From assembly GCA_043812495.1 (NCBI GenBank), contig JBDRMG010000018.1, forward strand, positions 7,651 through 71,650: DNA of 64,000 nt, in the 5' to 3' direction. The DNA comes from Candidatus Omnitrophota bacterium. GTDB lineage: Bacteria; Omnitrophota; Gorgyraeia; Zapsychrales; JBDRMG01. The notes under the pieces are model-generated. The model did not search any database, was not told the DNA's origin, and was given only the letters and a program-made list of their open reading frames with translations. This document shows, in pieces, positions 1-64,000 of this stretch. The position numbers were made by a program, and so were the translations under genes. Each line of letters opens with the position of its first letter. Positions within the stretch are counted from its first letter, which is position 1.

Positions 1-154
1 ACTCATTGCTCATCTTTCTTAACAAAATCTGCTTTATTGGCTTTTTCAATATTAAAGGAACTGTGGAAGCCAATATTAGGTCTTTTTTCTCATATAAAGA
101 GAATATTAATGACTGTTCCATATAATAAGGAAAAGACCCATAGAGCGCCACGAC

Positions 155-1204
155 TTAATTATTCTCCCGGTCCAATTCGTTCCAATATTCGATTTTATCT
201 TGGCCGGCATTATAAACACATCGAATCACTTTTAAAGAATCATCCCGATACAACTTGGCTGAACTCGTAATGGAATAATAGGACGCTTGCCCGCCCAGCA
301 ATCCTAGGACCTCCGGAACGATGCGTAATTCCTCCGGATCAATCAGTGAGTTTTCCAGCATGTAAAGAAATAACTGGCTGCCGTTTGTGAAAACAAGATC
401 ATCTTCGGTGGCTTCAATTCCATCCGATCCTCGTCGTACCGCTAGGATTCTCTGAATCATAGCTTCCTCCAGGCCGAGGGCCGCTAAAACAACTCCGGAA
501 GCCGTGTTGATATTAATTTGCCCATTTCCGTAAACGGTTAGATATTTTGAAAGTCGATCGTAAATATTTCGGTTGATGCCTTTCACGAGCAGAAGCTCAT
601 CTAAGACTTCGAACTGATTATTTTTGATGAGATAAGGAAACTCAAGGTTACTGTAAAATTCATCGGAATAGAAGCCAACCATTTCGCTTTCGTTGACTTC
701 ACGCCAGTCAACAATCGACAAAGCTAATTTTGATGCCTTAGCCTCATCGACACCCAAGACCTTCTTAATCAACTCTTTCAAAAGAGAGGCGTTCGCCGTG
801 TTGATATTGATCTTGCGCTCCTCGTCCAAGACTCCAAAATAATCATCATTCTTCTTAACCGTTTCAACATCAAAAGTAATTTTGCAGAATCCCTCCTTCA
901 AATCGATTTGACGAAAAGCCCGAGGATTATTGTGGCGCAGCTGCTTGCCGAACGCTGTATACTCAGGGCCATTTACAGAGAACTCCTGCTGGATAAGAGC
1001 GACGGCTTTTTTGACACCGGAAGCGGCTATGAGGTTCAGTTGATCGCGCCGTTCAAGCGTCGATAGCAGCATAATTTTCTGCCTGACGATTGAACCCAGC
1101 GTTAGAGCAAAAAGTGAAAGAAGCCCCAAGCTCCACAAGGCCAGAATAAGGATCGTTGCGTTTTTCTTCTTAATGAGCAAGCGGTCAAGATGTTTCATGG
1201 TCAA
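155..1204 (-). CDS. gspK: Type II secretion / type IV filament minor pseudopilin GspK-like
   Basis: 349 aa. Signal-anchor N-terminus. Internal helix-hairpin-helix-like segments (NINTASGVVLAALGLEEAMIQRIL...) typical of GspK. Last gene of the pseudopilin block; overlaps the upstream pseudopilin stop. Confidence 0.7.
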   Translation of the reverse strand: MTMKHLDRLLIKKKNATILILALWSLGLLSLFALTLGSIVRQKIMLLSTLERRDQLNLIAASGVKKAVALIQQEFSVNGPEYTAFGKQLRHNNPRAFRQIDLKEGFCKITFDVETVKKNDDYFGVLDEERKININTANASLLKELIKKVLGVDEAKASKLALSIVDWREVNESEMVGFYSDEFYSNLEFPYLIKNNQFEVLDELLLVKGINRNIYDRLSKYLTVYGNGQININTASGVVLAALGLEEAMIQRILAVRRGSDGIEATEDDLVFTNGSQLFLYMLENSLIDPEELRIVPEVLGLLGGQASYYSITSSAKLYRDDSLKVIRCVYNAGQDKIEYWNELDRENN

Positions 1205-1809
1205 CTTCCGACTGGAATAGATATCAGTTTTGTCATTTTCTTTGGCTGCTTGCCTGAAAACTCAATTTCAATCTTAATCAGCGATGGGACAATTCCCTCT
1301 GCGACCTCTTTCTCAACAAAACCTTTGGATGTTTCATAAAAGTACGTGCATGTCAAACCCCGAACATCGTTCACCAAAACACGCGATCCTTGATAGCCTT
1401 GATCCAACGCCTGGCTATAATTGGCTTGCCGCCGAAGGATTTGATGTTTGAGCGCATCATAAAAGTATTCCACCCGACCGATTTCATCGACAAACTCCTC
1501 ATCCCCATACCCCTTGGCCTTATCCCCCTTGGTCATGACAGATGCGGCAAAGGAGATGCGATCTTTTTCGGCATCAAAGCGCAGGGAGGACATGTTCATG
1601 GTTTTACGCAAATCACCGCTTATTTTATCGAAGAAAATCAGAACATCTTCTTCCTCGATAAAGCGCATCCCCCGATCCCAAATTTTGAGGCCGCTCGATA
1701 ACGCCTGATATAAAGCCAATCCGACAACGGCCATCATCGATGCCGCCAAAAGGGCCTCGACAACGGTAAATCCTTTTTTCTTTCTTTTTCTTAGCAAGCT
1801 GTATAACAT
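1201..1809 (-). CDS. Prepilin-type minor pseudopilin (GspJ-like)
   Basis: 202 aa. N-terminal prepilin cleavage/methylation motif KKKGFTVVEALLAASMMAVVGLAL. Lies between the GspI-like and GspK genes. Confidence 0.7.
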   Translation of the reverse strand: MLYSLLRKRKKKGFTVVEALLAASMMAVVGLALYQALSSGLKIWDRGMRFIEEEDVLIFFDKISGDLRKTMNMSSLRFDAEKDRISFAASVMTKGDKAKGYGDEEFVDEIGRVEYFYDALKHQILRRQANYSQALDQGYQGSRVLVNDVRGLTCTYFYETSKGFVEKEVAEGIVPSLIKIEIEFSGKQPKKMTKLISIPVGS

Positions 1810-1855
1810 GTCTGCCTTATCCTAGGAGCATCACCCGCGAGAAACATATCATTGC

Positions 1856-2272
1856 TTAGTTTTTTTGACGTGAGTCATGTTTTCCTATATAGGTCGTGCG
1901 CGAAATACGGATATCGCGCCCTCTCTCTTGCCAGAAAAGAGCAATATCCAATTGATAGACATTATTTAAATTCTCAACACTGCGAACATCCGTCTGAGTA
2001 CGAAAATCAACTGGCCGCTGATCGAATAGAACGCGATCGACAGGCTGCTGCATCTGCAGCGGAATATCTCCTTTTTCTTCAAAAACTTTCTGCATAAACG
2101 CAATACGATTATCGATCAAGGCCAGAGCGTATAGTCGATGAGTTAAGTGATTCATCGCATCCAGAGAAACAAAAAAGGCTTTATACAAAAGCACGAGGCC
2201 AAAAGACAAAATCGCCATCGTCACCATCACCTCGACAAATGTTACGCCGCATTGATTATTTTTTTTGATCAT
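1856..2272 (-). CDS. Prepilin-type minor pseudopilin (GspI/GspH-like)
   Basis: Long ORF 1856..2407 trimmed to internal Met (MIKKNNQCGVTFVEVMVTMAILS) to avoid overlap with gspG. Class III signal motif G|VTFVE followed by a hydrophobic helix. Confidence 0.65.
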   Translation of the reverse strand: MIKKNNQCGVTFVEVMVTMAILSFGLVLLYKAFFVSLDAMNHLTHRLYALALIDNRIAFMQKVFEEKGDIPLQMQQPVDRVLFDQRPVDFRTQTDVRSVENLNNVYQLDIALFWQERGRDIRISRTTYIGKHDSRQKN

Positions 2273-2282
2273 GCGAAAATTC

Positions 2283-2732
2283 CTAGAGGGCCCAATTGGT
2301 AATGTCGTCCTCTTCGTTCGATTCATTCTTTCCTTTTGAATAGAGGTCATAATCGGCTCTGTTTTCTCCCGGCGAAAGATACTGGTAAGGACGACCCCAC
2401 GGATCAATAGGTTTGCGTTCGATATAGGGACCGTTCCAGTTTGGCGGAAGTGGACTTGTCGTAGGTTTCTTCAATAGAGCGTCCAGGCCCTGGCTGGTGT
2501 TCGGAAAATTTCCGTTATCCAGTTCGTAGAGTTTGAGCGCTGTTGATAAGTGCGCGTCAATATCCGCCTTGGCCGCCACCCGTTTGGCTTGTTCCGAGCG
2601 ACCCGTCAGGCGAGGGATGATCATAGCGGATAACGCGCCGATAATAATCACAACGAGCATGATTTCAATTAACGTAAAACCTCTTGTCGTATTTTTGCTG
2701 GTCCTTCGTTGATTGTTGTTTCGTGATTCCAT
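2283..2732 (-). CDS. gspG: Type II secretion major pseudopilin GspG
   Basis: Leader MESRNNNQRRTSKNTTRG|FTLIEIMLVVIIIGALSA. Conserved GspG core ...QAKRVAAKADI...LDNGNFP...QGLDALL...PPNWNGPY...DPWGRPYQY..PG...DYDLYS.G.... Start moved to M14 of the 162-aa ORF. Confidence 0.9.
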   Translation of the reverse strand: MESRNNNQRRTSKNTTRGFTLIEIMLVVIIIGALSAMIIPRLTGRSEQAKRVAAKADIDAHLSTALKLYELDNGNFPNTSQGLDALLKKPTTSPLPPNWNGPYIERKPIDPWGRPYQYLSPGENRADYDLYSKGKNESNEEDDITNWAL

Positions 2733-2746
2733 CAATAAACCTCCGT

Positions 2747-3556
2747 TCATCGAGACGTTGCTCTTAACCACTTTTCCTCTAAGTCTTTTCTCGAGCTGAT
2801 CGAATAGGTGTAGGCACTGCGCAAGGCCTCATCCATATCCTTTCCTTCCTTAAGATTCCAGCACAAGCGTTCAAACGCGCTGCTTCCGTATGTTCGTATC
2901 AAAAAATCGATGATAGATAAACTTTGGGCATAAAATATCCGGACGATGTCCGCGTTGTTCTGTTGATAAATCTGCATTTGGAACAATGTATCAAAAGGAA
3001 TATGCTGATTCTTTTGCGCTAAAGGCTTCATGATCAATTCACCGAGTCTCTTTCGATCTTTTTCATAGAGTTGCGCAATGCCCTCATCGAACCAAACAGG
3101 AAGCGGTCGATCAAACCCGATAAAATCACGTAAAATCAGATGGCTGATTTCATGCGGCAATAAGCCGTCTAAGAATCCATGCTCCTGGCGATAGGTGACA
3201 ATGATGCGCGATCCGAAAAGCTGAGAATGATGATTGGCGTATCCACGGGACCAAAGAGGCTGTTGCGTATTGTTAACAAACGTTTCTTGATTCGGAAAGA
3301 TAATGATTTTGGCCCGATCGTTCCATGTCCAGAAGTTGGAATAGCGCGTATACCCGATTTGTGCCGCAATCTTGTCGTAGTAGCTTTCGGCTTTACGCAG
3401 AACCCGCCGGGCGGCTGACGTATCTTCTTTAAAATTATAGTAAACGATAAAGTGTTTATCCTTCAGATGCAGCCAGGGTTCGGCGTAAGCCAAGTGCGTC
3501 ATGAGAAAGATCTGAAAAACAATATAAAGATTTATAGCTATTTTGCGGCTGATCAT
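2747..3556 (-). CDS. Secreted HExxH zinc-peptidase-like protein (peptidase MA-like domain)
   Basis: 269 aa. Signal peptide (…LMTHLAYA|EP). Motif LLPHEISHLILRDF...VWFDEGIAQLYE, i.e. HExxH plus a downstream Glu. Paralogue of the CDS at 44273..45055. Embedded between gspF and gspG. Confidence 0.6.
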   Translation of the reverse strand: MISRKIAINLYIVFQIFLMTHLAYAEPWLHLKDKHFIVYYNFKEDTSAARRVLRKAESYYDKIAAQIGYTRYSNFWTWNDRAKIIIFPNQETFVNNTQQPLWSRGYANHHSQLFGSRIIVTYRQEHGFLDGLLPHEISHLILRDFIGFDRPLPVWFDEGIAQLYEKDRKRLGELIMKPLAQKNQHIPFDTLFQMQIYQQNNADIVRIFYAQSLSIIDFLIRTYGSSAFERLCWNLKEGKDMDEALRSAYTYSISSRKDLEEKWLRATSR

Positions 3557-3575
3557 AAATCACTTCGCAGGCCTT

Positions 3576-4784
3576 TTATTGGGCTAAAATATCCATTTGG
3601 AATATGGGAAGCAGCATGGCAATCACCATAAAACCAACGACAGAGCCCACAATGAGAATCATGACGGGTTCCAGCAAGGCGGTCACGGTCCTGATCTTCT
3701 CGTTGGCTTCCTGCTCATAGGAGTCAGCGACATCTCCAAGCGACTCTTCCAGGGATCCTGATTCCTCTCCGATTTTAATCATATCGCAAACCAAGACCGG
3801 GAAAAGATCTGTTTTTCTTAAGCTCTCCCCTAGCGATAATCCTTTCTCCAAATCTTCGCGACAAGGCAGGAGGCCTTCCTGAATAAATCCGTTATTTAAA
3901 GTCGGAATAGAAATGGTCAGGGCCCTCACTAGAGGAACGCCGCTTTTGATCAATAATTCTAATGTCCGTGAAAAGCGCACAATTTCGCTTTTGGAAATGA
4001 TATCACCCAAGAGGGGCAAGCGAAGTTTCAGCCGGCTCAACAAAACGCGCCCGCTTTTGGATTTTGCCCACCTGGAAACCGAAACAAGACCCACGATGAG
4101 GACGACCGAAATAACGGGCCACCCGCGGCGAATCAAGTTGCTGAGATTAATTAATATTTGCGTTGCCAAGGGAAGCTGTTGCTGCATGCTCGCAAATATA
4201 TTTGTGAGCCGGGGCATAACAAACGTCAGAATAAAGATAACGGTCGCACAACCGACGATCGCCATAAACGCGGGATAGGCTATGGCCGCACGGACTTTAC
4301 CGGAAATTTCTTCCTGCTTCTGAAGGTACTCAGAAATGCGAAGCAGCATCTCCCTGAGATTGCCCCCTTCCTCACCGGCTCTGATCATGGCGATGTAAAG
4401 GCCGGAAAAAATATTGGGATAGATGGCCAGGCATTGGGAAAAATTCTCTCCATCCTTAACGCGGCTAACGACAGACTGAATCACACCTTGAAAATAGACA
4501 TTGTGGGTTTGATTCGCCAATAAACTCAAGGCGCGCAAAAGCGGAATACCGGCCTTAAGCAGATTAGCCAGTTGCCGACTAAAAAGATAAATCTCCCTCG
4601 GGCGAACTCGTTGCGGCCTTCCAAAGCTTTTTCGTGCTGACGTTTTTGAGCACTCTTCAACGGAAATAGGAATTAATCCTAAGCGATGAACGATGTCAAT
4701 GGCTTCCTCTTGGTGGCGTGCCTCGAGCGTTCCGGCAACCGTCTCGGTGGCTCCTTTTTTGGCCTTGTAACGATATGTGGGCAT
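3576..4784 (-). CDS. gspF: Type II secretion inner-membrane platform protein GspF (PilC/MshG family)
   Basis: 402 aa. Two GspF-type repeats with three TM segments. N-terminal MPTYRYKAKKGATETVAGTLEA typical of GspF/PilC. Directly downstream of the ATPase gene. Confidence 0.9.
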   Translation of the reverse strand: MPTYRYKAKKGATETVAGTLEARHQEEAIDIVHRLGLIPISVEECSKTSARKSFGRPQRVRPREIYLFSRQLANLLKAGIPLLRALSLLANQTHNVYFQGVIQSVVSRVKDGENFSQCLAIYPNIFSGLYIAMIRAGEEGGNLREMLLRISEYLQKQEEISGKVRAAIAYPAFMAIVGCATVIFILTFVMPRLTNIFASMQQQLPLATQILINLSNLIRRGWPVISVVLIVGLVSVSRWAKSKSGRVLLSRLKLRLPLLGDIISKSEIVRFSRTLELLIKSGVPLVRALTISIPTLNNGFIQEGLLPCREDLEKGLSLGESLRKTDLFPVLVCDMIKIGEESGSLEESLGDVADSYEQEANEKIRTVTALLEPVMILIVGSVVGFMVIAMLLPIFQMDILAQ

Positions 4785-4807
4785 AAGATTGATTCCTCTC
4801 GTAATGC

Positions 4808-7030
4808 CTACGGACTGATTCGTGCGTTGACAAAATCTTTGATATGCGCGCGATCAGCGCTCGATATATCAAGAAAATAGACCGCGATACTGTACATATT
4901 CGAGAGAACGTCCTCCTCGACGCGGCAAACCTTGGCCAAGCAATCAATGCTTGGCTGATCAGACTTAAAATGTATTTTTAACTCCAGAATCGAACCGGCA
5001 GCAATCGAGTAACTCGACGTAAAGAGCAATCCGCCAGCGCTAATGTTTTTTGTCTGCGAGGAATGCTCGATCTCCCCTCGTTTGATCTTTAAATCTTGAG
5101 AATCCGTGGATTCCTCTTCAAAGACCCTGTAGCGAATCTTAACTTTTTCTTTGATCCGCGAATAAGCGCGCTGATCATATTCCTTTCTGGCTTGAGTCAT
5201 GACATTCTTGGAAATGGTGCGAAATTCTCCTATGGCTTCATCGGAAACGGAATGCCCCTTGCCCTCCGGACCCAAGGCCTCCTTGTTTTTGCCTGGCTCT
5301 CCTTTTTTCGGACCATAGTCTTCTTTGCTTGTGACATTGAGAATTTCCATAGGTGTCGTGATCCCCTCGACAACCTTTTGCCAACCGTTTTGCCGCAGCG
5401 TCATCATGCCTTCCTGCATCGCTAAGTGCTTAATATAGTTGGTCCGCGGTTTTTCTAAGATGGCCGCGCGAATCTTTTCGGTGACGATCAGGACTTCATG
5501 GATAGCTGTCCGGCCGTAAAAACCCGTATGGTTACATCGGTCGCATCCCTTGCCGGAATAGAATTTAATATCTTCGATTTTTAATCCCAGAGCTTCGGAA
5601 ATCTCTTTTTTGACTTCAAGAAACGGACTCATCACTTGATTTTTGCAATAGGGGCAAATCAACCGAACTAAACGCTGGGCCACAAAGGCCTCAACGCTTG
5701 AAGCCACCAAATACGGCTCAAGTCCCATATCGATGAGCCTGGTCACGCCGCTAGCCGCGTCATTGGTGTGCAGCGTCGAGAAAACCAAGTGGCCGGTCAA
5801 GGCGGTACGAATCGCGATTTCCGCGGTCTCGATGTCCCTCACCTCTCCGACCATGATAATATCGGGATCGTGTCTTAAAATGCTTCGCAGGCCCCGGGCA
5901 AAATCAAGATCCACCTTGGCATTCACTTGGATTTGCGTCACCCCTTCCATCTCATATTCAATAGGATCCTCGATCGTGATGATTTTGCGCTCCAGGGAGT
6001 TGATTTCATGAAGACAGGCATAGAGCGTTGTTGTCTTACCGCTTCCGGTCGGACCTGTGACAAAAATAATCCCGTGCGGTTTCTTGATGAGTTCGCGAAA
6101 TTTTTTGACATTCTCCTGATCTAATCCTAATTTCTCAAGGCTCAGAAGCATAACTTTTGACGGCAGGATGCGTAACACCATACTCTCGCCCGACGGTGTC
6201 GGCATGGTCGATACGCGCAAGTCCAGGGTCTGATCTTTTGTCTTGACGACGGCGCTTCCATCCTGCGGCAGTCGCTTCTCGACAATGCTCAAATTGGACA
6301 TGATTTTGATGCGCGAAAGAATGGACGGCAAGAAATGCCTGATATCCGCCGGCAGGTTGGCATCGACCAAAACACCGTCGATGCGATAGCGGAACCTCAG
6401 CTTGTTGCGATAGGGTTCGATATGGATATCCGTCGCTCGTTTTTTGTACGCCTCAAGGATGATTTGGTTAACGAGCTTAATGACAGAGGCGTCTTCGGAT
6501 TTTTTCTCCACGTCTTCGATGGCTTGCCGATCCATATCTTGCGGAGTTCTTCTCGCGGGTTCTTTAGTCAGAATCCTCTCAATGGTATCCGAAGCCAAAC
6601 CGTAATATTTCTTAAGCATCTCAACGATATCGGATTCCTTAGCAAGAACCATTTTAGGCTGAAACCCCAGGTTCACCCTAATTTCATCCTGAATCTTGAC
6701 ATCCAGAGGCAAGGCTACCGCGCATGTTAAAAACTTCTCTTCAACTTTGATCGGCATAAAACGATAATACCAGGCAAACCGGACAGGGACTTTTTGAACA
6801 ATGTCCTGATCCATATCGGCTTTTCGGAGATCGATCGTGTCAATCTGAAAGTGTGCGGCACAGACTTTGAGAATTTGGTCTTCGCTCACCAAGCCTTGCG
6901 CGACAATATGCGTAGAACAGGACTCGCCGGACAGCTGAACCTCGCGCAAAGACTTTGCGGCCTGCTCCGGAGTCAGAAGATTTTCTCGGACTAAAATTTC
7001 CAATAATGTTTTCTCGATTTGCTTAATCAT
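4808..7030 (-). CDS. gspE: Type II secretion / MSHA-type ATPase GspE/MshE with N-terminal MshEN-like domain and C-terminal PilZ-like domain
   Basis: 740 aa. Walker A GPTGSGKTTTLYA. Tetracysteine zinc motif CPYC...CDRC. N-terminal LLEILVRENLLTPEQAAKSLREVQ / IVAQGLVSEDQILKV repeats resemble the MshEN c-di-GMP-binding motif. The C-terminal ~110 aa carry PilZ signatures RAYSR(IKEKVKIRYRV)...NISAGGLLF. Confidence 0.9.
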   Translation of the reverse strand: MIKQIEKTLLEILVRENLLTPEQAAKSLREVQLSGESCSTHIVAQGLVSEDQILKVCAAHFQIDTIDLRKADMDQDIVQKVPVRFAWYYRFMPIKVEEKFLTCAVALPLDVKIQDEIRVNLGFQPKMVLAKESDIVEMLKKYYGLASDTIERILTKEPARRTPQDMDRQAIEDVEKKSEDASVIKLVNQIILEAYKKRATDIHIEPYRNKLRFRYRIDGVLVDANLPADIRHFLPSILSRIKIMSNLSIVEKRLPQDGSAVVKTKDQTLDLRVSTMPTPSGESMVLRILPSKVMLLSLEKLGLDQENVKKFRELIKKPHGIIFVTGPTGSGKTTTLYACLHEINSLERKIITIEDPIEYEMEGVTQIQVNAKVDLDFARGLRSILRHDPDIIMVGEVRDIETAEIAIRTALTGHLVFSTLHTNDAASGVTRLIDMGLEPYLVASSVEAFVAQRLVRLICPYCKNQVMSPFLEVKKEISEALGLKIEDIKFYSGKGCDRCNHTGFYGRTAIHEVLIVTEKIRAAILEKPRTNYIKHLAMQEGMMTLRQNGWQKVVEGITTPMEILNVTSKEDYGPKKGEPGKNKEALGPEGKGHSVSDEAIGEFRTISKNVMTQARKEYDQRAYSRIKEKVKIRYRVFEEESTDSQDLKIKRGEIEHSSQTKNISAGGLLFTSSYSIAAGSILELKIHFKSDQPSIDCLAKVCRVEEDVLSNMYSIAVYFLDISSADRAHIKDFVNARISP

Positions 7031-7034
7031 AAGT

Positions 7035-7194
7035 CGAAATATTATAATTTAATTTGTTTAATCCACCGATTCCGCCAATGGGACATTGACGGAATCGGTG
7101 TCAATTCGGCATTATGACTTATGTCGTCCGCCACTGAATCAATGGCGGACTCCATAAGTCATGGCCTCATTGAGATGGAGCGCATGGTGATTGA
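7035..7194. repeat. REP/MITE-like palindromic intergenic element (family A)
   Basis: Contains the ATTATAATTT.ATTTGTTTAATCC motif, hairpin caccgattccg...cggaatcggtg, and nested palindrome catgacttatg-tccgccactgaatcaatggcgga-cataagtcatgg. Related copies at 11318-11662, 21876-21977, 28130-28380, 36545-36620, 37296-37500 and 54515-54675. Confidence 0.7.
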
Positions 7195-8751
<1,557 letters not shown>

Positions 8752-8754
8752 TTA

Positions 8755-9606
8755 TTATCTCTTCGTCATCATTCTCGCTGTAAAGACTTCGCGCATACTT
8801 TTGTCAATATCGCCTTTTTTGGCCTTGCCAAAAGACATCTGAACACCTTTTTTTTGCTTCTGCATTTTCTGCAAGCTCGATTCTAATTGCTGAGACTGGG
8901 CCGCCGCTTCCGAGATGGCCGTATCATGCAGCATTTCGTAAATACGGCAGACAATCCACATATCGGCCAAGTAACCGATAATATCAACGGGATCAGACTC
9001 TTCAATCACCTTCTCGATGGTCTCCACAAAATCGGCTTGTTTGGTTAAGAGTTCCTCACAAGGAAGCAATTTGACAACGCGAGGTTTTTGTATCATAAAG
9101 TTCTTTGACCAGGGATAGACAACATTCGCTCGGCCGATTTTTCCGGTCATGATTTGTTCGATCAAATGATCCTTGATGTGGATGGCCGTCTCATAGAGCC
9201 CCGTTTCTTCAATATCTTCAAAAACCTTCATCTCGACACCCGGCCTTGCCATCTTAACGGCTCCTTTGCGCCCACAGGCAATCAAGAAAGAGTCTTTGTA
9301 TTTGCTTTGTTCGCTTAAGGCCGCACGGATAACGCGGCTATTCAGATCACCCATAAAGCCCGCTTCCGACGTGATCACCACGATTCCTGTAGCCGGATTG
9401 TCATTGGACACAAGCGGGTGCCTGACCCTTGAAAGACTGATCATGCGGAAAAATTCGACAAAAGACTCCCCAAAACGGGCAAAACGATCTTTTCGGTTGG
9501 CCAGCGTATGAAATTTATTGTCCGCAACGTCTTTAAGAACCTGGATGATTTGAAGCAACTCGATAATATCATCCAGATCGCCTTTAATTTTATTGGCTTT
9601 TCCCAT
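8755..9606 (-). CDS. atpG: F-type ATPase gamma subunit
   Basis: 283 aa. ...VVITSEAGFMGDLN... (the ITSDRGLCG equivalent). C-terminal helix ...REVFTARMM. Sits between the b/delta fusion and beta. Confidence 0.75.
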   Translation of the reverse strand: MGKANKIKGDLDDIIELLQIIQVLKDVADNKFHTLANRKDRFARFGESFVEFFRMISLSRVRHPLVSNDNPATGIVVITSEAGFMGDLNSRVIRAALSEQSKYKDSFLIACGRKGAVKMARPGVEMKVFEDIEETGLYETAIHIKDHLIEQIMTGKIGRANVVYPWSKNFMIQKPRVVKLLPCEELLTKQADFVETIEKVIEESDPVDIIGYLADMWIVCRIYEMLHDTAISEAAAQSQQLESSLQKMQKQKKGVQMSFGKAKKGDIDKSMREVFTARMMTKR

Positions 9607-9621
9607 ACAGCAATCCTTTGA

Positions 9622-10365
9622 TCAAGCGCCTTCGGCTCCTTCTTTTAAACTGACAGAAGTTTCCGTAATCAGATTCTGCAAACTTGCGTCCAAGGCCAAA
9701 CTGCCAAACCGTAAGACCACTCCTCCGATCACCTGAGGATCGACAGTCGTTTTGATATCGATGGTGCGCCCTAATTTCTCTTTAATAATATCGGAAATCT
9801 TTTTCTTGATATCTTCGGGCAAAGTACTTGCAACAATGATTTCCGCTGTTTCGATGTCTTTGCCGATTTGTGTCATGTCCACTTTTGTAAGACTCGCGAT
9901 AAACTCATCGGACAGTTGTTGATTGAGCAGGCCTCTGGCTTTCTCGCTTAAGACCTTCGAAAGTAAATCACCGGCATAGGTAATCATTTTGAGCTCAACT
10001 TCTTTTTTGACCTCAGAGCGCATCTGATCTTTTGTTCTCTGAGCCTTGGCGATGATCTCCTCGCTTTCGAACCTGGCTTTCTTGACAATTTCATCCCGTT
10101 CGGCCTTGGCTTTTTTATCAGCTTTTTCCAGCATCTTTTTGGTCAGTTCATCGGCCTCTTTCTTTCTTTTCTCAAGTTCCTCATTGGCGGCCTTGATCTT
10201 CTGGTCCAATTCTGTTTGCTTGGCCCTGGCTTCTTCCGTTTCGCGGTTAAGCCGTTTGACCGCTCCTTCTGTTTGCGAAACAAAAACATTTCGTAAAGTA
10301 AAAATAATGACACCCACCGCGACGACTTGCAGGAGCATAAATTTAAAGATCCACATCCAGGTCAT
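9622..10365 (-). CDS. F-type ATPase peripheral-stalk fusion: subunit b (TM + coiled coil) fused to delta/OSCP C-terminal domain only
   Basis: N-terminal TM MTWMWIFKFMLLQVVAVGVIIF. About 120 aa of charged coiled coil. C-terminus ...LGRTIDIKTTVDPQVIGGVVLRFGSLALDASLQNLI matches the delta C-terminal domain (E. coli ...[30 protein letters not shown]). The delta N-terminal helical bundle is absent. Confidence 0.75.
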   Translation of the reverse strand: MTWMWIFKFMLLQVVAVGVIIFTLRNVFVSQTEGAVKRLNRETEEARAKQTELDQKIKAANEELEKRKKEADELTKKMLEKADKKAKAERDEIVKKARFESEEIIAKAQRTKDQMRSEVKKEVELKMITYAGDLLSKVLSEKARGLLNQQLSDEFIASLTKVDMTQIGKDIETAEIIVASTLPEDIKKKISDIIKEKLGRTIDIKTTVDPQVIGGVVLRFGSLALDASLQNLITETSVSLKEGAEGA

Positions 10366-10468
10366 AGTTTGTTGCCTCCCAAATTTAGAATAATCATAAT
10401 AACGTTCATGGCAGAAATTATTTCCATTGTAATCATTTCTTAATCATTGCGTTTCGGCGAGAATATGA

Positions 10469-10713
10469 TCACTCGCCAAAACTCGACATCACATGGTAAA
10501 ACGTCAATAACATAGTGACTGAAACACCCTCCACCGCGATGAGCTGAAGCAGAATGCTCATCTGAATAGCCGGTGTTTTACTCGGAAAAAGAGAGATAGC
10601 TGCTTAATCATGCGATAACCGATCCAGGCAATAGACACGCAAGGGACCAGAATCATGAAGGCGATGATGGCAACAAGGACTAATCCTGTTGTTAAGGTCT
10701 CGCTAACAGCCAT
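10469..10713 (-). pseudogene. Second F-type ATPase c-subunit copy interrupted by a 1-nt frameshift in a T5 run
   Basis: Frame 1: MAVSETLTTGLVLVAIIAFMILVPCVSIAWIGYRMIKQLS... stops after 51 codons. Shifting by one nt at the T5 homopolymer (~10586-10596) continues as ...PSKTPAIQMSILLQLIAVEGVSVTMLLTFYHVMSSFGE. Helix 1, helix 2 and the conserved carboxylate E all align to the intact c subunit at 10733..10954. Confidence 0.6.
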
Positions 10714-10732
10714 AGGAAATACCTTCTATAAA

Positions 10733-10954
10733 TTACCTTCCGAACAATTGAAAGATGATTAAAATAGCCATAATAGATATGGCCTCGACAAAAATAAGCA
10801 AAACCACCATCCCCATGAAGATCTTAGAGGCCGCGGATGGATTACGTCCTAAAGCTTTAATAACGGAATAACCCAAGACAGCAATCACAACAGACGGTCC
10901 CATGACCGCAATAAACATAATCGAAATAATGATAAAGGATTCTGCCCAACGCAT
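10733..10954 (-). CDS. atpE: F-type ATPase c subunit (proteolipid)
   Basis: 73 aa. Two TM helices and a polar loop GRNPSAASK. Conserved acidic residue in helix 2 (LLIFVEAISIMAIL). Confidence 0.8.
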   Translation of the reverse strand: MRWAESFIIISIMFIAVMGPSVVIAVLGYSVIKALGRNPSAASKIFMGMVVLLIFVEAISIMAILIIFQLFGR

Positions 10955-10990
10955 ATTTTATTGAATTACACTCCTGTCCATGCCAACCAC

Positions 10991-11317
10991 TTAACCCCCA
11001 TCACCCTCGGGTTTCTCCTGAGCAAAAACAATATCTTCTTCTTTGGTTTTCTTAACCTTCTCCTGCTCTTCCTGTTCGACCAGGACAATGCAATCATTCG
11101 CGAAGAATCGGATGACGCCGCCTCTAATCGGAACCGCTTCTTTCCAATCAATAATGATGCTGCCTTTCTGCAAGATACCCAAAACAGGATAGTGATAGGG
11201 CAGCAATTCATATTCGCCCGTATCTCCCGACAAGAAGACACTATGCACTTCGTTCTCGTAAATGAGCGCATCGGGTGTCATAATCGTTAATTTGAATGTT
11301 CCTTTGTATCGAGCCAT
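10991..11317 (-). CDS. atpC: F-type ATPase epsilon subunit (N-terminal beta-sandwich; short acidic C-terminus)
   Basis: MARYKGTFKLTIMTPDALIYENEVHSVFLSGDTGEYELLPYHYPVLGILQKGSII...GGVIRFFANDCIVLVE aligns with the epsilon N-domain (L.VV.P....F.G.V..V...G..GE.GI.P.H.P.L..L..G). The C-terminal helical hairpin is replaced by an E/K-rich tail. Confidence 0.7.
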   Translation of the reverse strand: MARYKGTFKLTIMTPDALIYENEVHSVFLSGDTGEYELLPYHYPVLGILQKGSIIIDWKEAVPIRGGVIRFFANDCIVLVEQEEQEKVKKTKEEDIVFAQEKPEGDGG

Positions 11318-11662
11318 GTTAAGGAAATATTATAATTGCATTTGCTTGATCCCCGCCCGCCATTGATTCAGTGGCGGGCGGGGTCAAACCCAGCGGGGAA
11401 TCCCCGCCTTTATTTAAGGCGGGGAGGAGAGCAAATACCAGCAACAAAGTTGCTGGTCAAGCTCTGCTTGAAAAACAATTTATCAAGTACCACGGCTGTG
11501 GGTATCTATTTCGGTCATGCACTTATGTTTCCGTCAATTCGATAAAATCGAATTGACGAGACCTCGCTAAATTTTGAGAAAATGTGCGGGCACTATCGTT
11601 CCATAAGCGCGGGCCTCATTGATTAGTAAGAGTTCTTGTTGAGTAGCCTTTCTTTGCAATCG
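11318..11662. repeat. Palindromic repeat cluster inside the atp gene array (family A)
   Basis: 345-bp non-coding gap between atpA and atpC. Contains AATATTATAATTGCATTTGCTTGATCC, hairpin ccccgcccgccattgattcagtggcgggcgggg, cggggaatccccg, and the perfect palindrome cgtcaattcgat-aaa-atcgaattgacg (also at 28243-28269). Confidence 0.7.
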
Positions 11663-13204
11663 TCAGCTCCCTTTCGCCGTTGTCGCCTTATCCAGCGCAT
11701 CCTCCCCCACGCCAACTTCCTCGGCTTCCTCTTCTTCATCCTTGGGTCTTTTAGCTTCCGCTTCTTTAATGTAGTCTTTAATCACGCTCTCGAAACCTTT
11801 GGTGATTTCATCGTCTATTTTTTTTCTTTCGCGCAGGATCTTCAATAGATCCGGATTCTTTTTCTGACAAAAGGGCGCAATTTCATTCTGAAAGGCCTTG
11901 ACCTCGTCAATCGTCAATTGCAACAGAAGTTTCTTAGTGTAGGCATAAAGAACAAAAGCCAGTGCCTCCAGGGAAACCGGGCTATCTTTGTCTTGCTTGA
12001 TGATTTCAGTTAAAATTTCGCCTGTCTTCATCTGTTGCTGGGCTTCTTCGGACTGTCCGGATGATTTTAATTTAGAAACCCGCAATAATTCCCTGAATTG
12101 GATATAATCCAAACGCAAAGAACCGGTGAATTTCTTGATGACAGGCCATTGGACTTTACTTCCGACGCGAGAAACGGAAAGACCGATATCCACGGCGGGC
12201 TTCTGCCCTTCTCCGAAAAGCGGCGTGCTTAACATGATTTGGCCATCGGTCATCGAAATAAGATTCGAGGAAATATATCCCGTCAAATCTCCTTCTAGAA
12301 TTTCGACAATAGGCAAAAATGTCATCGAACCTCCTCCATGGTCTTGGTCCAAGAAGGCGGCTCGCTCAATCATCTTCGAGTGCAAGTAAAAAATATCTCC
12401 CGGATAAGAGTCGCGGCCGGGCGGACGTCCCAATAATAGAGAAATTTCACGATAACACCAGGCATGTTTAGTAAAATCGTCAAAGCCGACAATCACATCT
12501 TTTCCCTGATTCATAAAATGCTCGCCGATAGAACAGGCCACGTAGGGAGCCAAGTATTGTTGTCCGGGCGGACAGGAAGCAGTGGCCGAAACAATGATCG
12601 TGTACCTAAAGCACTCGTGATCTTGGAATAGCTGTACAACCTTAGCTAAGGATGATCTTGATTTTCCGATGCAGCAATAGATACAAACAACATTTTTTCC
12701 CTTTTGATTCAGAATAGTATCTGTAATAATTGTTGTTTTCCCCGTCATTTTGTCGCCAAGAATGAGCTCTCTTTGACCATAACCAATAGGGATCATGGTA
12801 TCCAATACCTTAATCCCAGTCTCTAAAGTTTTACACAAAGGAACTCGGGCCAAAATAGGAGGGGCATTAATAAAAATAGGCGCCATTTTATCATGCTCAA
12901 GAGGCCCTAAGCCGTCAAGCGACTCCCCCAAAGGATTGACAATCCGCCCCAATAATTTGTCGCCAACGGGAACAAGAAACGGCTCCAGAGAAGCGACCGC
13001 CTTATCACCAGTCTTGATCTTCTCTGTCTCCTTAACGATCAGAACCTGGGCCTCGGTCTCGTCAAAACCAATGATGGTTCCTTCTGTCCCATATCCAAAT
13101 TTGATGAGCTGTCCGCTGATGCAGTGTTTAAAACCCGTCACCACAACGATACATCCGCGGATACACCGGACCCGTCCAATCTCTGTATAACGTAAATCTG
13201 CCAT
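11663..13204 (-). CDS. atpA: F-type ATPase alpha subunit (N-terminally truncated, Cys-rich variant)
   Basis: Aligns to canonical alpha from the beta-barrel onward. Walker A GDKMTGKTTIITDTILNQ. ...ATASCPPGQQYLAPYVACSIGEHF..., ...LLLGRPPGRDSYPGDIFYLHSKMIERAA, ...SVSRVGS. The ~30 N-terminal residues that normally bind delta are missing. RBS GGAGC 8 nt upstream of the ATG. Confidence 0.85.
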   Translation of the reverse strand: MADLRYTEIGRVRCIRGCIVVVTGFKHCISGQLIKFGYGTEGTIIGFDETEAQVLIVKETEKIKTGDKAVASLEPFLVPVGDKLLGRIVNPLGESLDGLGPLEHDKMAPIFINAPPILARVPLCKTLETGIKVLDTMIPIGYGQRELILGDKMTGKTTIITDTILNQKGKNVVCIYCCIGKSRSSLAKVVQLFQDHECFRYTIIVSATASCPPGQQYLAPYVACSIGEHFMNQGKDVIVGFDDFTKHAWCYREISLLLGRPPGRDSYPGDIFYLHSKMIERAAFLDQDHGGGSMTFLPIVEILEGDLTGYISSNLISMTDGQIMLSTPLFGEGQKPAVDIGLSVSRVGSKVQWPVIKKFTGSLRLDYIQFRELLRVSKLKSSGQSEEAQQQMKTGEILTEIIKQDKDSPVSLEALAFVLYAYTKKLLLQLTIDEVKAFQNEIAPFCQKKNPDLLKILRERKKIDDEITKGFESVIKDYIKEAEAKRPKDEEEEAEEVGVGEDALDKATTAKGS

Positions 13205-13225
13205 AAATCCATTTGCTCCTAAGTG

Positions 13226-13231
13226 ATTATA
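13226..13231 (-). promoter_or_regulatory. Possible -10 box (TATAAT) upstream of atpA
   Basis: Minus-strand reading ggccatgaTATAATcacttaGGAGCaaatggatttATG. A TATAAT hexamer sits 22-27 nt upstream of the alpha start. No convincing -35 found. Confidence 0.2.
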
Positions 13232-13290
13232 TCATGGCCATTTAGAAATACTACGGCAAAATAAGAAAATACACCCCTCTTAAGGTTTTT

Positions 13291-14658
13291 TTAAGTTTTT
13301 TCTTCTTCAGGATTCTCTGCTGCCTTCACTTTCTTGATGGTCCCTCCGGCCTTAACGGCCAATTCCTCTCCCATGATTTGAGATTTTTTCCACCACGTAA
13401 AGAAGTGAATGGATGTAAAGAAGACGATAAAGATCAGGATGCCGTAAATAATTCTCCAGGTTGTGGTCATGGTCGGTTTTTTGCCGAAGATCGCTTCCGA
13501 AATAGCCGCGATTCCGCGCAAGGCCTGTAATTTCTGCAGGATATTCGTGACTTTACTATTCTCTAATTTTTCGAGTTTCTTGGCCTTGACCCGCGCCAAC
13601 AATAATTCGAGCTTATCGATTTCTTCTTGAACATCTTTGAACCGCTCTTGATTTGTTCGAAAAGCGCCGATATAACGGCTCATATTCTGACGATTTTGCT
13701 GCGTTTGCTGAATAAGATCAAGCAAATTAAGAATTCTGTCTGAGATAAAACTGGCTCCTCCCTCGTATTCTGAGCCCTCCATTTGCTTAACGATATCTTC
13801 CGTGTGCATGAGAAAGGCGTCAATTTTCTCTTGAGATATTTGCCAAATGTCTTTAATCTCAATGGTGTATTTCTTCTTCTCGTGGGGTCCAAGCTCCTCG
13901 CTTTTTGTTAAATAGGATTGTTGCTTTTCCTGGCTAAAGCGCATATCAAATCCTTGAAGCTCAATAATATGCTCGGCCCTCACTTCTTGAGGCAGAAAAT
14001 GTCTTTGGGTAAACGTTTTTTTCTCATCATAAGGATTCTCGATTTCAATCACAAACCGCACCGTTTGTGTTGTTTCTGTCGCGGGCCGCTGTTCCGATTT
14101 GAAGTAATCGGCAGAGAAGGCATTTTTTCTTATTTTCTCTATCGAATCCACGTTCGCGCGATATTCTTCGATGCGACGCTCGATATTATCCGAATAGTTG
14201 ACCTGCGAGGCAAGGATGCGATCAAGCTTATCGATCATATTTTGCCCTAAAATTCCTGCGCTGGCTTGATAATCCGTCCCTTGAAGTTGGGAAACATTCT
14301 CTTCGATCTGTGTCCTAAGAATGTCCACTTCTTCTTGGGTGATCCGCCAGACATCCTTGACTTCGATTTTAATCGTTTTTGATTCCTTGGGCTGAAGCTC
14401 AACAGTTCCAAAAAGAAAATATTGTGATTTATCTAAGTCGTAATCAAGTTCCAGCCCACCGCTATTAACGACATTATCGGGTGTTATTTCTTTAGGGAGA
14501 GGATATTTGATGGGTTCGGTTTTCGTTTCATCTGGTGAAGCGTTCACGGCAACCAAGTTAATATAGATATTGGCGTAAGTGACATGACTAAAGACAAAGA
14601 CGGAGAGCATGAAGAAAAAAGCAAGAATTGTGTGTTTAAAAAAGATATTTCTCAGCAT
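13291..14658 (-). CDS. Hypothetical secreted, C-terminally membrane-anchored protein with a tandem internal duplication
   Basis: 455 aa. N-terminal signal peptide. Two ~130-aa homologous segments (...VELQPKESKTIKIEVKDVWRITQEEVDILRTQIEENVSQLQGTDYQASAGILG... / ...EELGPHEKKKYTIEIKDIWQISQEKIDAFLMHTEDIVKQMEGSEYEGGASFISD...). Coiled coil, then C-terminal TM WRIIYGILIFIVFFTSIHFFTWW. Confidence 0.55.
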   Translation of the reverse strand: MLRNIFFKHTILAFFFMLSVFVFSHVTYANIYINLVAVNASPDETKTEPIKYPLPKEITPDNVVNSGGLELDYDLDKSQYFLFGTVELQPKESKTIKIEVKDVWRITQEEVDILRTQIEENVSQLQGTDYQASAGILGQNMIDKLDRILASQVNYSDNIERRIEEYRANVDSIEKIRKNAFSADYFKSEQRPATETTQTVRFVIEIENPYDEKKTFTQRHFLPQEVRAEHIIELQGFDMRFSQEKQQSYLTKSEELGPHEKKKYTIEIKDIWQISQEKIDAFLMHTEDIVKQMEGSEYEGGASFISDRILNLLDLIQQTQQNRQNMSRYIGAFRTNQERFKDVQEEIDKLELLLARVKAKKLEKLENSKVTNILQKLQALRGIAAISEAIFGKKPTMTTTWRIIYGILIFIVFFTSIHFFTWWKKSQIMGEELAVKAGGTIKKVKAAENPEEEKT

Positions 14659-14666
14659 AATAACAA

Positions 14667-17600
14667 TTATTCTCCACTTTCAAAATATGTTTTAACGACA
14701 ACGTCTTGTTTCTCGACAGACTCTTTAATGGCAGAAACTTTCACGATAATCTCACTAAGTTTATTGTCGATTTTCGCCGCATCGACAATTGCTCCGCTTT
14801 CAAAAGGTTGAACCTCAACGCCTTCGCCGACCAAACCCACAGCCTTGGCGCTCTCGTTGACAAAATTCGTCAATGTATCAATGATCTCTGCAGCCAATGT
14901 ATTGGATTCGACTTGACTTGCGGAAATCGCTTCTGCGGAAGTCCTCAATTCTGCCATGAGCTTTTGAATATTTCCGACCTTCTCATAAAAGACGTCGGCC
15001 CTCCCTTGAGCGCCGATTTCAGCGCGAATACCTTGGACCTCCTGCAAAACGGCGCCCGCATTGCTTTTGGCCGTATCGATATTATCCGCCATATCGCTTA
15101 AACCCGATAATGAACCAAAGATTGTTGTCGTGTCTGCATCGGCATCTGTTCCCATAAGCGTCTCGACATTTGAAACAGTTGTATCAATAGTATTAATAGT
15201 GCCGAAGAGCGTTGTTGAGCTTGTATCTGTTGAGCTTCCGACCGTTGTTGTCAGAGTACTTAAAGACGTCTTGATGAGTGTAATATCACTTGACAAATTA
15301 ACACCGCTAATATTATTCACAGCATCAAGCACACCGGCGATTTTTCCAAAAAGGGTATTGCTGGAGGACGTGTCGGTGGCCGCGCCAATTAACGTGTTCA
15401 TGTTTTGTACGCTTGTGAGAATGCTTGCGACATTGGCAACCAGAGCACGCGCATTGTCCGCAAGATAGGCGATGTCGCTCCAATTGACGTTCGCATTGCT
15501 CATAAAAGCAAGATCGCTCCAGTTAATCCCGGTCGTGCTTGACGCGCCCATGTCAGTCCAATTGATCCCGGTTCCCGACATATAAGAAATATCAGCCCAG
15601 TTAACCCCGGAATCGGTCATCACATCAATATCGGCCCAGTTGATGCCTGTGTCACTCATGGCATCGATATCGGCCCAGTTGATGCCCGCGTCAGACATCA
15701 CGCCAATATCGGCCCAGTTGATGCCAGCGTCAGACATAATATTGATATCATCCCAATTAATACCGCTTTCGCTTAAAACTTCGATATCTTCCCAATTGAT
15801 GCCTGCTGCGCTAAGATCGCGAATACTGGTCCAATTCACGCCTGCCTTGGTCAAGACATTGATATCTACCCAATTGACCCCTGTCTCACTTAAGACTTGA
15901 AGATCATCCCAGTTGATACCGGCTACAGATAACATCATCATGTCGGTCCAATTAATACCCGCTTGCGCTAATTCTCCCAAATTATCCCAATTAACTCCAG
16001 CCCCTGACATTTCATTAATATTATCCCAGTTGATGCCGGCAGAACTTAAATCATCGATACTTGTCCAATTTATCCCCTTATCAGACATAATCTGAATATC
16101 ATCCCAGTTGATTCCTTTGTCTGATAGGACATCAATATCTGCCCAGTTGATGCCGGCATCCGAAAGGACATCAATATCCGCCCAGTTGATGCCGGCATCC
16201 GACATGTCGTTGATGCTGGTCCAGTTGATGCCTTTATCGCTCAAGACATCGATATCCGCCCAGTTAATACCCGTGTCCGAGAGGACATCCAAGTCCGCCC
16301 AGTTGATGCCAGCATCCGACATGTCGTTGATGCTGGTCCAGTTGATGCCCTTATCCGAAAGCACATCGATATCGGCCCAATTGATGCCCGCATCGCTCAT
16401 GACATCTAAGTCTGCCCAGTTGATGCCGGCACCAGAAAGAACCTGCCAATCCGCCCAATTGACGCTGGCCTTGGTCATGATCTCCAGGTCATACCAATTT
16501 AGGCCTGCATCGCTCATAAGATCCAGGTCGTTCCAATTGACGCCGGCTGTGGTTAATTCAGCTAGATTATCCCAATTCACCTGCTCGGTCCAGTTGACAC
16601 CTGATCCGGTCATATAGGCTAAGTCGTACCAGTTGACCGCGGCCTCGCTCATATACTCGAGGTCTTCCCAGTTGATGCCGGCGTCCGAGAGGACATCCAA
16701 GTCCGCCCAGTTGATACCCGCATCCGAAAGGACATCGATATCCGCCCAGTTGATGCCTTTATCACTCATGACATCGATATCCGCCCAGTTGATGCCTTTT
16801 TCGCTCATGGTATAAATGTCTGTCCAGTTGACGCCGGCGGTGGTCAGGTCATAGAGGTCGTCCCAGTTGACACCGGCATCGGACATTTCCGCGATATCGT
16901 CCCAGTTGATGCCGCCTAAGGTCAACTCCTCAATATCGGTCCAGTTGATGCCTTCGGTCGTGAGGACGTTCAAATCCGTCCAGTTGACACCTTTTGTGGT
17001 CAAGACCGCCATATCGGTCCAATTGATGCCTTTTTTGGTCATGATTTGGATATCGTCCCAATTGGCCTTGTCGATTTCGGTATAAATCGCCGCGACTTGG
17101 GTGTTGATGTCCGTCGCGTAATCCAAGATTTGACCGATTTGTTTTGCCGCGGATACGTTTAATGCAAAAGAACCGCCGTAAGCGGTCGTACAGGTTATTG
17201 TTGGTTGCGCAAAATAGGTATAATCTTCATCGGCCGGCGTCCATCCTGAATAACTAAAAACATCCACGTCAAGATTCCGGTAAGTCATGCTTTTGTCATT
17301 GCAGCTACCGGAACAGCCGGTTGTTACGGCAAGCGTGTTTGGGTCAACAATATCTAATGTGGCTGAGCAGCCTGAAAGGTCTTGCGGTACACCGTTTTTC
17401 TCAAGCCAGGAAATCACATTGAACGCCCCTGCCGTATCTTCATAAATCAAATACCCTTTTATTTCATAGATATCCGTGCCGCCAGGATTATAGAAAATGT
17501 AAAACGTATTGGAATCGCAGGTAATGCTTGTATCAGTGCTCAAAGTCGCACGTAAACTATAATTAACACCAGGGTTATCTATATTGATTCCATCACCCGT

Positions 17601-18641
17601 AAAATCCGCCACGCCATCCACCAGATTCATGGAACAGGTGCCGCTGGTACAGACCGCGCCGGCATCCACAAGCGTGCCGTTGGCCGGATTATTTAAGATC
17701 GTAAAACTCATGGAATCATCCGACCACGTTCCTATGGAGATTGTTTCGGGATTATCGTTGTAAAGAGTGATAATAGGCTGGGGGGCAAAAGCGGTGTCTT
17801 CGATTGTATCGGGAATCGTGTTCCAACCGCAGCTAGCGGGTGTGGTATCCATCAACGGCGTCCAGGCCATAGCGCTCGAATAGGATAAGAAGGTATTGCC
17901 AAATGCGTAACATCCTGCCGGAAGGCACGAACAACTCAAACTATTGTCGTTTTGACTATAATCTCTTGCTGTGCTAAAGTTAAAGCTATTCCCATCTGAT
18001 TTATCGTCAAAAGGCCAATAGGCTTGAAGATTGGCAGGGCGTATTTGAAGGGGCATCCCCTTGATGTAGGATTTATAAAGCAAGCCAACATCTGTTGAAT
18101 TTAATTCTGTGTTCCAAATGGCTAATTCGGTTACCCGACCATCGAAAAACTGGCCAGCAGATCCGCTTTGACCAAAAGAGAGGGTGGTTGAACTAGTATT
18201 AACTGCTAATGAACAATTATTCGTTCCCTGGCTAACGCCATTGACATACCACGTAATGGTGTCTGGGGTTGCATCCACATCCCGAACGGCTACGATGTGT
18301 TGCCAAGCTGTTGTTGCTGTATATGAACTTGTGCAGTCTGCGCCATCTTGATGCATAAAAACGAGGTTTGCTAATCCGTCCCAGCCGATGCCAAAGTTAC
18401 CCGTTCTACCGGCCGCTGTTCCTTTAATGAGAACTGTTGTTGCGGAAGCCACGGTATCGGGTTCAATCCAAAGACTAATGGTCATGTCCCCTGCGATTTG
18501 AAGAGAAGCGTCGTTCGCTTCGGTGCAAGAGTCGGAACCGTCCATTTCAATCATAGCAAAGCATAGACGACTGCTTAGAAAAAAGGCCGTAGCGATGATT
18601 GAGATGCTAAGCCAAATTTTGAGATTTTTTGATTTGATCAC
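14667..18641 (-). CDS. Giant secreted surface/adhesin-like protein: LamG/ConA-like lectin domain + Cys-rich region + ~42 x 13-residue INW-repeat array + C-terminal TLFG repeats
   Basis: 1324 aa. Signal peptide. LamG-like segment (…WQHIVAVRD…WYVNG…FFDGRVTELAIWNTELNSTDV). Long array of units like SDAGINWADIDVL. Three C-terminal D(T)SSTTLFGxI... repeats. Acidic, Thr/Ser-rich. Confidence 0.7.
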   Translation of the reverse strand: MIKSKNLKIWLSISIIATAFFLSSRLCFAMIEMDGSDSCTEANDASLQIAGDMTISLWIEPDTVASATTVLIKGTAAGRTGNFGIGWDGLANLVFMHQDGADCTSSYTATTAWQHIVAVRDVDATPDTITWYVNGVSQGTNNCSLAVNTSSTTLSFGQSGSAGQFFDGRVTELAIWNTELNSTDVGLLYKSYIKGMPLQIRPANLQAYWPFDDKSDGNSFNFSTARDYSQNDNSLSCSCLPAGCYAFGNTFLSYSSAMAWTPLMDTTPASCGWNTIPDTIEDTAFAPQPIITLYNDNPETISIGTWSDDSMSFTILNNPANGTLVDAGAVCTSGTCSMNLVDGVADFTGDGINIDNPGVNYSLRATLSTDTSITCDSNTFYIFYNPGGTDIYEIKGYLIYEDTAGAFNVISWLEKNGVPQDLSGCSATLDIVDPNTLAVTTGCSGSCNDKSMTYRNLDVDVFSYSGWTPADEDYTYFAQPTITCTTAYGGSFALNVSAAKQIGQILDYATDINTQVAAIYTEIDKANWDDIQIMTKKGINWTDMAVLTTKGVNWTDLNVLTTEGINWTDIEELTLGGINWDDIAEMSDAGVNWDDLYDLTTAGVNWTDIYTMSEKGINWADIDVMSDKGINWADIDVLSDAGINWADLDVLSDAGINWEDLEYMSEAAVNWYDLAYMTGSGVNWTEQVNWDNLAELTTAGVNWNDLDLMSDAGLNWYDLEIMTKASVNWADWQVLSGAGINWADLDVMSDAGINWADIDVLSDKGINWTSINDMSDAGINWADLDVLSDTGINWADIDVLSDKGINWTSINDMSDAGINWADIDVLSDAGINWADIDVLSDKGINWDDIQIMSDKGINWTSIDDLSSAGINWDNINEMSGAGVNWDNLGELAQAGINWTDMMMLSVAGINWDDLQVLSETGVNWVDINVLTKAGVNWTSIRDLSAAGINWEDIEVLSESGINWDDINIMSDAGINWADIGVMSDAGINWADIDAMSDTGINWADIDVMTDSGVNWADISYMSGTGINWTDMGASSTTGINWSDLAFMSNANVNWSDIAYLADNARALVANVASILTSVQNMNTLIGAATDTSSSNTLFGKIAGVLDAVNNISGVNLSSDITLIKTSLSTLTTTVGSSTDTSSTTLFGTINTIDTTVSNVETLMGTDADADTTTIFGSLSGLSDMADNIDTAKSNAGAVLQEVQGIRAEIGAQGRADVFYEKVGNIQKLMAELRTSAEAISASQVESNTLAAEIIDTLTNFVNESAKAVGLVGEGVEVQPFESGAIVDAAKIDNKLSEIIVKVSAIKESVEKQDVVVKTYFESGE
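15470..17075. repeat. In-frame 39-bp tandem coding repeats (~42 copies) encoding the 13-aa INW(A/T)D(I/L)DV(L/M)SD(A/K)G unit
   Basis: Visible as a periodic DNA run (…gatatcggcccagttgatgcc(g/t)gcatccga(a/g)agga/cat…). It produces the spurious plus-strand ORFs 15640-17085 in the ORF track. Near-identical copies make this region prone to assembly collapse or expansion. Confidence 0.8.
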
Positions 18642-18665
18642 GATTATAGGAAATTCAATTTTTTG

Positions 18666-19232
18666 TTAATTGGTTGTGTATTCTAGCGAAAAGGCCCGGA
18701 GCTCCAAATCACCTGTGGCCGTATCATCGGCATCATCGTGGTCTCGATTGACTCTAATAATCACTAAATCATTAGCGGCCACGCTATCGGCATTGGTCAA
18801 TGTAATGCTGATTTCATCGATAATTCCTGCCGTCCCCGGAACAGCCGTTCCCCCTGAGACTTCATTGACCGCATCAAAGCTTGCCGTGTCCGGATCGCTT
18901 TCGCCAACTGTTAAGGCCATCACTTCCACTTCTAAATCTACATTACCGCTCGTGGCCGATGCCATCGTATAGATTAATTTGGCACTCAAGGCAGAAGAAT
19001 AATTGGTCGGCATACGGAACATCCATGTCGCGCTTTCTGTCTGTGTCGTTGAAAACAGCAAATTCCAAGACGCGCTTGTTCCGTCTATCCTTGCTGAGTT
19101 TGTTATATAAGAACCGTATATTCTTGCCGCATGAACCGGAAGGATCATTGTGCTCGTTGTTCCCGCAAAACTATTAATCGCTGGGGTCATCCATAAGAAG
19201 AAAATAACAAATAAAAAAAGTCTTTTTTTCAT
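18666..19232 (-). CDS. Secreted hypothetical protein, paralogue 1 of a tandem triplet
   Basis: 188 aa. Signal peptide (…INSFA|GTTSTMILPV). Shares with 19294..19869 and 19899..20489 the motifs GT(T/A)xT(x)ILP(V/I)..A, SW(R/N)LLF, (Q/T)(D/N)Y(S/F)S, KL(L/I)Y(T/S)M(A/V)S(A/T)TSG(K/N)VD(M/L)EV(E/Y)V(M/H)AL, ESDPD(T/S)A, AANDLVIIRVNRDHDD.DDT and the C-terminus DLELRA(F/V)(S/T)LEYT(T/S)N. Confidence 0.6.
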   Translation of the reverse strand: MKKRLFLFVIFFLWMTPAINSFAGTTSTMILPVHAARIYGSYITNSARIDGTSASWNLLFSTTQTESATWMFRMPTNYSSALSAKLIYTMASATSGNVDLEVEVMALTVGESDPDTASFDAVNEVSGGTAVPGTAGIIDEISITLTNADSVAANDLVIIRVNRDHDDADDTATGDLELRAFSLEYTTN

Positions 19233-19293
19233 TGATTCTCCTTAGCGCTATCCATTCTTTTTTTCATACAAAGATTCTTCCTAGAGCCATGCC

Positions 19294-19869
19294 TTATCTA
19301 TTTGATGTGTATTCTAAAGTCACTGCCCTCAGTTCTAAATCCGTTGTTGCCGTATCGTCACTATCGCTGGGATCTCTCTTGATTCTCAAACGGACCCAAT
19401 CATTGGCAGCCATACTATCGTCATTGGCTAACGAAATGCTTATCTCATCTAAGATGCCGGCTGTTCCGGGGACGGTTGTCCCCCCCAAAACTTCATTGAG
19501 AGAATCAAACTGAACGGCGGAGTCCGGATCGCTTTCATCATCGGAAAGGGCGTGCACATAGACCTCCATATCGACTTTTCCGCTTGTCGCTGATACCATT
19601 GTATACAATAACTTGATGACAGGAGCGGAAGAATAATCTTGCGGTAGAGCAAATATAAACTCGACTATTTCCCCCAATGATGTTCCATCAAATAACAGGC
19701 GCCAGGCTCCGTTTTGAGCATCCAGGTTGGGAAGATTTGTCATTCCATGAAATTTTGCGGCTTCGATGGGTAATATCAGCGTTGCTGTCGCTGTCCCGGC
19801 ATAAGCCGCTCGGTTAAAAAGACCCACCGATATCAATGTGAACATGAATAAAAAGATATAACGTTTCAC
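19294..19869 (-). CDS. Secreted hypothetical protein, paralogue 2 of a tandem triplet
   Basis: 191 aa. Signal peptide (…NRAAYA|GTATATLILPI). Same conserved blocks and C-terminal LELRAVTLEYTSNR. Confidence 0.6.
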   Translation of the reverse strand: MKRYIFLFMFTLISVGLFNRAAYAGTATATLILPIEAAKFHGMTNLPNLDAQNGAWRLLFDGTSLGEIVEFIFALPQDYSSAPVIKLLYTMVSATSGKVDMEVYVHALSDDESDPDSAVQFDSLNEVLGGTTVPGTAGILDEISISLANDDSMAANDWVRLRIKRDPSDSDDTATTDLELRAVTLEYTSNR

Positions 19870-19898
19870 GCGATCTCCTTATGTTTAATTCGTTATAT

Positions 19899-20489
19899 TT
19901 AATTCGTTGTATATTCCAATGAAAATGCTCTAAGTTCTAGGTCACTGGCGGAGGTATCATCAATGTCGTCATGATCTCTGTTGACTCTAATAATCACTAA
20001 ATCATTAGCGGCTACGCTATCGTCATTGGTTAATGTTATGCTAATGGTATCGATTTTCCCGAGTGTTGTCGGCACGGTTGTTCCTCCTGAGATCTCATTG
20101 ACCGCACCAAAACTCGCTGTGTCTGGATCGCTTTCGCCATCTGTTAAGGCCATGACTTCGACTTCCATATCTACTTTATTAGTCGTGGTTGACACCATTG
20201 AGTAAAGCAATTTAGCTGTTAATCCGGAGAAATAGTTTTGTGGCATCCGGAACTGCCACGCAGCGCTTTCGGTTTGAGTATCGTCAAACAATAATCTCCA
20301 TGACAAAGTTGAGTTATTGTCAATTCTTGCAGGATTGGTAATGAAGCTACCGTTGATTTTGGCAGTTTCAACGGGTAGAACAATGGTTGCGGTGGTCCCG
20401 GCGTATATACAACGCGCGGTGATTAAGAACAAAACATTAATTACTATTATTAAAGTTATTAAAGTAATCAATAGAATTCGTTTTGTCAC
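19899..20489 (-). CDS. Secreted hypothetical protein, paralogue 3 of a tandem triplet
   Basis: 196 aa. GTG start (rc of cac at 20487-20489) preceded by AAGGAGGG. Signal peptide (…ITARCIYA|GTTATIVLPV). Same conserved blocks and C-terminal LELRAFSLEYTTN. Confidence 0.6.
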   Translation of the reverse strand: MTKRILLITLITLIIVINVLFLITARCIYAGTTATIVLPVETAKINGSFITNPARIDNNSTLSWRLLFDDTQTESAAWQFRMPQNYFSGLTAKLLYSMVSTTTNKVDMEVEVMALTDGESDPDTASFGAVNEISGGTTVPTTLGKIDTISITLTNDDSVAANDLVIIRVNRDHDDIDDTSASDLELRAFSLEYTTN

Positions 20490-20659
20490 AAACCCTCCTT
20501 ATCGATAATTATTAAGAATAATTTTTGTAAGGATCAACCAACGCCAATTGCCATACGAGTGAATAAGAGAAGCAGATTTTGCTTCCGGGTCTTTTGGCGA
20601 CCGCTCAAGATGGGAATAATAGAAATTGTCTTTGAATGTGGTTGGCCGCGCACAACGTA

Positions 20660-20687
20660 AGTATATTTTATATATAAAGTCTAACAA
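20660..20687 (-). promoter_or_regulatory. Candidate sigma70-type promoter for the paralogue/giant-protein/atp transcription unit
   Basis: Minus-strand TTGTTA-(16 nt)-TATACT (plus-strand TAACAA at 20682-20687 and AGTATA at 20660-20665). About 165 nt upstream of the GTG start at 20489, which carries a strong SD. Confidence 0.3.
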
Positions 20688-20714
20688 CTTTTTAATAAGA
20701 AAAATAAAGGTTTA

Positions 20715-20730
20715 AAGAAAACGTTTTCTT
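20715..20730 (-). terminator. Weak AT-rich hairpin + U-tract downstream of the TPR gene
   Basis: Perfect palindrome aagaaaacgttttctt. On the minus strand it is followed by taaacctttatttttcttatt. Could separate the secretin/TPR unit from the downstream unit. Confidence 0.2.
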
Positions 20731-20788
20731 GCGCAGAAATCTTGTAACTTCAATAATTTGTCGACTTATGGAAAAATCGTAAAAATCT

Positions 20789-21859
20789 CTAAAACGGCGT
20801 ATCGATGATGGAGTCAATGGTTGTTTTTAACGCCAATTTTGCTTCCAAAATCTTCTCCTTGACCAGATACGCGTCATCGGCCTCGGGTTCCAGGTACAGG
20901 TACATCTGATAATGCTCGATGGCGGTTTCATAATCCTGCAAGAACTCCCCGCTGATAAACGCCAAATTGTAATGCGCGCTTGCGTCGAAGGGTAAGAGCT
21001 CTATCACGCGCATATACTCCAAAGCGGCCTGGGTAAATTTCTTTTGCTCAAAAAAAGTATTGCCCAGATTGTAATGGAGCTTGGCCGAGTCTTCCAAAAG
21101 GCGTTTATTTTCCTGCCTGAGTTCCGTGATTTTTGAGGCGGCCTTGCGGGCCGTGCTTTCGACTTTGTGAAGCGTCTTTCTTGTTTTGTCCCGCAATTCC
21201 TTCTGGGTCTCTTTTTCGGCGGATGTGTGCTTCTTGTCCTTGAGGGTCGGCAAGATCTCCTGGATGGTGACGAGATCCTCCTTTTCTTGCTGAATTTTTT
21301 CTTTCTCCGTAACTTCAAGAGTTTCCTGAAATTGTTTCTCCTTCTGATCGAGGAGATTTCTTAATTCCTTGATTTGCGTCTCATATTTGCTTTGCATGGC
21401 ATCCAATTCCTGCAGTTGTCTCGATAAGTCGTCGCGCTGACGGCTGAGGGCATTGATGCGGTTGGAACGGATCTCTGTCTGACCGCGCAGGGACCCAATC
21501 TCTTTTTCTACCGATTCCTTCTCATCGATCAATCTTTTATTTTCCTCGATCATGTTTTTGAGGCTTTCATTGATCATAAGGATTTGCTTTTCTTCAACGG
21601 AAAGCTCAGCATCGGCCTTTTGGCCTTGCGGTAAGACAGCCTCTTTGCCCCCTACGGGTTCTTCGGAAAGAATCATCTGGTCCAAACCAATTTCTGTTTG
21701 AATCAGTTCTCCTTGCATATCATCTTCCTGAACGCCAAGGTCTTCCTGCTGAGCCCACAGGGCCGGCAGCGCAGCTACGCACAAACCTATCATGCAGGTC
21801 AAAAGGCAAAATGCCCAAAGCCAGATTTTCCCTCTCCAACCTTTCCGCTTTTTTTCCAT
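20789..21859 (-). CDS. Membrane-anchored coiled-coil + TPR protein (MshN/PilF-like secretin-associated protein)
   Basis: Start set to internal MEKKRKGWRGKIWLWAFCLLTCMIGL (signal/anchor), preceded by AGGATAAG. The longer 382-aa ORF would run through the intergenic repeat element. About 200 aa of coiled coil. C-terminal TPR-like AKLHYNLGNTFFEQKKFTQAALEYMRVIELLPFDASAHYNLAF...AIEHYQMYLYLEPE. Confidence 0.6.
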   Translation of the reverse strand: MEKKRKGWRGKIWLWAFCLLTCMIGLCVAALPALWAQQEDLGVQEDDMQGELIQTEIGLDQMILSEEPVGGKEAVLPQGQKADAELSVEEKQILMINESLKNMIEENKRLIDEKESVEKEIGSLRGQTEIRSNRINALSRQRDDLSRQLQELDAMQSKYETQIKELRNLLDQKEKQFQETLEVTEKEKIQQEKEDLVTIQEILPTLKDKKHTSAEKETQKELRDKTRKTLHKVESTARKAASKITELRQENKRLLEDSAKLHYNLGNTFFEQKKFTQAALEYMRVIELLPFDASAHYNLAFISGEFLQDYETAIEHYQMYLYLEPEADDAYLVKEKILEAKLALKTTIDSIIDTPF

Positions 21860-21875
21860 AATCTTATCCTTTTTT

Positions 21876-21977
21876 GAAATATTATGATTGTATTTGCTTG
21901 ATCCCCAGAGTCCGCCACTGATTGAGCGGCGGGACATCCGTAAGTCGCGGCCTCATTAAGATTTGTTTAATATTCTT
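21876..21977. repeat. REP/MITE-like element (family A) between secretin and TPR genes
   Basis: AAATATTATGATTGTATTTGCTTGATCCCC + ccgccactgattgagcggcgg hairpin + ...cggcctcattaag. Confidence 0.65.
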
Positions 21978-23609
21978 TCACTTGCGTAAATCAATTGTCT
22001 TTTGGCGATAATCTTTCATGGGTTTAATCGAACCGCGCCACTCATCGTAGGGTTCGGTCGCCTGGACGATGTGCGGCGTAATAAAGATTACGATTTCCGT
22101 ATTTGTGATGGTATCGCTTTTGCTGCCAAAAAGATTGCCCACAAAAGGAATATCCATTAAGAACGGTATTCCTTTTTTAATTCCGCTTTTGTCTGCCTTT
22201 TTCAGGCCGCCTAAGATCACCGTGTTTCCGTCTTTGACCATGACGGTCGTCTCCACAAGTGTTTTGTTGACCTGCGGAATACCGCCGCCTTGCGAACTGA
22301 TTCTGGCGACAACCGTTGAGATCTCGGGCAAAAGACGCATCGTGACATAACCGTCATCATTGATTGTCGGTGTGACATTCAATTTCAAACCCACATCCAC
22401 AAAGCGCACGTCTTCTGAAGTGATGGCATTGTCTCCTGTACCCGATGTTGTAGAAATAATATAGGGCACGGTATCCCCGATATGGATTTTGGCCTCTTCA
22501 TTATTGGTCACCAGAAGTTTTGGATTCGATAAAATACGCGTATCGCTGATCTGCTTGAGAGCGCGCAAAGACATTTGAAAGGCATCCTGCGTAAAGTTGC
22601 CCACAGCGACCTTGCTGAACATGGAATAGAGATTGTCGCTCGTGGATAAATTGCTTTCATCCAAAAAGGCATTATTAAAGGAGACTTTTTTGATCTCATC
22701 GTCCGCGCTGTATCTGAAGTCCAGATTCCAATCCACGCCTGCATCAAACTGGGGCTTAAAGGTCAATTGCAAAACACGCGCCTCAATCATGACTTCCTTG
22801 GTTTTGACATCCAGGCTTTTCACTAATTCATCCACATCCTTGCGCCGGCCCGGAAAGGCGCGGACAATGAGCTGATTGGAGCGTTCGTCGGCCACAACAG
22901 AACCCACGGCATTGGCATCGATGCGGCTTCTTAATTTTTCCGCGACCACATCGGCCTTGGCGTATTGCAGATTGTAAATATACGTTTCCAGGGGTTTTTC
23001 GATTTGGATGATGGCCTCTTTCATTCGCGCGATGGCCTCGGGCGTATCGATCATCACAACCGAACCCGTATCCTCATCAATGATAATTTTGCCCAGATTG
23101 CTTTTGATATTATCCAGGGTTGCCAGCGCATAGCTGGGCTTGGCGTAATCCAGATGAACGATGCTCACCTGAGAACGGTCATTGAATTTGCGACCATACA
23201 TTTCCTGGTATTCGGCCTCGGACATGACAAAGATGATTTCATTCTGGAGCGTATACGCTAGGCCGTTGGAAATCAAAATGATGTCCAAGACATCTTCGAT
23301 CGAAACGCTTTGCAGATACAGGGTGATGCGGCCGCCCACGGCCCGGGAGGTGACCACATTGAATTCGCCTTTGAGCGCCAGAAATTTAATGACATCGATG
23401 ATGTTCATGTCGCGCACATCCAGGGTGATTTTGCGCTCCAGGCGTTTTTCGAGAGCATCCTGAACATTTTTGGACTTGATGGGAATCGGGGCTTCGATCA
23501 GTTCTTGATCTAATTCTTGAGCATACGCTACGGTGCATGCCCATAGGATCGCCGTCAGACACAATGTCCGACACAAAACATTCATTCTGCTTTTGTGTAT
23601 TTTTCTCAT
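21978..23609 (-). CDS. gspD: Secretin (GspD/MshL/PilQ family outer-membrane channel)
   Basis: 543 aa. Signal peptide. N0-type domain. C-terminal secretin domain ...NPKLLVTNNEEAKIHIGDTVPY...VGLKLNVTPTINDDGYVTMRLLPEIS...VMVKDGNTVILGGL...IPFLMDIPFVGNLFGS...EIVIFITPHIV. Confidence 0.9.
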   Translation of the reverse strand: MRKIHKSRMNVLCRTLCLTAILWACTVAYAQELDQELIEAPIPIKSKNVQDALEKRLERKITLDVRDMNIIDVIKFLALKGEFNVVTSRAVGGRITLYLQSVSIEDVLDIILISNGLAYTLQNEIIFVMSEAEYQEMYGRKFNDRSQVSIVHLDYAKPSYALATLDNIKSNLGKIIIDEDTGSVVMIDTPEAIARMKEAIIQIEKPLETYIYNLQYAKADVVAEKLRSRIDANAVGSVVADERSNQLIVRAFPGRRKDVDELVKSLDVKTKEVMIEARVLQLTFKPQFDAGVDWNLDFRYSADDEIKKVSFNNAFLDESNLSTSDNLYSMFSKVAVGNFTQDAFQMSLRALKQISDTRILSNPKLLVTNNEEAKIHIGDTVPYIISTTSGTGDNAITSEDVRFVDVGLKLNVTPTINDDGYVTMRLLPEISTVVARISSQGGGIPQVNKTLVETTVMVKDGNTVILGGLKKADKSGIKKGIPFLMDIPFVGNLFGSKSDTITNTEIVIFITPHIVQATEPYDEWRGSIKPMKDYRQKTIDLRK

Positions 23610-24373
23610 AGTTTCAACACCCGCTCCTCGTTTTCATACGTCAGGATGATCCGGTCGGCATAGATAGTTTTAATGGCCACATCATTAATTGTTTCGCCTT
23701 GTTTGAGGAAAAATGTCACTTGGCTTACGGTATTTTCAATCATGGCCGATGCCGATTCCGGGGTCTCGGACCAGGAGATCCCCACCAGCTTTAGGTCTTT
23801 GGTCATTGTTTCTATTTCACTGGCCTGAAGCTCGACAATGAGATCTTCGGTCGGCTTTTTCTTCTCATAAGGCTGAAACAGGTTGCGCCGTTTAAAATTC
23901 TCCAGGTAGTCGCTGATTTGCTTGATCGGAAGAAGCGCCATTATCATTTGCCCTTTTTGATTTTGGTCGACTTCAAAAATTACCTTTCCTTTGACGGACT
24001 TGAAATCTTTGATGACGTTGATCGTCAGAATCACCGCTGTGACCATGACTATGACACCTAAGAGGTGATTGATTTCTTTTAATCCTAAAGACAACGAGGC
24101 GGGGAATTGCGGAGGCTTTCCTTTGAGCAAATCCATCAGGGGCGATAAAAAAGACGGAAGATTGAGGGGTGGCAACCCTGTTCCTTTGACGGCTTGAGCT
24201 ACTTGCTGGGCCGCATCCTGGCTTTGAGGCGCCGGAGACGCCTGAGGCTGAGGTTGAGCTTGAGGCGATTGCGGGGTTTGCGGAGCTTGCTGGGCTTGGG
24301 CGGCTTGCTCTTGCTGGCCCTGGCTTTCAATGATTTTTAAAAGTTTTTGTTCAGCGGTTTCTTTTTTGGCCAT
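23606..24373 (-). CDS. Bitopic Q/P-rich inner-membrane protein, putative GspC/PilP-like secretin-interacting component
   Basis: 255 aa. Cytoplasmic Gln/Pro-rich N-terminus, single TM (LLGVIVMVTAVILTINVI), ~130-aa periplasmic domain. Stop overlaps the secretin start (translational coupling). Assignment is by topology and context only. Confidence 0.4.
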   Translation of the reverse strand: MAKKETAEQKLLKIIESQGQQEQAAQAQQAPQTPQSPQAQPQPQASPAPQSQDAAQQVAQAVKGTGLPPLNLPSFLSPLMDLLKGKPPQFPASLSLGLKEINHLLGVIVMVTAVILTINVIKDFKSVKGKVIFEVDQNQKGQMIMALLPIKQISDYLENFKRRNLFQPYEKKKPTEDLIVELQASEIETMTKDLKLVGISWSETPESASAMIENTVSQVTFFLKQGETINDVAIKTIYADRIILTYENEERVLKL

Positions 24374-24384
24374 GGCTCATTTTC

Positions 24385-25326
24385 TTACATCTTTGTTTTT
24401 TGAATGTTCGGATGACGATCGAGGCCGACTTGTCTTTCCTTTTCGATCACATCGCGCACAATGATGCGGTCCACCATCGGCTTATTCTGCATGACCATCT
24501 CTTTTAAAACCTTATGGCACAAAAGCGTGATCGCGCGCGGATACCCTTTGGAATAGTTATAAATTTCGCTCACGGCCTCATCATGAAAGAATTCCATGCG
24601 ACCGCTGTAGCCCGCTTTTTGAATACGGTAGTGAATCATGGCTTTTGTTTCCTGCGGCCCTAAAGGATTCAGCGTATATTTGAAACTGATCCGGTCTAGG
24701 AAGTTGGGCATGTTGACAATCTTGGGATACAATTCCATCTGCCCTAAGAGAACCAGTTGAATCAATTTGTATTCGTTGGTTTCGAAATTGAGAAGCAGGC
24801 GCAAAACTTCCAAGGTGGTGAGGCTCAGTTTTTGCGCTTCATCGATAATGAGAATGACTGTACTTTTTTCTTCCACACATTTTTGAATCAGGAACCGCTC
24901 GATGGTATCGCGCAGTTCCAAAATATTGGTCATATTGGTTTGGGTTTCCTGGTCGTACTCCAAGCTAAAATTTTTCACCAGAGAAAATAAAAACTGCTCT
25001 TCGCTTTCAAAGGACGGATTGAGGATCATATGAAAAATCATGTCGCCGCGCGCGCGAAGTTCTTGGACGAGTTTGCGCGAGAGAGATGTCTTTCCCGTTC
25101 CTATATCTCCAAAGATGACTGTGAGTCCGCGCTTTAAGCGCAGTTCAATCAGGATATTGGTGAGGGCCATGTCGTGTTCCCGGGTGAGATAAAAGAATTC
25201 CGGATCAGGGCTTGTGGAGAAGGGTTCCTTTTGAAATCCTAATAATTTATAATAACTCATATTCAGCTTACTATTAATATTAATTAACAGAACTAAAAAA
25301 ATTTTGCCTATCCGACGGATGAGCAA
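24385..25326 (-). CDS. ExeA/GspA/MshM-like AAA ATPase
   Basis: 313 aa. MSYYKLLGFQKEPFSTSPDPEFFYLTREHDMAL...VIFGDIGTGKTSLSRKL (ExeA-type N-terminal block and P-loop). Walker B IIDEAQKL. No TM or PG-binding extension, which makes it MshM-sized. Confidence 0.75.
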   Translation of the reverse strand: MLIRRIGKIFLVLLININSKLNMSYYKLLGFQKEPFSTSPDPEFFYLTREHDMALTNILIELRLKRGLTVIFGDIGTGKTSLSRKLVQELRARGDMIFHMILNPSFESEEQFLFSLVKNFSLEYDQETQTNMTNILELRDTIERFLIQKCVEEKSTVILIIDEAQKLSLTTLEVLRLLLNFETNEYKLIQLVLLGQMELYPKIVNMPNFLDRISFKYTLNPLGPQETKAMIHYRIQKAGYSGRMEFFHDEAVSEIYNYSKGYPRAITLLCHKVLKEMVMQNKPMVDRIIVRDVIEKERQVGLDRHPNIQKTKM

Positions 25327-25388
25327 CTATCATAAAATGAGTGTATGAGTAATTTTATTTTAGCATAAGTGGTATGCTTGGGAAGGAT

Positions 25389-26378
25389 TTATTTCACTTT
25401 TTTGGAAAGAAAATTCAAAAGACAGGAAGGAATCCCGGCTAAAAAACCGGATGTTCTTGCCCATGCGCGAAGACCCATGACCCAAGACCAGAAAAATGCC
25501 TCTTTCGTCTTTTTTGTCATATCTAATGCATAGAAAATTTCCATGATACTCAAAAAAAGCATGCTACTTGCAAGGATTCTGAAGGCCCATGGCCTCAGCT
25601 GAGGGATTAAGCACAAGATCACACTCAATAAAATCAATAAAATCAGCGGCGGTTCGATCATATCTTTCCAGAATGTGTAGTCATCCCCGAGGCTCATCCG
25701 GGGGTGGTCTCTATACATCATGACACGCCAGAATCCATGGCGGAATTGTTCTTTTAAATACTTTCTTAGTTCGGTTGTGTGTTGGTGGGCAACTAAAATT
25801 TCTTGCGCAAAGTAAATTTTGTAACCCTTGTTTAGAATTTTGTAGCTTAAATCATTATCCTCTCCGCTTGCATGGCGGTATTGTTCATTAAAACCGCCAA
25901 CCTCCTCAAACACATTTCTTCTAACGCAAAAGTTATAGCTACCAAAGGATTTAGGATAAAGAGGCATTAATTTGATGTGACGATACATTATTTCTTTTTG
26001 TATGCACCGAGCCAGTAAACTGTCTTTATTGTACAATGTATAGCTTCCGGCAACAACTCCGATGGCAGGGTCCTTAAAATGCTTAAGAGCGCGCTGAATC
26101 CAATCCTTCTGAGGCATGCAATCCGCATCTGTAAAGAATATCCATTCCCCTTTTGATTCTTTGAATCCCCGATTTCGCGCACAGGCAGGTCCTTGATTTT
26201 CTTGTCGAATATAAAGAATGCCAGGAGCAAATTTCAGAATATTTTGCGTATTATCCGTCGAGCCATCATCTACCACAATCAATTCATGCTCTTGTGGATT
26301 GATCTGACTTTTGACGGCTTCAATTGTCTTTTCAATCGTTTTTTCACCGTTATAAACGGGAATAATGATGCTGATCAT
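25389..26378 (-). CDS. Family 2 glycosyltransferase with C-terminal membrane region
   Basis: MISIIIPVYNGEKTIEKTIEAVKSQ...ELIVVDDGSTDNT...FTDADC. C-terminal hydrophobic segments. Confidence 0.8.
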   Translation of the reverse strand: MISIIIPVYNGEKTIEKTIEAVKSQINPQEHELIVVDDGSTDNTQNILKFAPGILYIRQENQGPACARNRGFKESKGEWIFFTDADCMPQKDWIQRALKHFKDPAIGVVAGSYTLYNKDSLLARCIQKEIMYRHIKLMPLYPKSFGSYNFCVRRNVFEEVGGFNEQYRHASGEDNDLSYKILNKGYKIYFAQEILVAHQHTTELRKYLKEQFRHGFWRVMMYRDHPRMSLGDDYTFWKDMIEPPLILLILLSVILCLIPQLRPWAFRILASSMLFLSIMEIFYALDMTKKTKEAFFWSWVMGLRAWARTSGFLAGIPSCLLNFLSKKVK

Positions 26379-26386
26379 TTATTTTC

Positions 26387-27064
26387 CTAATCGTTGATTA
26401 TCTTTTTCTTTTTCGCAATAACATAAAGCAGCATGCCAAATGATTGACCGCAAATGCGGTCGGGGGAGATTGCAAAAGGAATGGTATTGATGCCACCTTT
26501 TTGAATAACATCTAATTCATTAATTTCATGAACAGAGATCAAAGTCCTTGTCGTAAAAGGAGTTTCGTAAATCCCTGGCATAAGAAAGGGACGCAACAGC
26601 TGCCAGGGTGACCAGCGATTCGGAACAAAAGTTGCTAAGATGCCGTCATCGCCCAGCAAACCTGCGAGATTTCTAAGAATCCTAATTTGATGACTTTGAT
26701 CAAAATGTTCCAGGAGTCCATCGGAAAAGATCAGGGAAAACCTTTCAGGCAGACACGACGCCAATTCGTCTTTTGTGAGATCGCATTGGATGGTCTTTGC
26801 GCGGCCATCGGTCTTCTCGCTTGTCATCTTGAGAGCCTGCTCGGAATAATCGCAGGCTGTTGTGTTCATGCCCTGATCGCAGAAATATTTCGCAAAAAAG
26901 CCGCTTCCGCAGCCGGCATCGAGCGCATTCTTTCCTTTTTGCGCAAAGGGCTCAACGACTTTTATGATCCTTCTTTTGGACCAGCTAGCGTTTTCGCTTG
27001 TCTTTGATTCTTCACTGCTCCAGAATTGATTCCAAGAATTTTTTGTTGTCTGCTTTTGTGTCAT
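26387..27064 (-). CDS. Class I SAM-dependent methyltransferase
   Basis: Motif I ALDAGCGSGFFAKYF. Post-I acidic residue CDYSE. Motif II LIFSDGLLEHF. Confidence 0.75.
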   Translation of the reverse strand: MTQKQTTKNSWNQFWSSEESKTSENASWSKRRIIKVVEPFAQKGKNALDAGCGSGFFAKYFCDQGMNTTACDYSEQALKMTSEKTDGRAKTIQCDLTKDELASCLPERFSLIFSDGLLEHFDQSHQIRILRNLAGLLGDDGILATFVPNRWSPWQLLRPFLMPGIYETPFTTRTLISVHEINELDVIQKGGINTIPFAISPDRICGQSFGMLLYVIAKKKKIIND

Positions 27065-27414
27065 ACCATCTTCTTTTCCTTTAAATCATTAATTTCTTTC
27101 TCAAGCAATGCCATTTTCTGCGCCATAATTTCATTGCGTCGTTCCTGCTGATAAAGGAATGTTGTTGATAGCAAACTCAAGAAAATAAAAAAGCTTAGCA
27201 ACGAGAAGAAAATAAAATTGCTCGGTAACTCAAAACCAAGAAACGTGGCCATCCGGAATAACGCTTGATCAAAGATGACAAAGAACAAACCCGCAACGAA
27301 AAGGATCATCCATCCAAAAGCGTATTTGAATGTCAGTTTTTCCTGACGGATTAATTCGATCAAGAATGCAAGAAATCCGAGCAATATGCCCGCGCTGATT
27401 ATTTTGACATGCAT
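27061..27414 (-). CDS. Small 3-4 TM membrane protein (DUF2304-like partner of polyprenyl-phosphate glycosyltransferases)
   Basis: 117 aa, hydrophobic, ELIRQEKLTFKYAFGW motif. C-terminal coiled tail. Sits directly downstream of the DPM1-like GT2, as such proteins typically do. Confidence 0.45.
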   Translation of the reverse strand: MHVKIISAGILLGFLAFLIELIRQEKLTFKYAFGWMILFVAGLFFVIFDQALFRMATFLGFELPSNFIFFSLLSFFIFLSLLSTTFLYQQERRNEIMAQKMALLEKEINDLKEKKMV

Positions 27415-27418
27415 CGTG

Positions 27419-28129
27419 CTATCCTTTCTTCTTTAAGGTATTCATCAGAATCGCAAATGTCACTTTTATCATATAGTAGAGCGTGCTCAAATAACGAATT
27501 GACGAGAGTCCTTGCTGACGCTTGCGCATTTCAACAGGGACTTCCTGAAATCGAACGCCTGCTTTTTTCGCCATCATGATTTCTTCGGGTTCCGGAAAAT
27601 CCGTCGGATAGTCATCGGCAAACAGGCGAATCATCTTTTGATTATAAGCTCGAAATCCCGATGTGGAATCTGTTACGGCCAAGTGCGTTAACCCGCTGAT
27701 GAGCCATGCAAAGAAATTGATTCCTATGCGCCGGACAAAGGAGGATTGATACCCCAAAAACGGCGGGATAAAACGGCTTCCGACCGTAAGATCGGCCCGG
27801 TCATTCAGCACAGGTTCGGCGAGTGCTGCCAGATAGCGGACATCATGCTGGCCGTCGGCATCCACGCGCAGAACAAAATCATATTTTTCCTTAAGGGCGT
27901 ATTTAAATCCTGTTTGCACAGCGCCGCCGATGCCCACATTAAAAGGAAGGCGCACAACCAAGGCCCCGCTGTCTTTAGCTCTTTGCCTCGTCTCATCCTG
28001 TGAGCCGTCGTCAATCACAAGGAAATCATACGGGAGATGAAGATCCTGTATTTCGGTGAGAATCTGCCTGATATTCTTTTCTTCATTGAAGGCGGGAATG
28101 ATGATTAAAACTCTTTTGTTTTGTATCAT
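27419..28129 (-). CDS. GT2 polyprenyl-phosphate sugar transferase (DPM1/GtrB-like)
   Basis: VLIIIPAFNEEKNI...FLVIDDGSQDETRQ...LRVDADGQHD. About 236 aa, soluble, with C-terminal amphipathic end. Confidence 0.8.
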   Translation of the reverse strand: MIQNKRVLIIIPAFNEEKNIRQILTEIQDLHLPYDFLVIDDGSQDETRQRAKDSGALVVRLPFNVGIGGAVQTGFKYALKEKYDFVLRVDADGQHDVRYLAALAEPVLNDRADLTVGSRFIPPFLGYQSSFVRRIGINFFAWLISGLTHLAVTDSTSGFRAYNQKMIRLFADDYPTDFPEPEEIMMAKKAGVRFQEVPVEMRKRQQGLSSIRYLSTLYYMIKVTFAILMNTLKKKG

Positions 28130-28380
28130 GATTTAAATAAGATGTTATGATTACATTCGTTTTCATCCCCGCCATTGATTTTAGCGGCGAGCCTCTCGCT
28201 CATTATCATTCGCTCGAGGTAAATTCCGGCATTTGAGTTACGTTCCGTCAATTCGATAAAATCGAATTGACGAGACCTCGCGAAAATATTGAGAAAAAGG
28301 CGGGCGTTTCACTCCGTAACTCAAGCCGTCATTTATCGGCCATATGACTTATGTCGCTTCGCTGACCATAAGTCATGGCC
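28130..28380. repeat. REP/MITE-like element (family A) including perfect 27-bp palindrome
   Basis: Shares gtt(t)ccgtcaattcgataaaatcgaattgacgagacctcgc with 11520-11566. Ends with catatgacttatgtcgcttcgctgaccataagtcatggcctcatgg, the cataagtcatggcctcat module seen at 7035-7194 and 54515-54675. Confidence 0.7.
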
Positions 28381-28767
28381 TCATGGATATTTAATCACGC
28401 CAGCTTCTTGAAGGCGGGATATCAAACTGTGATCAATAATTTGTTTGCCCATGTTGATAATGACTCCCCCTTTAATGGATTTATCGATACGGATCTCAAG
28501 CGGTATGTTCCTTCCGCATTTCTTGAGTAAAGAATCCGTGATTTTGGCTTTGTCTTGGGGCGCAAGATCGCTGTACGCAATGATTTCGACTTTCGACAGC
28601 TGAAGGTCGAGTGCGCTTGGATAAATGGTGAGAACCTTCTGAATGGCGCTTTCCATCAACTGTTTGTGCAAGATTTTGACAAGAACAAAGACGATGATCG
28701 AAATGACAGCGATCTGTCCGCAGAATACAATCACAAATACTTTTCCCATTAATAAACCTGTTTCCAT
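28381..28767 (-). CDS. Membrane-anchored protein consisting of one TM helix plus an ATP-synthase delta/OSCP C-terminal-like domain
   Basis: 128 aa. TM VFVIVFCGQIAVISIIVFVLV. Residues ~55-125, SKVEIIAYSDLAPQDKAKITDSLLKKCGRNIPLEIRIDKSIKGGVIINMGKQIIDHSLISRLQE, align to E. coli delta [65 protein letters not shown]. Start overlaps the stop of the S41 peptidase. Confidence 0.55.
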   Translation of the reverse strand: METGLLMGKVFVIVFCGQIAVISIIVFVLVKILHKQLMESAIQKVLTIYPSALDLQLSKVEIIAYSDLAPQDKAKITDSLLKKCGRNIPLEIRIDKSIKGGVIINMGKQIIDHSLISRLQEAGVIKYP

Positions 28768-29963
28768 TAAGGCTTCCTTTTAAGCGGATCGAGCTCTTTG
28801 AGATACGTAGCGGCAAATCGAATGAGATCGATCTCTTTGTTGTCGATATATTCATTGGGGACCAGGCCGCTAAAATCAAAGACCTCCCCATCGGGATGAT
28901 GACCCCGGGCCGTGACCAAGAGCACCATCGAATCGTCATCAAAATGAAACATGCTTTTGAGGAACACTTGGCCGGCGGTATTTTTTCCTATGAGAACCGC
29001 CCGCTTTCTTTTCTGCAAAACGCCCGCAAACAGCTCGGAAGCGCTTCCGCTTTCTTGATTGACGAGAATCGCGATCGGCCCCTCATAGTGATAACGCGTA
29101 GGGATCTTGGGAACCGACAGCATGGCTTTGGGCTGTCCTTTTTTCTGAAAATAAGCGAATTCTTCATTGGGCGGCAAGAAAAACGAGGAAATTTCACACG
29201 CCGCTAAAGGCGGACCTCCGGGATTTCCGCGCAGATCTAAAATCAAACCCGAATCTCCTTGTTTTTCAATATAAGATAAGTAATTGAACATATCTTCGCT
29301 TGTCTTTCGGTTGAATGTGCGGATTTCCAGGCAATATATTCCCGGAATATCGACGGGAACTAGAAATACGGATTGCCGGAAGTATTCCTTGCTTGTCACG
29401 CTGATTTTCCTCTTTTTCTTTGTCTCGGCATCAATGTAGGCGAGGCGGACCATGGTATCTTCAAGCGGCATGAGCAATTCAGCGATTTCTTTTTCGGTCA
29501 TAGTCAACACATCGACACTGTTGATTTGAGTGATGATATCCTTAACCCTTAAGCCTTTTTTGTAGGCATCGGAACGCGGCTCCAGGCGCACGATGAAGTA
29601 TCCCTCATCGGTGAACCTGCCTTCGATGCCTAAATTAATCTTTTTCCCCAGAACCTTTTCTTCAAATTTCTTGGCGTCTTTCGGAGGGAAAAAGGCTGAG
29701 AAGCGATCGTCCGGATTTTTGAGATAATCAATCATATAGGCCGCGCTTCGCCATTTGATATAGTTGCTTGATTTTCCTTTACTATTCAAATTATTATATA
29801 TTTCCTTATTGAACCACTGGATGAAGTTGTCAAAATTCTCTCTTGAAACGGGAAAAAAGTAATTTTCATCCACAACTTTATAGACTTCATTAAAGAAAGC
29901 TACATATTCGTCGTAAACGGCTTGCGTCCGGTCTTCTATGGCTCCAAGAGGCGCTGCAACCAT
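28767..29963 (-). CDS. S41 family C-terminal processing (tail-specific) peptidase
   Basis: Start set to MVAAPLGAIEDRT..., preceded by GGGAGG 8 nt upstream. PDZ region (…GLRVKDIITQINSVDVLTMTEKE…). Catalytic block GLILDLRGNPGGPPLAACEISSFFL. The upstream 144 codons of the long ORF lie in palindromic repeat DNA and are rejected. Confidence 0.8.
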   Translation of the reverse strand: MVAAPLGAIEDRTQAVYDEYVAFFNEVYKVVDENYFFPVSRENFDNFIQWFNKEIYNNLNSKGKSSNYIKWRSAAYMIDYLKNPDDRFSAFFPPKDAKKFEEKVLGKKINLGIEGRFTDEGYFIVRLEPRSDAYKKGLRVKDIITQINSVDVLTMTEKEIAELLMPLEDTMVRLAYIDAETKKKRKISVTSKEYFRQSVFLVPVDIPGIYCLEIRTFNRKTSEDMFNYLSYIEKQGDSGLILDLRGNPGGPPLAACEISSFFLPPNEEFAYFQKKGQPKAMLSVPKIPTRYHYEGPIAILVNQESGSASELFAGVLQKRKRAVLIGKNTAGQVFLKSMFHFDDDSMVLLVTARGHHPDGEVFDFSGLVPNEYIDNKEIDLIRFAATYLKELDPLKRKP

Positions 29964-30420
29964 TAATGAACCTCCCCGTAGCAAGCTACGGAGTCTCTTA
30001 AAGGAAGTCCTGGATGGTTCATTCTTCGAAGCCGAATACCCAACCCTACTACGCTCAAAAACTTCACTTCGTTGCGTGTTTGAGTCCGCCTTCGTCCAAT
30101 ACTTTTCGTGTTGGACTTCGGCGGGATCTCGGCGAAGCCAAATGCGAAAGCAATTTGGCGGAGACGGACTTAGTAGGGTTCTACTTCCGCCTTCATCCTC
30201 CTTCGCCAAATACCTTTCGTATTTGGCTTCGGAGGATAGTCCTTCGGAGCGAAAGGCAAAAGCACTTTCGCGAAGTAGGACATCCCCGCAGCAAGCTGCG
30301 GGGTATTCGGCGAAGTAGAATAAAGAAAGGCTTAACCCAAATAGTTTAAGCCTTGCGGATGCATCCCTGAAATATCTTAAAATCTTTTTTCCCATAGAGA
30401 TATTATAACATAGGATAATT
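29964..30420. repeat. Palindromic repeat cluster (family B: CTTCG-hairpin units)
   Basis: Three copies of a ~33-bp hairpin unit (cttcgtccaatacttttcgtgttggacttcggcgg / cttcgccaaatacctttcgtatttggcttcggagg / cggcgaagccaaatgcgaaagcaatttggcggag). Also ccccgcagcaagctgcgggg and ggcgaagtagaa, the latter shared with 36620-36756. Confidence 0.65.
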
Positions 30421-30551
30421 TGTAGTCTTGTAAATTTTGGTTCTTTCTTGATTAAGTTAAAGGAAAGAACCTGATTGCAGTGATTAAAATTCCGATTACA
30501 GAGATTTTATTATAGATATTAATCTTTGGAATCTTAAGCCATCATTGAAAT

Positions 30552-30613
30552 CAGGGCCATTCTTTCATCGTTATTGATATTCCGCAAGGTATTGGAAAAT
30601 ATGAAAGAATGGC
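30552..30613. repeat. 15-bp perfect inverted repeat flanking a 30-bp spacer
   Basis: gggccattctttcat (30553-30567) ... atgaaagaatggccc (30598-30612) in a 360-bp non-coding gap. Confidence 0.5.
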
Positions 30614-30728
30614 CCTAAATTTATAAAACTTTAGGCCCTGTTTTTGGCTATTTTTATGGAATAAACGGTTTTAACGTGCTGCTTGCGAAGTGAATGCGAA
30701 GACTAGAAATGTTCTCAGATCAAAGACA

Positions 30729-30769
30729 AAGCCCCCGCCCGCCAATGCTTCAATGGCGGGCGGGGGCTT
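30729..30769 (-). terminator. GC-rich stem-loop, probable (bidirectional) intrinsic terminator after the EF-hand gene
   Basis: aagcccccgcccgcca-atgcttca-atggcgggcgggggctt, a 16-bp stem. T-run on the plus side (tttctgctgttttttta). U-rich ttgtctttg on the minus side, 20 nt after the stop at 30788. Confidence 0.6.
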
Positions 30770-30787
30770 TAAGTTTCTGCTGTTTTT

Positions 30788-31210
30788 TTATTTTGCCTGA
30801 GTTTTGATCAGACTGGCCTCGGATCGGCTAATCGTTCCGTCACGATTTTTGTCATATTCTTTAAGAATATCTGAATCGATCACGTAGCTGCCTTTTTTAT
30901 CAACTTGCGCAACAACATCTTTGAGCAAGACCTTGGCTTCCCAGGACTGAAGACGTCCATCGCGATTCACATCATACGCTTTTTCATTGCGATTTTTAAC
31001 TGAGGATTCTGTCGTCATCCATTTGGGAGTTGATTCGCTCGCTACCGGTTGCGGCACGGATACCTTCGGTTTGGTTTCTCTAACCACCCTCTCGGTTTGA
31101 TTATTGGTATTTTTTAATCTTTTGTAATTGACCATCTGCGCATCGCACCAAGGAGTGATCGCGAGAGAGAAAATAACCCATATCGCAATGACAATAATCT
31201 TTTTTCTCAT
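30788..31210 (-). CDS. Secreted EF-hand calcium-binding protein
   Basis: 140 aa. Signal peptide (…TPWCDA|QM). Two canonical 12-residue EF-hand loops DVNRDGRLQSWE and DKNRDGTISRSE. Confidence 0.6.
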   Translation of the reverse strand: MRKKIIVIAIWVIFSLAITPWCDAQMVNYKRLKNTNNQTERVVRETKPKVSVPQPVASESTPKWMTTESSVKNRNEKAYDVNRDGRLQSWEAKVLLKDVVAQVDKKGSYVIDSDILKEYDKNRDGTISRSEASLIKTQAK

Positions 31211-31235
31211 TTCTCACCTCTCTTCTTTTCTTAAT

Positions 31236-31469
31236 TTATTTGGATTTCAGCCGTCGTCTTCTGGCTGCCAAACTAATTTTTCTTTTTGTTTCAGCGCTAT
31301 GTCGTCGGCCAGACATAGGATTTTGCTTGCCGCTATTGATACGGCTAAGCTTAATTTTCGTTGAGGTCTTGTGCCGTCGGCCGTACATCGAATTCTTTTT
31401 GCCCTTCTGGGACAGGCTTATTCTTCTTTTTGTGGCTAAAGAATGTTTTTTGCCTCGTGCCATATTCAC
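31236..31469 (-). CDS. Small basic protein composed of three NUMOD3-like repeats
   Basis: 77 aa, highly basic. Repeats KHSLATKRRISLSQKGKKN / RRHKTSTKIKLSRINSGKQNP / RRHSAETKRKISLAAR match the H-S-x-E-T-K-x-K-I-S NUMOD3 DNA-binding motif of homing-endonuclease C-terminal regions. Could be non-coding. Confidence 0.35.
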   Translation of the reverse strand: MNMARGKKHSLATKRRISLSQKGKKNSMYGRRHKTSTKIKLSRINSGKQNPMSGRRHSAETKRKISLAARRRRLKSK

Positions 31470-31507
31470 CTCTCCTTGTTAATCGGTTAACCACCCTGAC
31501 TTGTATT

Positions 31508-32236
31508 TTATACTGACCCGACATCAACTGCAGTCTTTTTTTGCTGAACAAGATTTTTCAATAAAGCGCTCTCTTCTTGTGTCATTTTATTGTCTCCCTG
31601 GGTTGCCTGAAAAATACGCCCACAGGATTGCTTAAATTTCTCCGGAACAAGGGGAACGTTAATGAGAAAATCTCGATGCGCTCTTTGTTTTCGATAATCG
31701 GGCATCATTTGCGGCCTACGCAAATATCGCTCGATTTTCAGGATATCAAACGCATACAAAATTGTCCCGTGATGCAATATAAATTTTCTTGCCCGCCTCT
31801 GCGCATTGCCGGAAAACTTTCGAAAATGCGGAAGGGTTGCTATATCAGAAATCGGCTGAAAGATCGCCCGGATATTCAGTTCTTTGAAAACCTTGATCAG
31901 CTGCCCGATGATCCATGCATAAGATTTCGGTATTTTGCTCAGTTCAGAGCGTTTTTCTTTGGAGAGAATAAGCGCATAATTCAAACATCCGCACCCTTGC
32001 ATCACTGTTCCGCCGCCGGAACACCTGCGCAAAATAGGTATTTTATCTTTTTGCACCGTTTCAAGATTGATATCATCCTGTAGTTTGCTGATTTTGCCCA
32101 GAACTATGAAAGAAACTGGTGATTCCCAAAACCGTAAGGTCTCAAGGCAACCGTTTTTTTCCGCGAGGGCAAGAAGCACTTCATCGAATAGAATATTTTC
32201 CTGAGGCGTGCCCAGGGTAATTTCGCGAGCAACCAT
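31508..32236 (-). CDS. Lipoate/octanoate-protein ligase (LplA/LipM family, BPL_LplA_LipB domain)
   Basis: 242 aa. ...ILRRCSGGGTVMQ... and ...KFSGNAQRRARKFILHHGTIL... (lipoyl-AMP binding Lys region). Sits directly downstream of the gcv operon, consistent with GcvH lipoylation. Confidence 0.75.
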   Translation of the reverse strand: MVAREITLGTPQENILFDEVLLALAEKNGCLETLRFWESPVSFIVLGKISKLQDDINLETVQKDKIPILRRCSGGGTVMQGCGCLNYALILSKEKRSELSKIPKSYAWIIGQLIKVFKELNIRAIFQPISDIATLPHFRKFSGNAQRRARKFILHHGTILYAFDILKIERYLRRPQMMPDYRKQRAHRDFLINVPLVPEKFKQSCGRIFQATQGDNKMTQEESALLKNLVQQKKTAVDVGSV

Positions 32237-32247
32237 CCAGACCTTCT

Positions 32248-33711
32248 TTATTTAACCTTTTTGAAAGAAAAATAGTTGGTGTTGAGGCTCTTGGCCGCAT
32301 AAACTTCATCAGGCCGGCTGATGGATCTTGTCAGCGGGAAATCCTTAAAGCATCCGGGGTCTTTTTCGGATAATTCATCCGCGCGGATCATGGCATCGAT
32401 AAACGTATCCATGGTTTCTTTTGATTCTGTTTCCGTGGGTTCGATCATCATCGCTTCTTTGACAATCAAAGGAAAATAAACCGTGGGAGGATGCATACCT
32501 TGGTCGATTAAGAATTTGGCGATATCCAAAGCGTGGACACCCCGCTTGGCCTGCCGGGAGGCCGAAAAAACACATTCATGCATACAGCGTCGATTAAAGG
32601 GAAGATCGTAGAATTTCTTCAGCCGCTCCATGATATAATTGGCATTCAGAACCGCATGATCGCTTGTTTCCTTTAATCCCTGCTTTCCTAATAATAATAT
32701 ATAGGCATAGGCGCGCAAGATGACGGCGAAGTTTCCGTAAAACGAAGCGATATATCCGATAGAATCGGAATAGTCATAATTCAGTGCAAATGTTCCGTCA
32801 TTGCGTATCTCCACTCTTGAAATCGGGCAAAATCGGCTTAAATGTTTCTTCATGCCCACAGGCCCCGCCCCGGGTCCGCCTCCTCCATGCGGCGCAGAGA
32901 ATGTCTTATGGAGATTGATATGAACAATATCAAACCCTAAGTCTCCCGGCCGAGCCCGGCCCATCAAGGCATTGAGATTGGCTCCGTCATAATACATCAG
33001 CCCATCAACGGCATGAACCATTTCAGCCACTTGATCAATATCTGAATTAAAAATTCCAAGCGTGTTGGGACACGTGAGCATCACGCCGGCGACATCTTTG
33101 GATATTTTTTCTTTGAGAATTTTGATATCCATTACGCCTTGTTGATCCGAAGGAACCGAGATGATTTTATAACCGGCAATAGCCGCGGAAGCCGGATTGG
33201 TGCCATGGGCCGAATCAGGCACAATAATAAATTTCTTCTTTTGACCCTTGGCTTTATGATAAGCGGCCATAAGCATGACGCCTGTAAGCTCGCCGTGAGC
33301 GCCGGCCATCGGCTGCATGGTAAACTCATCCATACCCGTAATCTCACAGAGCAAACGGTCCATCTCATAGAGGACATGCAGGGCCCCCTGAGTAAAACGC
33401 TCACCGCCTTTGAGCTGAGCCAGCATAGGATGAAGCCCTGCAAACCCAAAACTCCCCGCCAATTTTTCCGTAAAGCGCGGGTTATATTTCATGGTGCAGG
33501 ACCCCAAGGGATAAAAATTCGTGTCCACGGAATAATTCAAATGAGACAGCTTAGTAAAGTGGCGAATGAGATCCAGTTCTGTCACCTGGGGCCATTGGCA
33601 CTCTTGGGTCCTTTGATAGGTAACCGGAATTTCGCCTTTGGCGGGCACATCGGATTGTTGAATCTTCAACCCTTTTCTTCCCGAAACAGATTTTTCAAAA
33701 ATTAACTGCAT
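32248..33711 (-). CDS. gcvPB: Glycine dehydrogenase (decarboxylating) subunit 2
   Basis: ...NFYPLGSCTMKYNPRFTEKLAG...; PLP-lysine region ...NLHKTFSAPHGGGGPGAGPVG.... Start trimmed to MQLIFEKS to remove overlap with gcvPA. Confidence 0.9.
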   Translation of the reverse strand: MQLIFEKSVSGRKGLKIQQSDVPAKGEIPVTYQRTQECQWPQVTELDLIRHFTKLSHLNYSVDTNFYPLGSCTMKYNPRFTEKLAGSFGFAGLHPMLAQLKGGERFTQGALHVLYEMDRLLCEITGMDEFTMQPMAGAHGELTGVMLMAAYHKAKGQKKKFIIVPDSAHGTNPASAAIAGYKIISVPSDQQGVMDIKILKEKISKDVAGVMLTCPNTLGIFNSDIDQVAEMVHAVDGLMYYDGANLNALMGRARPGDLGFDIVHINLHKTFSAPHGGGGPGAGPVGMKKHLSRFCPISRVEIRNDGTFALNYDYSDSIGYIASFYGNFAVILRAYAYILLLGKQGLKETSDHAVLNANYIMERLKKFYDLPFNRRCMHECVFSASRQAKRGVHALDIAKFLIDQGMHPPTVYFPLIVKEAMMIEPTETESKETMDTFIDAMIRADELSEKDPGCFKDFPLTRSISRPDEVYAAKSLNTNYFSFKKVK

Positions 33712-35042
33712 AGAACTTCCTTCAGATTTTCGGCAAAACATTCGATCTCTTCTTTTGTTCTTTTTTCGGTTACGGCAATAATCATATAGTTTTCCATTTC
33801 CGGGTAATAACGGCCCAGCGGAAAACCTGCGGCAAAACCTCTCTGGATCATGGCTTCAACGACCTTAGAGGCATTTTGAGATAAATCCACCGTAAACTCA
33901 TTAAAAACGGGAGAACTCCTCTTAACCTTGATGCCTTTGATTTTTCCCAATGTCTTTCGGGCAAACTCCGCCTTATCCAGATTCAACTGCGCCAATTCCT
34001 TAAGCCCTTCCTGACCTACAATCGTCATATACATCAGAGATTGAATCGCGCATAAAGCGACATTGGTGCAGATATTGGACATGGCCTTTTCCCGTCGGAT
34101 GTGCTGTTCCCTGGCCTGCAGGGTATTCACGAAACATCTTCTGCCCAGACGGTCCACGGTCTGCCCCACAATCCGGCCGGGCATTTTGCGCATATACTCT
34201 TTTTTTGTGGCCATGAAACCAAGATACGGACCGCCAAAGTTTAGAGATAACCCCAGGCTCTGGCCTTCCCCGGTGACAATATCAACATCCATTTCTCCCG
34301 GTGTTTTTAAGATTCCCAAGGCAATAGGATAGACGCTCTGAATGGCCAGAATTCCTTTCTTATGTGCCTTGTGAATGATATCCCCGTGATCATCAATAGC
34401 CCCAAAAAAATTGGGATTTTGTAAAATAACGGCTGCGGTCTTATGGTCTAACATTTTATCCATCTCTTCTCGAGCGCTTTGACCGTGCCGGACAGGCGTT
34501 TCCTGAAATTCGACATCTAAATTGCTTGTATAAGATCGAAGGATTTTGCGATAGATCGGGCTGACGCCGCCATCCATGATAATTTTGTTGCGCCCGGTGA
34601 TACGCAACGACATCATCGCTGCTTCGTAGAGGGCTGTTCCGCCATCGTACAAAGAGGCATTGGCGATATCCATTTGCGTGAGCGTACATATACAACTTTG
34701 ATATTCGTATAGGGCCTGGAGGGTCCCTTGGGCACATTCCGGCTGATAGGGGGTGTACGCGGTCAAGAATTCTCCGCGGGAAATAAGGGCGCTCACAGCC
34801 GCAGGAACATAATGATCATAATATCCGCCGCCGATAAAAAGAATCAGATCGCGCGAATTTTTTGCGGCAAGCTTGTGGATATCCTGCGTGACTTCAAACT
34901 CAGATTTTCCTTGAGGAAGGTTAAAAGATTTGGGATGATGGCGGGGTTGAATGTCTGCAAAGAGATCGTCTATGGACCGAACACCAACCGCCTCAAGCAT
35001 CTTTTTAACATCATTTTGCGTATTGGCGATATACGGATTCAA
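33702..35042 (-). CDS. gcvPA: Glycine dehydrogenase (decarboxylating) subunit 1
   Basis: MNPYIANTQNDVKKMLEAVGVRSIDDLFADI...YTPYQPE... typical of GcvPA. Confidence 0.9.
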   Translation of the reverse strand: MNPYIANTQNDVKKMLEAVGVRSIDDLFADIQPRHHPKSFNLPQGKSEFEVTQDIHKLAAKNSRDLILFIGGGYYDHYVPAAVSALISRGEFLTAYTPYQPECAQGTLQALYEYQSCICTLTQMDIANASLYDGGTALYEAAMMSLRITGRNKIIMDGGVSPIYRKILRSYTSNLDVEFQETPVRHGQSAREEMDKMLDHKTAAVILQNPNFFGAIDDHGDIIHKAHKKGILAIQSVYPIALGILKTPGEMDVDIVTGEGQSLGLSLNFGGPYLGFMATKKEYMRKMPGRIVGQTVDRLGRRCFVNTLQAREQHIRREKAMSNICTNVALCAIQSLMYMTIVGQEGLKELAQLNLDKAEFARKTLGKIKGIKVKRSSPVFNEFTVDLSQNASKVVEAMIQRGFAAGFPLGRYYPEMENYMIIAVTEKRTKEEIECFAENLKEVLCS

Positions 35043-35428
35043 TCCTCAAGACCTTCCAGAAAATGTTCGTAATCCCCTGCGTTCATGAGGTTGGATTTTT
35101 CGCTAGGATCGGATATTTCTATTTTGGCAATCCAGCCTTTTTCATAACACGACTGATTGATCAATTCAGGGTTTTGCTCCAAATCAGTATTGACTTCAAT
35201 GATTTTTCCTGCCATCGGACAAAAGATATCATTGGCCGCCTTGACTGATTCCAGGGTTGTAATTTGTTCGAACTGATCGACTTCTGTGCCAATCGACGGC
35301 GGTTCAACAAACGTAATATCCCCGAGTGCATCCTGGGCATAATCCGTGATGCCAATCGTTGCGGTCTTTCCATCGATGTTGATCCATTCATGTTCTTTGG
35401 TGTAGAGAAAATATTGCGGAACTTCCAT
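35039..35428 (-). CDS. gcvH: Glycine cleavage system H protein
   Basis: ...YTKEHEWI..., lipoyl-lysine motif ...LESVKAANDIFCPMAGKIIEVN.... Start likely the internal MEVPQYF. Confidence 0.9.
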   Translation of the reverse strand: MEVPQYFLYTKEHEWINIDGKTATIGITDYAQDALGDITFVEPPSIGTEVDQFEQITTLESVKAANDIFCPMAGKIIEVNTDLEQNPELINQSCYEKGWIAKIEISDPSEKSNLMNAGDYEHFLEGLED

Positions 35429-35441
35429 TTCACCTCCTCTT

Positions 35442-36542
35442 TTAGCCACGTAAAGTTCCTTTCTGATAAAAAGGTTTTTTCACTATCTCTGCCTTCAAAT
35501 GATGCTCTATTTCTCCGATGAATATCGCTCCTTTGTTTTTATCAAGTTCTTCTTTAACCAATCCCATGCCAATGCCTTTTTTTAGAGCGAAAGAAAACGT
35601 ACCGCTTGTGACATGACCTATGGGGGTCCCATCATCCTTAAGAATGGCTTGATGATGACGCGGCGAACGTCGGGACTCGGAGGTAAAGAAGATCGTTTTT
35701 CTCTTCAATCCATCTTTTTGTTGCTTTAAAAGAGCGTCCTTGCCAATAAAATCTTTTTCAAAGTCGATAAAACGGCTTAGCCCTACTTCAAGAGGCGAAA
35801 TGGTTTCATCCATATCCTGGCCGTACAAGCCATAACCCATTTCCAATCTCAGGACATCGCGCGCGCCTAAGCCAGCTGGTTTTACATTATCATCTTCTAA
35901 TAATTTTTTCCACAATTCTTTTGTTTTTTGCCAGGGAAAATAAATTTCATAACCCAGCTCGCCGGTGTAACCCGTGCGGCTAATCAACGCCTGCTCTCCC
36001 AGAAGATGAAAAACATCAAACGTGTAATACGTCAACCGCTCAATGCCCGGCGCGAGAGTCTTTAAAATGTCCCTTGCCAGAGGCCCCTGGAGATCCAGCT
36101 TTCCCGTTTTCATGGAGATATTCTCGAAACTGGACTCATCGGCTAAGTGCTTGCGAAAATGTTTTTCATCTTTGTCCGTGGTAGCCGCATTGACAACAAT
36201 CATCCATTGTTTGTCCTTCATACGAAAAACAACGCAGTCATCAATGATACCGCCTTGCTCGTTACAAAGGGCGCCGTAACGACATGATCCCAGAGGTGCA
36301 TCTTTTATTTTCGAAGTTACAAGGCGATCTAATCCGTTTTTTTGAGCATCCACTTTGATCAGGAATTCTCCCATGTGACAGATATCGAATAACGCGGCTT
36401 TTGTACGGGTGGCCTCATATTCCTTATATATAGTCGTGTAGGAAATAGGCATCTGCCATTCGCCAAAAGGAGCCATTTTGGCGCCAAGCTTTAGATGTTC
36501 ATCGTAAAGAGGTGTTTGTTTGAGATTTTTTTGTCTAGACAT
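35442..36542 (-). CDS. gcvT: Glycine cleavage system T protein (aminomethyltransferase)
   Basis: MSRQKNLKQTPLYDEHLKLGAKMAPFGEWQMPISY...RTGYTGELGYEIYF... Confidence 0.9.
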   Translation of the reverse strand: MSRQKNLKQTPLYDEHLKLGAKMAPFGEWQMPISYTTIYKEYEATRTKAALFDICHMGEFLIKVDAQKNGLDRLVTSKIKDAPLGSCRYGALCNEQGGIIDDCVVFRMKDKQWMIVVNAATTDKDEKHFRKHLADESSFENISMKTGKLDLQGPLARDILKTLAPGIERLTYYTFDVFHLLGEQALISRTGYTGELGYEIYFPWQKTKELWKKLLEDDNVKPAGLGARDVLRLEMGYGLYGQDMDETISPLEVGLSRFIDFEKDFIGKDALLKQQKDGLKRKTIFFTSESRRSPRHHQAILKDDGTPIGHVTSGTFSFALKKGIGMGLVKEELDKNKGAIFIGEIEHHLKAEIVKKPFYQKGTLRG

Positions 36543-36544
36543 GT

Positions 36545-36756
36545 GGAAGAATTAACATCGCAGGATTTCATGCGCCTGGGCCTACTTCGCCCGCCATTGA
36601 TGCAGTGGCGGGCTTCGTAGCCCTCACATACTAAGATATTTTCGCAGTTCTATGAAGCCAAAGGCGAAAGTTCTGCTTCGCAGAATATTTTCCATGTTCT
36701 GCTTCGCAGAATTCTTCGAAGCTTCATGCGAAGAAGAACACTTTGGCGAAGTAGAA
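36545..36756. repeat. Mixed palindromic repeat cluster (family A ccgccattgatgcagtggcgg hairpin + family B CTTCG/ttctgcttcgcagaa units)
   Basis: cgcccgccattgatgcagtggcgggc hairpin at ~36585-36612. Two copies of ttctgcttcgcagaa. ggcgaagtagaac shared with 30300. Confidence 0.6.
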
Positions 36757-36830
36757 CCCGCCCAGGAGGACTCGAACCTCCAACACCTAGCTCCGAAGGC
36801 TAGTGCTCTATCCAATTGAACTATGGGCGG
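36757..36830 (-). tRNA. tRNA-Arg (anticodon TCG)
   Basis: Minus-strand 74 nt: CCGCCCA-TA-GTTC-AATTGGATA-GAGC-A-CTAGC-CTTCGGA-GCTAG-GTGTT-GGAGG-TTCGAGT-CCTCC-TGGGCGG-G. 7-bp acceptor, perfect anticodon and T stems, TTCGAGT T-loop, U33, anticodon TCG. CCA not encoded. Confidence 0.85.
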
Positions 36831-36831
36831 T

Positions 36832-37101
36832 TTAATTGATATTCCTTAAATTAATTTCACCACTTTTTACAATTTTTATTAAATAATCTTTTCGCTTGAG
36901 CCGCTTTAATTTATATTCAATCTTTTGAGCAATTTTTGAATCCGAATACTCTTTCTTGAAAACTAACTTTACAGGTAAAAATCTCTTTGTTGTATGAACA
37001 GCACCTTCATTATGTTTGCGTATCCTTTTTTCTATATTGGTAGTACTTCCAATATAGTATCTACCATTTTTTTCACTTTCGAGAATATAAACATATGTCA
37101 T
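36832..37101 (-). CDS. Stand-alone GIY-YIG nuclease-domain protein
   Basis: 89 aa. MTYVYILESEKNGRYYIGSTTNIEKRIRKHNEG... gives GIY...YIG...R..H..E. Immediately 5' of tRNA-Arg. Confidence 0.75.
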   Translation of the reverse strand: MTYVYILESEKNGRYYIGSTTNIEKRIRKHNEGAVHTTKRFLPVKLVFKKEYSDSKIAQKIEYKLKRLKRKDYLIKIVKSGEINLRNIN

Positions 37102-37295
37102 TATATTTCTTTTGATTCTCCATCCAACTCCGACACTCCGACTTCCATACTATATTTTAGAAGATGTCGGAGGTCGGAGCCCCGACTGAGTCTTACGACG
37201 AGTGTCGGGGTTGAGCTACAGGCGCAAATACCTTTAATCTATTTCTATAAAATCTTTATCGATTATACACTTAAATCATTTTTATGGAAATAGTA

Positions 37296-37500
37296 TTTTT
37301 CTATTTGCTTGATCCCCGCCCGTCAAAATGGTCAAACAATTTTAATGGGCGGGGTTAATTCAGCCAGTGACTTACGCTTAGCCCCGCTTCTTGCCCCGCC
37401 GTCTGCCTGTCGGCCCGGCCTCGACTCGGCCAAGGGCCGAGGCGGGCAGACAAGCGGCGGGGCAGCGGGGCACGCGTAAGTCACGGCTTCATTAATTTGA
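37296..37500. repeat. Family A element with long GC-rich imperfect hairpin
   Basis: TTTTCTATTTGCTTGATCCCCGCCCGTC...GGGCGGGG, then an outer 11-bp IR gtgacttacgc...gcgtaagtcac enclosing a ~100-bp GC-rich imperfect palindrome (gccccgcttcttgccccgccgtctgcctg...caggcgggcagacaagcggcggggcagcggggc). Local GC is far above the window average. Confidence 0.6.
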
Positions 37501-37573
37501 AGTCATTTTGCACAATCTCAATCTTTGTTAAATTCTTCTCTCTTTTTTCAAAAAATAAGATAAAATATATTTT

Positions 37574-39445
37574 ATGTCAAAGGACAAAATCAGGAAAATA
37601 TTATTGAACGATTTTGCCATCGCTCTTTATTTGCTTGTCCTCTTCCTTTTGAGCCACGGCTACCTGTACGGATGGGACGACCAACACCTTGAAATCCCGC
37701 TTTTAAAAAGTCTCATCGATCCCACGCTCTATGCTCACGATTACTACGTGCAAAGCCTGAAGGCCAATTTTATTACTTATTTTTATCCCCTTCTTGCTCA
37801 CCTCATATCCATCCGTCAGATTCCCGTTGTTTATTTTTGCTTATTCTTACTTTCCCGCTATTTCATGTTTTTCTGGATGTATAAATTTTGGCTTTTGATT
37901 TCCAAAAATCAATCCAAGGCCTTTCTATGCACATTCTCTTTTATTGTTTTGACGCGCGTGGAGCCTTTTCTCTACAGAACCTTTTCTCATCAGGAATTTG
38001 CTTTTGCTTTTATTTTCGCCGCCCTTTACTTCTTTTATAAAGAAAGATTTGTTTTAGCCGCTATCATTTTAGGCCTCAGCGCCAATATTCATGCGCTTTA
38101 TTGCCTTTTTCCGATGATCTACATGGCCTGTTACCTTCTGCTGGCTCATAAAAAGCATGGGTGGGCCATACTTTTTAAATCTTGCGCGACATTTATTCTG
38201 TGTTGTATTCCTCTGTTGATCTGGATTGCGCGTAAAACCCTATCGACTCCCGTACTTCCTGAGCTTTTCGTCGTCGAGAATTGGCTTCCTTTTTACAAAA
38301 TCGTCCTTCCGGATGCCTTCCCTTTTGATCACATCCATTTTGAGGGGGTGACGATTCCCCTCTTAAACTTCTTGATTGCTGCTGAGCTTTATCTTTCTTT
38401 GATTGCGCTCTATTTTCTCAATCATCTTTATAACGAAACGTTTAGATCAAATCAAAAGAATTATGTGATCGCTTGCATGGCTTTCCTCTTCATGGCGCTT
38501 TCTTTTGCCGTGTGCTACATCGTTCCCAATAAATTCTTGATTGATTTGAATCTATTAAGAAATAACGAGTTTTATTTCTTTTTGATCGGGGGATTTACCC
38601 TGTTGCTTTTGCTGGAAACGGTCCAGCGGGAAAAGCTATGGATGGGGTTCTTGCTCTGCATCGTTTATCCTTTTATTTTTGTCGAGAATATCCTCGCAGC
38701 CATCACCGCATGCGCCCTGATTCTCCTTTTCTCTTTGAGGCAACTTTTGAAAAAAGAGAAAACACGACTCATCACATCTTTCATTACGCTTGAATCCATC
38801 TTACTGCTGGGTTGTATAATCCTTTACGGATTTCTTTGTTTTGCTTCGCGGATCACTTTTTATACGAACGGTTTATTGATCTGGCGGGCTCTCTTGGCTC
38901 TTATTCTTTTTTTCGTTTGCGCGCTGCGCCTAAAAAACCAAGACTTGTCTTGCCGGCAATGGTTTGTCATTATCCCGATCATTCTTTTTTCGATGGCCTA
39001 CATGCATGCCTATTACCAGAAAGTCACGGGACAAAACAAGCAGCCCTTTGACACCTTTCAGGAGCGGTGGGAAAACATTCAACATGTGACGGCCCAGAAG
39101 ACACCCAAAGAGGCAATGATTCTTGTTCCTTACGACATGGAGATGGGGGGGGGATTTCGCATTTTTTCCGAACGCAGCGTTGTTTGTTCCTATCGTGACA
39201 TCGGGATTATCGGCTTTGATCTTGCGGCGGCACTCGAATGGCAAAAAAGAATTAAGGATATCGAGCCTTTTCGTATCCGAAGGCAATCATCCATTATTCC
39301 CGCCGTGGGTAAGGCCGTCTCGCGTTATAAGGCCGATTATATTGTTTTTATGAATTACTATGCCCCTCAGCCCAATGACACTTTTGAGCTGATCTATGCC
39401 AATCGAGATTTTTCGCTCTTTAAGATCAACAAAATGCGCCGCTGA
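37574..39445 (+). CDS. Large polytopic membrane protein (>=12 TM) with C-terminal soluble domain; function unknown, possibly a glycosyl/mannosyl-transferase-like protein
   Basis: 623 aa, highly hydrophobic (F/L/I/Y-rich) first ~480 aa, then a ~140-aa soluble tail. Contains a G9 homopolymer at 39145-39153. Only plus-strand gene of note in the window. Confidence 0.55.
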   Translation: MSKDKIRKILLNDFAIALYLLVLFLLSHGYLYGWDDQHLEIPLLKSLIDPTLYAHDYYVQSLKANFITYFYPLLAHLISIRQIPVVYFCLFLLSRYFMFFWMYKFWLLISKNQSKAFLCTFSFIVLTRVEPFLYRTFSHQEFAFAFIFAALYFFYKERFVLAAIILGLSANIHALYCLFPMIYMACYLLLAHKKHGWAILFKSCATFILCCIPLLIWIARKTLSTPVLPELFVVENWLPFYKIVLPDAFPFDHIHFEGVTIPLLNFLIAAELYLSLIALYFLNHLYNETFRSNQKNYVIACMAFLFMALSFAVCYIVPNKFLIDLNLLRNNEFYFFLIGGFTLLLLLETVQREKLWMGFLLCIVYPFIFVENILAAITACALILLFSLRQLLKKEKTRLITSFITLESILLLGCIILYGFLCFASRITFYTNGLLIWRALLALILFFVCALRLKNQDLSCRQWFVIIPIILFSMAYMHAYYQKVTGQNKQPFDTFQERWENIQHVTAQKTPKEAMILVPYDMEMGGGFRIFSERSVVCSYRDIGIIGFDLAAALEWQKRIKDIEPFRIRRQSSIIPAVGKAVSRYKADYIVFMNYYAPQPNDTFELIYANRDFSLFKINKMRR

Positions 39446-39538
39446 CCATCCTTAGGAAAAAAGGACATCCAAACCTTCTTTTGTTAAATTTCTCAAAAAT
39501 CTTTTCTTTAAACAATCAATTTATTGTAGAATAAAACT

Positions 39539-39883
39539 ATGTCCTTCAATGATGTGATGATGAAAATTCGGCATTGGGATAACCGAGCCGCCAAGTGGAT
39601 GGTGCGCCACTTTTATCTTTTATTTTTTGAGGTTTTGCTGGGTATTATCTTCGTTATTTTTTTCGTTATTTCTATTCATGCCATTGACGTCGGGATTGAT
39701 GCGGCTAAAGAAGGCATTGTTGAGCGCCTTTTGATGCTGCAGACATTCGGTCTTTCTGTTCTTATCCTTCTCATGCTCATGAATTCCTTCTGGATGCTTT
39801 ATATTTTTAACAGCATCCTGCGCATCCGCACGCTTTTGAAGGAGCTTAATTTTCATTTCTCGCGAAGGCATCCCCGCGGATAA
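39539..39883 (+). CDS. Small membrane protein (2-3 TM), hypothetical
   Basis: 114 aa. Hydrophobic helices LLFFEVLLGIIFVIFFVISI and LSVLILLMLMNSFWMLYIF. No recognisable motif. Confidence 0.35.
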   Translation: MSFNDVMMKIRHWDNRAAKWMVRHFYLLFFEVLLGIIFVIFFVISIHAIDVGIDAAKEGIVERLLMLQTFGLSVLILLMLMNSFWMLYIFNSILRIRTLLKELNFHFSRRHPRG

Positions 39884-39958
39884 ATTTTCACTATCTAGAC
39901 GAATTCGTTCTTATCCCCTCATTTCTTGTTTGAAGTGAAGCGGGCAGGTTGAGCGTTT

Positions 39959-41185
39959 CTAGAAATATTCCTGATACCACTCTTTGACGGAATTCATCAG
40001 GCGGCCGATAGGTGTTGTGTGTTCGCCTGAAGTTAAGGCAGGCTGCAGAGATTGATCAAATCCGCTTTGAGCTAAACCCACAGCGGCCGAATAAACCGCC
40101 GGGCTGTTTAATCGATTGGCGGCGCAGTTCGTCTTTCCTAAGGCCACCGGAAGATGGACAGCTTTTTCGATGCGTTCGATCAACCCGGGAAGAAGCGAAC
40201 CACCGCCAACCATCACAACTCCTGATTCGATGGTTTCGTAAAATTTAGAGCATTTGATCGTGTTTTCGATGCAATTGACTAGTCGGGCAATCTCGGGTTC
40301 AACGGATTGGTATACGCTTTTTCGTTTGATGGGCATATATTCCGTCTCTCGCTTAACAAGAATTTCTCTATTTGGCTGGGAATCTTCATCCACAGCGGCT
40401 GCGTAGGATTTTTTGATTTCCTCAGCCAGGCCTAAAGGCAGATTCAAGGTCTTGGCTAAGCAGGCCGTCACATGGTCACCGCCTAAATGAATAACGTCCA
40501 ACTCCTTTAAGAATCCCTCTTGATAAATCAATATATCCGTTGTGCCTGAACCGATATCAATCAGCGCGCATCCTTTCTCCTTCATTTTCTTATTCAAGGA
40601 GGCTTCGCCGGCACAAAGACTCGAAAAGGCTACTTTCGCAACTTCATACCCAGCCTGATGAACAGCTTTAGCGATATTATTCACCAGGTTGGCTTTGCAA
40701 ATCATAAGAAGAAAACGTGCCCCGAGCTTGTGGCCAACCAAGCCAATAGGATTTCTGACGGCCTCATTATCATCCACGATATAGTTCTGAGAGAAGCCGT
40801 GCAGAATTTCTTCCTCGATATTAACGCCCAAAAGACAAGTCTGCTTGTTAACCTTTTTGACATCACTCGTTAAAATAATTTTGTTTCCTCGATCGACAAG
40901 AGGAATCATGGTATCAGAAAAACGGGATTCGATGAGGTGCCCGCCGATGCCAAGGTTCACATCTTTGACTTTGCATGAGGCTTTCTTCATCAATCCTTTT
41001 AAGCAATAATGAATGCAATCCGCGAGCTCTCCTAAATCATTCACCGTAGATTTACCCAGACCCCGCGTCAGGGATTCGTTAACCCCCAAAAGCTCGCAAT
41101 GGTCTTTTTTGCGGCGGATGAGACTCGCCTTAATCCGCTGAGAACCGATATCGCATCCACAAAATATTTTTTCTCCGATCATCAT
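39959..41185 (-). CDS. ftsA: Cell division protein FtsA
   Basis: Actin-fold ATPase. ...CGCDIGSQRIKASL..., ...ALIDIGSGTTDILIY..., ...GVVMVGGGSLLPGLIERIEKAVHLPVALG. Confidence 0.9.
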   Translation of the reverse strand: MMIGEKIFCGCDIGSQRIKASLIRRKKDHCELLGVNESLTRGLGKSTVNDLGELADCIHYCLKGLMKKASCKVKDVNLGIGGHLIESRFSDTMIPLVDRGNKIILTSDVKKVNKQTCLLGVNIEEEILHGFSQNYIVDDNEAVRNPIGLVGHKLGARFLLMICKANLVNNIAKAVHQAGYEVAKVAFSSLCAGEASLNKKMKEKGCALIDIGSGTTDILIYQEGFLKELDVIHLGGDHVTACLAKTLNLPLGLAEEIKKSYAAAVDEDSQPNREILVKRETEYMPIKRKSVYQSVEPEIARLVNCIENTIKCSKFYETIESGVVMVGGGSLLPGLIERIEKAVHLPVALGKTNCAANRLNSPAVYSAAVGLAQSGFDQSLQPALTSGEHTTPIGRLMNSVKEWYQEYF

Positions 41186-41940
41186 TTTTTGCCTAAAGGT
41201 TTGGTGAACCTCACATCAATTTTATTCATCACGCTTAAGTCCTTTTGTCCTTGCGACAAAATCAGTCCGCATTGTTTAATTTTTTCAGGGATATTCTCTT
41301 GGCCGATGACAATCATGATGCCGCCTGTAAGAAACATTTCTATCTCCGTTAAACGGCCAACATCCAGTCTTTCGATGCGATAATTTGATAAGTTGGATTC
41401 GTCACGAAAAGTTTCTATAATAAAAACAGCGACACGCAAGCGGCTATCCTTAATCCTGCGGCCCACATTGAGGCTGTCTTGGTCCAGAGAAAGCCCCTCG
41501 ATGATGGGCAATACAAAGGAAGAAGCTTTTGGGTCGGATAAAACAACGAGTTCTTTATCGATGATAACGGTTTTTCCATTGATTTTGACGCGGACAAAAG
41601 GGAGGCGCTCTTTGGCTGTAACGTAAATTGTATTAGGAAAACGACGAGTGATGCGCAGCTTTGCAATGTCCGGGTAGCGCGCTTGGACTTGATTCTGTAT
41701 CTTTTGAAGATTAACGGAAAATATGCTTTTTCCTTCCAGCTCTCTCAGTTCGCGAGAAGCAATAAATTTCAATGAAGGATCGAAATCAACCTTTTGAATG
41801 GTAAAATAATCCATTTCTTTTGCCAAGCGGATGATTTTTTGCCACGCCACAAAGACCAAAAAGACGACAACAAGGCCAATGATCAACTTGGTTACAAAAG
41901 CATTCGGCATCTTGGAGGTTTTTCTATTTCTTCTTTTCAT
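41182..41940 (-). CDS. ftsQ: Cell division protein FtsQ/DivIB (POTRA)
   Basis: 252 aa. N-terminal TM LIIGLVVVFLVFVAW. POTRA-like region following. Located between ddl and ftsA. Confidence 0.75.
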   Translation of the reverse strand: MKRRNRKTSKMPNAFVTKLIIGLVVVFLVFVAWQKIIRLAKEMDYFTIQKVDFDPSLKFIASRELRELEGKSIFSVNLQKIQNQVQARYPDIAKLRITRRFPNTIYVTAKERLPFVRVKINGKTVIIDKELVVLSDPKASSFVLPIIEGLSLDQDSLNVGRRIKDSRLRVAVFIIETFRDESNLSNYRIERLDVGRLTEIEMFLTGGIMIVIGQENIPEKIKQCGLILSQGQKDLSVMNKIDVRFTKPLGKK

Positions 41941-42916
41941 GGGCTAAATCGATTAATTTTAAGCATAATTGAGTAAAACTGAAGCCTTGTATTTTTGCCG
42001 CTTTGGGCAAGAGACTTGTCGAGGTAAATCCGGGAATGGTATTGACTTCCAGAACAAATGGTTGTTGTTGTTCGTCCACCATCATATCAACCCGTGAAAA
42101 ATCCCTGCACCCCAATGCCTGATGCGCTCTTAAAGCCAGCCTTTTGAGTTGATCGCTCAAATTTTGAGGAATCTCCGCCGGGACAATATATTCGGTCATG
42201 CCCTCTTGATATTTGGCCGTAAAATCAAAGAAAGATCGTTTGGGCTTAATCTCGATGACCGGGAGAGCTTCTTCGTTCAGAATACCGACCGTCATCTCCC
42301 GTCCTTCGATCAATCGCTCCACCAAAACATCCGGACCAAATTGAAAAGCCAATTTCAAAGCTTTTCGTAGATCGCGTGAGTTGTCGGCAAAAGATATGCC
42401 TATACTGGAGCCTTCCATGGCCGGCTTAACAACAACGGGGAACTCGCGAAGCTCCTCAATCATGCTGGATATTTTTCGCTTCTGATTTTGATGCGCAACC
42501 CAGAAAGGCGCAATAGGAATCTGGTGTTTTTGGAAAATCTCCTGAGAAATAATTTTGTTGAGGGCCTGGCCACTGGCCCGAGGCCCTGAGCCGGTATAGG
42601 GAATCTTGAGGTCCTCCAAAATCGATTGGATTGTTCCGTCCTCCCCCAATTTGCCATGCAGCGCAATAAAGGCCACATTGATGCCTGATTTTCGTATCAA
42701 TGTTTTTATGGCCTGATGGTTCTTCGCACGGATATCAAGGTCACTGACCCAACAACCGCATTCTTTCAGAGCCGCAAATATCGCTTTTCCGCTTTTTAAA
42801 GATATCTCGCGTTCCGAAGAATAGCCCCCCATGAGAACGCCGATGTGGCCGATAGAAGATTGATCATCGTTCATTGATTTTTTTAAAGACGAAGCGATTT
42901 TACGTTTTGGGGGCAT
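41924..42916 (-). CDS. ddl: D-alanine--D-alanine ligase
   Basis: ...HIGVLMGGYSSEREISLKSG..., ...VFIALHGKLGEDGTIQSILEDLKIPYTGSG..., ATP-grasp C-terminal region ...FSRVDMMVDEQQQPFVLEVNTIPGFT. Confidence 0.9.
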   Translation of the reverse strand: MPPKRKIASSLKKSMNDDQSSIGHIGVLMGGYSSEREISLKSGKAIFAALKECGCWVSDLDIRAKNHQAIKTLIRKSGINVAFIALHGKLGEDGTIQSILEDLKIPYTGSGPRASGQALNKIISQEIFQKHQIPIAPFWVAHQNQKRKISSMIEELREFPVVVKPAMEGSSIGISFADNSRDLRKALKLAFQFGPDVLVERLIEGREMTVGILNEEALPVIEIKPKRSFFDFTAKYQEGMTEYIVPAEIPQNLSDQLKRLALRAHQALGCRDFSRVDMMVDEQQQPFVLEVNTIPGFTSTSLLPKAAKIQGFSFTQLCLKLIDLAHEKKK

Positions 42917-44276
42917 AGACTTGATTAAACTTCTCGGCCAACTGATCCGAAATCTGATTGATATCTCCGGCTCCCAAAGTCAAAATGAGGTCACCTTCTC
43001 TGGCCATATTGAAGAGATGATCCGTTATCAGCTCTTTTCTTATGTATTCGACGGGCATTCTGTTTAATTTCTTTATTTTTTCATACAGAACTTTAGCGGA
43101 TACTCCCGGAATCGGCTTCTCGCTCGCCGCATAGATATCCGTTATGATCAGATGATCGCTCAAGCATAAAGGCTCGATAAAATCATTCAATAACAGTTTT
43201 GTTCGGCTATAGCGATGAGGCTGAAAAGCCACGATGAGTCTTTTGCGCCCAAAGGACCGGGCGGCCTTTAACGTGGCTTGGATTTCCGTCGGATGGTGAC
43301 CGTAATCATCCACCACCAGAATTCCCTGGGTATCGGCTTTGAGCTGAAAACGACGCTGAACTCCTTCGTATTTATTCAAACTCATATTGATCACATCAAA
43401 ATCGATATGAAGTGCCATCCCCAGACAAATGCACGCCAAGGCATTAAGAATATTGTGATGGCCGGGCACCCGAAGCGTCACAAACCCGATATCCTTTTGA
43501 TGATAAATGCAGCGAAAGCGGCTTGTAAATCCATCCACGCTGATATCCTTGGCATAGACATCGGCTTCTTCGCTTAAATCATAACTGGTGTACTCGCGCT
43601 TACTTTCCTTTAATAATTGCGCTAGATAGGGATCGCCCGCATAGGTAAAAATGCGGCCGTCAAAATTGGTTTGGTCGATGAATTTCCTATAGGCCTTCAA
43701 AAGCTTTTCAAATGTCCCATAATAATCCAAATGTTCCCGGTCGATATTGGTTATCACGGAGTAATACGGCGAGAAATTCAAGAAGGATCCGTCGCTTTCA
43801 TCGACTTCGGCCACAAAATAATGTCCTTTGCCCAAAGAGGCCGCATAGGTCTGGCCTTGGATAATTCCGCCGACAGCCGTCGTGGGCTCCAACCCGGCTT
43901 TGATCAGAAGATGAGATATCATGGATGTCGTTGTCGTCTTGCCATGGGCCCCGGCGACCGTAATGCATTTTTGGCCGCTGGCCAAGTTCGCCAACATCTG
44001 CGCGCGCTGAAAGAGGGTAATCTTCTTTTGTTTGGCTATTTTGATTTCCGGATTATCCGATTTTACGGCCGAGGAATAGATCACGACATCGGCATCGCCC
44101 ACATGATCCGCCTGATGCCCGATAAAGATCACAGCTCCCTTTTCTTTCAAATCATGCGTGATCTTGTTTTCTTTGACATCGGATCCCGATACGCGATGAC
44201 CTTTGGCCAGAAGCAAAGACGCGATCGCGCCCATACCGATTCCGCCGATGCCCACAAAATGAAAATGCTTACTCAT
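42900..44276 (-). CDS. murC: UDP-N-acetylmuramate--L-alanine ligase
   Basis: MSKHFHFVGIGGIGMGAIASLL...GSD.... Mur ligase middle domain ...VAGAHGKTTTTSMISHLL.... Start trimmed to MSKHF. Confidence 0.9.
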   Translation of the reverse strand: MSKHFHFVGIGGIGMGAIASLLLAKGHRVSGSDVKENKITHDLKEKGAVIFIGHQADHVGDADVVIYSSAVKSDNPEIKIAKQKKITLFQRAQMLANLASGQKCITVAGAHGKTTTTSMISHLLIKAGLEPTTAVGGIIQGQTYAASLGKGHYFVAEVDESDGSFLNFSPYYSVITNIDREHLDYYGTFEKLLKAYRKFIDQTNFDGRIFTYAGDPYLAQLLKESKREYTSYDLSEEADVYAKDISVDGFTSRFRCIYHQKDIGFVTLRVPGHHNILNALACICLGMALHIDFDVINMSLNKYEGVQRRFQLKADTQGILVVDDYGHHPTEIQATLKAARSFGRKRLIVAFQPHRYSRTKLLLNDFIEPLCLSDHLIITDIYAASEKPIPGVSAKVLYEKIKKLNRMPVEYIRKELITDHLFNMAREGDLILTLGAGDINQISDQLAEKFNQVYAPKT

Positions 44277-45055
44277 TGTCTTTTTAAATAATCTTTCCAC
44301 GCCTTATCCAGATCTTCAAGAGTCTCGAATCGGCCATAGGTCTTGGACAAGGCATAATCAAAACGGTTCCCCTCTTTGAGATATTTACAAAATTGAACAA
44401 AATGGTATTGCCCGAACTCTGTGATTAGATAATAAACAATGCTTGCCGCTTCCGCGTAAAATAGCTCAACATAACCCTTGGGTGTCGCGCTGTCTAATCG
44501 CTTAACCTCTGACAATTCGGGGATTGAGATAAATTCTTCACTGTCCATAGCTTCTTTAACCAGACGATTGGCACCCCAGCGTTTGGCTTTTTCCTGATAC
44601 ATAGCCACCCCTTCGTCCATCCAAATAGGGATATTGGATTTAAATCCAACAAATTCCCGAAAAATGATGTGACCGAGCTCGTGCGGTAAGGTCGAATCAA
44701 AGAATCCGTGAGCAGCAGGAAAAGTTCGTATAATTTTATCTTTAGCCTGAGCGGCCCCGTGCGACCACGTCGCCTGCTTGGCGTTCTCTATATAATTATC
44801 CATATCGTCATAAATATATATTTGGGCGCGCTGATCCCACGACCAGCTCTCGGTCCGATAGAATCCAAGATTTTTTGTGATTTCGTAATAATAATTTTCC
44901 GCTGTTTCTGCGACTGATTTAATAAAATCCTCCGGGGCCTCATCATAATAGAGGATAAAATGACTGCTACGATATTCCTTCCAATTGTCTGCGGCGCTGG
45001 CTGGATTCAATCCGAAGAGAAACAGAATCAACGTAAGCAGAAATGTCGTTTTCAT
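44273..45055 (-). CDS. Secreted HExxH zinc-peptidase-like protein (peptidase MA-like), paralogue of 2747..3556, embedded in the dcw cluster
   Basis: Start set to MKTTFLLTLILFLFGLNPASA (signal peptide). ATG overlaps the murG stop (TAATG), with AAGGGA upstream. STLPHELGHIIFREFVGFKSNIPIWMDEGVAMYQE gives HExxH + E. Collinear similarity to the first paralogue (…HF(I/I)(V/L)YY…, …DEG(I/V)A(Q/M)(L/Y)(Y/Q)EK…). Confidence 0.6.
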   Translation of the reverse strand: MKTTFLLTLILFLFGLNPASAADNWKEYRSSHFILYYDEAPEDFIKSVAETAENYYYEITKNLGFYRTESWSWDQRAQIYIYDDMDNYIENAKQATWSHGAAQAKDKIIRTFPAAHGFFDSTLPHELGHIIFREFVGFKSNIPIWMDEGVAMYQEKAKRWGANRLVKEAMDSEEFISIPELSEVKRLDSATPKGYVELFYAEAASIVYYLITEFGQYHFVQFCKYLKEGNRFDYALSKTYGRFETLEDLDKAWKDYLKRQ

Positions 45056-46122
45056 TAGGCCAATTCCCTTATGACTTTTGCAACATTCTTTGCCGCCTCG
45101 GGCAAGAAGAGTTGACGTATTTTTTGGCTTATGGCTTGCGGACGATTCCCCAACCAATGCATCACTTCTTCCATTAAAATTTTTTCCGAAAGATCCTTCT
45201 CTTCTATGACCTTAGCCAGACCTGCCTGCTTGAGAACTTTTGCATTCTCTTTTTGGTGTCCTTGCGCAAAAGGATACGGGATAATGACGGCAGGGATTTC
45301 AAAGTCAGCGATCTCCGTTATGGTCGCAGCCCCCGCCCGGGAAATCACGCAATCCGCGATTTCGTAGGCCTCTTGCACGTTATCCAAGAAGTCTGTTAAA
45401 TAATAAACAAGATTCAGCTGCTTATATCTTTCTTTTATTTTATCAAAATCCAACTTACCCGCACTATGAATCACTTGAAAATTGCACGGCGTCTTCAAGG
45501 CGCTTATTCCCTGAATAAACGTTTCATTGAGGATGGCGCACCCCTGACTTCCCCCTAAAACCATAACGGTTGGCAGGCCTTCGCGCAACTGAAATCTTCT
45601 TAAAATTTCTTGTTTTGATTTTAGGCTTCTCTGGACGTGGACCGGACATCCTGTGTGCAGGGTCTTTTCTTTGTCAAAATATTTTGTGCTCTCCTGAAAG
45701 CTGACCGCGATCTTGTCTGCGAAAACAGAAAGGCATCGATTCGCTCGGCCAGGAATGACATTCTGCTCATGAATCAGCGTCGGCAGCCGAAGAGCGACCG
45801 CACCCATCATAGGAGCAAACGCCCCATATCCTCCAAAACCTACCACAACATCCGGTCTGTGCTTCTTTAAATACTGATAAGATTTGACAATGGCGATTCC
45901 CATATAAATCATGGACTTAATCGACCGAATGGCAGAGCTAAAATGAAGGCCCTGCGCCTTAATGGTTTTGACGTCAAATCCTTCTTCTTTTATTTTTTCT
46001 TCCCAATCCTTAAGCGCCCCTATGAATTCGACGAGATGATGTTCCTTTTTTAATTCCCTTGCAACGCTTAACGCTGGGAAAATATGCCCCCCGCTAGCCC
46101 CCGTTGCCATAATAATTTTCAT
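45055..46122 (-). CDS. murG: UDP-GlcNAc:lipid I GlcNAc transferase MurG
   Basis: MKIIMATGASGGHIFPALSVARELKK... and ...GGSQGC... motifs. Confidence 0.9.
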   Translation of the reverse strand: MKIIMATGASGGHIFPALSVARELKKEHHLVEFIGALKDWEEKIKEEGFDVKTIKAQGLHFSSAIRSIKSMIYMGIAIVKSYQYLKKHRPDVVVGFGGYGAFAPMMGAVALRLPTLIHEQNVIPGRANRCLSVFADKIAVSFQESTKYFDKEKTLHTGCPVHVQRSLKSKQEILRRFQLREGLPTVMVLGGSQGCAILNETFIQGISALKTPCNFQVIHSAGKLDFDKIKERYKQLNLVYYLTDFLDNVQEAYEIADCVISRAGAATITEIADFEIPAVIIPYPFAQGHQKENAKVLKQAGLAKVIEEKDLSEKILMEEVMHWLGNRPQAISQKIRQLFLPEAAKNVAKVIRELA

Positions 46123-47207
46123 AGTTCTTCAATCCGCGAAATATTTAAGAGCAGGCCAATGGCCGTTATGTTTACAATCAACGCCGAACCGCCGTAGCTC
46201 ACAAAGGGTAAAGGCAATCCCTTGGTCGGCAAGGCTCCGATGCTCACGCCGATATTCACAACGGCTTGCAAGCCGATCATCGCCACAATGCCGACGCTTA
46301 AGTAATATCCAAAAGGATCTTGTGTTCTTTTGGCAATTCGCGCGCCCTGCCAGATCAGGAACACAAACAACAGGATAATCGTCATCGTCCCTAAAAGACC
46401 GAGCTCTTCGCCAATGATAGAGAAAATAAAATCCGTGTGGGCCGCCGGTAAATAAAAAAGTTTTTGAAGACTTTTTCCCAGGCCGACGCCTAGCAATCCT
46501 CCGGATCCCAGGGCAATTTGCGATTGGGTCAGCTGAAAACCGATGCCCTGACTATCCTGCCAGGGATCAAGAAACGCAAGAATTCTCCTGAGCCGATAAG
46601 GAACCCGTGCAATCAAAAGGGTGATCGCCGGTATCGCCAAAAGGCAGACCAAACCCAGATGCGCTAAGTTTGTTCCGGCTACAAAAAACATGATCAATAG
46701 GATAAAGGCGATACTGAGCGAAGTCCCAAGGTCAGGCTGTTTTAATATCAATAAGCACACAACACCCAGCACGCCCATCAGTGGCATAAACCCTTGCGTC
46801 AAATCTCTGATTTTATTGCGCTTGCGGGCCAAATAATCAGCGGCATAGATAATCATGACCAATTTGGTAAATTCCGACGGCTGAAAACTAAAACTCCCGA
46901 TTCTAAACCACCGACGGGCTCCATGAATTTCACGTCCGATTCCCGGAATCAAAACCAAGACCAGCAAGGCCAGAGCCATGAGCAATAAGGGTTTTGCATA
47001 TTTTTGCAGTTCCCGGTAATCAAAAGACATCATGATGACGGCGCTCACCAGACCGATCATGACAAAAACCAGATGGCGCTTCAGAAAATAGCCGCTATCG
47101 CCTTCTTCTTGAAGCGCATACACCCCACTTGCGCTAAAAATCATCACAACGCCGATGCAGACTAACATCGACACCATGATGGCTATAGATATTCTTAAAT
47201 CGCGCAT
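46119..47207 (-). CDS. ftsW: Peptidoglycan glycosyltransferase FtsW (SEDS family)
   Basis: 362 aa, 10 TM. ...GIGREIHGARRWFRIGSFSFQPSEFTKL..., ...LPAAHTDFIFSIIGEELGLLG.... Sits between murD and murG. Confidence 0.9.
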   Translation of the reverse strand: MRDLRISIAIMVSMLVCIGVVMIFSASGVYALQEEGDSGYFLKRHLVFVMIGLVSAVIMMSFDYRELQKYAKPLLLMALALLVLVLIPGIGREIHGARRWFRIGSFSFQPSEFTKLVMIIYAADYLARKRNKIRDLTQGFMPLMGVLGVVCLLILKQPDLGTSLSIAFILLIMFFVAGTNLAHLGLVCLLAIPAITLLIARVPYRLRRILAFLDPWQDSQGIGFQLTQSQIALGSGGLLGVGLGKSLQKLFYLPAAHTDFIFSIIGEELGLLGTMTIILLFVFLIWQGARIAKRTQDPFGYYLSVGIVAMIGLQAVVNIGVSIGALPTKGLPLPFVSYGGSALIVNITAIGLLLNISRIEEL

Positions 47208-47210
47208 TGC

Positions 47211-48467
47211 TTAAAGCGCTCCGACAAGTTCTTTAAAGACCGTTCCGCGTTCTTCAAAATTTTTGAACATATCAAAGCTGGCGCACATCGGCGAAAGGAC
47301 CACCGTGTCTCCTTGGGCGGCGGCTTTTTGGGCCGCCAGGACAGCCTCCTTAAGGGAAGTGCACTCCTTCGTATTCACAACATCCCCAAATGTATTCTTT
47401 AATTTTTGTTTGGCTTCGCCAATCAAAATCATTTTTTTGACTTTTTGCGAAACCAAATCCCTTAAAGGCGCAAAATTAATATTCTTATCGCGACCGCCGC
47501 AAATCATAATGATGGGATCGGAAATACTTTCCAAGGCCCATCGACCGGATTCGGCGGTTGTGGATTTTGAATCATTAATAAAATGCACTCCCCGGATACA
47601 ACGGACATATTCCAGTCGGTGCTCGACACCGCCAAATTCCCGGACAACTTGTCGCGAAATTTTTTCATCGACCTGGAAAATACCAGCCACTTTCAAGGCT
47701 GCCAGATGATTTGGATTCTTCCCGTTTTGACCAGTGCCCGGCTCATTAAAATAAACAACCTTAGACTTGATATCTGAATGCAACGCCTGTATCAAAGGAT
47801 CCTGAAAATTGAGCACGGCAAAATCATTTTCCGTTTGGTTTTGAAAAATTCGTTTTTTGGCCTGAAAATATTCCTCGTTGTCCTTATGGCGATCCAAATG
47901 ATTCTGGCTAAAGTTCAAAAACACAGCCACAAAGGGACGAAAATCGACAATCGATTCAAGCTGGAAAGAACTCACCTCCATCACAACAATGTCCTTGGAT
48001 TCACAATCCAAGACATAGCTTGAACAAGGCGTTCCGATGTTTCCGCAGAGAATAACTTTTCGGCCCGCTCGAACGAGAATCTCCCTGATAAGGGTTGAGA
48101 CAGTGGTTTTGCCGTTACTGCCAGTAACGGCGACGATAGGGGCTTTGCAAAATCGGTAGGCGAACTCAATTTCTCCCCACACGGGAATATGTTTCTCTTT
48201 GGCCCACTGGACGCACGGAGCATCCCGTCGAACACCCGGGCTCAAAATGACATAATCGCTTTCCTGGATGAAGGCTCGGGTATGCCCGCCCCATTCAACT
48301 TGAACTTGATCTTTGTGGGGAAAATGATCCCAAAGATCTTTTTTGTCCTTTTGATCGGACTGCTCAGAAATCCGGGCTAAACCTCCCAGGCGATGAGTTA
48401 GTTGGGCAATGGCTAATCCGCTACGTGCCAAACCAATGGCCGTCACTTTTTTCCCTTTGAGATCCAT
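47211..48467 (-). CDS. murD: UDP-N-acetylmuramoylalanine--D-glutamate ligase
   Basis: MDLKGKKVTAIGLARSGLA...; ...VAVTGSNGKTTVSTLI... Confidence 0.9.
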   Translation of the reverse strand: MDLKGKKVTAIGLARSGLAIAQLTHRLGGLARISEQSDQKDKKDLWDHFPHKDQVQVEWGGHTRAFIQESDYVILSPGVRRDAPCVQWAKEKHIPVWGEIEFAYRFCKAPIVAVTGSNGKTTVSTLIREILVRAGRKVILCGNIGTPCSSYVLDCESKDIVVMEVSSFQLESIVDFRPFVAVFLNFSQNHLDRHKDNEEYFQAKKRIFQNQTENDFAVLNFQDPLIQALHSDIKSKVVYFNEPGTGQNGKNPNHLAALKVAGIFQVDEKISRQVVREFGGVEHRLEYVRCIRGVHFINDSKSTTAESGRWALESISDPIIMICGGRDKNINFAPLRDLVSQKVKKMILIGEAKQKLKNTFGDVVNTKECTSLKEAVLAAQKAAAQGDTVVLSPMCASFDMFKNFEERGTVFKELVGAL

Positions 48468-48477
48468 TTTTTTGTCT

Positions 48478-49569
48478 TTAGCGAATTTTCAGTGTCGTCA
48501 GGGTTAGAAGGATGAATATGATTCCGATGATCCAAAACCGTATGATAATTTTGGATTCACTCCAGCCGATCAGCTGAAGATGGTGATGTAACGGCGACAC
48601 CTTGAGAAAGCGTTTATGCCGAATTTTAATCGACAGAATCTGCAAGAGGACGGATAACACTTCGATGACAAAAATTCCTCCCAAAAGAATAAGCAAAAAT
48701 TCTTTTTTGATCAGCACCGCGATAACGCCCAGCATCCCCCCCAAGGCCAAGGATCCTACATCTCCCATAAAAATGGAAGCGGGATAACAATTGAACCACA
48801 AGAAGCCGAGACTCGCGCCGACAATCGCGGCCGAAAAAATCAATAATTCTCCTGCCCCGGACACATAGGGAATAAATAAATATTTACTAAAGTTGACGTT
48901 TCCTGTGATATAGCTCAGGGCTCCTAAACCCAGGGCCACCATGAGGACATTTCCGATGGCCAGGCCATCAAGCCCATCGGTGACATTCACGGCATTGGAC
49001 GCACTAACGATGACTAAGATCACAAAGGGAATATAAAAGATCCCAAGATCGATAACGATATTCTTAAAAAACGGAATGTCGATTTTTGTCGTCGTTGCCG
49101 GATCGAGATAAAGAATGAGCCCAACGCAAAACCCCAAAAGACATTGCCAAAAGAATTTTGTTCGCGCCCCCAGACCTCTTTTGCCTTTGCGCCGACGCGT
49201 CAATTTTATATAATCATCCGTCCAGCCCAAGAGGGCCATCCATAGACATGTCAACAACGTCAATTGCACAAAACGATTGGCTAAGTCGCACCACATCAGA
49301 ACCGAAACAATGATACTTCCTACGATAAAAACGCCGCCCATCGTCGGCGTTCCTTCCTTATAACAATGCAGCGGGTCCAGCTGAGGGCAATCGTCTCTTT
49401 TGAGGCACTCTTCTATGCGCCAGGCTTTAAATTTTTGAATCACGGCCGACCCGAATATCATGCAAAACAAAAATGTTGTCACCGCCGCCATACCGGCCCG
49501 AAAGGTGATATAGCGAAAGATGTTAAAACCAAAGAAGTAATCTCTCAATTGCGCTAAGTAATAAAACAT
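48478..49569 (-). CDS. mraY: Phospho-N-acetylmuramoyl-pentapeptide transferase
   Basis: 363 aa polytopic. ...KEGTPTMGG..., ...NAVNVTDGLDGLA..., ...GDVGSLALGG... Confidence 0.9.
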   Translation of the reverse strand: MFYYLAQLRDYFFGFNIFRYITFRAGMAAVTTFLFCMIFGSAVIQKFKAWRIEECLKRDDCPQLDPLHCYKEGTPTMGGVFIVGSIIVSVLMWCDLANRFVQLTLLTCLWMALLGWTDDYIKLTRRRKGKRGLGARTKFFWQCLLGFCVGLILYLDPATTTKIDIPFFKNIVIDLGIFYIPFVILVIVSASNAVNVTDGLDGLAIGNVLMVALGLGALSYITGNVNFSKYLFIPYVSGAGELLIFSAAIVGASLGFLWFNCYPASIFMGDVGSLALGGMLGVIAVLIKKEFLLILLGGIFVIEVLSVLLQILSIKIRHKRFLKVSPLHHHLQLIGWSESKIIIRFWIIGIIFILLTLTTLKIR

Positions 49570-49572
49570 TTC

Positions 49573-50940
49573 TTAACTCCCGTATTCGTTCTTAATCAGT
49601 GAAATCATTCTCTCCAGGCGAAGGCCGCGTGATCCTTTAATCAAAATCAAGTCGCCTCGGATCAGATATCGTTTAAGTTTCCGAAAGGCTTTTTGAACCG
49701 AAGAGTAACCATAGGCTAGCGAGGCTTTATTGGTCCTGCGAAATCCCTGAACAACCGATGATGAATATCGACCGATGGCGATCAGCATATCAGGAGCGAT
49801 TGTTCCTACGGTTTCTCCAGCCTGGCGATGCAATTTCTCTGAAGCATTTCCAAGCTCCAGCATATCCCCGCAAATAATTATTTTCCGTCCTTTGTTTCCT
49901 ATTTGGCGAAAAGTTTCCAGAGCGCTTCTTAAAGAGGTCGGATTGGAGTTATACGTATCGTCCATAATCCAAAAACCGGCGATTCGCATAAGATTTTGTC
50001 GCCCTTTTAAGAAGGAAAAACGATTTAGGGCTGTCTTGATTTCATTATAACGGATTTTAAACAAACGGCCACAACTAATCGCAGCTAATGCATTGTCAAC
50101 GTTATGGAAAGCCCTGGTCTGCAATTGAAATTTCTCATTGCGCAGTTGAAAATGGATTCTGTTATTGGCCCGCCGAACCTTTGTTGCGTGGGACTGCGCG
50201 TGAGAGCGCCATCCGTAGAAAATAAACTTATGTTTTTTCGTCATGGATGGAATCCGTCCTAAAAAAGGATCATCCGCATTCAATATCACTGTTCCGCGCT
50301 TAGGCATATACCTGATCACATCGCATTTTTCTCGAAATACTCCCGCTCGGCTTTTCAAAAACTCAAGATGCGAGTCACCGATATTGGTAATCACCGAAAC
50401 CGTCGGTTGCGTAATCTGCGTTAGCCACCGAATTTCCCCCGGATGATTCGTCCCTAATTCCAAGACGACCATTTGATGTGATTTCTTTAACTGCAAAAGG
50501 GTTCGAGGGACGCCGAGGAAATTATTTTGCGTAGCCTGGTTCTTCAAAACCCGATAACGTCGACCCAGGACAGCGGCGATCATTTCCTTGGTGGTCGTCT
50601 TCCCGTTACTGCCTGTCACGGCCACAAGCGGGATATCAAACTGCCTGCGATAATAGTAAGCGATTTGGCCAAAAGCTTTAGTCGTATCTTTGACGCGAAT
50701 GATCGGAATTTTAGTTTTTATTTTTAGAGAAGCTGCACAGACGATAAGCCCAGAGGCCTTCTTCCTAATCGCTTGCTTGAGAAACCGATGGCCGTCAAAA
50801 TATTTGCCTTTGATCGCAACAAATAGTTCTCCTTTTTTAAGTGTGCGCGAATCAATGGATATACCGCTTATCCTGGCCGTATCCGGGCCCTGGAGCAATG
50901 TTCCGCTTGTTTCTTCGATGATGTTTTTTAGGATGAACAT
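49573..50940 (-). CDS. murF: UDP-MurNAc-tripeptide--D-Ala-D-Ala ligase
   Basis: ...LVAVTGSNGKTTTKEMIAAVL...; Mur ligase C-domain. Confidence 0.85.
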   Translation of the reverse strand: MFILKNIIEETSGTLLQGPDTARISGISIDSRTLKKGELFVAIKGKYFDGHRFLKQAIRKKASGLIVCAASLKIKTKIPIIRVKDTTKAFGQIAYYYRRQFDIPLVAVTGSNGKTTTKEMIAAVLGRRYRVLKNQATQNNFLGVPRTLLQLKKSHQMVVLELGTNHPGEIRWLTQITQPTVSVITNIGDSHLEFLKSRAGVFREKCDVIRYMPKRGTVILNADDPFLGRIPSMTKKHKFIFYGWRSHAQSHATKVRRANNRIHFQLRNEKFQLQTRAFHNVDNALAAISCGRLFKIRYNEIKTALNRFSFLKGRQNLMRIAGFWIMDDTYNSNPTSLRSALETFRQIGNKGRKIIICGDMLELGNASEKLHRQAGETVGTIAPDMLIAIGRYSSSVVQGFRRTNKASLAYGYSSVQKAFRKLKRYLIRGDLILIKGSRGLRLERMISLIKNEYGS

Positions 50941-52388
50941 TTCAAATAATGGGTGATGACCTCCCGGTCATCAAAGTGAATCTTTTTATCCTTAAAAATT
51001 TGATAATCCTCATGTCCCTTGCCCGCCACAAGAACAATGTCGTCTGCCTTGGCCTGGGAAAGGGCCTTGGCGATAGCCTCTTCCCGATCAAAAATCACCG
51101 TATAATTTGGCTTCGGGAAGCCCTCTTTGATTTGATTCATGATAAACTGCGGATCTTCTCCCCGAGGATTGTCATTGGTCAGGATAGAAAAATCGGCCAG
51201 TTGGCAAGCCACACGGCCCATTTTTGCCCTTTTGGTCTGATCACGTTCTCCTCCGCAGCCAAAAACCAAAATGATCTTTCCCCGGCTAACATTCTTCAAG
51301 TTTAACAGAACGTTTTTTAAGGCATCTTCCGTGTGCGCATAATCCACAAAAATATGATAATCCTGACCGCAATGAATTCTCTCCAGGCGCCCCGGCACAC
51401 CTTTTAAAGCCTTGATTCCTTTGGCGATGATTTTGGAATCGATTCCGTAAGCAGCGGATTGTGCGCATGCAGCCAGAATATTATAGGCATTATACCGGCC
51501 AATGAGTTCTGTTTTGATGGCGATTGGTCCTTGCGGAGTAACAACCGTCATCGTCGAATTGGCCGCGTTCAGATCGAGATCACGGACTTTGACGTCACAC
51601 GATGGATCAAATCCATAAGTCATCACTTTGGCCTTCGTTAGATTCATCAATCGTTTTCCATAGGGATCATCGGCATTAATCACCGCTGTCGCTTCTGGAG
51701 ATAGCCCCTGAAAAAGCTTTGCTTTTGCTTCAAAATAATTCTCCATCGTCTGGTGATAATCCAAATGGTCTTGGGTGAGATTGGTAAAGATAGCTGAATC
51801 AAAATCAATGGCCTCAGCGCGTCCTTGGTCCAGGCCGTGGGAAGAAACTTCCATCACGCAATAGGGAATATGTTTTTCGACCATCTCGGATAAAAAGCGT
51901 AAATTGTCTATCAAGCCAGGTGTTGTGTTCTTTGACGGAATGATTTGGGAGCCTATGTGCACATTAACGGTCCCGATTACGGCGCATTTTTTTGCGGCCG
52001 CGGTAAGAATGGTCTCCAGAAGATATGTGATGGTTGTCTTCCCGTTTGTCCCTGTGATTCCAATACACTTGATCTTTTTTGAGGGATCATCAAAGAAGCG
52101 TTTGGCTACAACAATCATTAATTGCCTTGGATCTTCAACTTTTAATAAGTAAAATTTTTGGGGATCCACCTGGAGGTGACTTTGACGACTCACAACTACA
52201 GCGATGGCCCCTTTCCGGATGGCGTCATCGATAAAATTCTCCCCATGACTTTGAGGGCCTTTCAAGGCAATAAAAAGAGAATTTTTTCTAACATCGCGGG
52301 AATCGGATGTGATGGCCTGAATATCCAAATCACAAGATTCACCTTCTGTTTCCACAACAATATCTTTCAATAAGTCTCTTAATCTCAC
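50928..52388 (-). CDS. murE: UDP-MurNAc-L-Ala-D-Glu--2,6-diaminopimelate ligase
   Basis: ...IGITGTNGKTTITYLLE..., ...DYAHTEDAL.... Confidence 0.85.
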   Translation of the reverse strand: MRLRDLLKDIVVETEGESCDLDIQAITSDSRDVRKNSLFIALKGPQSHGENFIDDAIRKGAIAVVVSRQSHLQVDPQKFYLLKVEDPRQLMIVVAKRFFDDPSKKIKCIGITGTNGKTTITYLLETILTAAAKKCAVIGTVNVHIGSQIIPSKNTTPGLIDNLRFLSEMVEKHIPYCVMEVSSHGLDQGRAEAIDFDSAIFTNLTQDHLDYHQTMENYFEAKAKLFQGLSPEATAVINADDPYGKRLMNLTKAKVMTYGFDPSCDVKVRDLDLNAANSTMTVVTPQGPIAIKTELIGRYNAYNILAACAQSAAYGIDSKIIAKGIKALKGVPGRLERIHCGQDYHIFVDYAHTEDALKNVLLNLKNVSRGKIILVFGCGGERDQTKRAKMGRVACQLADFSILTNDNPRGEDPQFIMNQIKEGFPKPNYTVIFDREEAIAKALSQAKADDIVLVAGKGHEDYQIFKDKKIHFDDREVITHYLKCSS

Positions 52389-52402
52389 TTTAAACTTCCT
52401 CT

Positions 52403-54079
52403 TTAGTCAGCGGTTTTCATGTACTTCAAAGCGTCCTCTAGCACTTCTTTAAAAACGGGCGCTGCCACTGTTCCGCCAAAATGATTGGGATGAGGTTCGT
52501 CAAAGACAACCACGGCCGCAATTTGCGGATCATCCACAGGGGCAAATCCGATAAAAGACGCATAAAATTTGTTTTGTGAATATCGACCGTCAACGACTTT
52601 TTGCGCGGTTCCTGTTTTTCCGGCCACGCTGACATTTTTAATCCGGGCCATACGACCGGTCCCTTGCTCCACCACCTTCGTAAGAATATTTTTGAGGCGC
52701 ACGGCGGTTTCCTGGCTAATCACCTGCGCTTGCGCTTTAGGTTGATATTCATCGATAATTTCTCCTTTTTGATCTTGAATATATTTTACCACAAATGGTT
52801 TCATATAAATGCCATCATTTGCAATGGTCGCGATGGCACAAACAAGCTGAAGCGCGGTTACGGTCACTTCTTGACCGATGGGAAATGCGCCGATCGTGGT
52901 CTTGGACCACTGGGAAGGCTTTTTGAGGATACCGCCAATCTCGCCCGGCAAATTGATCCCTGTGAGCTGTCCAAAACGAAACAGACTGGCGTATTTATAG
53001 ACGATTGCGGGGCCCAATTTCTGGGCAATCTTCGTAACGCCGATATTACTCGACTGTTCAAAGACTTCGCTGAATGTTAAGGTTCCGTAAGGATGATAAT
53101 CGTGGAGAATATGGTTGGCCACGCGGTATTCACCGTTTTCGCAGAAAATTTTGTCCTTTTCATTAAATATCTTCTCTTCCAAGGCTGCGGCCGCCGTAAC
53201 GATCTTAAAAACCGATCCAGGCTCATACATATCTACGAGTGCGCGATTACGATGCGCATCGGAAGGGCTTTCATAAGCCTTGTTTCCATCAAAGCTTGGC
53301 TGATTGGCCATGGCCAAAATTTCACCGGTCTTGGGATTCATCAGAATGATGCTTGCCCCTTTGGCGTTATGTTTTTTGAAAGCCTTCTCGAGGGCGCGCT
53401 CAGCAATATATTGAATGGTTTCATCGATGGTCAGAACGAGATCAAATCCATCCTTGGCGGGAATGAACTTTTTCTCGATCAATAGCTCTCTGTGTTTGGC
53501 GTCACGGATGATTTGAGACCAACCGGATTCTCCCTTGAGCTGGCGGTCAAAGAGCAGCTCTAAAGCTTCCAATCCATGATGATCCATACCAACAAAACCC
53601 AGAACATGCATCCCCAGCGACTGATTAGGATAGAATCTCTTGCTTTCCTTTAGAAAGTCTAAACCATGAAGCTGCAGATCTTTGATTTTCTGCATATCGT
53701 CCGGAGATAATTTTCGTGCCAGCCAAATAAAATATTTGTTGCGATCGAGGCGATCATTTAAGTAACTTTCCTTGAGATGCAGAAGACGCGATAGCTCATC
53801 GATGGCCTTTTCTTTGTCCTGGAGCGTCATCATCCTGGGCTTGGCATACAGAGAATAGGCGGTGACATTAAGAGCCAGGGGCCGTCTGTGACGATCATAG
53901 ATGCCGCCTCTTTTAGGCTCAAGCTCGATCAAATGATCATGTTGTTTTTTGGCAATATTGGCGAGAAACGAAGAGCTAAAAATCTGAATAAATAACAATT
54001 TAACGGTAAAGACGAGAAGAAGGACAAAAAAGGTGAGAAAAATTAGACTGAATCGGAGAGAATGCTTTCGTATGTGCAC
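52403..54079 (-). CDS. ftsI: Penicillin-binding protein (class B transpeptidase, FtsI/PBP3-like)
   Basis: N-terminal TM. Dimerisation domain. Transpeptidase motifs ...EPGSVFK (SxxK), ...SSN..., ...KTGTAQ (KTG). Confidence 0.9.
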   Translation of the reverse strand: MHIRKHSLRFSLIFLTFFVLLLVFTVKLLFIQIFSSSFLANIAKKQHDHLIELEPKRGGIYDRHRRPLALNVTAYSLYAKPRMMTLQDKEKAIDELSRLLHLKESYLNDRLDRNKYFIWLARKLSPDDMQKIKDLQLHGLDFLKESKRFYPNQSLGMHVLGFVGMDHHGLEALELLFDRQLKGESGWSQIIRDAKHRELLIEKKFIPAKDGFDLVLTIDETIQYIAERALEKAFKKHNAKGASIILMNPKTGEILAMANQPSFDGNKAYESPSDAHRNRALVDMYEPGSVFKIVTAAAALEEKIFNEKDKIFCENGEYRVANHILHDYHPYGTLTFSEVFEQSSNIGVTKIAQKLGPAIVYKYASLFRFGQLTGINLPGEIGGILKKPSQWSKTTIGAFPIGQEVTVTALQLVCAIATIANDGIYMKPFVVKYIQDQKGEIIDEYQPKAQAQVISQETAVRLKNILTKVVEQGTGRMARIKNVSVAGKTGTAQKVVDGRYSQNKFYASFIGFAPVDDPQIAAVVVFDEPHPNHFGGTVAAPVFKEVLEDALKYMKTAD

Positions 54080-54133
54080 GAGTAACTCAAGTTGTTCAAT
54101 CGCTTGAAGCGATGAGGATCATCGGATCTGTGA

Positions 54134-54514
54134 CTATTTGATGGTCCTGGCTTCGGCTTGGGCTTTTAACGAAAATAGTTTTGCAAAAATGTTTGGTTCT
54201 TTTTTGGGCGAAACCGCTGAGGCCAATCGGGCATCTCCCGCGCGGTCCCGGACCTTCACTTCCACGATTTGATCTTTGTCCAAGAATTGCATGTCGGATC
54301 CATCCGTCAATAATGTCACCCCCAAGTGATTGGCGCTTTTGAGCATGCAGATATCATAAACGGTGTCCCCTTTATCATCCAGGAGATTGCGTATCTTCTT
54401 TTGTTTATTTTTTCCCTGATAGGCCAAGTCATAAATTTGGACTTGGAGATGAATGTAAATCAACGACATGAGGGTGACCATCATGAGGACCCGTAAACAG
54501 CGGCATAATTTCAT
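54134..54514 (-). CDS. ftsL: Cell division protein FtsL-like (small bitopic protein)
   Basis: Single TM (MMVTLMSLIYIHLQV) + short coiled region. Conserved position between rsmH and ftsI. True start may be the internal MM (about 54484). Confidence 0.55.
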   Translation of the reverse strand: MKLCRCLRVLMMVTLMSLIYIHLQVQIYDLAYQGKNKQKKIRNLLDDKGDTVYDICMLKSANHLGVTLLTDGSDMQFLDKDQIVEVKVRDRAGDARLASAVSPKKEPNIFAKLFSLKAQAEARTIK

Positions 54515-54675
54515 TGGATTTCCTTTTCAATGAGGCCATGACTTATGGAGTCCGCCATTGATCCAGTGGCGGGCGACATAAGTCATATGGCCGAATTGAC
54601 CTCGCCCACCAAAATTGTTAAACAATTTTGGTGAGGCGGGGGATTAAGCAAATACAATTATAATATTTCAACTTG
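54515..54675. repeat. REP/MITE-like element (family A, inverted orientation)
   Basis: catgacttatggagtccgccattgatccagtggcgggcgacataagtcat nested palindrome. gcccaccaaaattgttaaacaattttggtgaggcggggg hairpin. GGGGGATTAAGCAAATACAATTATAATATTTC is the reverse-orientation copy of the motif at 11322, 21876 and 37296. Confidence 0.7.
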
Positions 54676-55590
54676 TCAGATCCGTTCGATGACGCGCAAT
54701 CGTGCGCTGCGCGACCGCGGATTCTCGCTGATTTCTTCTTCTGTAGCGCGCAAAGGTTTTTTGGTGATCAGTTTTGCTTGGTGTGCCCTGGATAACGTGC
54801 GAAATTTCTCTTTGACAATTCGATCTTCAAGAGAATGAAACGAAATCACGCACAACCGGGCCCCCTTTTTTAAGTAGACAAAACATTTGTCCAAAGCTAT
54901 TTCCAGGGCCTCCAGCTCCCGATTGACGGCAATGCGAAAAGCTTGGAAGGTGCGCGTCGCCGGATGAATGCGCTGATGTCTCTGAGCGTGCGGAATAGCC
55001 TTTAAAACACTATTTGTCAATTCCTGCGTAGAAGCGATCGGGCTTCTGGCCCGCTGAGCAACCAGATAATGGGCGATGCGATAAGACCAGCGCTCCTGTC
55101 CGAAGGCCTTTAAAATCAAGGCAATTTCTTTCTCTGATAACGAATTCACGAGATCATAAGCTGAAATATAACTGTTTTGGTCCATGCGCATGTCCAAAGG
55201 ACCGTCCGCCTGCAAGCTGAATCCACGAACTGGATTGCTCAACTGATAACTGGATATTCCTAAATCAAAAAGCATCCCGTTCACATTTTCGATTCCGAAA
55301 TCTTGTAGAATATTGTCTATCTGCCGAAAATCTTGATGCACAAAATGACAGGAACCGCTAAATTCTTTCAACCGCTCTTGGGCTATTGTCAGAGAATCGA
55401 GATCCCGATCAATGCCGATCAGGCAACCTTTGGATCCGATTCTTTTTAAGATTTCTAAGGCATGCCCGCCGGTGCCCATGGTGCCATCCACCAGGCAGTC
55501 CCCCGGTTTTGGATCCAAATAGTCCAAGACCTCCTTGAGCATCACAGGAATATGGATTGTTTGATTCATGATTTCACATTCTTGGGTCAT
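54676..55590 (-). CDS. rsmH: 16S rRNA (cytosine1402-N4)-methyltransferase RsmH (MraW)
   Basis: ...HIPVMLKEVLDYL...DGTMGTGGHALEIL...FDLGISSYQL... RsmH signature. Confidence 0.9.
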   Translation of the reverse strand: MTQECEIMNQTIHIPVMLKEVLDYLDPKPGDCLVDGTMGTGGHALEILKRIGSKGCLIGIDRDLDSLTIAQERLKEFSGSCHFVHQDFRQIDNILQDFGIENVNGMLFDLGISSYQLSNPVRGFSLQADGPLDMRMDQNSYISAYDLVNSLSEKEIALILKAFGQERWSYRIAHYLVAQRARSPIASTQELTNSVLKAIPHAQRHQRIHPATRTFQAFRIAVNRELEALEIALDKCFVYLKKGARLCVISFHSLEDRIVKEKFRTLSRAHQAKLITKKPLRATEEEISENPRSRSARLRVIERI

Positions 55591-55619
55591 GTTCTGATTC
55601 TGTTTTGCGGTCGACGGTG

Positions 55620-56057
55620 CTAAATGTTGATCATTTTCTCGGCAATCTCTTCAAATGAATCTTTTGTGTCGGCATAAAATGTCCGCCATGTTGTTTGATC
55701 CCAGATCTCGATTCTGTTGGAAATGCCGATGACAATCGCATCACGTTTAATCAACGCGTATTCTTTAAGAAATTCCGGAATGATAAAACGCCCTTGCCGA
55801 TCGGGAACAACTTCAACCGCCCCTGAAAAAAACATACGATTAAAAGAGCGCGCTTCTTGCTTGGTGAATGAAAGGCCTCGGAATTTTTGTTCTTGAAGAT
55901 TCCACTCATCTTCGCTGAACATAAAAATACATTTGTCCAAACCTCGGGTTAAGTAAAATTTCTCTATCCCTTGCTCTTTGGAAATTTCACGAAACCTAGC
56001 CGGAAGGATAAGGCGGCCTTTACGATCTATGCCATGGTTATATTCACCGTAAAACAT
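55620..56057 (-). CDS. mraZ: Transcriptional regulator MraZ
   Basis: MFYGEYNHGIDRKGRLILPARFRE... and a second ...DRQGRFIIPEFL... repeat. Confidence 0.9.
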   Translation of the reverse strand: MFYGEYNHGIDRKGRLILPARFREISKEQGIEKFYLTRGLDKCIFMFSEDEWNLQEQKFRGLSFTKQEARSFNRMFFSGAVEVVPDRQGRFIIPEFLKEYALIKRDAIVIGISNRIEIWDQTTWRTFYADTKDSFEEIAEKMINI

Positions 56058-56253
56058 ATCGCTCTCTTGTTAAACCACTTTAAACCACTTTATTCCACTT
56101 TAAGTGCATTTTATGGCCAAAAGAGGGTCCTGTCAATAATTTATTTCCCTATTTTTATGAAATACAATAAGTTGCGTAAATTTCGAAAAGATTCTCTATG
56201 GGCAGGAAACAAACGAAGGATAATCAATCAGGTGAGATTTATTGAAGGAAATA

Positions 56254-57207
56254 TTACGAAGATTTTCTACCAAAATTGATTCTTCTTAATAACTTCTTGG
56301 CGTTTTGTTCGTCTTTCTTAAGCTGTTCGATGAGAAGTTTTCTTGTACTAAATTTCTTTTCATCTCGAATCTTCTTCAAAAAACTGATTTCTATCTTTTG
56401 TCCGTAAATATTTTTATGAAAATGAAAAATATGCACCTCCACATTAATTTTTCTTTTTCTTTTTTTAAATGACGGACGGAATCCGACATTGGCTATCCCC
56501 ACGAAAAATTTTCTTTTGATCTCAATCTTAACAAGATAGACGCCACAAGGCGGAATCACTTCCCTGAATGGATCGATATTGGCCGTCGGATACCCAAGGT
56601 TTTTTCCCCGTCGATCACCGCGCTTAACGCGACCGAAAACGGAAACTGGCCTCCCCAAAAGTCGAGCCGCCAATTCAATATTTCCTTGCGTGATGATTTG
56701 TCGAATCCTTGTACTGCTGATCATTCGCCCGTTACTTTTGATGGGAGCAATGCTCGTGACTTTAAAACCTCTTGCGCGTCCTAACTTTTGGAGCAGTTGC
56801 CAATCGCCCAACCGCTTCTTGCCGAAATGAAAGTCTTGTCCCACAAACACTTCCTGCGGCCTAATTCCTTTAACGAGATATTTTTCAAGGAAACTTTTCG
56901 GACTCAGACGCGAAAACTTTTTCGTGAAGTCTATCACAATGCAAACATCGATGCCTAAGTTTTCGATGAGTTTCAAGCGATGCTCCAGGGAGACGAGAAA
57001 AGGTAAATAAGCCTTGGGCTTGAGGACATGGACCGGGTGGGGAAAGAAAGTCATCGCCATGCTTGTGCCCTTGATGGATTTGGCTCTCTTAATAACCTTT
57101 CGAATCAGAAACTGATGACCGCGATGCAGGCCATCAAAGACACCGATCGCCACAACAGGTCTTTGAAATTTCTGCTTAACGCTTCCAATGGCGGATATAA
57201 CTTTCAT
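56254..57207 (-). CDS. ribF: Bifunctional riboflavin kinase / FMN adenylyltransferase
   Basis: ...VVAIGVFDGLHRGHQFLI.... C-terminal riboflavin-kinase block ...GYPTANI.... Start trimmed to MKVISAIG to limit overlap with truB. Confidence 0.85.
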   Translation of the reverse strand: MKVISAIGSVKQKFQRPVVAIGVFDGLHRGHQFLIRKVIKRAKSIKGTSMAMTFFPHPVHVLKPKAYLPFLVSLEHRLKLIENLGIDVCIVIDFTKKFSRLSPKSFLEKYLVKGIRPQEVFVGQDFHFGKKRLGDWQLLQKLGRARGFKVTSIAPIKSNGRMISSTRIRQIITQGNIELAARLLGRPVSVFGRVKRGDRRGKNLGYPTANIDPFREVIPPCGVYLVKIEIKRKFFVGIANVGFRPSFKKRKRKINVEVHIFHFHKNIYGQKIEISFLKKIRDEKKFSTRKLLIEQLKKDEQNAKKLLRRINFGRKSS

Positions 57208-57841
57208 TGACATCCTCAAGGCTAACGGCCTCATCGATCAAGAAGGAGCCGACTTGCGTACGTTTGATTTGGGAAATGCAGCCACCGCAACCCAGTGCTT
57301 CACCTACATCTTCGGCGATTGTCCGGATATAAGTACCTTTCGAGCAGCGAACAAAAAGGCGCACATCAGGCAGATTAAAATCAACAAGTCTCAATTCTTT
57401 AATCGTGACGGTTCGCGGTTCCCTTGCGATTTCTATTCCTGAACGCGCCAATTGATAAAGTCTTTTGCCTTTAAATTTCACAGCCGACACCATAGGCGGA
57501 ATCTGCTGTATGGTTCCTGTCAAGCGTTCAAAAGCCTTTTGGACCTCTTCTTGTATAATTTGTGTACAATCGGATTCTTTTATGGTTTGTCCATTAATAT
57601 CCGCCGTTGTTGTTTTTAGGCCTAGGCGCAATGTTGCCTCGTAAGCCTTATCGAAGGCAGAGAATTCATTGAATAGCTTTGTCGCTTTTCCCAGTAAAAT
57701 AACCAGTACACCCGTCGCGAGAGGATCCAGCGTTCCCGCATGGCCTATGCGACGCATACGGAATTTTCTGCGCATAAAGTTCACAACATCATGCGAAGTA
57801 ATTCCGCTTGGTTTGTCGATAATCAGAAATCCTTCTTTCAT
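57176..57841 (-). CDS. truB: tRNA pseudouridine(55) synthase
   Basis: ...GFLIIDKPSGITSHDVV...GHAGTLDPLATGVLVILLGKATK.... Confidence 0.9.
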   Translation of the reverse strand: MKEGFLIIDKPSGITSHDVVNFMRRKFRMRRIGHAGTLDPLATGVLVILLGKATKLFNEFSAFDKAYEATLRLGLKTTTADINGQTIKESDCTQIIQEEVQKAFERLTGTIQQIPPMVSAVKFKGKRLYQLARSGIEIAREPRTVTIKELRLVDFNLPDVRLFVRCSKGTYIRTIAEDVGEALGCGGCISQIKRTQVGSFLIDEAVSLEDVNESYIRHWKR

Positions 57842-58800
57842 GTCAATGTCCTGTGAAGTTGTTTCAGAATGATTTGTTTGGCTGTCTTAAGATCTTCATT
57901 GATCCGGCAACCGCTCGCTCTTTTATGTCCCCCTCCTTCGAAATCATGAGCCAGCCGGGCGACATCAACTTTTTCTTGCGAACGGAAATTGACCCGTGTT
58001 TGTTTTTTACTGACTTCCGTGAAAATGACAACGACTTCAACGCCTTTGATGGCTCGCAAGAAAGTAAAAATTCTATCACGCAAATCAAAACTTTGAGTAA
58101 AGCGCCGGCTCTTCGCTCTTGTCAGATCGAATGTGATGACCCGGTCTTTAACATGAATTTCGAAATCTTTGATCATCGACGCAAATTCTTTCATATCGCG
58201 CAAAGGGATATCTTCGTACGATTTTCGATACATTTGATAGATGGGAATATCGAATTTCAACAACTGGCTAATAATCTCATGCGTACGCGAGCTTGTGCTG
58301 TCGTAGCGAAATGAGCCCGTATCGGTCATGATGCCTAAGTAAAGAAGCCGGGCAATCGTCTTATTCAATGGGAATCGGGCATGTTGCAATAAATCAAAAA
58401 TGATTTCTGCCGTAGACGATGCCTTGGGGTAAACGCAATTGGGATGCCCAAAATAATTATTGGTGATATGATGATCGATATTGATTATTTTCTTGTCTTT
58501 GGCAAGAAGCTCCCTCACTTGGGCAATGCGGCTCAACGACCCGCAGTCAAGAATAATCGCCACATCATAGCTGATGTTTTGCTTCTTGAATCGCTCAATG
58601 CTCTTAACGCCGGGGAAAAAAGAAAACATTTTCGGCATGTCTTGCGCATTAACGATATGAACTTTTTTTTTCATGGCCCTGAGCCATTGGGCTAAGGCTA
58701 ATTCACCGGCGAGGGCATCGGCATCCACGTTGACATGCGTACTGATAAGAAAAACTTTGTTCTTCTTAATTTCTTCGATCACGTGTCGATAGCTCATCAA
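57838..58800 (-). CDS. nrnA: DHH/DHHA1 family phosphoesterase (NrnA-type oligoribonuclease / pAp phosphatase)
   Basis: ...FLISTHVNVDADALAGELAL..., ...IDHHITN... (DHH), ...GGGHKRASGC... (DHHA1 GGGH). Confidence 0.8.
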   Translation of the reverse strand: MMSYRHVIEEIKKNKVFLISTHVNVDADALAGELALAQWLRAMKKKVHIVNAQDMPKMFSFFPGVKSIERFKKQNISYDVAIILDCGSLSRIAQVRELLAKDKKIINIDHHITNNYFGHPNCVYPKASSTAEIIFDLLQHARFPLNKTIARLLYLGIMTDTGSFRYDSTSSRTHEIISQLLKFDIPIYQMYRKSYEDIPLRDMKEFASMIKDFEIHVKDRVITFDLTRAKSRRFTQSFDLRDRIFTFLRAIKGVEVVVIFTEVSKKQTRVNFRSQEKVDVARLAHDFEGGGHKRASGCRINEDLKTAKQIILKQLHRTLT

Positions 58801-58815
58801 GCGACCTTTCTTCTT

Positions 58816-59178
58816 TTACTCGTTCTCGGGATTCTGCCGAGTGTTTTCCTTAATTTCTCCCAAAGCCTCTTCGATACGCGCCCCATATTCGATCGATTGA
58901 TCAAAAACAAATTCCAGTTCGGGCGTTAAACGCAATCGTACGCGCTGACCCACAAGCCGACGAATAAATCCCTTGGCGCTATCTAATCCACTTTGGGCTG
59001 ATTTTGCTTTTTCCGCATTGCCGAGCGCGCTATAGAAAATCCTGGCGTGCTGCAGATCGCGGCTGACCTGAACTTCGGTGATCGTGACAAACCCAAGCCT
59101 TGGGTCTTTAACGTCCCTTAGAATAATATCAGAAATTTCCTTCTTCATTTGTTGATTGATTCTGTTCATTCGGTCCAT
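58816..59178 (-). CDS. rbfA: Ribosome-binding factor A
   Basis: ...DPRLGFVTITEVQVSRDLQHARIFYS... KH-like RbfA signature. Confidence 0.85.
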   Translation of the reverse strand: MDRMNRINQQMKKEISDIILRDVKDPRLGFVTITEVQVSRDLQHARIFYSALGNAEKAKSAQSGLDSAKGFIRRLVGQRVRLRLTPELEFVFDQSIEYGARIEEALGEIKENTRQNPENE

Positions 59179-59181
59179 GGC

Positions 59182-60456
59182 TTAGTCCTTGTCGCGTTGT
59201 ATCCATTTTTGCGCATATCGCATTTCTTGTTTTTTGGATCGAACTTTTCCGTCAAGCTTGGCGTCAAAACATTTCTTGAGAATATCTCCGATCATCCTGC
59301 CCTCCTTGATTCCAAGCCTTTTTAAGTCTTCGCCGTTTACGCTTAATGCGACTGATTGATCTTGTTTAAGAAAACCAAAAATGCGTTTTTGTATTCTCGG
59401 ATTTTTTGTTTGCGTTGTTAAGAAAGCAACTGTCTCATAGCTAAGCGGTTTTAAAATTCGATACACATCGCTCGGCCGCATGCGCTTGACGGATAAGCGG
59501 CGACTCAAGGAAATAACGTTTCGGCTTTCAAGTATCCTTTTCTTGTCCTCACGCGTGAAATGAAACCGAGACATCGTTTTCTCGGTAGACTTACCGGATC
59601 TCTTGTGCCATAAGGCCATCAGATACAGTATTTGGAGATCGAATTGTTTTAACGCGAATCTTTTTTTTAATGCCTTCCTATTCTTTTCAATATTCTTCAG
59701 GCTCTTTTTAATGGAAGGGGTCATTCGATAGTTATCTCCCAAGAATTCCAACCCTTTAAACTGGTGGAGTCTTTCAAGGCAGCGGACCGGCTGGTCTTCT
59801 TTTAAGATTTTCTTAAATTCTTCAAAATACCGCGGCGGCTTGACGTCATCATCCGCGTGTTTGCTTAAAGCTTTTTTCATTAAGTCAAGCGTGTGTCTTT
59901 CGATTTTAAAATGCAATCGCTGTTCAAAACGGACCGCGCGTAAAATCCTGGTCGGATCATCCTTGAAGCTTTGATCATGAAGAACGCGGATACTTTTTTC
60001 ATCCAGGTCTTTTTGTCCGCGGAAATCATCAATGACCATTCCAAATTGATCCGGATGGATAGAAATCGCCATGGCGTTGATGGCAAAGTCCCGACGAAAA
60101 AGATCGTCATGAATGGATCCCAACGTCACGGCCGGTAAGGCCCCAGAGTAAGCGTAATGCTCTTTTCTTGCGCTCGATAAATCAAGCTGGCCTCCCTGGG
60201 CATCCATCAATGTTGCTGTTTTAAAAACAGGATAAATTGTTACTTTTGCTTTCTTTCTTTGGGCAAGGAGTTGGGCGAGCTTGACGGCATCGCCCTCAAC
60301 GACGACATCCACATCAAAATTGTTTTTATGGAGCAATAAATCTCTGACAAAACCGCCCACCACATAGGCGTTCATTTTATTTTTCTCTGCTTCCCAGCCG
60401 ATTTCTCTGAGACGTCTGAGAATATTGCGATCACATCGTGCCAATACAGATTTCAT
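59182..60456 (-). CDS. cca: CCA-adding tRNA nucleotidyltransferase / poly(A) polymerase family
   Basis: ...AYVVGGFVRDLLL...DVDVVV... polβ-type head (GGxVRD, DxD). About 424 aa without HD domain. Confidence 0.8.
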   Translation of the reverse strand: MKSVLARCDRNILRRLREIGWEAEKNKMNAYVVGGFVRDLLLHKNNFDVDVVVEGDAVKLAQLLAQRKKAKVTIYPVFKTATLMDAQGGQLDLSSARKEHYAYSGALPAVTLGSIHDDLFRRDFAINAMAISIHPDQFGMVIDDFRGQKDLDEKSIRVLHDQSFKDDPTRILRAVRFEQRLHFKIERHTLDLMKKALSKHADDDVKPPRYFEEFKKILKEDQPVRCLERLHQFKGLEFLGDNYRMTPSIKKSLKNIEKNRKALKKRFALKQFDLQILYLMALWHKRSGKSTEKTMSRFHFTREDKKRILESRNVISLSRRLSVKRMRPSDVYRILKPLSYETVAFLTTQTKNPRIQKRIFGFLKQDQSVALSVNGEDLKRLGIKEGRMIGDILKKCFDAKLDGKVRSKKQEMRYAQKWIQRDKD

Positions 60457-60462
60457 GATGCT

Positions 60463-61353
60463 TTATCCCCGCGGATGAAATTGTTTATGAACGGTCTTTA
60501 ACCTTTCCCGATCGACATGGGTATAAATTTGTGTCGTCGAGATGTCCGAATGCCCCAGCATTTCCTGAACGGAGCGCAAATCCGCCCCATGTTCCAACAG
60601 ATGCGTTGCAAACGAATGTCTAATCGTGTGCGGTTTAATCACCTTCTTAATTCTTGCCTTCTTGGCATAGCGTTTGATGATTTTCCAGACGCTTTGACGG
60701 CTGATCTTTTTCCCGAGCCGACTGATAAATAAGCTATTAGTAAAATTGGATTTGATTAATTTGGCTCTGACCTTGTCTGTGTATCGCCTCAAGGATATCT
60801 GCGCCCGCTTTCCAATGGGAATGATGCGCTCTTTACGTCCCTTTCCTATGCAGCGGACATAACCGACATCCATATTGACATTATCTGTCTTCAGACTAAC
60901 TAATTCCGAAACACGCATGCCGCTCGCATAGAGCAATTCCAAAATAGCATTGTCTCTGATCTCCTGCCAATGCCGGCCGTAAGAGGCCTTGATCATGGAT
61001 TCAATCTCAGGCAAAGAAAGAACCTCCGGTACTCGCTTCCAAAGCTTGGGTGTTTCTAAGAGATTTGTGGGGTCTTCTTTTGCCAATCGTTCGCGCACAC
61101 AAAAACGGTGAAACATCTTGATCGCCGAAAGAGCCCGACTAATAGACGTTGCCGTTAGACCTTTTTCCTTTTGTTGATGCATATAATTTGTGATATCCGC
61201 GCGTTTTATCAGATCAATGTCTTTGATGCCTTTCTGTGCTAATTGTTTCGTGTATTTTGTCAGATCCCGTCGATAGGCCAGGATCGTGTTTGGGGACAAT
61301 CCCCGCTCAACAGACAAAAAATTCATAAAGTCATCAATCAGTTCTTTCATCAA
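60463..61353 (-). CDS. xerD: Tyrosine recombinase XerD/XerC family
   Basis: ...LSPNTILAYRRDL..., catalytic ...HTIRHSFATHLLEHGADLRSVQEMLGHSDISTTQIYTHV... (R..H..R..Y). Confidence 0.85.
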   Translation of the reverse strand: MMKELIDDFMNFLSVERGLSPNTILAYRRDLTKYTKQLAQKGIKDIDLIKRADITNYMHQQKEKGLTATSISRALSAIKMFHRFCVRERLAKEDPTNLLETPKLWKRVPEVLSLPEIESMIKASYGRHWQEIRDNAILELLYASGMRVSELVSLKTDNVNMDVGYVRCIGKGRKERIIPIGKRAQISLRRYTDKVRAKLIKSNFTNSLFISRLGKKISRQSVWKIIKRYAKKARIKKVIKPHTIRHSFATHLLEHGADLRSVQEMLGHSDISTTQIYTHVDRERLKTVHKQFHPRG

Positions 61354-61368
61354 AAACCCTTCGGTCCT

Positions 61369-63898
<2,530 letters not shown>

Positions 63899-64000
63899 TT
63901 AATGAAGCCGTCCCAAATTTGATACTAGGCGAGTTTTGGATCCCTTATATTTTCAATTAGTTATGAAACTGGTTAAAGTTTCGAGAAAGCCGTTGAGGTA

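Follow-up and report, generated by a model that had tools for sequence, protein, structure and literature searches.

A gene of Candidatus Omnitrophota, located at 4808..7030 on the minus strand of the window (the whole 64,000-nucleotide stretch of DNA analysed here), encodes a GspE/PilB-type ATPase to which a PilZ domain is fused in cis. On the strength of the profile match, the predicted fold and the conserved motifs, residues 604-740 of this protein are a canonical PilZ domain of the c-di-GMP-binding type, and the MshEN-like domain at the opposite end keeps its fold with a degenerate c-di-GMP site. The favoured reading, held with reasonable though limited confidence, is that the c-di-GMP input of the ATPase has shifted from the MshEN domain to the flexibly tethered PilZ domain, and we consider it similarly plausible that the gene product is the assembly (extension) ATPase of a filament machine of the T2SS/type IVa-pilus type. 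The arrangement is a modest, conserved variation on the known second-messenger control of pilus assembly. To our knowledge, direct c-di-GMP control of pilus/secretion ATPases is known only via MshEN domains or separate adaptor proteins; a cis-fused canonical PilZ domain together with a decayed MshEN site would represent a natural receptor swap inside one motor protein. The family provides a compact single-polypeptide system for PilZ communication with the PilB/GspE hexamer, and it marks the F-ATPase/pilus locus of Omnitrophota as probably second-messenger-regulated. It has been proposed that this locus, which belongs to an uncultured phylum, serves the bacteria in attaching to host cells or preying on them.

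Domain architecture of the fused ATPase

The minus strand is the coding strand of 4808..7030, since stops occur throughout the plus-strand translation, and the open reading frame reported by the first-pass annotation is present there at its full 740 residues. Its product is 100% identical to the NCBI protein of a Candidatus Omnitrophota MAG. From the N- to the C-terminus the order of domains is MshEN-like N1D, T2SSE ATPase, disordered linker and PilZ, and the T2SSE, MshEN and PilZ domains each exceed the Pfam gathering cutoff. The features of the gene are as follows:

4808..7030, minus strand: GspE::PilZ gene, 740 aa plus stop (ORF list, translation, Pfam domains)
6593..7030, minus strand: MshEN/T2SSE_N-like domain, residues 1-146, fold kept, c-di-GMP site degenerate
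6938..7009, minus strand: equivalent of MshEN motif I, TLLEILVRENLLTPEQAAKSLREV, residues 8-31, with R, G, G, Q replaced by T, L, N, V
6851..6922, minus strand: equivalent of MshEN motif II, SCSTHIVAQGLVSEDQILKVCAAH, residues 37-60, with R, L, G, Q replaced by S, C, S, H
5342..6499, minus strand: T2SSE (GspE/PilB-type) core, N2D plus CTD, residues 178-563 (PF00437, E 4e-132)
6032-6055, minus strand: Walker A
5843-5869, minus strand: Walker B
5762-5797, minus strand: His box
5534-5656, minus strand: tetracysteine Zn site
5222..5329, minus strand: disordered low-complexity tether from ATPase to PilZ, residues 568-603
4811..5221, minus strand: PilZ domain plus preceding helix, residues 604-740 (PF07238, AF2, Foldseek, motif conservation)
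5156-5170, minus strand: RxxxR motif, RAYSR, residues 621-625
5030-5047, minus strand: NxSxGG motif, NISAGG, residues 662-667

Among 120 homologues no variation occurs in Walker A, Walker B, the Asp and His boxes or the four cysteines that bind Zn, and the ATPase is, as far as its sequence indicates, catalytically intact. Among PDB structures Geobacter PilB (5TSG) is the closest, with E 2e-131, and the matches to PilB and GspE structures there range from E 1e-116 to 1e-131. With the NCBIfam models the protein scored 579 for GspE (TIGR02533, cutoff 630) and 571 for PilB (TIGR02538, cutoff 676), and it is assignable neither to the GspE nor to the PilB equivalog; the "MSHA" label that it had been given is unfounded, the two scores being about equal and both below cutoff. 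The ATPase is followed by a tether that AF2 modelled with pLDDT <50 across residues 581-601, and which across the family measures 12-49 aa (median 32), shows 12% identity and is rich in E, K, A, P and S.

The PilZ and MshEN-like domains

PF07238 matched residues 642-735 with 47.3 bits (E 2.7e-12, Pfam) against a gathering cutoff of 22.5 bits, well outside what chance would give, and the AF2 model of the tail (pLDDT 91) consists of a six-strand barrel (32-121 of the model) and a C-terminal helix (125-139). Both the profile search and the predicted PilZ beta-barrel thus bear out the PilZ-like domain that the first-pass annotation had proposed for the C-terminus. The two PilZ hallmarks occur in the order described there, while their spacing, put at about 30 residues, is in fact 36 residues. 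The top PDB matches to the tail model obtained with Foldseek were c-di-GMP-bound PilZ domains, namely those of MotI, Alg44, PA0012, YcgR, MrkH and BcsA, with a probability of 1.00 for MotI, Alg44, YcgR, MrkH and BcsA; the tetrameric Xanthomonas PilZ appeared among the matches only at a rank of at least 34. R621, R625 and G667 are kept in 120/120 homologues, D/N662 in 119, G666 in 116 and S664 in 111 of them, and both motifs are retained in divergent representatives at 47-49% overall identity. Given this invariance at a mean PilZ-domain identity of 44% across the family, the ligand-site residues are probably under selection, and we infer from the conserved motifs that the tail binds c-di-GMP.

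At the other end of the protein, PF05157 matched residues 61-146 (E 9e-14, Pfam), in agreement with the T2SSE_N/MshEN assignment made earlier, and the domain aligns to V. cholerae MshE-N (PDB 5HTL, E 9e-9) and to Geobacter PilB (E 4e-15). The tandem MshEN-like motifs that had been noticed do exist as a structural repeat, two units of ~24 residues (8-31 and 37-60), 5 residues apart, that together make up four helices (AF2 pLDDT >90), but the residues of the c-di-GMP site have been replaced. In the alignment to 5HTL, positions R9, G11, Q32, R38, G40 and Q61 of MshE correspond to T, L, V, S, S and H, and the family consensus is likewise substituted at these positions; Leu/Ile at +7 and +11, the guanine-stacking positions in MshE, is conserved in the family. 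Arg9 and Gln32 of MshE were reported to matter for the binding of c-di-GMP (PMC5013675).

The motif defined by Wang et al. (2016) comprises two 24-residue stretches of RLGxx(L/V/I)(L/V/I)xxG(L/V/I/F)(L/V/I)xxxxLxxxLxxQ with 5 residues between them. A regular expression for its relaxed form, which gave two matches in MshE as positive control, matched 0/120 family members and 0/5 divergent representatives. The NCBIfam model NF053729 (c-di-GMP motif, MshE-related) scored 23.9 bits here against a cutoff of 38, and this cutoff was reached by 0/66 members scanned (best E 3e-8, ~34 bits by conversion), 35 of which gave a weak sub-threshold match. The claim of two c-di-GMP receptor modules is not supported by these results: because the N-terminal Arg/Gly/Gln binding residues are lost and the relaxed motif is absent from the 120 members, the protein probably has one working c-di-GMP receptor, not two. 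Despite the loss of the motif, the N-terminal domain may bind the ligand weakly or in an unconventional manner.

The locus and the distribution of the fusion

The neighbouring genes, identified by Pfam, are the following:

155-1204, minus strand: GspK
1201-1809 and 1856-2407, minus strand: two minor pseudopilins
2283-2771, minus strand: GspG major pseudopilin
2747-3556, minus strand: Peptidase_MA_2
3576..4784, minus strand: GspF/PilC platform protein, directly downstream (PF00482, E 5e-64)
7195..13204, minus strand: F-type ATPase genes, upstream (context rather than part of the sensor)
7195-8736, minus strand: F-type ATPase beta
8755-9606, minus strand: F-type ATPase gamma
9622-10365, minus strand: F-type ATPase b/delta
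~10366-10732, minus strand: second c-like gene
10733-10954, minus strand: F-type ATPase c
10991-11317, minus strand: F-type ATPase epsilon
11663-13204, minus strand: F-type ATPase alpha
21978-23609, minus strand: secretin GspD
23606-24373, minus strand: GspC-like
24385-25326, minus strand: AAA_22 ExeA-like ATPase

The GspD, GspC-like and ExeA-like genes (21978..25326), which lie upstream of GspE::PilZ, probably encode outer parts of the same machine. Another gene in the window looks frameshifted. In the related loci GspF adjoins GspE::PilZ in 26/26 cases, and the grouping of the latter with GspF, GspG and GspK in the 26 loci indicates a conserved operon, the gene order being F-type ATPase genes, GspE::PilZ, GspF, peptidase, GspG, pseudopilins and GspK. 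Wherever a locus extends far enough, F-ATPase beta lies directly upstream of GspE::PilZ, with spacers often <50 bp, and no terminator-like site was found on the coding strand of the spacer between the two genes. By phylum and by co-location of its parts, the window is an instance of the "symbiotic" type 2/3 F-type ATPase/type IVa pilus locus already described in Omnitrophota (Seymour et al., 2023; PMC10066038), a paper that is apparently silent on a PilZ fusion or second-messenger control, since a term search for "c-di-GMP" found it absent from the text. No description of a GspE/PilB-PilZ fusion was found in the PilZ, MshEN, PilB-cofactor and Omnitrophota literature, in a search that left subscription journals mostly outside. 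Genes for GGDEF/EAL domains gave no tblastn match in the window and the 26 related loci (~0.4 Mb, all of one region) with approximate probes; GGDEF domains in giant proteins, as well as conserved small pilZ genes, have been reported in Omnitrophota (preprint 10.1101/2023.11.21.568195).

The MshEN-T2SSE-PilZ architecture was present in every taxon-labelled relative, essentially all of them Candidatus Omnitrophota, and the fusion was recovered from at least 120 independent clusters of NCBI, JGI, ENA and Logan assemblies; a 10-sequence core alignment was the query for the scan of genome collections. All matches of a profile search over 1.84 billion representatives were further MshEN-T2SSE-PilZ proteins or fragments, and those with a taxon label (P0226, P0222 and P0271) are Omnitrophota, the label being absent from most matches; the tail of a second subfamily used as query gave 29 fragments, mostly without taxon label. 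The same synteny was observed in MAGs labelled "Planctomycetales" and in one labelled "Lysobacterales", which are tentatively regarded as loosely named or mis-binned Omnitrophota. The PilZ-fused GspE/PilB-type ATPase noted at first pass is, on the evidence of Pfam domains and homologue search, a genuine and conserved architecture, and the domain identities, the motif conservation, the tether, the phylum-wide conservation and the locus context are established.

Proposed regulation and alternative readings

In the mechanism proposed here, each subunit of a hexameric GspE/PilB ATPase would carry a canonical PilZ beta-barrel on a disordered tether of ~35 residues. The PilZ domain would bind c-di-GMP, the RxxxR loop closing over the ligand, and the liganded domain would alter its packing against the ATPase, a candidate docking site being the degenerate N1D of the same hexamer, by comparison with the complex formed in trans between PilZ and PilB's N-terminal domain in Xanthomonas. 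The outcome would be the licensing of ATP-driven filament assembly through GspF, with activation as the favoured direction; PilZ activates BcsA and Alg44, yet brakes the flagellar motor via YcgR and MotI. What we infer in this scheme is that the ligand binds, which way it acts and where the PilZ domain docks, and the docking site is unsupported by the full-length AF2 model (pTM 0.58). A broader version, put forward tentatively and in our view rather doubtful, is that throughout Omnitrophota the c-di-GMP input has moved from the MshEN site to the tethered C-terminal PilZ domain, which docks in a ligand-dependent manner on the vacant N1D and gates the attachment/predation apparatus of these ultra-small, host-dependent bacteria. 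If so, PilZ-N1D docking would be the single-chain counterpart of the three-protein PilB-PilZ-FimX switch, and the gated apparatus would be the "symbiotic" F-ATPase/pilus locus beside GGDEF-bearing giant surface proteins.

Control by two sites or with two thresholds, the MshEN and PilZ domains both binding c-di-GMP, would agree with the retained MshEN fold, two-repeat layout and 5-residue spacer, with the conserved stacking positions and with the weak NF053729 matches; we consider it quite improbable, as the polar/Gly positions are all substituted both here and in the consensus, Arg9 and Gln32 among them, and no member of those examined matches the relaxed motif or reaches the NF053729 cutoff. 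That the PilZ domain is no ligand switch and serves mainly for docking or localisation, its partner being the platform (PilM/N, GspL-like) or another component, has a precedent in X. citri, where PilZ partners PilB physically without binding ligand (PMC8389850; preprint 10.1101/814665). PilZ proteins of this type II class have neither RxxxR nor [D/N]xSxxG, and their barrel is incomplete (preprint 10.1101/814665), whereas here both motifs are present and essentially invariant at 44% identity and the barrel is complete (motif alignment, AF2). The nearest structures, moreover, are ligand-binding PilZ domains, with the Xanthomonas tetrameric form far down the ranking, and a purely adaptor-like function appears unlikely.

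The PilZ tail might also form a physical or regulatory link between the pilus ATPase and the F-type ATPase encoded beside it, c-di-GMP controlling both motors, as the immediate 5' position of F-ATPase beta, the short spacers and the lack of a terminator-like site on the coding strand could suggest. The evidence for such coupling is gene adjacency, we know of no PilZ-F1 interaction, and we give this reading very little credence. The first-pass proposal that direct second-messenger control extends over the entire locus, the adjacent ATPase included, meets the same difficulty, conserved gene order being the only link to the F-type ATPase, and locus-wide c-di-GMP control is unsupported because a PilZ domain on GspE would act on GspE itself. 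A mis-assembly or frameshift that merged a GspE gene with an independent small pilZ gene was also considered, stand-alone small pilZ genes being common in Omnitrophota (preprint 10.1101/2023.11.21.568195) and a frameshift-like gene being present elsewhere in the window. The open reading frame is nevertheless continuous here and in at least 120 independent clusters, including a 3.36 Mb chromosome, with the linker in frame throughout; because the fusion recurs across independent assemblies, an artefact was rejected and its probability is negligible.

The favoured reading, an assembly ATPase with its c-di-GMP input moved to a tethered PilZ domain, has parallels in three known systems. V. cholerae MshE (5HTL), M. 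xanthus PilB and T. thermophilus PilF belong to the same ATPase family, with the N1D-N2D-CTD organization and the Zn tetracysteine. MshE and many PilB proteins bind c-di-GMP through MshEN, and the presumed logic here is the same, c-di-GMP acting directly on the assembly motor (PMC5013675), but the MshEN ligand residues are gone and a PilZ domain has been added at the opposite end. In the X. citri PilB-PilZ-FimX and P. aeruginosa PilZ (PA2960)-PilB systems, and probably here, a PilZ-fold partner is combined with a PilB N-terminal domain that does not bind c-di-GMP (PMC8389850, PMC10333796), the X. citri PilZ binding the N-terminal ND0-ND1 domain of PilB (PMC8389850). The Xanthomonas PilZ is a separate type II protein that binds no ligand, c-di-GMP being sensed by the EAL domain of FimX, in contrast to the domain described here, a cis fusion in which the canonical binding motifs are retained. 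The BcsA cellulose synthase and Alg44, both among the structural matches, likewise carry a canonical RxxxR/DxSxxG PilZ domain fused to the regulated machine; the regulated part here would be a hexameric secretion/pilus ATPase, where theirs is a glycosyltransferase or co-polymerase, and the PilZ domain hangs on a long disordered tether.

PilZ domain of a GspE/PilB-type ATPase

GspE::PilZ, a protein of 740 aa, is encoded by an uninterrupted ORF (ORF list and translation) at 4808..7030, where the first-pass annotation had placed it, on the minus strand; stops interrupt the plus-strand translation of the same interval. Three Pfam domains were called, each exceeding its gathering score:

residues 61-146, MshEN (PF05157), E 9e-14
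residues 178-563, T2SSE (PF00437), E 4e-132
residues 642-735, PilZ (PF07238), E 2.7e-12, 47.3 bits vs a cutoff of 22.5

In the family alignment Walker A (GPTGSGKT), Walker B (DPDIIMVGE) and the His box are invariant, as are all four Zn-site cysteines (C459, C462, C496, and C499), and the nearest solved structures are Geobacter and Myxococcus PilB and Vibrio GspE. Since the NCBIfam scores for GspE (579 bits) and PilB (571 bits) are nearly equal and both under their own equivalog cutoffs, the protein is designated, on its sequence, a GspE/PilB-type assembly ATPase; no line of evidence speaks for the "MSHA" assignment made previously. The core is followed by a disordered tether (residues 568-603; pLDDT <50 at 581-601 in the full-length model), which in the family comprises 12 to 49 residues, is rich in E/K/A/P/S and shows 12% identity.

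The first-pass annotation had recognized a C-terminal PilZ domain by RxxxR followed by NxSxGG and had proposed a profile search and a structure prediction. Both motifs are present in this order (RAYSR, residues 621-625; NISAGG, 662-667), separated by 36 residues rather than the ~30 initially estimated, and the significant Pfam match makes the assignment more than a coincidence of two short motifs. The AlphaFold2 model of residues 600-740, built with an alignment of 40 homologous tails, recovered the PilZ beta-barrel between an initial and a C-terminal helix (mean pLDDT 91). With this model as query, the top 35 positions of a Foldseek search against the PDB were all PilZ domains, most of them containing c-di-GMP, and matches included Bacillus subtilis MotI, Pseudomonas aeruginosa Alg44 and PA0012, Escherichia coli YcgR, Klebsiella pneumoniae MrkH, BcsA and Vibrio cholerae PlzD; MotI was also matched at the sequence level by the family profile, with the NISAGG motif in the alignment. 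Across the best 120 homologues in the database, no substitution occurs at R621 or R625, and the second motif is nearly invariant (D/N662, 119/120; S664, 111/120; A665, 119/120; G666, 116/120; G667, 120/120), although mean identity to the window protein across the PilZ domain is only 44%, a contrast that is read as selection preserving the predicted ligand site. The tail is a canonical PilZ domain in every feature that could be tested, and a type II adaptor PilZ was rejected.

Degenerate ligand site in the MshEN-like domain

V. cholerae MshE-N (5HTL) aligns with residues 1-146 (N1D) at E 9e-9, and Geobacter and Myxococcus PilB give stronger alignments; four helices followed by an alpha/beta subdomain were modelled with pLDDT >90 (AlphaFold2, full-length). 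The tandem ~24-aa motifs noted at first pass were confirmed as repeats (residues 8-31 and 37-60, with a 5-residue spacer and conserved hydrophobic positions) and in their fold; their ligand-site residues, conversely, have been replaced. Aligned to MshE, none of the defining polar and glycine positions is retained (R9 to T, G11 to L, G18 to N, Q32 to V, R38 to S, L39 to C, G40 to S, and Q61 to H), Arg9 and Gln32 being reported as important for binding (Wang et al., 2016; PMC5013675), and the family consensus is likewise degenerate. The relaxed motif from that study, which matched the positive control MshE twice, was found in 0/120 family members, nor was it present in P0055 (a representative 58% identical), in P0188, P0190, P0226, and P0249 (representatives with 47-49% identity) or, by inspection, in a pair of proteins from a second subfamily. 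The window protein scored 23.9 bits against the NCBIfam model of the MshEN c-di-GMP motif (NF053729; cutoff 38); only 35 of 66 sampled family members matched at E <= 0.01, with a top E of 3e-8 (~34 bits, converted from E). By motif and by profile, the domain does not qualify as a functional MshEN receptor. The N-terminal receptor site is thus probably non-functional, and the two c-di-GMP receptor modules originally proposed are reduced to one likely module, the PilZ domain.

Distribution and genomic context of the fusion

The window protein has a 100% identical counterpart at NCBI, from a Candidatus Omnitrophota MAG, and the same three Pfam domains, already annotated on these proteins in public collections, occur in 120/120 best matches (55-65% identity, 711-760 aa). 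A profile run against 1.84 billion representatives at 50% identity added full-length MshEN-T2SSE-PilZ proteins with 47-49% identity and many contig-edge fragments. The few taxon-labelled members are all Omnitrophota, and the divergent representatives mostly carry a functional name alone or no name. The 23 loci found in GTDB species genomes are labelled Omnitrophota/Omnitrophica (12), "uncultured Planctomycetales" (9), "uncultured bacterium" (1), and "Lysobacterales" (1), the last three labels being taken as loose naming or mis-binning. A second, rarer GspE-PilZ subfamily (P0270, P0271, P0143-P0172; labelled members Omnitrophota) bears (E/D)RRxYxR before the barrel vs SRxYPR in the main family, and its MshEN motif is likewise degenerate. 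P0265 (611 aa) combines GGDEF, AAA_16, and a PilZ domain that, at 68.6 bits against the tail profile, is related to the GspE::PilZ tail.

The gene order of the window recurs in every related locus of sufficient reach: a ~455-aa protein, F-type ATPase alpha, epsilon, c, c-like, b/delta, gamma, and beta, then GspE::PilZ, GspF, Peptidase_MA_2, GspG, two pseudopilins, and GspK, with PilM/N beyond the GspK end in longer loci. Farther upstream, the window encodes a secretin, a GspC-like protein and an ExeA-like ATPase; its neighbouring features are:

2747-3556, minus strand, Peptidase_MA_2 gene, flanked by GspF and GspG in almost every related locus
7031-7194, minus strand, beta-GspE spacer, 164 bp vs about 6-40 bp in relatives
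7195-13204, minus strand, F-type ATPase genes, directly upstream of GspE::PilZ in all related loci (L001-L026)
~10366-10732, minus strand, second c-like gene, spanning two reading frames
13291-14658, minus strand, ~455-aa protein gene, directly upstream of alpha in all related loci
14667-18641, minus strand, 1324-aa protein gene, N-terminal Laminin_G_3 followed by tandem repeats
18666-20489, minus strand, three paralogues in tandem, ~190-aa products with signal-peptide-like N-termini

The F-type ATPase set includes a b/delta fusion and a second c-like hairpin protein, both c-type proteins retain a membrane Glu, and no a-subunit gene was found in the cluster in the window or in L001-L026. The c-like gene breaks near the SLFF/SLFPSKTPAIQ junction and is unbroken (73-81 aa) in L001 and L002; the split is either a homopolymer assembly error (frameshift) or a pseudogene. 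The extra spacer sequence, which the other loci lack, can form two perfect hairpins, GTCCGCCA...TGGCGGAC and CACCGATTCC...GGAATCGGTG; no T-run comes after either of them. A metallopeptidase at such a position in a T2SS/T4P operon is unusual. The ~455-aa protein (34-56% identity among related loci) has hydrophobic segments at its termini and no Pfam match. The 1324-aa protein, with dozens of ~14-residue repeats (GINWxDxxxxSxx), occupies the slot of giant proteins in relatives (7092 aa in L001) and is probably a surface/adhesin component of the same apparatus. The ~190-aa paralogues, without Pfam matches, are flanked by it and by a TPR/coiled-coil protein (20789-21937). That a non-respiratory "symbiotic" F-type ATPase is encoded together with a type IVa pilus cluster was reported for Omnitrophota (Seymour et al., 2023; PMC10066038), in a paper where the term "c-di-GMP" does not occur. 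The earlier proposal that the adjacent ATPase is also under second-messenger control had gene adjacency as its sole basis and is not retained.

Predicted control of filament assembly by c-di-GMP

An intact ATPase, a conserved canonical PilZ domain that is flexibly tethered, a decayed ligand site in the MshEN domain and conserved operon membership are the observed basis of the following model. The PilZ domain would bind c-di-GMP via RxxxR and NxSxGG, and the liganded domain may alter its contact with the ATPase hexamer, modulating filament assembly through GspF. Activation at high c-di-GMP is favoured, on the model of MshE/PilB and BcsA/Alg44; a YcgR/MotI-type brake is a possible alternative. 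The vacant N1D is a reasonable candidate for the PilZ docking site, considering that the PilB of Xanthomonas citri, which has no c-di-GMP binding of its own, is bound by PilZ at its N-terminal ND0-ND1 domain (PMC8389850; PMC10333796). No GGDEF/EAL genes were detected in the window or related loci, which cover little independent sequence; c-di-GMP signalling is plausible in Omnitrophota, as GGDEF domains inside giant proteins and small conserved pilZ genes adjacent to them were reported (preprint 10.1101/2023.11.21.568195).

Functionally, GspE::PilZ resembles the c-di-GMP-responsive motors MshE and PilB; structurally, it corresponds to a built-in PilZ, as in BcsA, joined to a motor of this type, and it echoes the partnership in trans of PilB and PilZ in Xanthomonas and Pseudomonas. 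PilZ domains are fused to many outputs and GspE/PilB-type ATPases are known c-di-GMP targets, so the fusion is not surprising in principle. In the reviews on PilZ, MshEN and PilB cofactors and the Omnitrophota genomics papers searched, from a literature that covers few subscription journals, no GspE/PilB-PilZ fusion was found described; that of GspE::PilZ is both conserved and testable.

Follow-up and report, generated by a model that had tools for sequence, protein, structure and literature searches.

How a rotary ATPase braces its stator when both partners of the usual clamp are missing is the question raised by this locus. The N-terminal bundle of delta normally clamps the N-terminal helix of alpha. 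An earlier note on the window (the whole 64-kb stretch of DNA analyzed here) proposed that alpha has lost that helix and delta that bundle, and it assumed a canonical F1Fo enzyme as the setting. Instead, the cluster is a member of the non-respiratory "symbiotic" F-type ATPase family of Candidatus Omnitrophota (Seymour 2023), lies in a T2SS/T4P-like operon, and contains no subunit a. The best explanation overall, to which we assign a probability of about 0.7, is that a rotary, membrane-anchored, F-type-derived ATPase with a rebuilt stator is encoded here. Seven ATPase genes sit mid-operon in the order alpha-epsilon-c1-c2-b/delta-gamma-beta, which is constant in all 30 related Omnitrophota loci:

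11663..13204, minus strand: alpha, 513 aa (Pfam ATP-synt_ab and ATP-synt_ab_C; TIGR00962)
11318..11662, minus strand: alpha-epsilon spacer, 345 bp, with GC-rich hairpins
10991..11317, minus strand: epsilon, 108 aa, a beta-sandwich followed by a charged tail (Pfam ATP-synt_DE_N, 8-81)
10733..10954, minus strand: c1, a 73-aa c hairpin with an RNP loop and a membrane Glu (FVEAISI) (Pfam ATP-synt_C)
10470..10713, minus strand: c2, a second c-like hairpin, frameshifted (three-frame translation)
9622..10365, minus strand: b/delta fusion, 247 aa (Pfam OSCP and ATP-synt_B; PDB profile search, AlphaFold2, Foldseek)
9625..9882, minus strand: delta C-terminal domain of the fusion, residues ~162-246
8755..9606, minus strand: gamma, 283 aa (Pfam ATP-synt, 5-275; 45-83% identity across loci)
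7195..8736, minus strand: beta with an N-terminal extension (TIGR01039, 515 bits, residues 55-511; PDB alignments)

Alpha starts directly at the beta-barrel, as had been proposed. The protein begins at the first barrel strand, and the ~20-residue N-terminal H1 helix is absent. Residue 5 aligns with position 23 of TIGR00962 (profile 23-500 of 503, 517 bits), residue 4 aligns with residue 22-23 of the Bacillus PS3 and Caldalkalibacillus alphas, and the PDB alignments open at residue 21-31 of canonical alphas. Canonical outgroup alphas are ~22-28 residues longer at the N terminus. In the AlphaFold2 model, residues 7-16 form the first beta-strand and no helix precedes it, and the tail (490-513) is modeled at a pLDDT of <50. 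A miscalled start was looked for, and no upstream in-frame coding sequence was found. The ATG is preceded by AGGAG, an in-frame TGA lies 9 codons 5' of it, and the start position is identical in 29 Omnitrophota loci, 28 of which have an in-frame stop 1 to 14 codons upstream while the other reaches the contig end. Among 120 database homologues (65-100% identity), an IRGCI-type motif falls at index 14-17 in 108 and at index 22 in 1; the other 11 do not match the pattern. Walker A, the catalytic GER..E motif, and the arginine finger are retained in alpha and beta. Alpha also carries a C-terminal extension of ~30 aa, made up of an acidic linker and a conserved VG.D.LD.AT motif that is present in 83/120 homologues.

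Delta is likewise reduced to its C-terminal domain and fused to subunit b, as profile alignment, AlphaFold2, and Foldseek superposition agree. The fusion consists of an N-terminal TM helix, a full-length b coiled coil to approximately residue 160, and the delta C-terminal domain. With a family profile, residues 7-160 align with residues 12-164 of Bacillus PS3 subunit b, and residues 162-235 align with E. coli delta 97-170 (E = 3e-12). In the AlphaFold2 model (pLDDT 87), residues 3-142 form a single long helix and residues 148-159 a short one, followed by an alpha/beta domain at 173-246. Foldseek fits this domain onto the delta C-domain at 1.3 A across 69 columns. No part of the fusion matches the delta N-terminal bundle by profile, AlphaFold2, or Foldseek. 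A GG..L.FGSL.LD motif is invariant in the delta C-domain, with a mean column identity of 62% in the family alignment.

The fusion had been described as the only delta homologue, and in this the earlier note was partly mistaken, as the window holds a second delta-C-domain open reading frame:

28381..28767, minus strand: stand-alone mini paralogue, 128 aa, a TM helix and a delta C-domain (Pfam OSCP, E = 6e-13)

Its match spans 72-167 of 172 positions of the OSCP profile; the b coiled coil and the delta N-domain are absent, and it is 29% identical to residues 146-238 of b/delta. A word-indexed search with the mini paralogue returned only itself. Neither open reading frame is a full-length delta, and a separate full-length delta was found neither in the 64-kb window nor in the 30 related Omnitrophota loci.

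Looking for the same architecture in related genomes, we found it both in the alpha start (29 loci) and in the gene order (30 loci). We found 44 b/delta homologues and 139 b/delta clusters (50% identity, E <= 1e-30), mostly of 240-250 aa, and identities across loci are 38-83% for the conserved gamma, beta, and b/delta. Both losses are present even in the divergent locus L049, in which alpha is 58% and b/delta 28% identical. Judged by sequence, the alpha truncation and the b/delta fusion are fixed across a large family. That the stator remodeling is real and conserved is nearly certain. Moreover, because both losses co-occur in all members examined and both proteins are strongly conserved, we conclude that the remodeling is selected and functional, in line with the co-evolution that the earlier note preferred to an artifact. 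The coupling of the alpha and delta losses is not obligatory in general, as N-ATPases with a b and delta-C fusion keep the alpha N terminus.

The ~55-aa extension attributed to beta is real, but its length is probably overstated. Beta residues 54-56 align with residues 2-3 of canonical betas in PDB alignments when translation begins at a TTG at 8736. The true start is probably the ATG at 8691, which is preceded by GGAGG and leaves ~40 extra residues rather than 55. In 27 pattern-matching sequences, taken as true betas, Walker A and GER..E are found. The conserved barrel motif of canonical beta stands at an estimated index of ~8-10; here, in the 21 loci that yielded it, its index is 20-67. The extension is of low complexity, varies from 12 to 60 residues across the family with no conserved sequence, and is absent in L049; thus, a contact between it and b/delta, as once suggested, is unsupported.

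The remaining subunits also depart from the canonical plan. Epsilon, 76-113 aa long across the family, lacks the two-helix C-terminal inhibitory domain, and the match to the TIGR01216 profile covers 1-85 of 130 positions. Each cluster encodes between one and three c-type hairpins. In 25/28 loci, c1 retains its membrane Glu; of the loci where it does not, two have an extra Glu-bearing c paralogue, and every genome has at least one Glu-bearing c paralogue. The c2 frameshift lies in a T5 run at ~10590, where T6 would give back an 81-aa protein; c2 is intact in other loci (71-99 aa), and the window copy could be either impaired or the victim of a homopolymer error in assembly. The alpha-epsilon spacer contains terminator-like stem-loops at 11393-11407 and 11457-11437. 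It has no credible Rfam match, and its hairpin occurs once in the 64-kb window. Corresponding gaps in other loci are ~6-170 bp, mostly <60 bp.

Subunit a was searched for by phmmer with E. coli AtpB and by an HMM built from the matches. The search recovered subunit a in 14/14 canonical outgroup loci (E of 1e-12 to 1e-108) and did not find it in the 64-kb window (best E = 0.015) or within 10 kb on either side of the 30 Omnitrophota loci (best E of 0.055). Continued ion translocation would predict such conservation of the c1 Glu, and an a-type partner may therefore lie elsewhere in the genome.

The surroundings of the ATPase genes are conserved too. The wider synteny in the 30 loci reads repeat protein-p455-alpha-eps-c1-c2-b/delta-gamma-beta-GspE(PilZ)-GspF, and the neighbors in the window are as follows:

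155..4784, minus strand: GspF platform, Peptidase_MA_2, GspG-like major pseudopilin, two N_methyl pseudopilins, and GspK (Pfam)
4808..7030, minus strand: GspE/PilB-type secretion ATPase with a C-terminal PilZ (MshEN, T2SSE, and PilZ in the orthologue of locus L001)
13291..14658, minus strand: p455, found in every locus whose sequence extends upstream
14667..25326, minus strand: upstream part of the cluster (Pfam; 39-nt tandem repeats)

The GspE/PilB-type ATPase lies directly downstream of beta and is syntenic in every locus long enough. p455, always directly 5' of alpha, has a signal-peptide-like N-terminal hydrophobic segment and a C-terminal TM anchor; no Pfam family was found for it, and in L048 it carries a fused C-terminal GGDEF domain. 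The upstream part encodes a 1324-aa protein with Laminin_G_3 and a 13-aa 'GINW' repeat, three ~190-aa paralogues, a TPR protein, the secretin GspD, a GspC-like protein, and an ExeA-like AAA protein. The repeat protein reaches 7092 aa in L001. Overall, the genes around the ATPase are more T2SS-like (GspC, D, E, F, G, K, ExeA) than T4aP-like.

How such an enzyme might work can be outlined. The length of the b/delta-C stalk would let it reach the top of alpha3beta3, and by analogy its globular head probably attaches directly to the crown, as in A/V subunit E and N-ATPase AtpF, replacing the clamp of alpha tail and delta bundle. A rotor of gamma, epsilon, and the c-ring would turn against the b/delta stator, driven by ATP hydrolysis, and it would power the co-encoded secretion/pilus/giant-adhesin apparatus and not chemiosmotic ATP synthesis. 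The absence of subunit a and of inhibitory epsilon helices points to a hydrolyzing motor, and the functional tie to the secretion and pilus genes is one that we infer from gene order only. We suggest tentatively, at slightly less than even odds, that hydrolysis drives the enzyme in a non-chemiosmotic role tied to the T2SS/T4P-like system. If true, the cluster encodes a motor that burns ATP and not a synthase that makes it.

Perhaps, instead, the enzyme works chemiosmotically, as an F-type ATP synthase or an ion pump whose stalk is odd, with subunit a encoded elsewhere in the genome and the secretion neighborhood incidental. Alpha and beta do score above the curated AtpA/AtpD cut-offs, the RNP loop and membrane Glu of c1 are conserved, and the b part is TM anchored and full length. 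Moreover, Seymour et al. (PMC10066038) score 37/39 Zapsychrales species clusters as having an F-type ATPase module, and one of our loci (L028) is from a Zapsychrus MAG. We nonetheless consider this reading unlikely: subunit a is absent from the ranges searched although b and c are in the cluster, the inhibitory epsilon domain is lost, and invariant synteny with GspE/GspF and the repeat protein argues that the neighborhood is not incidental. Another chemiosmotic enzyme may also be available, as a 2026 preprint finds V/A-type ATPase subunits in 70-99% of the compared non-Pluralincolimonadales Gorgyraeia genomes.

Membership in the N-ATPases, laterally transferred Na+-pumping F-type ATPases with a b and delta-C subunit, is very improbable. 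TIGR03321 (N-ATPase subunit B) is the best NCBIfam match of b/delta (collinear, 37-233 to 39-238), and N-ATPase operons likewise have no atpH, but the scores are far under the cut-offs (alpha, 495 versus 750; beta, 445 versus 752; b, 61 versus 225). The gene order is unlike atpDCQRBEFAG, subunit a is missing from the window and the 30 loci, and the N-terminal segment kept in the N-ATPase alpha profile is absent from alpha here. Artifact or decay, whether by a miscalled start, a sequencing error, or a degenerating operon with functionless truncations, might account for the c2 frameshift and the unusually long alpha-epsilon spacer. For alpha and b/delta, it is refuted by the conserved start in 29 independent assemblies, the upstream stops, and the homologues, which include 120 alphas of equal length; intact c2 in other loci, the conservation of gamma, beta, and b/delta, and intact catalytic motifs also speak against it, and its probability is negligible. 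The rotary ATPase with a rebuilt stator remains our preferred reading.

The closest known system is the type 2/3-like "symbiotic" F-type ATPase of Omnitrophota itself (PMC10066038). The window shares with it the phylum, the alpha family (P0001, an NCBI Omnitrophota MAG protein), and pilus/secretion co-location. As far as its searchable text and supplements go, that study treats only alpha/beta phylogeny and co-location; it reports a "non-respiratory homologue" beside pilus genes in 57/66 contigs. Its main-text passages do not discuss stalk anatomy, and its ATPase-related supplements hold nothing relevant on subunit a, delta, or the peripheral stalk. Thus, the gene family is already known and, judged by those parts, its subunit-level anatomy was previously unreported; what is new is the alpha without H1, the fusion of b to a delta C-domain, two c paralogues, an epsilon without its C-domain, and the missing subunit a.

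Other ATPases share single features. N-ATPase AtpF (TIGR03321) resembles b/delta in its ~246 aa, its b part with only the C-terminal part of delta, and the absence of a separate atpH; Dibrova et al. 2010 (PMC2881411) describe N-ATPase operons without that gene and equate both AtpF and subunit E of A/V-ATPases with a b-delta fusion. N-ATPases differ in having subunit a, AtpQ, and AtpR, in the order beta-eps-Q-R-a-c-b-alpha-gamma, and in an alpha that keeps its N-terminal segment (~21 positions; the TIGR03324 alignment of the window alpha begins at profile position 22). Subunit E likewise has a long N-terminal helix and a C-terminal alpha/beta head that docks on the catalytic hexamer, and b/delta matches rat, human, and yeast V-ATPase E (Foldseek E of about 3e-5) and V-type subunit E PRK03963 (NCBIfam, E = 2e-5). 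E, however, is soluble and G paired, with two or three EG stalks held by a/C/H collars, whereas the b/delta helix supplies a TM anchor itself, and no gene for a G-like partner is present. The mycobacterial b-delta fusion (PDB 7jg5 chain d), the top Foldseek match and a strong PDB match, likewise unites b and delta in a single chain. Of its ~445 aa, only the last ~90-100 are covered by the match. The mycobacterial protein keeps a complete delta including the N-terminal bundle, alongside an alpha with its N terminus and a separate b'.

Mycoplasma offers a parallel in alpha. The G1-ATPase of Mycoplasma mobile, a type 2 F1-like ATPase, has an alpha without H1, an N-extended beta, and GliD, which is possibly b-delta derived (Toyonaga et al. 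2025, PMC11864180); type 3 enzymes are the F1-like-X0 ATPases (Beven et al. 2012, PMC3369863). Shared with G1 are the alpha without its stalk-binding H1, the beta N-extension, and, if GliD is as proposed, a b-delta-derived protein with a long helix and a globular part. Residues 12 and 43 of the window alpha align with position 3 of NF045863 and position 36 of NF045936, so alphas of those families start at nearly this position too. Mycoplasma type 2/3 ATPases are non-respiratory, hydrolyze ATP, and are tied to surface machinery, but neither a c subunit nor a TM-anchored b is encoded in their clusters. GliD, which lacks a TM segment, attaches to the C-terminal region of alpha, and the G1-beta extension is a folded, PGK-recruiting region of ~300 residues, unlike the short low-complexity stretch here. 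The window proteins score below all four NCBIfam Mycoplasma motor family cut-offs, and alpha (517 bits) and beta (515 bits) are nearer to canonical AtpA/AtpD than to those motors.

What is taken to define the F1-stator joint in F-type ATP synthases is a clamp in which the N-terminal helix of alpha (H1) is held by the N-terminal helical bundle of delta. In the ATPase encoded here both halves are gone, and the two losses are real, fixed, and co-occurring. The order of the seven ATPase genes is alpha-epsilon-c1-c2-b/delta-gamma-beta, unchanged across the 30 related Omnitrophota loci compared. The genes and one spacer are as follows.

13204..11663, reverse strand: alpha, 513 aa, first ATPase gene in transcription order
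11318-11662, reverse strand: alpha-epsilon spacer, 345 bp, with GC-rich stem-loops (e.g., 11348-11385 and 11393-11407)
11317..10991, reverse strand: epsilon, 108 aa
10954..10733, reverse strand: c1, 73 aa
10713..~10470, reverse strand: c2, a second c-like gene, with a frameshift in a T5 homopolymer at ~10590
10365..9622, reverse strand: b/delta, 247 aa, subunit b plus delta C-domain
9606..8755, reverse strand: gamma, between b/delta and beta
8736..7195, reverse strand: beta, last of the seven, start ambiguous

Alpha lacks the residues equivalent to canonical positions 1-22. Its top PDB matches are canonical bacterial alphas (up to 460 bits), and residue 4 aligns with residue 22-23 of the Bacillus PS3 and Caldalkalibacillus proteins. 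The curated AtpA equivalog model TIGR00962 scores 517.3 bits, above its cut-off of 484.45, and aligns only from profile position 23. Moreover, an AlphaFold2 model built on 50 homologues has no N-terminal helix; its first beta-strand spans residues 7-16. The ATG at 13204 is preceded by AGGAG, with an in-frame TGA nine codons upstream, and 29 independent Omnitrophota assemblies share this start, 28 of them with a stop 1-14 codons upstream; the remaining one reaches the contig end. Among 120 database alpha homologues, an IRGCI-type motif lies at index 14-17 in 108 and at 22 in one and is unmatched in 11, and the usual "EISxxIKxQI" helix of 22-28 residues is present in each of eight canonical outgroup alphas taken from that scan. 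Upstream stops, recurrent start, and motif positions exclude a mis-called start or sequencing error, and together with the alignments and the AlphaFold2 model they bear out the earlier note, which had read alpha as lacking its N-terminal segment. The arginine finger is present in all 31 alpha sequences. We note that residues ~482-513 (11663-11760, reverse strand) form a C-terminal extension not found in canonical alphas: an acidic linker followed by the conserved motif (N)VG[VT]DxLDxAT[ST]KK. In the AlphaFold2 model this tail is disordered and includes a short helix (504-508). The motif is matched in 83 of the 120 homologues, and in those 83 its unconstrained A and T positions are ~99% conserved. 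Possible roles for the extension are a docking peptide or a regulatory hook of the mycobacterial kind.

Delta is reduced to its C-terminal domain and fused to b, as had been proposed. In a profile built from alignment A1 (29 family members), positions 7-160 of b/delta align with residues 12-164 of Bacillus PS3 subunit b, and positions 162-235 align with E. coli delta residues 97-170 (E = 3e-12) and also with the C-terminal ~90-100 residues of the mycobacterial b-delta fusion (445 aa). The AlphaFold2 model (pLDDT 87) consists of a helix at 3-142 containing the TM anchor and coiled-coil region, a short helix at 148-159, and a beta-alpha-beta-beta-beta-alpha domain at 173-246. This head superposes on the delta C-domain of P. 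aeruginosa at 1.3 A over 69 columns and of A. baumannii at 2.0 A over 67. Profile alignment, model, and superposition found no counterpart of the delta N-terminal bundle in b/delta, which is thus a full-length b plus only the delta C-domain, and no separate AtpH with an N-terminal helical bundle was found in the window or in the 30 related loci. The GG..L.FGSL.LD motif of the delta C-domain is nearly invariant in alignment A1. A search with the profile returned 139 clusters (50% identity) at E <= 1e-30, and most of the 150 listed are 240-250 aa long and match end to end.

The fusion had also been taken for the only delta homologue, which is incorrect, as there is a second protein with a delta C-domain in the window.

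28767..28381, reverse strand: mini delta-C-domain protein, 128 aa, a TM helix and short helix followed by a delta (OSCP) C-domain (Pfam OSCP, E = 6e-13)

This protein is 29% identical to b/delta residues 146-238 and has no N-domain, so a canonical stalk is not rescued. It resembles b/delta minus the coiled coil, and it adjoins a PDZ/S41 protease and glycosyltransferases, its start overlapping the stop of the PDZ/Peptidase_S41 gene. A word-indexed search for relatives of the 128-aa protein returned only itself, and short matches in a representative search were rejected as mini paralogues, being gene fragments.

Beta, the subunit for which an N-terminal extension of ~55 aa had been reported, does carry an extension: the canonical N-terminus corresponds to residues 54-56 of the ORF. 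Its length, however, is more likely ~40 aa, because the TTG at 8736 that opens the longest ORF has no ribosome-binding site, whereas the ATG at 8691 is preceded by GGAGG and would give a protein of 498 aa. Across loci the extension is rich in E, K, S, N, D, and P and shows no sequence conservation, which begins exactly at (R/K)GxGR[IV][IV]SVQGP, the equivalent of the canonical beta N-terminus; the conserved barrel motif was located in 21 loci, at index 20-67. Moreover, the 467-aa beta of L049, a distant family member, has no extension. We conclude that the extension is a lineage-variable disordered tail outside the core of the remodeling, and reject it as a general stalk anchor replacing the alpha tail. 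The AtpD equivalog TIGR01039 scores 514.6 bits against a cut-off of 462.85, and the 27 matching beta sequences have both Walker A and the catalytic GER..E.

The alpha and delta losses are real, fixed, and co-occurring; therefore, the remodeling of the peripheral stalk appears to be co-evolved, as the earlier note argued, and not an artifact. How the stalk would hold F1 is most economically modeled, by analogy with A/V-type enzymes, as direct binding of head to crown: the b part, as long as a normal b, could reach the crown, and the delta C-domain head would bind it directly, as A/V subunit E does. The likeness of b/delta to subunit E is one of fold and profile only.

The membrane sector is also unusual. 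Subunit a was sought by phmmer with E. coli AtpB and then with an HMM built from the matches, an approach that recovered it in all 14 canonical outgroup loci covering the region (E from 1e-12 to 1e-108). No subunit a (AtpB, PF00119) was found in the 64-kb window (best E = 0.015) or in the 30 related Omnitrophota loci compared (best E = 0.055). Two substitutes were considered, and neither is supported. The conserved ~455-aa protein p455, encoded directly upstream of alpha, has a signal-like N-terminus and a single C-terminal TM anchor, and its body is probably periplasmic because of that N-terminal segment and a C-terminal GGDEF fusion in L048, another distant family member. The other candidate, c2, is a c-type hairpin that has often lost its Glu. 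c1 keeps its RNP loop and membrane Glu in 25 of 28 loci, and the c2 Glu is lost in four. The c score of 19.8 falls below the family cut-off of 43.95, as does that of gamma (86 versus 194). Epsilon is a beta-sandwich with a charged tail only; the profile aligns over 1-85 of 130 positions with 46 bits, under the cut-off of 67, and the C-terminal two-helix domain was not found.

In other loci c2 is intact and encodes 71-99 aa; one extra T in the T5 run would restore a homologous hairpin protein of 81 aa here. Either c2 is truly inactivated or the assembly contains a homopolymer error. The number of c paralogues varies from one in L049 to three in some genomes. Two of the related loci (L014, 5905-6620; L022, 4496-5190) encode three, of which the middle, c1-type copy lacks the membrane Glu (VIFVIAISA and VIFVVAISV) and the extra upstream copy retains it; the sequences suggest mixed c-rings with few ion-binding sites in such genomes. 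The alpha-epsilon gap is ~6-170 bp in other loci, mostly <60. An Rfam search of the 345-bp spacer gave no credible match, only sub-threshold chance matches, and its hairpin has no second copy within the window; the idea of a MITE or noncoding RNA was dropped for want of evidence. The spacer may be what an insertion left behind, or it may serve as an attenuator inside the operon or as an mRNA-stability element.

The earlier note suggested a search for the same architecture in related genomes, and it was found, with gene order kept, in the 30 Omnitrophota loci. Upstream lie p455 and a "GINW" 13-residue-repeat protein; downstream lie a GspE/PilB-type ATPase with a PilZ domain and a GspF platform protein, directly after beta in every locus of sufficient length. 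L049 has p455, alpha with the same short N-terminus, epsilon, c, b/delta, gamma, beta, GspE(PilZ), GspF, and GspG, and in L048 a p455-GGDEF fusion directly precedes epsilon, c, and b/delta. A pseudogenized operon was rejected on grounds of conservation. In the window, the cluster extends on one side through Peptidase_MA_2, GspG, pseudopilins, and GspK and on the other through three ~190-aa paralogues, a TPR protein, a secretin, and GspC-like and ExeA-like proteins.

We note further features of these neighbors. The repeat protein (14667-18641, reverse strand; 1324 aa) combines an N-terminal Laminin_G_3 domain with dozens of "xGINWxDxxxxSx" repeats (39-nt DNA period), is invariably encoded two genes upstream of alpha, and has a 7092-aa orthologue in the related locus L001. 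The ~190-aa paralogues, in tandem at 18666-20489 (reverse strand) between the repeat protein and the TPR protein/secretin, have signal-like N-termini and no Pfam family. Secretion genes across 155-25326 (reverse strand) form a T2SS-like set (ExeA-like AAA, GspC-like, secretin, GspE, GspF, GspG, pseudopilins, GspK), and resemble a T2SS rather than the "type-4a pilus" of the literature. The GGDEF diguanylate cyclase domain of L048 (1281-3209) follows the TM at the p455 C-terminus, a fusion suggesting that p455 is N-out/C-in, and the GspE-type ATPase of these clusters has c-di-GMP-binding MshEN and PilZ domains. These domains suggest c-di-GMP signaling within the apparatus.

Conservation of the c-ring Glu keeps an ion-translocating enzyme alive as an explanation. 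Three features argue for an ATP-hydrolyzing motor rather than a synthase: no subunit a in the loci compared, no epsilon brake, and the invariant embedding in a secretion/pilus operon. We speculate, at a rough probability of one in five, that a membrane-embedded F-type motor without subunit a spins the c1/c2 ring. In such a motor, ATP hydrolysis by alpha3beta3 would turn the ring against the b/delta-C-domain stator, and torque or a conformational cycle would drive the T2SS/T4P-like platform, p455, or the giant GINW-repeat surface protein. If so, it would match the Mycoplasma gliding motor as a bacterial counterpart, but one in which the c-ring is kept. On this reading, with the alpha tails and the delta N-domain that caps the apex both lost, several stalks (up to three, as in V-ATPases) could attach to each hexamer.

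The family is phylum-wide and has dropped both clamp halves, with no subunit a gene in the cluster and no epsilon brake, while retaining a full-length membrane-anchored b, a c-ring, and a canonical-looking alpha3beta3-gamma. It raises the questions of how the delta C-domain alone lets the stalk hold F1, a point relevant to the idea that b-delta, subunit E, and FliH share an origin; what role a c-ring has without subunit a; and how rotary ATPases were recruited to surface machinery in ultra-small, host-dependent bacteria. Moreover, respiratory capacity in Omnitrophota may be overestimated by KO- or module-based pipelines, in which such genes count as "F-type ATP synthase."

The ATPase belongs to an already known family, the Omnitrophota "symbiotic" F-ATPases of Seymour et al. 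2023 (PMC10066038), a family marked by an alpha clade separate from the respiratory one and lying <10 kb from a type IV pilus/T2SS cluster. The assignment was made on nearest homologues and gene context: among named sequences, the nearest come from Omnitrophota MAGs (for alpha and b/delta, NCBI entries at 100% identity), and GspE/GspF directly follow beta. That study groups the symbiotic ATPase with the Mycoplasma type 2/3 ATPases and reports co-location with pilus genes in 57 of 66 contigs; its searchable text and supplements treat alpha/beta trees only and say nothing of delta, subunit a, or the stalk (PMC10066038). A 2026 preprint found alpha and beta in 125 of 176 complete genomes and gamma in only 30 and judged F1Fo "incomplete"; the low gamma count is consistent with divergent subunits being missed.

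Two described groups come close. The N-ATPase also lacks atpH, and alignment shows the C-terminal part of delta within its long AtpF; AtpF and A/V subunit E have both been equated with a b-delta fusion (Dibrova et al. 2010, PMC2881411; also ProAD). The N-ATPase thus shares with b/delta a b carrying only the delta C-terminal part, but its alpha profile keeps the N-terminal positions despite the same fusion, and therefore coupling of the two losses is not universal. Membership was rejected: the N-ATPase models for alpha (TIGR03324, 494.8 versus a cut-off of 750.5), beta (TIGR03305, 444.6 versus 752), and b (TIGR03321, 61.2 versus 224.7) fall short; the operon order atpDCQRBEFAG, with AtpQ, AtpR, and subunit a, differs from the order here, and the cluster has no subunit a; and, judged from ORF assignments alone, no unassigned ORF is left in the operon for AtpQ/AtpR. 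The Mycoplasma type 2/3 F1-like ATPases share an alpha without H1. In M. mobile, the H1 helix, through which alpha binds the peripheral stalk, is missing from G1-alpha; G1-beta is extended at its N-terminus, and b-delta is a possible ancestor of GliD (Toyonaga et al. 2025, PMC11864180). Their models likewise fall short (NF045863, 398 versus 600; NF045858, 422 versus 850; NF045936, 300 versus 520; NF045934, 382 versus 570), and they have neither c-ring nor TM-anchored b, whereas c1, c2, and a TM-anchored b/delta are present here, so membership was again rejected. Their cluster-specific proteins are GliD/GliE and the 12-TM Protein 1, and no 12-TM protein was seen among the annotated Omnitrophota cluster genes. 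Each single feature of the Omnitrophota enzyme has precedent. To our knowledge, however, the combination of clamp-less alpha, TM-anchored b plus delta C-domain, c1/c2 ring, no subunit a gene in the cluster, and a T2SS-embedded operon has not been described, and the family is structurally between the true F1Fo/N-ATPases and the soluble Mycoplasma G1 motor.

Follow-up and report, generated by a model that had tools for sequence, protein, structure and literature searches.

The gene at positions 14667 to 18641 of the 64,000-nucleotide stretch of Candidatus Omnitrophota DNA analysed here (the window) is best read as encoding a Sec-exported, rod-like protein, one of the shorter representatives of a family built on an unnamed 13-residue "GINW" repeat. 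The analysis established the architecture of this protein, the repeat family, the conserved synteny of the gene, a helical repeat unit and heptads that follow it in register. We propose, with a probability of roughly 0.55, that the protein forms a fibre of head, rod and C-terminal domain that is exported at the flanking machinery, held at the cell and binds another cell. From N to C terminus, it would comprise a variable target-binding head, a rod of NW units (named after their Asn-Trp dipeptide) and a conserved helical C-terminal domain. Feature coordinates are collected in Table 1.

Table 1. Features of the fibre gene and its neighbourhood (window coordinates; aa, residues of the fibre protein)
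Feature	Position	Strand	Details or basis
NW-repeat fibre gene	14667..18641	-	1324 aa, GTG start, uninterrupted ORF; stop codon 14667-14669
Predicted Sec signal peptide, aa 1-29, MIKSKNLKIWLSISIIATAFFLSSRLCFA	18555..18641	-	read from sequence
LamG / concanavalin-like lectin domain, aa 35-185	18087..18539	-	Pfam
Cys-rich beta-type middle region, aa 190-524	17070..18074	-	composition, phmmer matches
NW repeat array, aa 525-1066	15444..17069	-	41 full 13-residue units and one half unit
Stutter (lone hexad, then full unit), GVNWTE then QVNWDNLAELTTA, aa 681-699	16545..16601	-	6-residue spacing
Conserved C-terminal helical domain, aa 1067-1324	14670..15443	-	alignment, AlphaFold2, homologues
Partner gene p455	13291..14658	-	signal peptide, ~380-aa exported part, C-terminal transmembrane helix
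Three paralogous small secreted proteins (188, 191, 196 aa)	18666..20489	-	ORFs, directly upstream of fibre gene
Upstream machinery	20789..25326	-	Pfam, NCBIfam
AAA ATPase (MshM/ExeA-like)	24385-25326	-	Pfam, NCBIfam
GspC-like	23606-24373	-	Pfam, NCBIfam
Secretin	21978-23609	-	Pfam, NCBIfam
TPR protein	20789-21937	-	Pfam, NCBIfam
Downstream non-canonical F-type ATPase operon	7195..13204	-	Pfam, small ORFs, synteny
F-type ATPase alpha-like	11663-13204	-	
F-type ATPase epsilon	10991-11317	-	
F-type ATPase c	10733-10954	-	
51-aa membrane peptide in ATPase operon	10558-10713	-	
F-type ATPase b/delta fusion	9622-10365	-	
F-type ATPase gamma	8755-9606	-	
F-type ATPase beta-like	7195-8736	-	
Secretion/pilus motor and filament genes	155..7030	-	Pfam
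T2SSE with MshEN and PilZ domains (MshE-like ATPase)	4808-7030	-	Pfam
T2SSF (GspF)	3576-4784	-	Pfam
Peptidase_MA_2	2747-3556	-	Pfam
T2SSG pseudopilin	2283-2771	-	Pfam
Two N-methyl proteins	1856-2407, 1201-1809	-	Pfam
T2SSK	155-1204	-	Pfam

The protein is 100% identical to an NCBI entry (P0001, named 'LamG domain-containing protein [Candidatus Omnitrophota bacterium]'), although the NCBI version, of 1292 aa, omits the first 32 residues and with them the signal peptide. Inspection of the sequence revealed a basic n-region, a hydrophobic core and a small-x-small site in the signal peptide, which the N-termini of the homologues P0005 and P0154 resemble. No clear Shine-Dalgarno sequence was found at the gene start, so the GTG start is putative. 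The N-terminal LamG domain recognized in the initial annotation was recovered as Laminin_G_3 (PF13385) with an E value of 6.5e-21 and 75.5 bits against the Pfam cut-off of 27.6. N-termini differ among orthologues, with LamG present here and Ig_Rha78A_N or nothing recognizable in others, and LamG was not found in the scanned orthologues P0005, P0154 and P0008; the LamG head is specific to this orthologue, so a lectin function is not extendable to the family. The middle region contains 11 Cys residues and an Ig-like segment, leads into the array through a short helical stretch, and matched the pre-array regions of P0007, P0008, P0010, P0039, P0083, P0114 and P0156 (phmmer E 6.5e-8 to 1.9e-22). 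The head of this particular protein would be the LamG lectin-like domain together with the Cys-rich Ig-like region.

About 42 tandem copies of the repeat, with a strictly conserved N-W and a 13-residue period, had been noted initially. The array does contain 42 NW dipeptides, but they belong to the full units and the half unit listed in Table 1. Their spacing is exactly 13 residues in 40 of 41 intervals and 6 residues in the remaining one, at the stutter. Position scoring of the 39 regular units of the window array found N3 and W4 in all 39, I/V2 in 38, G1 in 36 and D6 in 33, with L/M at position 10 in 38 and S/T at position 11 in 37. The stutter motif was also seen by inspection in P0005, P0006, P0008, P0009 and P0014, and a single 6-residue spacing occurred in P0007, P0012, P0014, P0154, P0157 and loci L014, L018 and L025. 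An exhaustive HMMER search with the array segment as query returned 340 representatives at E≤1e-3 and 107 at E≤1e-10; named matches were nearly all from Candidatus Omnitrophota, and the family is seemingly confined to these ultra-small bacteria and their viruses. In agreement with the earlier failure to recognize a named family, searches of Pfam, NCBIfam and PHROGs and sequence and profile searches of the PDB gave no real match to the unit.

The NW unit is best read as a hexad (G-I-N-W-x-D) followed by a coiled-coil heptad (I-x-x-L-S-x-x). AlphaFold modelling of 6-10 repeats had been suggested, and a 10-unit block modelled as a monomer with AlphaFold2 gave one short helix per unit (pLDDT 47, pTM 0.25). 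The strongest covariation within the unit linked positions 6-9, 8-12, 8-9, 9-12 and 5-8 (i+3/i+4), and covariation between units was weak and favoured no one packing model. Among 2925 unique units of the family, position 7 was hydrophobic in 100% and position 10 in 99%, and the most variable positions, 5, 8, 9 and 12 (3.1-3.5 bits), coincided exactly with positions b, c and f. In the hexad G-[IV]-N-W-x-D, Asn would cap the following helix and Asp would close the capping box, and the heptad [ILV]-x-x-[LM]-[ST]-x-x would place hydrophobic residues at a and d. The array may thereby form a segmented coiled-coil rod broken every 13 residues, most likely an oligomeric (trimeric) alpha/beta-type coiled coil, for which we infer both the oligomeric state and the beta-layer geometry. 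Rod length would be set by unit number, at a guessed ~1.5-2 nm per unit.

Alpha/beta coiled coils with beta-layers are known from Thermosinus Tcar0761 nonads, Actinobacillus OMP100 and the Streptococcus prophage tail-fibre hyaluronidase 2C3F (Hartmann et al. 2016, PMC4786415). The NW array resembles them in its period of a heptad plus six residues, in the occurrence of a lone hexad, in an N-capping Asn with Asp three residues on, in hydrophobic a/d and variable b, c and f positions, in passing in register into ordinary heptads, and in belonging to fibre proteins, including phage-encoded ones. The N-x-x-D of the unit agrees with the published beta-layer rules (beta3, D/N/T/S; g, D/E/Q; PMC4786415). 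However, two canonical features are broken: beta1 is Gly (87% of family units at position 1) rather than hydrophobic, and e is an invariant Trp rather than Lys/Arg. Known arrays have 4-14 layers compared with 41 to at least 731 NW units, and a regular 13-residue array is not described in PMC4786415.

The two deviations, Gly1 and Trp4, leave some room for a rod built from a single chain, in which a two-turn helix and a loop per unit would stack into a very short-period alpha-solenoid lacking oligomers and beta-layers. The helix and loop predicted for each unit by AlphaFold2 are compatible with such a rod, and the ~4 large hydrophobic residues per 13 could make an intramolecular core. We nevertheless regard it as rather unlikely: the monomer prediction showed no confident packing, the heptad part of the unit keeps its register on passing into a canonical coiled coil of heptads, and the conserved lone hexad is entirely devoid of the helix part. 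Relatives of the repeat, moreover, occur in viral structural modules, whose fibres are normally trimeric. If the rod were single-chain, the function as an exported spacer or adhesin stalk would be unchanged, and the fold would be different and possibly new.

The heptads in question belong to the C-terminal domain, whose conservation was assessed in an alignment of 15 sequences (A3). Four canonical heptads (IAYLADN/ARALVAN/VASILTS/VQNMNTL) follow the last NW unit in register and form the most confident helix of the all-helical AlphaFold2 model (pLDDT 83-89); the domain also has long helices. The C-terminal TLFG repeats of the initial annotation, like its Cys-rich segment, are real and correspond to three 'IGxxxDxxxxxT(L/I)FG' ('TLFG/TIFG') motifs. 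Near the C-terminal end, 'VVVKT(W/Y)FE' (VVVKTYFE in the window) is kept across homologues and followed by 2-3 residues. Pfam reported no family for this domain, and neither Pfam nor AlphaFold2 gave any sign of a beta-barrel anchor.

The chief clue to the fibre gene is its genomic context, which the initial annotation did not take up, just as it did not notice that the protein is a short member of a large family. The gene p455 starts 8 nt past the end of the fibre gene and lies directly 3' of it in all 11 loci that reach this end (tblastn E 4e-66 to 9e-147), and it also adjoins P0154 and P0008. Its product, aligned from 11 sequences, has two DVW/DIW modules in the exported part and a short charged tail after the transmembrane helix, with no match in Pfam, NCBIfam or PHROG. 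As far as sequence reaches, every locus has the order C-terminal domain, p455, ATPase genes, MshE, GspF, with the ATPase genes of orthologous loci arranged as alpha-like, epsilon, c, b/delta, gamma and beta; no a-subunit-sized ORF was present among those listed in the ATPase operon. The order AAA, GspC, secretin, TPR also recurs upstream of the orthologues in L001, L014, L017, L023, L024 and L025, and in every locus examined the secretin/TPR part and the ATPase part flank the fibre gene and p455. Passages of Seymour et al. (2023, PMC10066038) found by term search describe a 'symbiotic' type 2/3 F-type ATPase that shares a locus with pilus genes of Omnitrophota and tie this locus to host-cell attachment; the window contains exactly the locus described there, and neither the fibre gene nor p455 is described in those passages. 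The three small secreted proteins are homologous to the C-terminal domain of the NW-repeat proteins P0060, P0068, P0126 and P0161-P0163 (31-35% identity, phmmer E 1e-12 to 1e-24), of which P0162 comes from a viral contig of IMG/VR, as P0161 probably does. NW repeats are present in virus-encoded structural-region proteins.

The adhesin or host-interaction fibre envisaged initially fits these data at the sequence level, because the gene holds a conserved secretin/pseudopilin position, the N-terminal region is variable and viruses use the same repeat. Gene adjacency suggests that the secretin/pseudopilus machinery probably exports the fibre or serves as its site of assembly. The fibre would stay attached to the cell by its conserved C-terminal domain, probably anchored by the co-transcribed p455, and the variable head would project outward and bind the surface of another cell. 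Coupling to the adjacent F1-like ATPase is conceivable; the F1-like ATPase gliding machinery of Mycoplasma is an analogue of the pilus and F-type ATPase locus, and a mechanical link between ATPase and surface protein, as in Mycoplasma mobile legs, is offered only as an analogy. That the protein is instead freely released by the adjoining type II secretion-like system, as matrix, coat or decoy, appears improbable. The Sec signal peptide, the absence of any visible transmembrane segment, lipobox or barrel anchor, and the location within a cluster of GspC, GspD, GspE, GspF, GspG and GspK homologues would suit a released substrate, but the strictly conserved C-terminal domain with its VVVKT(W/Y)FE motif and the always-adjacent bitopic p455 suggest a retained protein-protein contact, and folding in the periplasm ahead of export is presumably hardly feasible for orthologues that reach 9747 aa or more.

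Several known systems share parts of this layout. MshQ of MSHA pilus clusters is a LamG-containing protein, and the fibre is likewise a large LamG-bearing protein encoded among MshE-, MshL-, MshM- and MshN-like genes; however, no NCBIfam match to the MshQ model or any other family was found for it, and LamG, missing from orthologues, does not define the NW family. As in the trimeric autotransporter adhesins YadA and BadA, a variable N-terminal head and a repetitive rod of variable length precede a conserved C-terminus, but, unlike in these type Vc proteins, the C-terminal domain is modelled as all-helical and the gene belongs to a secretin/pseudopilin cluster that also encodes a separate membrane protein. 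Like RTX adhesins (LapA/MpIBP) and the Omnitrophota giant proteins described as Archaeovorins and Dockerin-type (bioRxiv 10.1101/2023.11.21.568195), NW proteins are very long, repeat-rich and predicted extracellular; giant adhesins and the NW fibre alike come from ultra-small or surface-attached bacteria, their genes often beside type II secretion-like genes. In contrast to the 13-aa NW unit, the repeats of those giant proteins are ~100-aa Ig-like, dockerin/TSP3 or HEAT, and the fibre protein lacks transmembrane regions and Pfam matches to SecA, dockerin or RTX. The papers on Omnitrophota giant proteins do not mention the NW repeat.

The beta-solenoid or Ca2+-binding acidic rod suggested at the outset, with a D-x-D core, which would be akin to RTX or antifreeze proteins, is very improbable: the window array is strongly acidic (97 Asp/Glu versus 14 Lys/Arg, net -83; consensus D6, D8 and D12), but among the 2925 units only D6 is conserved (73%, against 23% each for D8 and D12, where many orthologues have K/T/S), secondary-structure prediction and the i+3/i+4 covariation point to helices, and Pfam reported no RTX or other beta-solenoid family.

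The 39-bp DNA units had been taken as near-identical and their copy number as uncertain for that reason, which the alignments contradict: mean pairwise identity was 59%, with ≥95% in 1 of 741 pairs, TRF found 67-83% matches, and 264-nt shifted copies within the array were 61-73% identical, none exceeding 73%. An assembly artefact is therefore unlikely, and an artefact or recent unstable expansion that would make the recorded copy number meaningless is scarcely credible, since array ends and stutter keep the same positions across genomes, even though many homologues are truncated at contig ends and a three-unit 117-bp higher-order repeat (82% matched, TRF) lies at the array centre. Copy number does vary greatly between genomes, as the initial annotation anticipated, from 23 units (P0008) through 549 in one locus to at least 731 perfect 13-mers. 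In the largest orthologue, whose merged open frame runs to at least 9747 aa, there are 731 units of 622 unique sequences with a mean DNA identity of 56%, spaced by 13 residues in 729 of 730 intervals; because the frame keeps this spacing despite such diverged units, the 13-residue period itself appears to be under strong selection.

The fibre gene encodes a predicted secreted protein whose N-terminus reads as a Sec signal peptide. In the NCBI copy (P0001, 1292 aa) the start is placed 32 codons 3′ of the GTG, which leaves out the signal peptide. Neither candidate start was preceded by a clear Shine-Dalgarno sequence (18546−18641, minus strand). A match to Laminin_G_3 (PF13385) at residues 35−185 (E 6.5e-21; 75.5 bits against the Pfam gathering cut-off of 27.6), spanning positions 2−150 of the 151-position profile, confirmed the LamG lectin-like N-terminal domain proposed in the initial annotation, and the Cys-rich segment described there was accounted for by 11 Cys residues between LamG and the array, which itself has no Cys. 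The protein contains 42 NW dipeptides, spaced by exactly 13 residues in 40 of 41 intervals and by 6 residues in the remaining one. The annotated 13-residue period was thus upheld, and the roughly 42 tandem copies resolve into 41 full units plus one half unit (residues 525−1066). The consensus of the window units was G-[IV]-N-W-x-D-[IL]-x-x-[LM]-[ST]-D-A, with N3 and W4 in every unit, and the array carries a net charge of −83. The N-glycosylation sequon N-W-S/T is present in 13 of the 42 units; this reading was set aside because the Asn is invariant regardless of what comes after it.

Genes and other features of the fibre locus, by window position
Feature	Position	Strand	Description
Peptidase_MA_2 protein	2747-3556	-	between T2SSF and major pseudopilin gene; unusual in a secretion/pilus cluster
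T2SSE/MshE-like ATPase	4808-7030	-	740 aa; N-terminal MshEN and C-terminal PilZ, two predicted c-di-GMP-binding modules
F-type ATPase operon	7195-13204	-	order alpha-like, epsilon, c, 51-aa membrane peptide, b/delta fusion, gamma, beta-like
p455	13291-14658	-	partner gene 3' of the fibre gene
Fibre gene	14667-18641	-	1324 aa, GTG start; single long ORF
Antisense ORFs in array	15061-15468, 15640-15900, 16108-16617	+	86-169 aa, encode repetitive peptides of their own
Three tandem paralogous secreted proteins	18666-20489	-	about 190 aa each; no family assignment

At the DNA level, the 39-bp units had been described as near-identical, and this proved wrong. Their mean pairwise identity was 59%, only 1 of 741 pairs reached at least 95%, and TRF reported 67−83% matches over the array. 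For shifted 264-nt copies, identity was 61−73%. This divergence makes collapse of the array during assembly unlikely, and what looks like recent duplication is confined to the central units (residues 739−856). The plus-strand ORFs inside the array look like by-products of the codon pattern of the repeat, and no support for them as genes was found.

The repeat belongs to a sizeable Omnitrophota family and is apparently undescribed. An exhaustive HMMER search with the array against 1.84 billion representatives gave 340 matches at E ≤ 1e-3, including 107 at E ≤ 1e-10, and about 130 of the retrieved proteins contained at least four NW motifs. The named relatives were all ‘hypothetical protein’ of Candidatus Omnitrophota/Omnitrophica, except for two labelled ‘carboxypeptidase-like regulatory domain’, and many relatives end at contig ends. 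Low-identity matches without NW motifs (including P0047, P0048 and the repeat-rich P0030 and P0100), among them BlaR1/M56 and TPR proteins, were rejected from the family as periodic or compositional. Related loci were located with single proteins or with a degenerate DNA pattern. A scan of species-representative genomes identified 24 loci, of which most belong to Omnitrophota MAGs; others carry the label ‘uncultured Planctomycetales’ but have the same synteny. Sequence and profile searches of the repeat region against Pfam, NCBIfam, PHROGs and PDB found no real match, which bore out the view that the repeat lacks a named family. The only Pfam matches inside the array were Ntox33, Lysostaphin_N and CutC. 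Ntox33 (42 bits over the whole protein) was spurious, with many sub-threshold repeat matches summed and no single stretch passing; Lysostaphin_N, by the same summation, scored 13.1 bits where the cut-off is 60, and CutC scored 11.6 bits for a cut-off of 23.3. The C-terminal domain gave a weak match to ATG17_like. In the PDB profile search, a ‘flagellin’ match was traced to a concatenated myc tag of 13-residue period, and LDL-receptor YWTD matches were weak and spurious. RTX, pentapeptide, LRR and HEAT repeats, with periods of 9, 5, about 24 and about 40, matched neither by profile nor by the period of 13, and Pfam placed no such family in the fibre protein, as the initial annotation had anticipated. 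A literature search for a 13-residue repeat found nothing relevant, and neither the NW repeat nor p455 appears in the passages retrieved by term from Seymour et al., West-Roberts et al. and a 2026 preprint on Omnitrophota long proteins.

The length of the rod protein differs at least 30-fold between genomes, while the 13-residue period is kept almost without error. The window gene is a short member, and orthologous frames elsewhere are filled with the 13-residue NW unit; the smallest complete member seen (P0008) has 23 units. Among the related loci, L006, L010, L015 and L016 contain 273−276 NW dipeptides at spacing 13, L020 and L026 contain 350 and 334, and L012 contains 549 in a 7133-aa stretch whose ends are both open. 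The overlap of L012 and L015 on JADFZK010000004.1 (19764−49005) allowed the two to be merged into a frame of at least 9747 aa and 731 units, with its 5′ end not reached. In this frame 729 of 730 spacings are 13, and the units comprise 622 distinct sequences and average 56% identity in their DNA. The complete chromosome OY759724.1 has two NW stretches that are open throughout, one on either side of the sequence origin (L020, 3346980−3360633; L026, 29545−42590), which might represent a single gene of about 56 kb. A perfect 13-residue register kept across hundreds of diverged units points to a structural constraint on the period. Three elements are positionally conserved between genomes, namely the array lead-in, a lone-hexad ‘stutter’ (GVNWTE followed by QVNWDNLAELTTA in the window) and the last four units; with both ends of the array kept in position, length changes in the middle.

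To describe the unit, we compiled a family profile from 4490 units at spacing 13 (2925 unique) in 62 runs of 26 sequences, which reads G87 / [IV]97 / N / W / x / D73 / hydrophobic 100 / x / x / [LM]92 / [ST]94 / x / small. Asn at position 3 defines a unit, and position 4 was Trp in all units. Position 1 is Gly in 87% and position 2 is Ile in 58% or Val in 39%; position 6 is Asp in 73%, Glu in 2%, Asn in 15% and Ser in 6%, and positions 7 and 10 are hydrophobic in 100% and 99%. The strongest covariation within the unit (6−9, 8−12, 8−9, 9−12, 5−8 and 7−11) was mostly of i+3/i+4 type, a signature of helix. With positions 1−6 taken as a hexad and 7−13 as a heptad (a = 7, d = 10), the four most variable positions of the unit (5, 8, 9 and 12) fall exactly on b, c and f. 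The conserved 6-residue spacing is, judged by this register, a hexad that lacks its heptad. Beyond NVNWSD, the final hexad, four canonical heptads (IAYLADN/ARALVAN/VASILTS/VQNMNTL) continue with the register unchanged; these make up the highest-confidence helix (pLDDT 83−89) of a second AlphaFold2 model, that of the C-terminal domain. A Foldseek search with this model against PDB gave no match at E ≤ 1e-3, only generic helical bundles.

These features were compared with the alpha/beta coiled coils of Hartmann et al. 2016, in which a beta-layer arises wherever a trimeric heptad coiled coil receives a six-residue insertion, and insertions of 2 or 6 residues into the heptad frame give layer spacings of 6, 9 or 13 (7+6) residues (PMC4786415). 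In such a fibre three chains run parallel, and their beta-strands, three residues long, cross at every layer; beta-layers are also found in adhesin stalks and phage tail fibres (PMC4786415). According to the published rules, beta1 and beta2 are hydrophobic and beta2 is small, the third residue (beta3) is an N-cap D/N/T/S, the residue three later (g) is D/E/Q, and position e is broadly K/R (PMC4786415). The NW array agreed with these structures in its spacing (40 of 41 at 13 and one at 6 in the window; 4490 family units at 13), in its N-cap and acid (Asn in every unit; D73 and E2 at position 6), in the Ile/Val of beta2, and in its heptad flanks, with hydrophobic a and d and the four in-register heptads after the last unit. 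It departed from them at beta1, where Gly replaces a hydrophobic residue, and at position e, where Trp is invariant in place of Lys/Arg. The leading structural model is thus an oligomeric alpha/beta-type coiled coil, predicted from the motif and its register. Its chief rival is a helix-loop solenoid formed by a single chain. In an AlphaFold2 model of one 10-unit block as a monomer, built with a 16-row alignment of in-register, non-overlapping 10-unit blocks, each unit formed one short helix from the Trp onward, and the packing was not confident (pLDDT 47). The beta-solenoid or Ca2+-binding rod suggested at first from the periodicity is disfavoured, since D6 is the only Asp conserved across the family and D8 and D12 are present in only 23% each.

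All genes from 155 to about 25326 lie on the minus strand. In the order of transcription, the fibre gene is preceded by genes for an AAA ATPase (MshM/ExeA-like), a GspC-like protein, a secretin, a TPR protein and the three paralogous small secreted proteins. The p455 gene (455 aa) starts 8 nt after it and is followed by the F-type ATPase set, T2SSE (MshEN + PilZ), T2SSF, Peptidase_MA_2, T2SSG, two N-methyl proteins and T2SSK. This arrangement is conserved: p455 lies directly 3′ of the fibre gene in all 11 loci that reach its 3′ end, loci extending further continue with ATPase genes and then MshE and GspF, and in loci reaching the 5′ side the fibre gene is preceded by secretin and TPR genes, and by GspC and AAA ATPase genes where the sequence reaches them. 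Homologues of p455 begin with a signal peptide and INxxAVN, contain a pair of DVW/DIW modules and end in a TM helix with a short charged tail. The gene order of the ATPase operon is unusual. No a-subunit-sized ORF is listed among its genes, and the F-type ATPase may therefore lack the canonical proton path. In its passages on the pilus and F1-like-ATPase locus, Seymour et al. 2023 compared this locus with the Mycoplasma gliding machinery and proposed that it mediates contact between Omnitrophota and the host (PMC10066038).

The fibre protein varies at its N-terminus, with LamG in the window protein, Ig_Rha78A_N in the homologue P0005 and no recognisable domain in P0154 or P0008, and is conserved in its C-terminal domain, including a near-terminal VVVKT(W/Y)FE motif. 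The slot of the small secreted proteins holds, in other Omnitrophota, one or two secreted proteins of about 530−570 aa, which carry FGE-sulfatase domains where Pfam annotation exists. In P0060, P0068, P0126 and P0161−P0163, NW repeats with periods of 10−13 are combined with a C-terminal domain 31−35% identical to the three small secreted proteins of the window. P0162 is encoded downstream of large terminase, decoration protein and capsid-sized genes and is present unchanged on an IMG/VR viral contig; the degenerate DNA pattern, which spans two units, picked up one more viral contig, equal in length to the contig of P0161, a protein that is probably virus-encoded too. The repeat and small-protein domain common to these viral proteins point to exchange of modules between host fibres and phage receptor-binding proteins. 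In a second architecture (P0024, P0029 and P0088), a GLUG/Peptidase_M26_N-like N-terminus is followed by about 8−12 NW units and then CARDB, Flg_new_2, Ig-like or fn3 domains, and the NW unit is therefore a mobile module that extends beyond the protein of this locus.

Taken together, the variable N-terminus, conserved C-terminus, length-variable rod and slot between the secretin genes and the bitopic membrane protein p455 fit a head-stalk-anchor fibre. The original reading of a repeat outside known families in a probable fibre stands, the array being real and non-random and the fibre predicted. We class the feature with the repetitive surface fibres or adhesins, a known kind, here made of an apparently undescribed 13-residue unit, in a conserved lineage-specific machine. 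Among established systems, a phage tail fibre is at odds with the absence of PHROG matches and with the neighbouring cellular secretion and ATPase genes, and only distant relatives (P0162 and probably P0161) lie on viral contigs. A trimeric autotransporter adhesin is disfavoured by the absence of a YadA-type beta-barrel anchor, the C-terminal domain having no Pfam family and an all-helical AlphaFold2 model. Among the giant Omnitrophota proteins, the Archaeovorin type is described by many TM regions and SecA-DEAD, and the Dockerin type by dockerin and TSP3 repeats, in the relevant passages of bioRxiv 10.1101/2023.11.21.568195; none of those Pfam domains is present in the fibre protein. An NCBIfam scan gave no relevant match at E ≤ 0.1, and none to a curated model of MshQ, an MSHA biogenesis protein.

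The uncultured, ultra-small Omnitrophota are thought to attach to other microbes or to prey on them. In the working we propose, the C-terminal domain would be fixed to the envelope, with p455 as its plausible holder, and the rod would determine how far the fibre reaches; the LamG head, perhaps with the variable small secreted proteins, would bind the surface of the partner cell. Gene adjacency and the published view of the locus suggest that the protein may be exported through the neighbouring secretin and may be coupled to the F1-like ATPase. A bolder reading is tentative, with a probability of roughly three in ten: the NW array would form an unbroken alpha/beta coiled coil in which beta-layers recur at 13-residue intervals (heptad + hexad), an invariant Trp and a Gly replacing Lys/Arg and the hydrophobic residue, serving as a length-adjustable extracellular tether or leg of an ultra-small-Omnitrophota machine (secretin, pseudopilus and F1-like ATPase), with its fibre module exchanged with phage tail fibres. 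Such a coiled coil would be the first natural fibre with this periodicity and would far exceed all others in length, reaching the micrometre scale with at least 731 layers. The fibre adds a conserved, apparently undescribed component to a locus proposed for host contact and gives studies of enrichment cultures by antibodies, cryo-tomography and proteomics a concrete target. Its repeat, left unsolved by AlphaFold2 as a monomer, may extend the architecture rules of coiled coils.

Several minor observations were made alongside. In the BlaR1/M56-type membrane proteins P0047, P0057 and P0076, a 26-residue unit (GVRGIKPEYVKxMKEAGFSxDEIxEL) is repeated in long arrays at the C-terminus. It can also be read as two 13-mers of the form ‘G-hydrophobic-polar-x-x-acid plus heptad’, so that it may be a remote structural analogue of the NW unit. 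The T2SSE/MshE-like ATPase of the related locus L001 (567 aa) has no PilZ in its Pfam list. Finally, two family-2 glycosyltransferases with a methyltransferase in between lie just upstream of the secretion cluster (25389−28129, minus strand); the pair is syntenic in L001 (1573−3692) and may modify a product of the locus.
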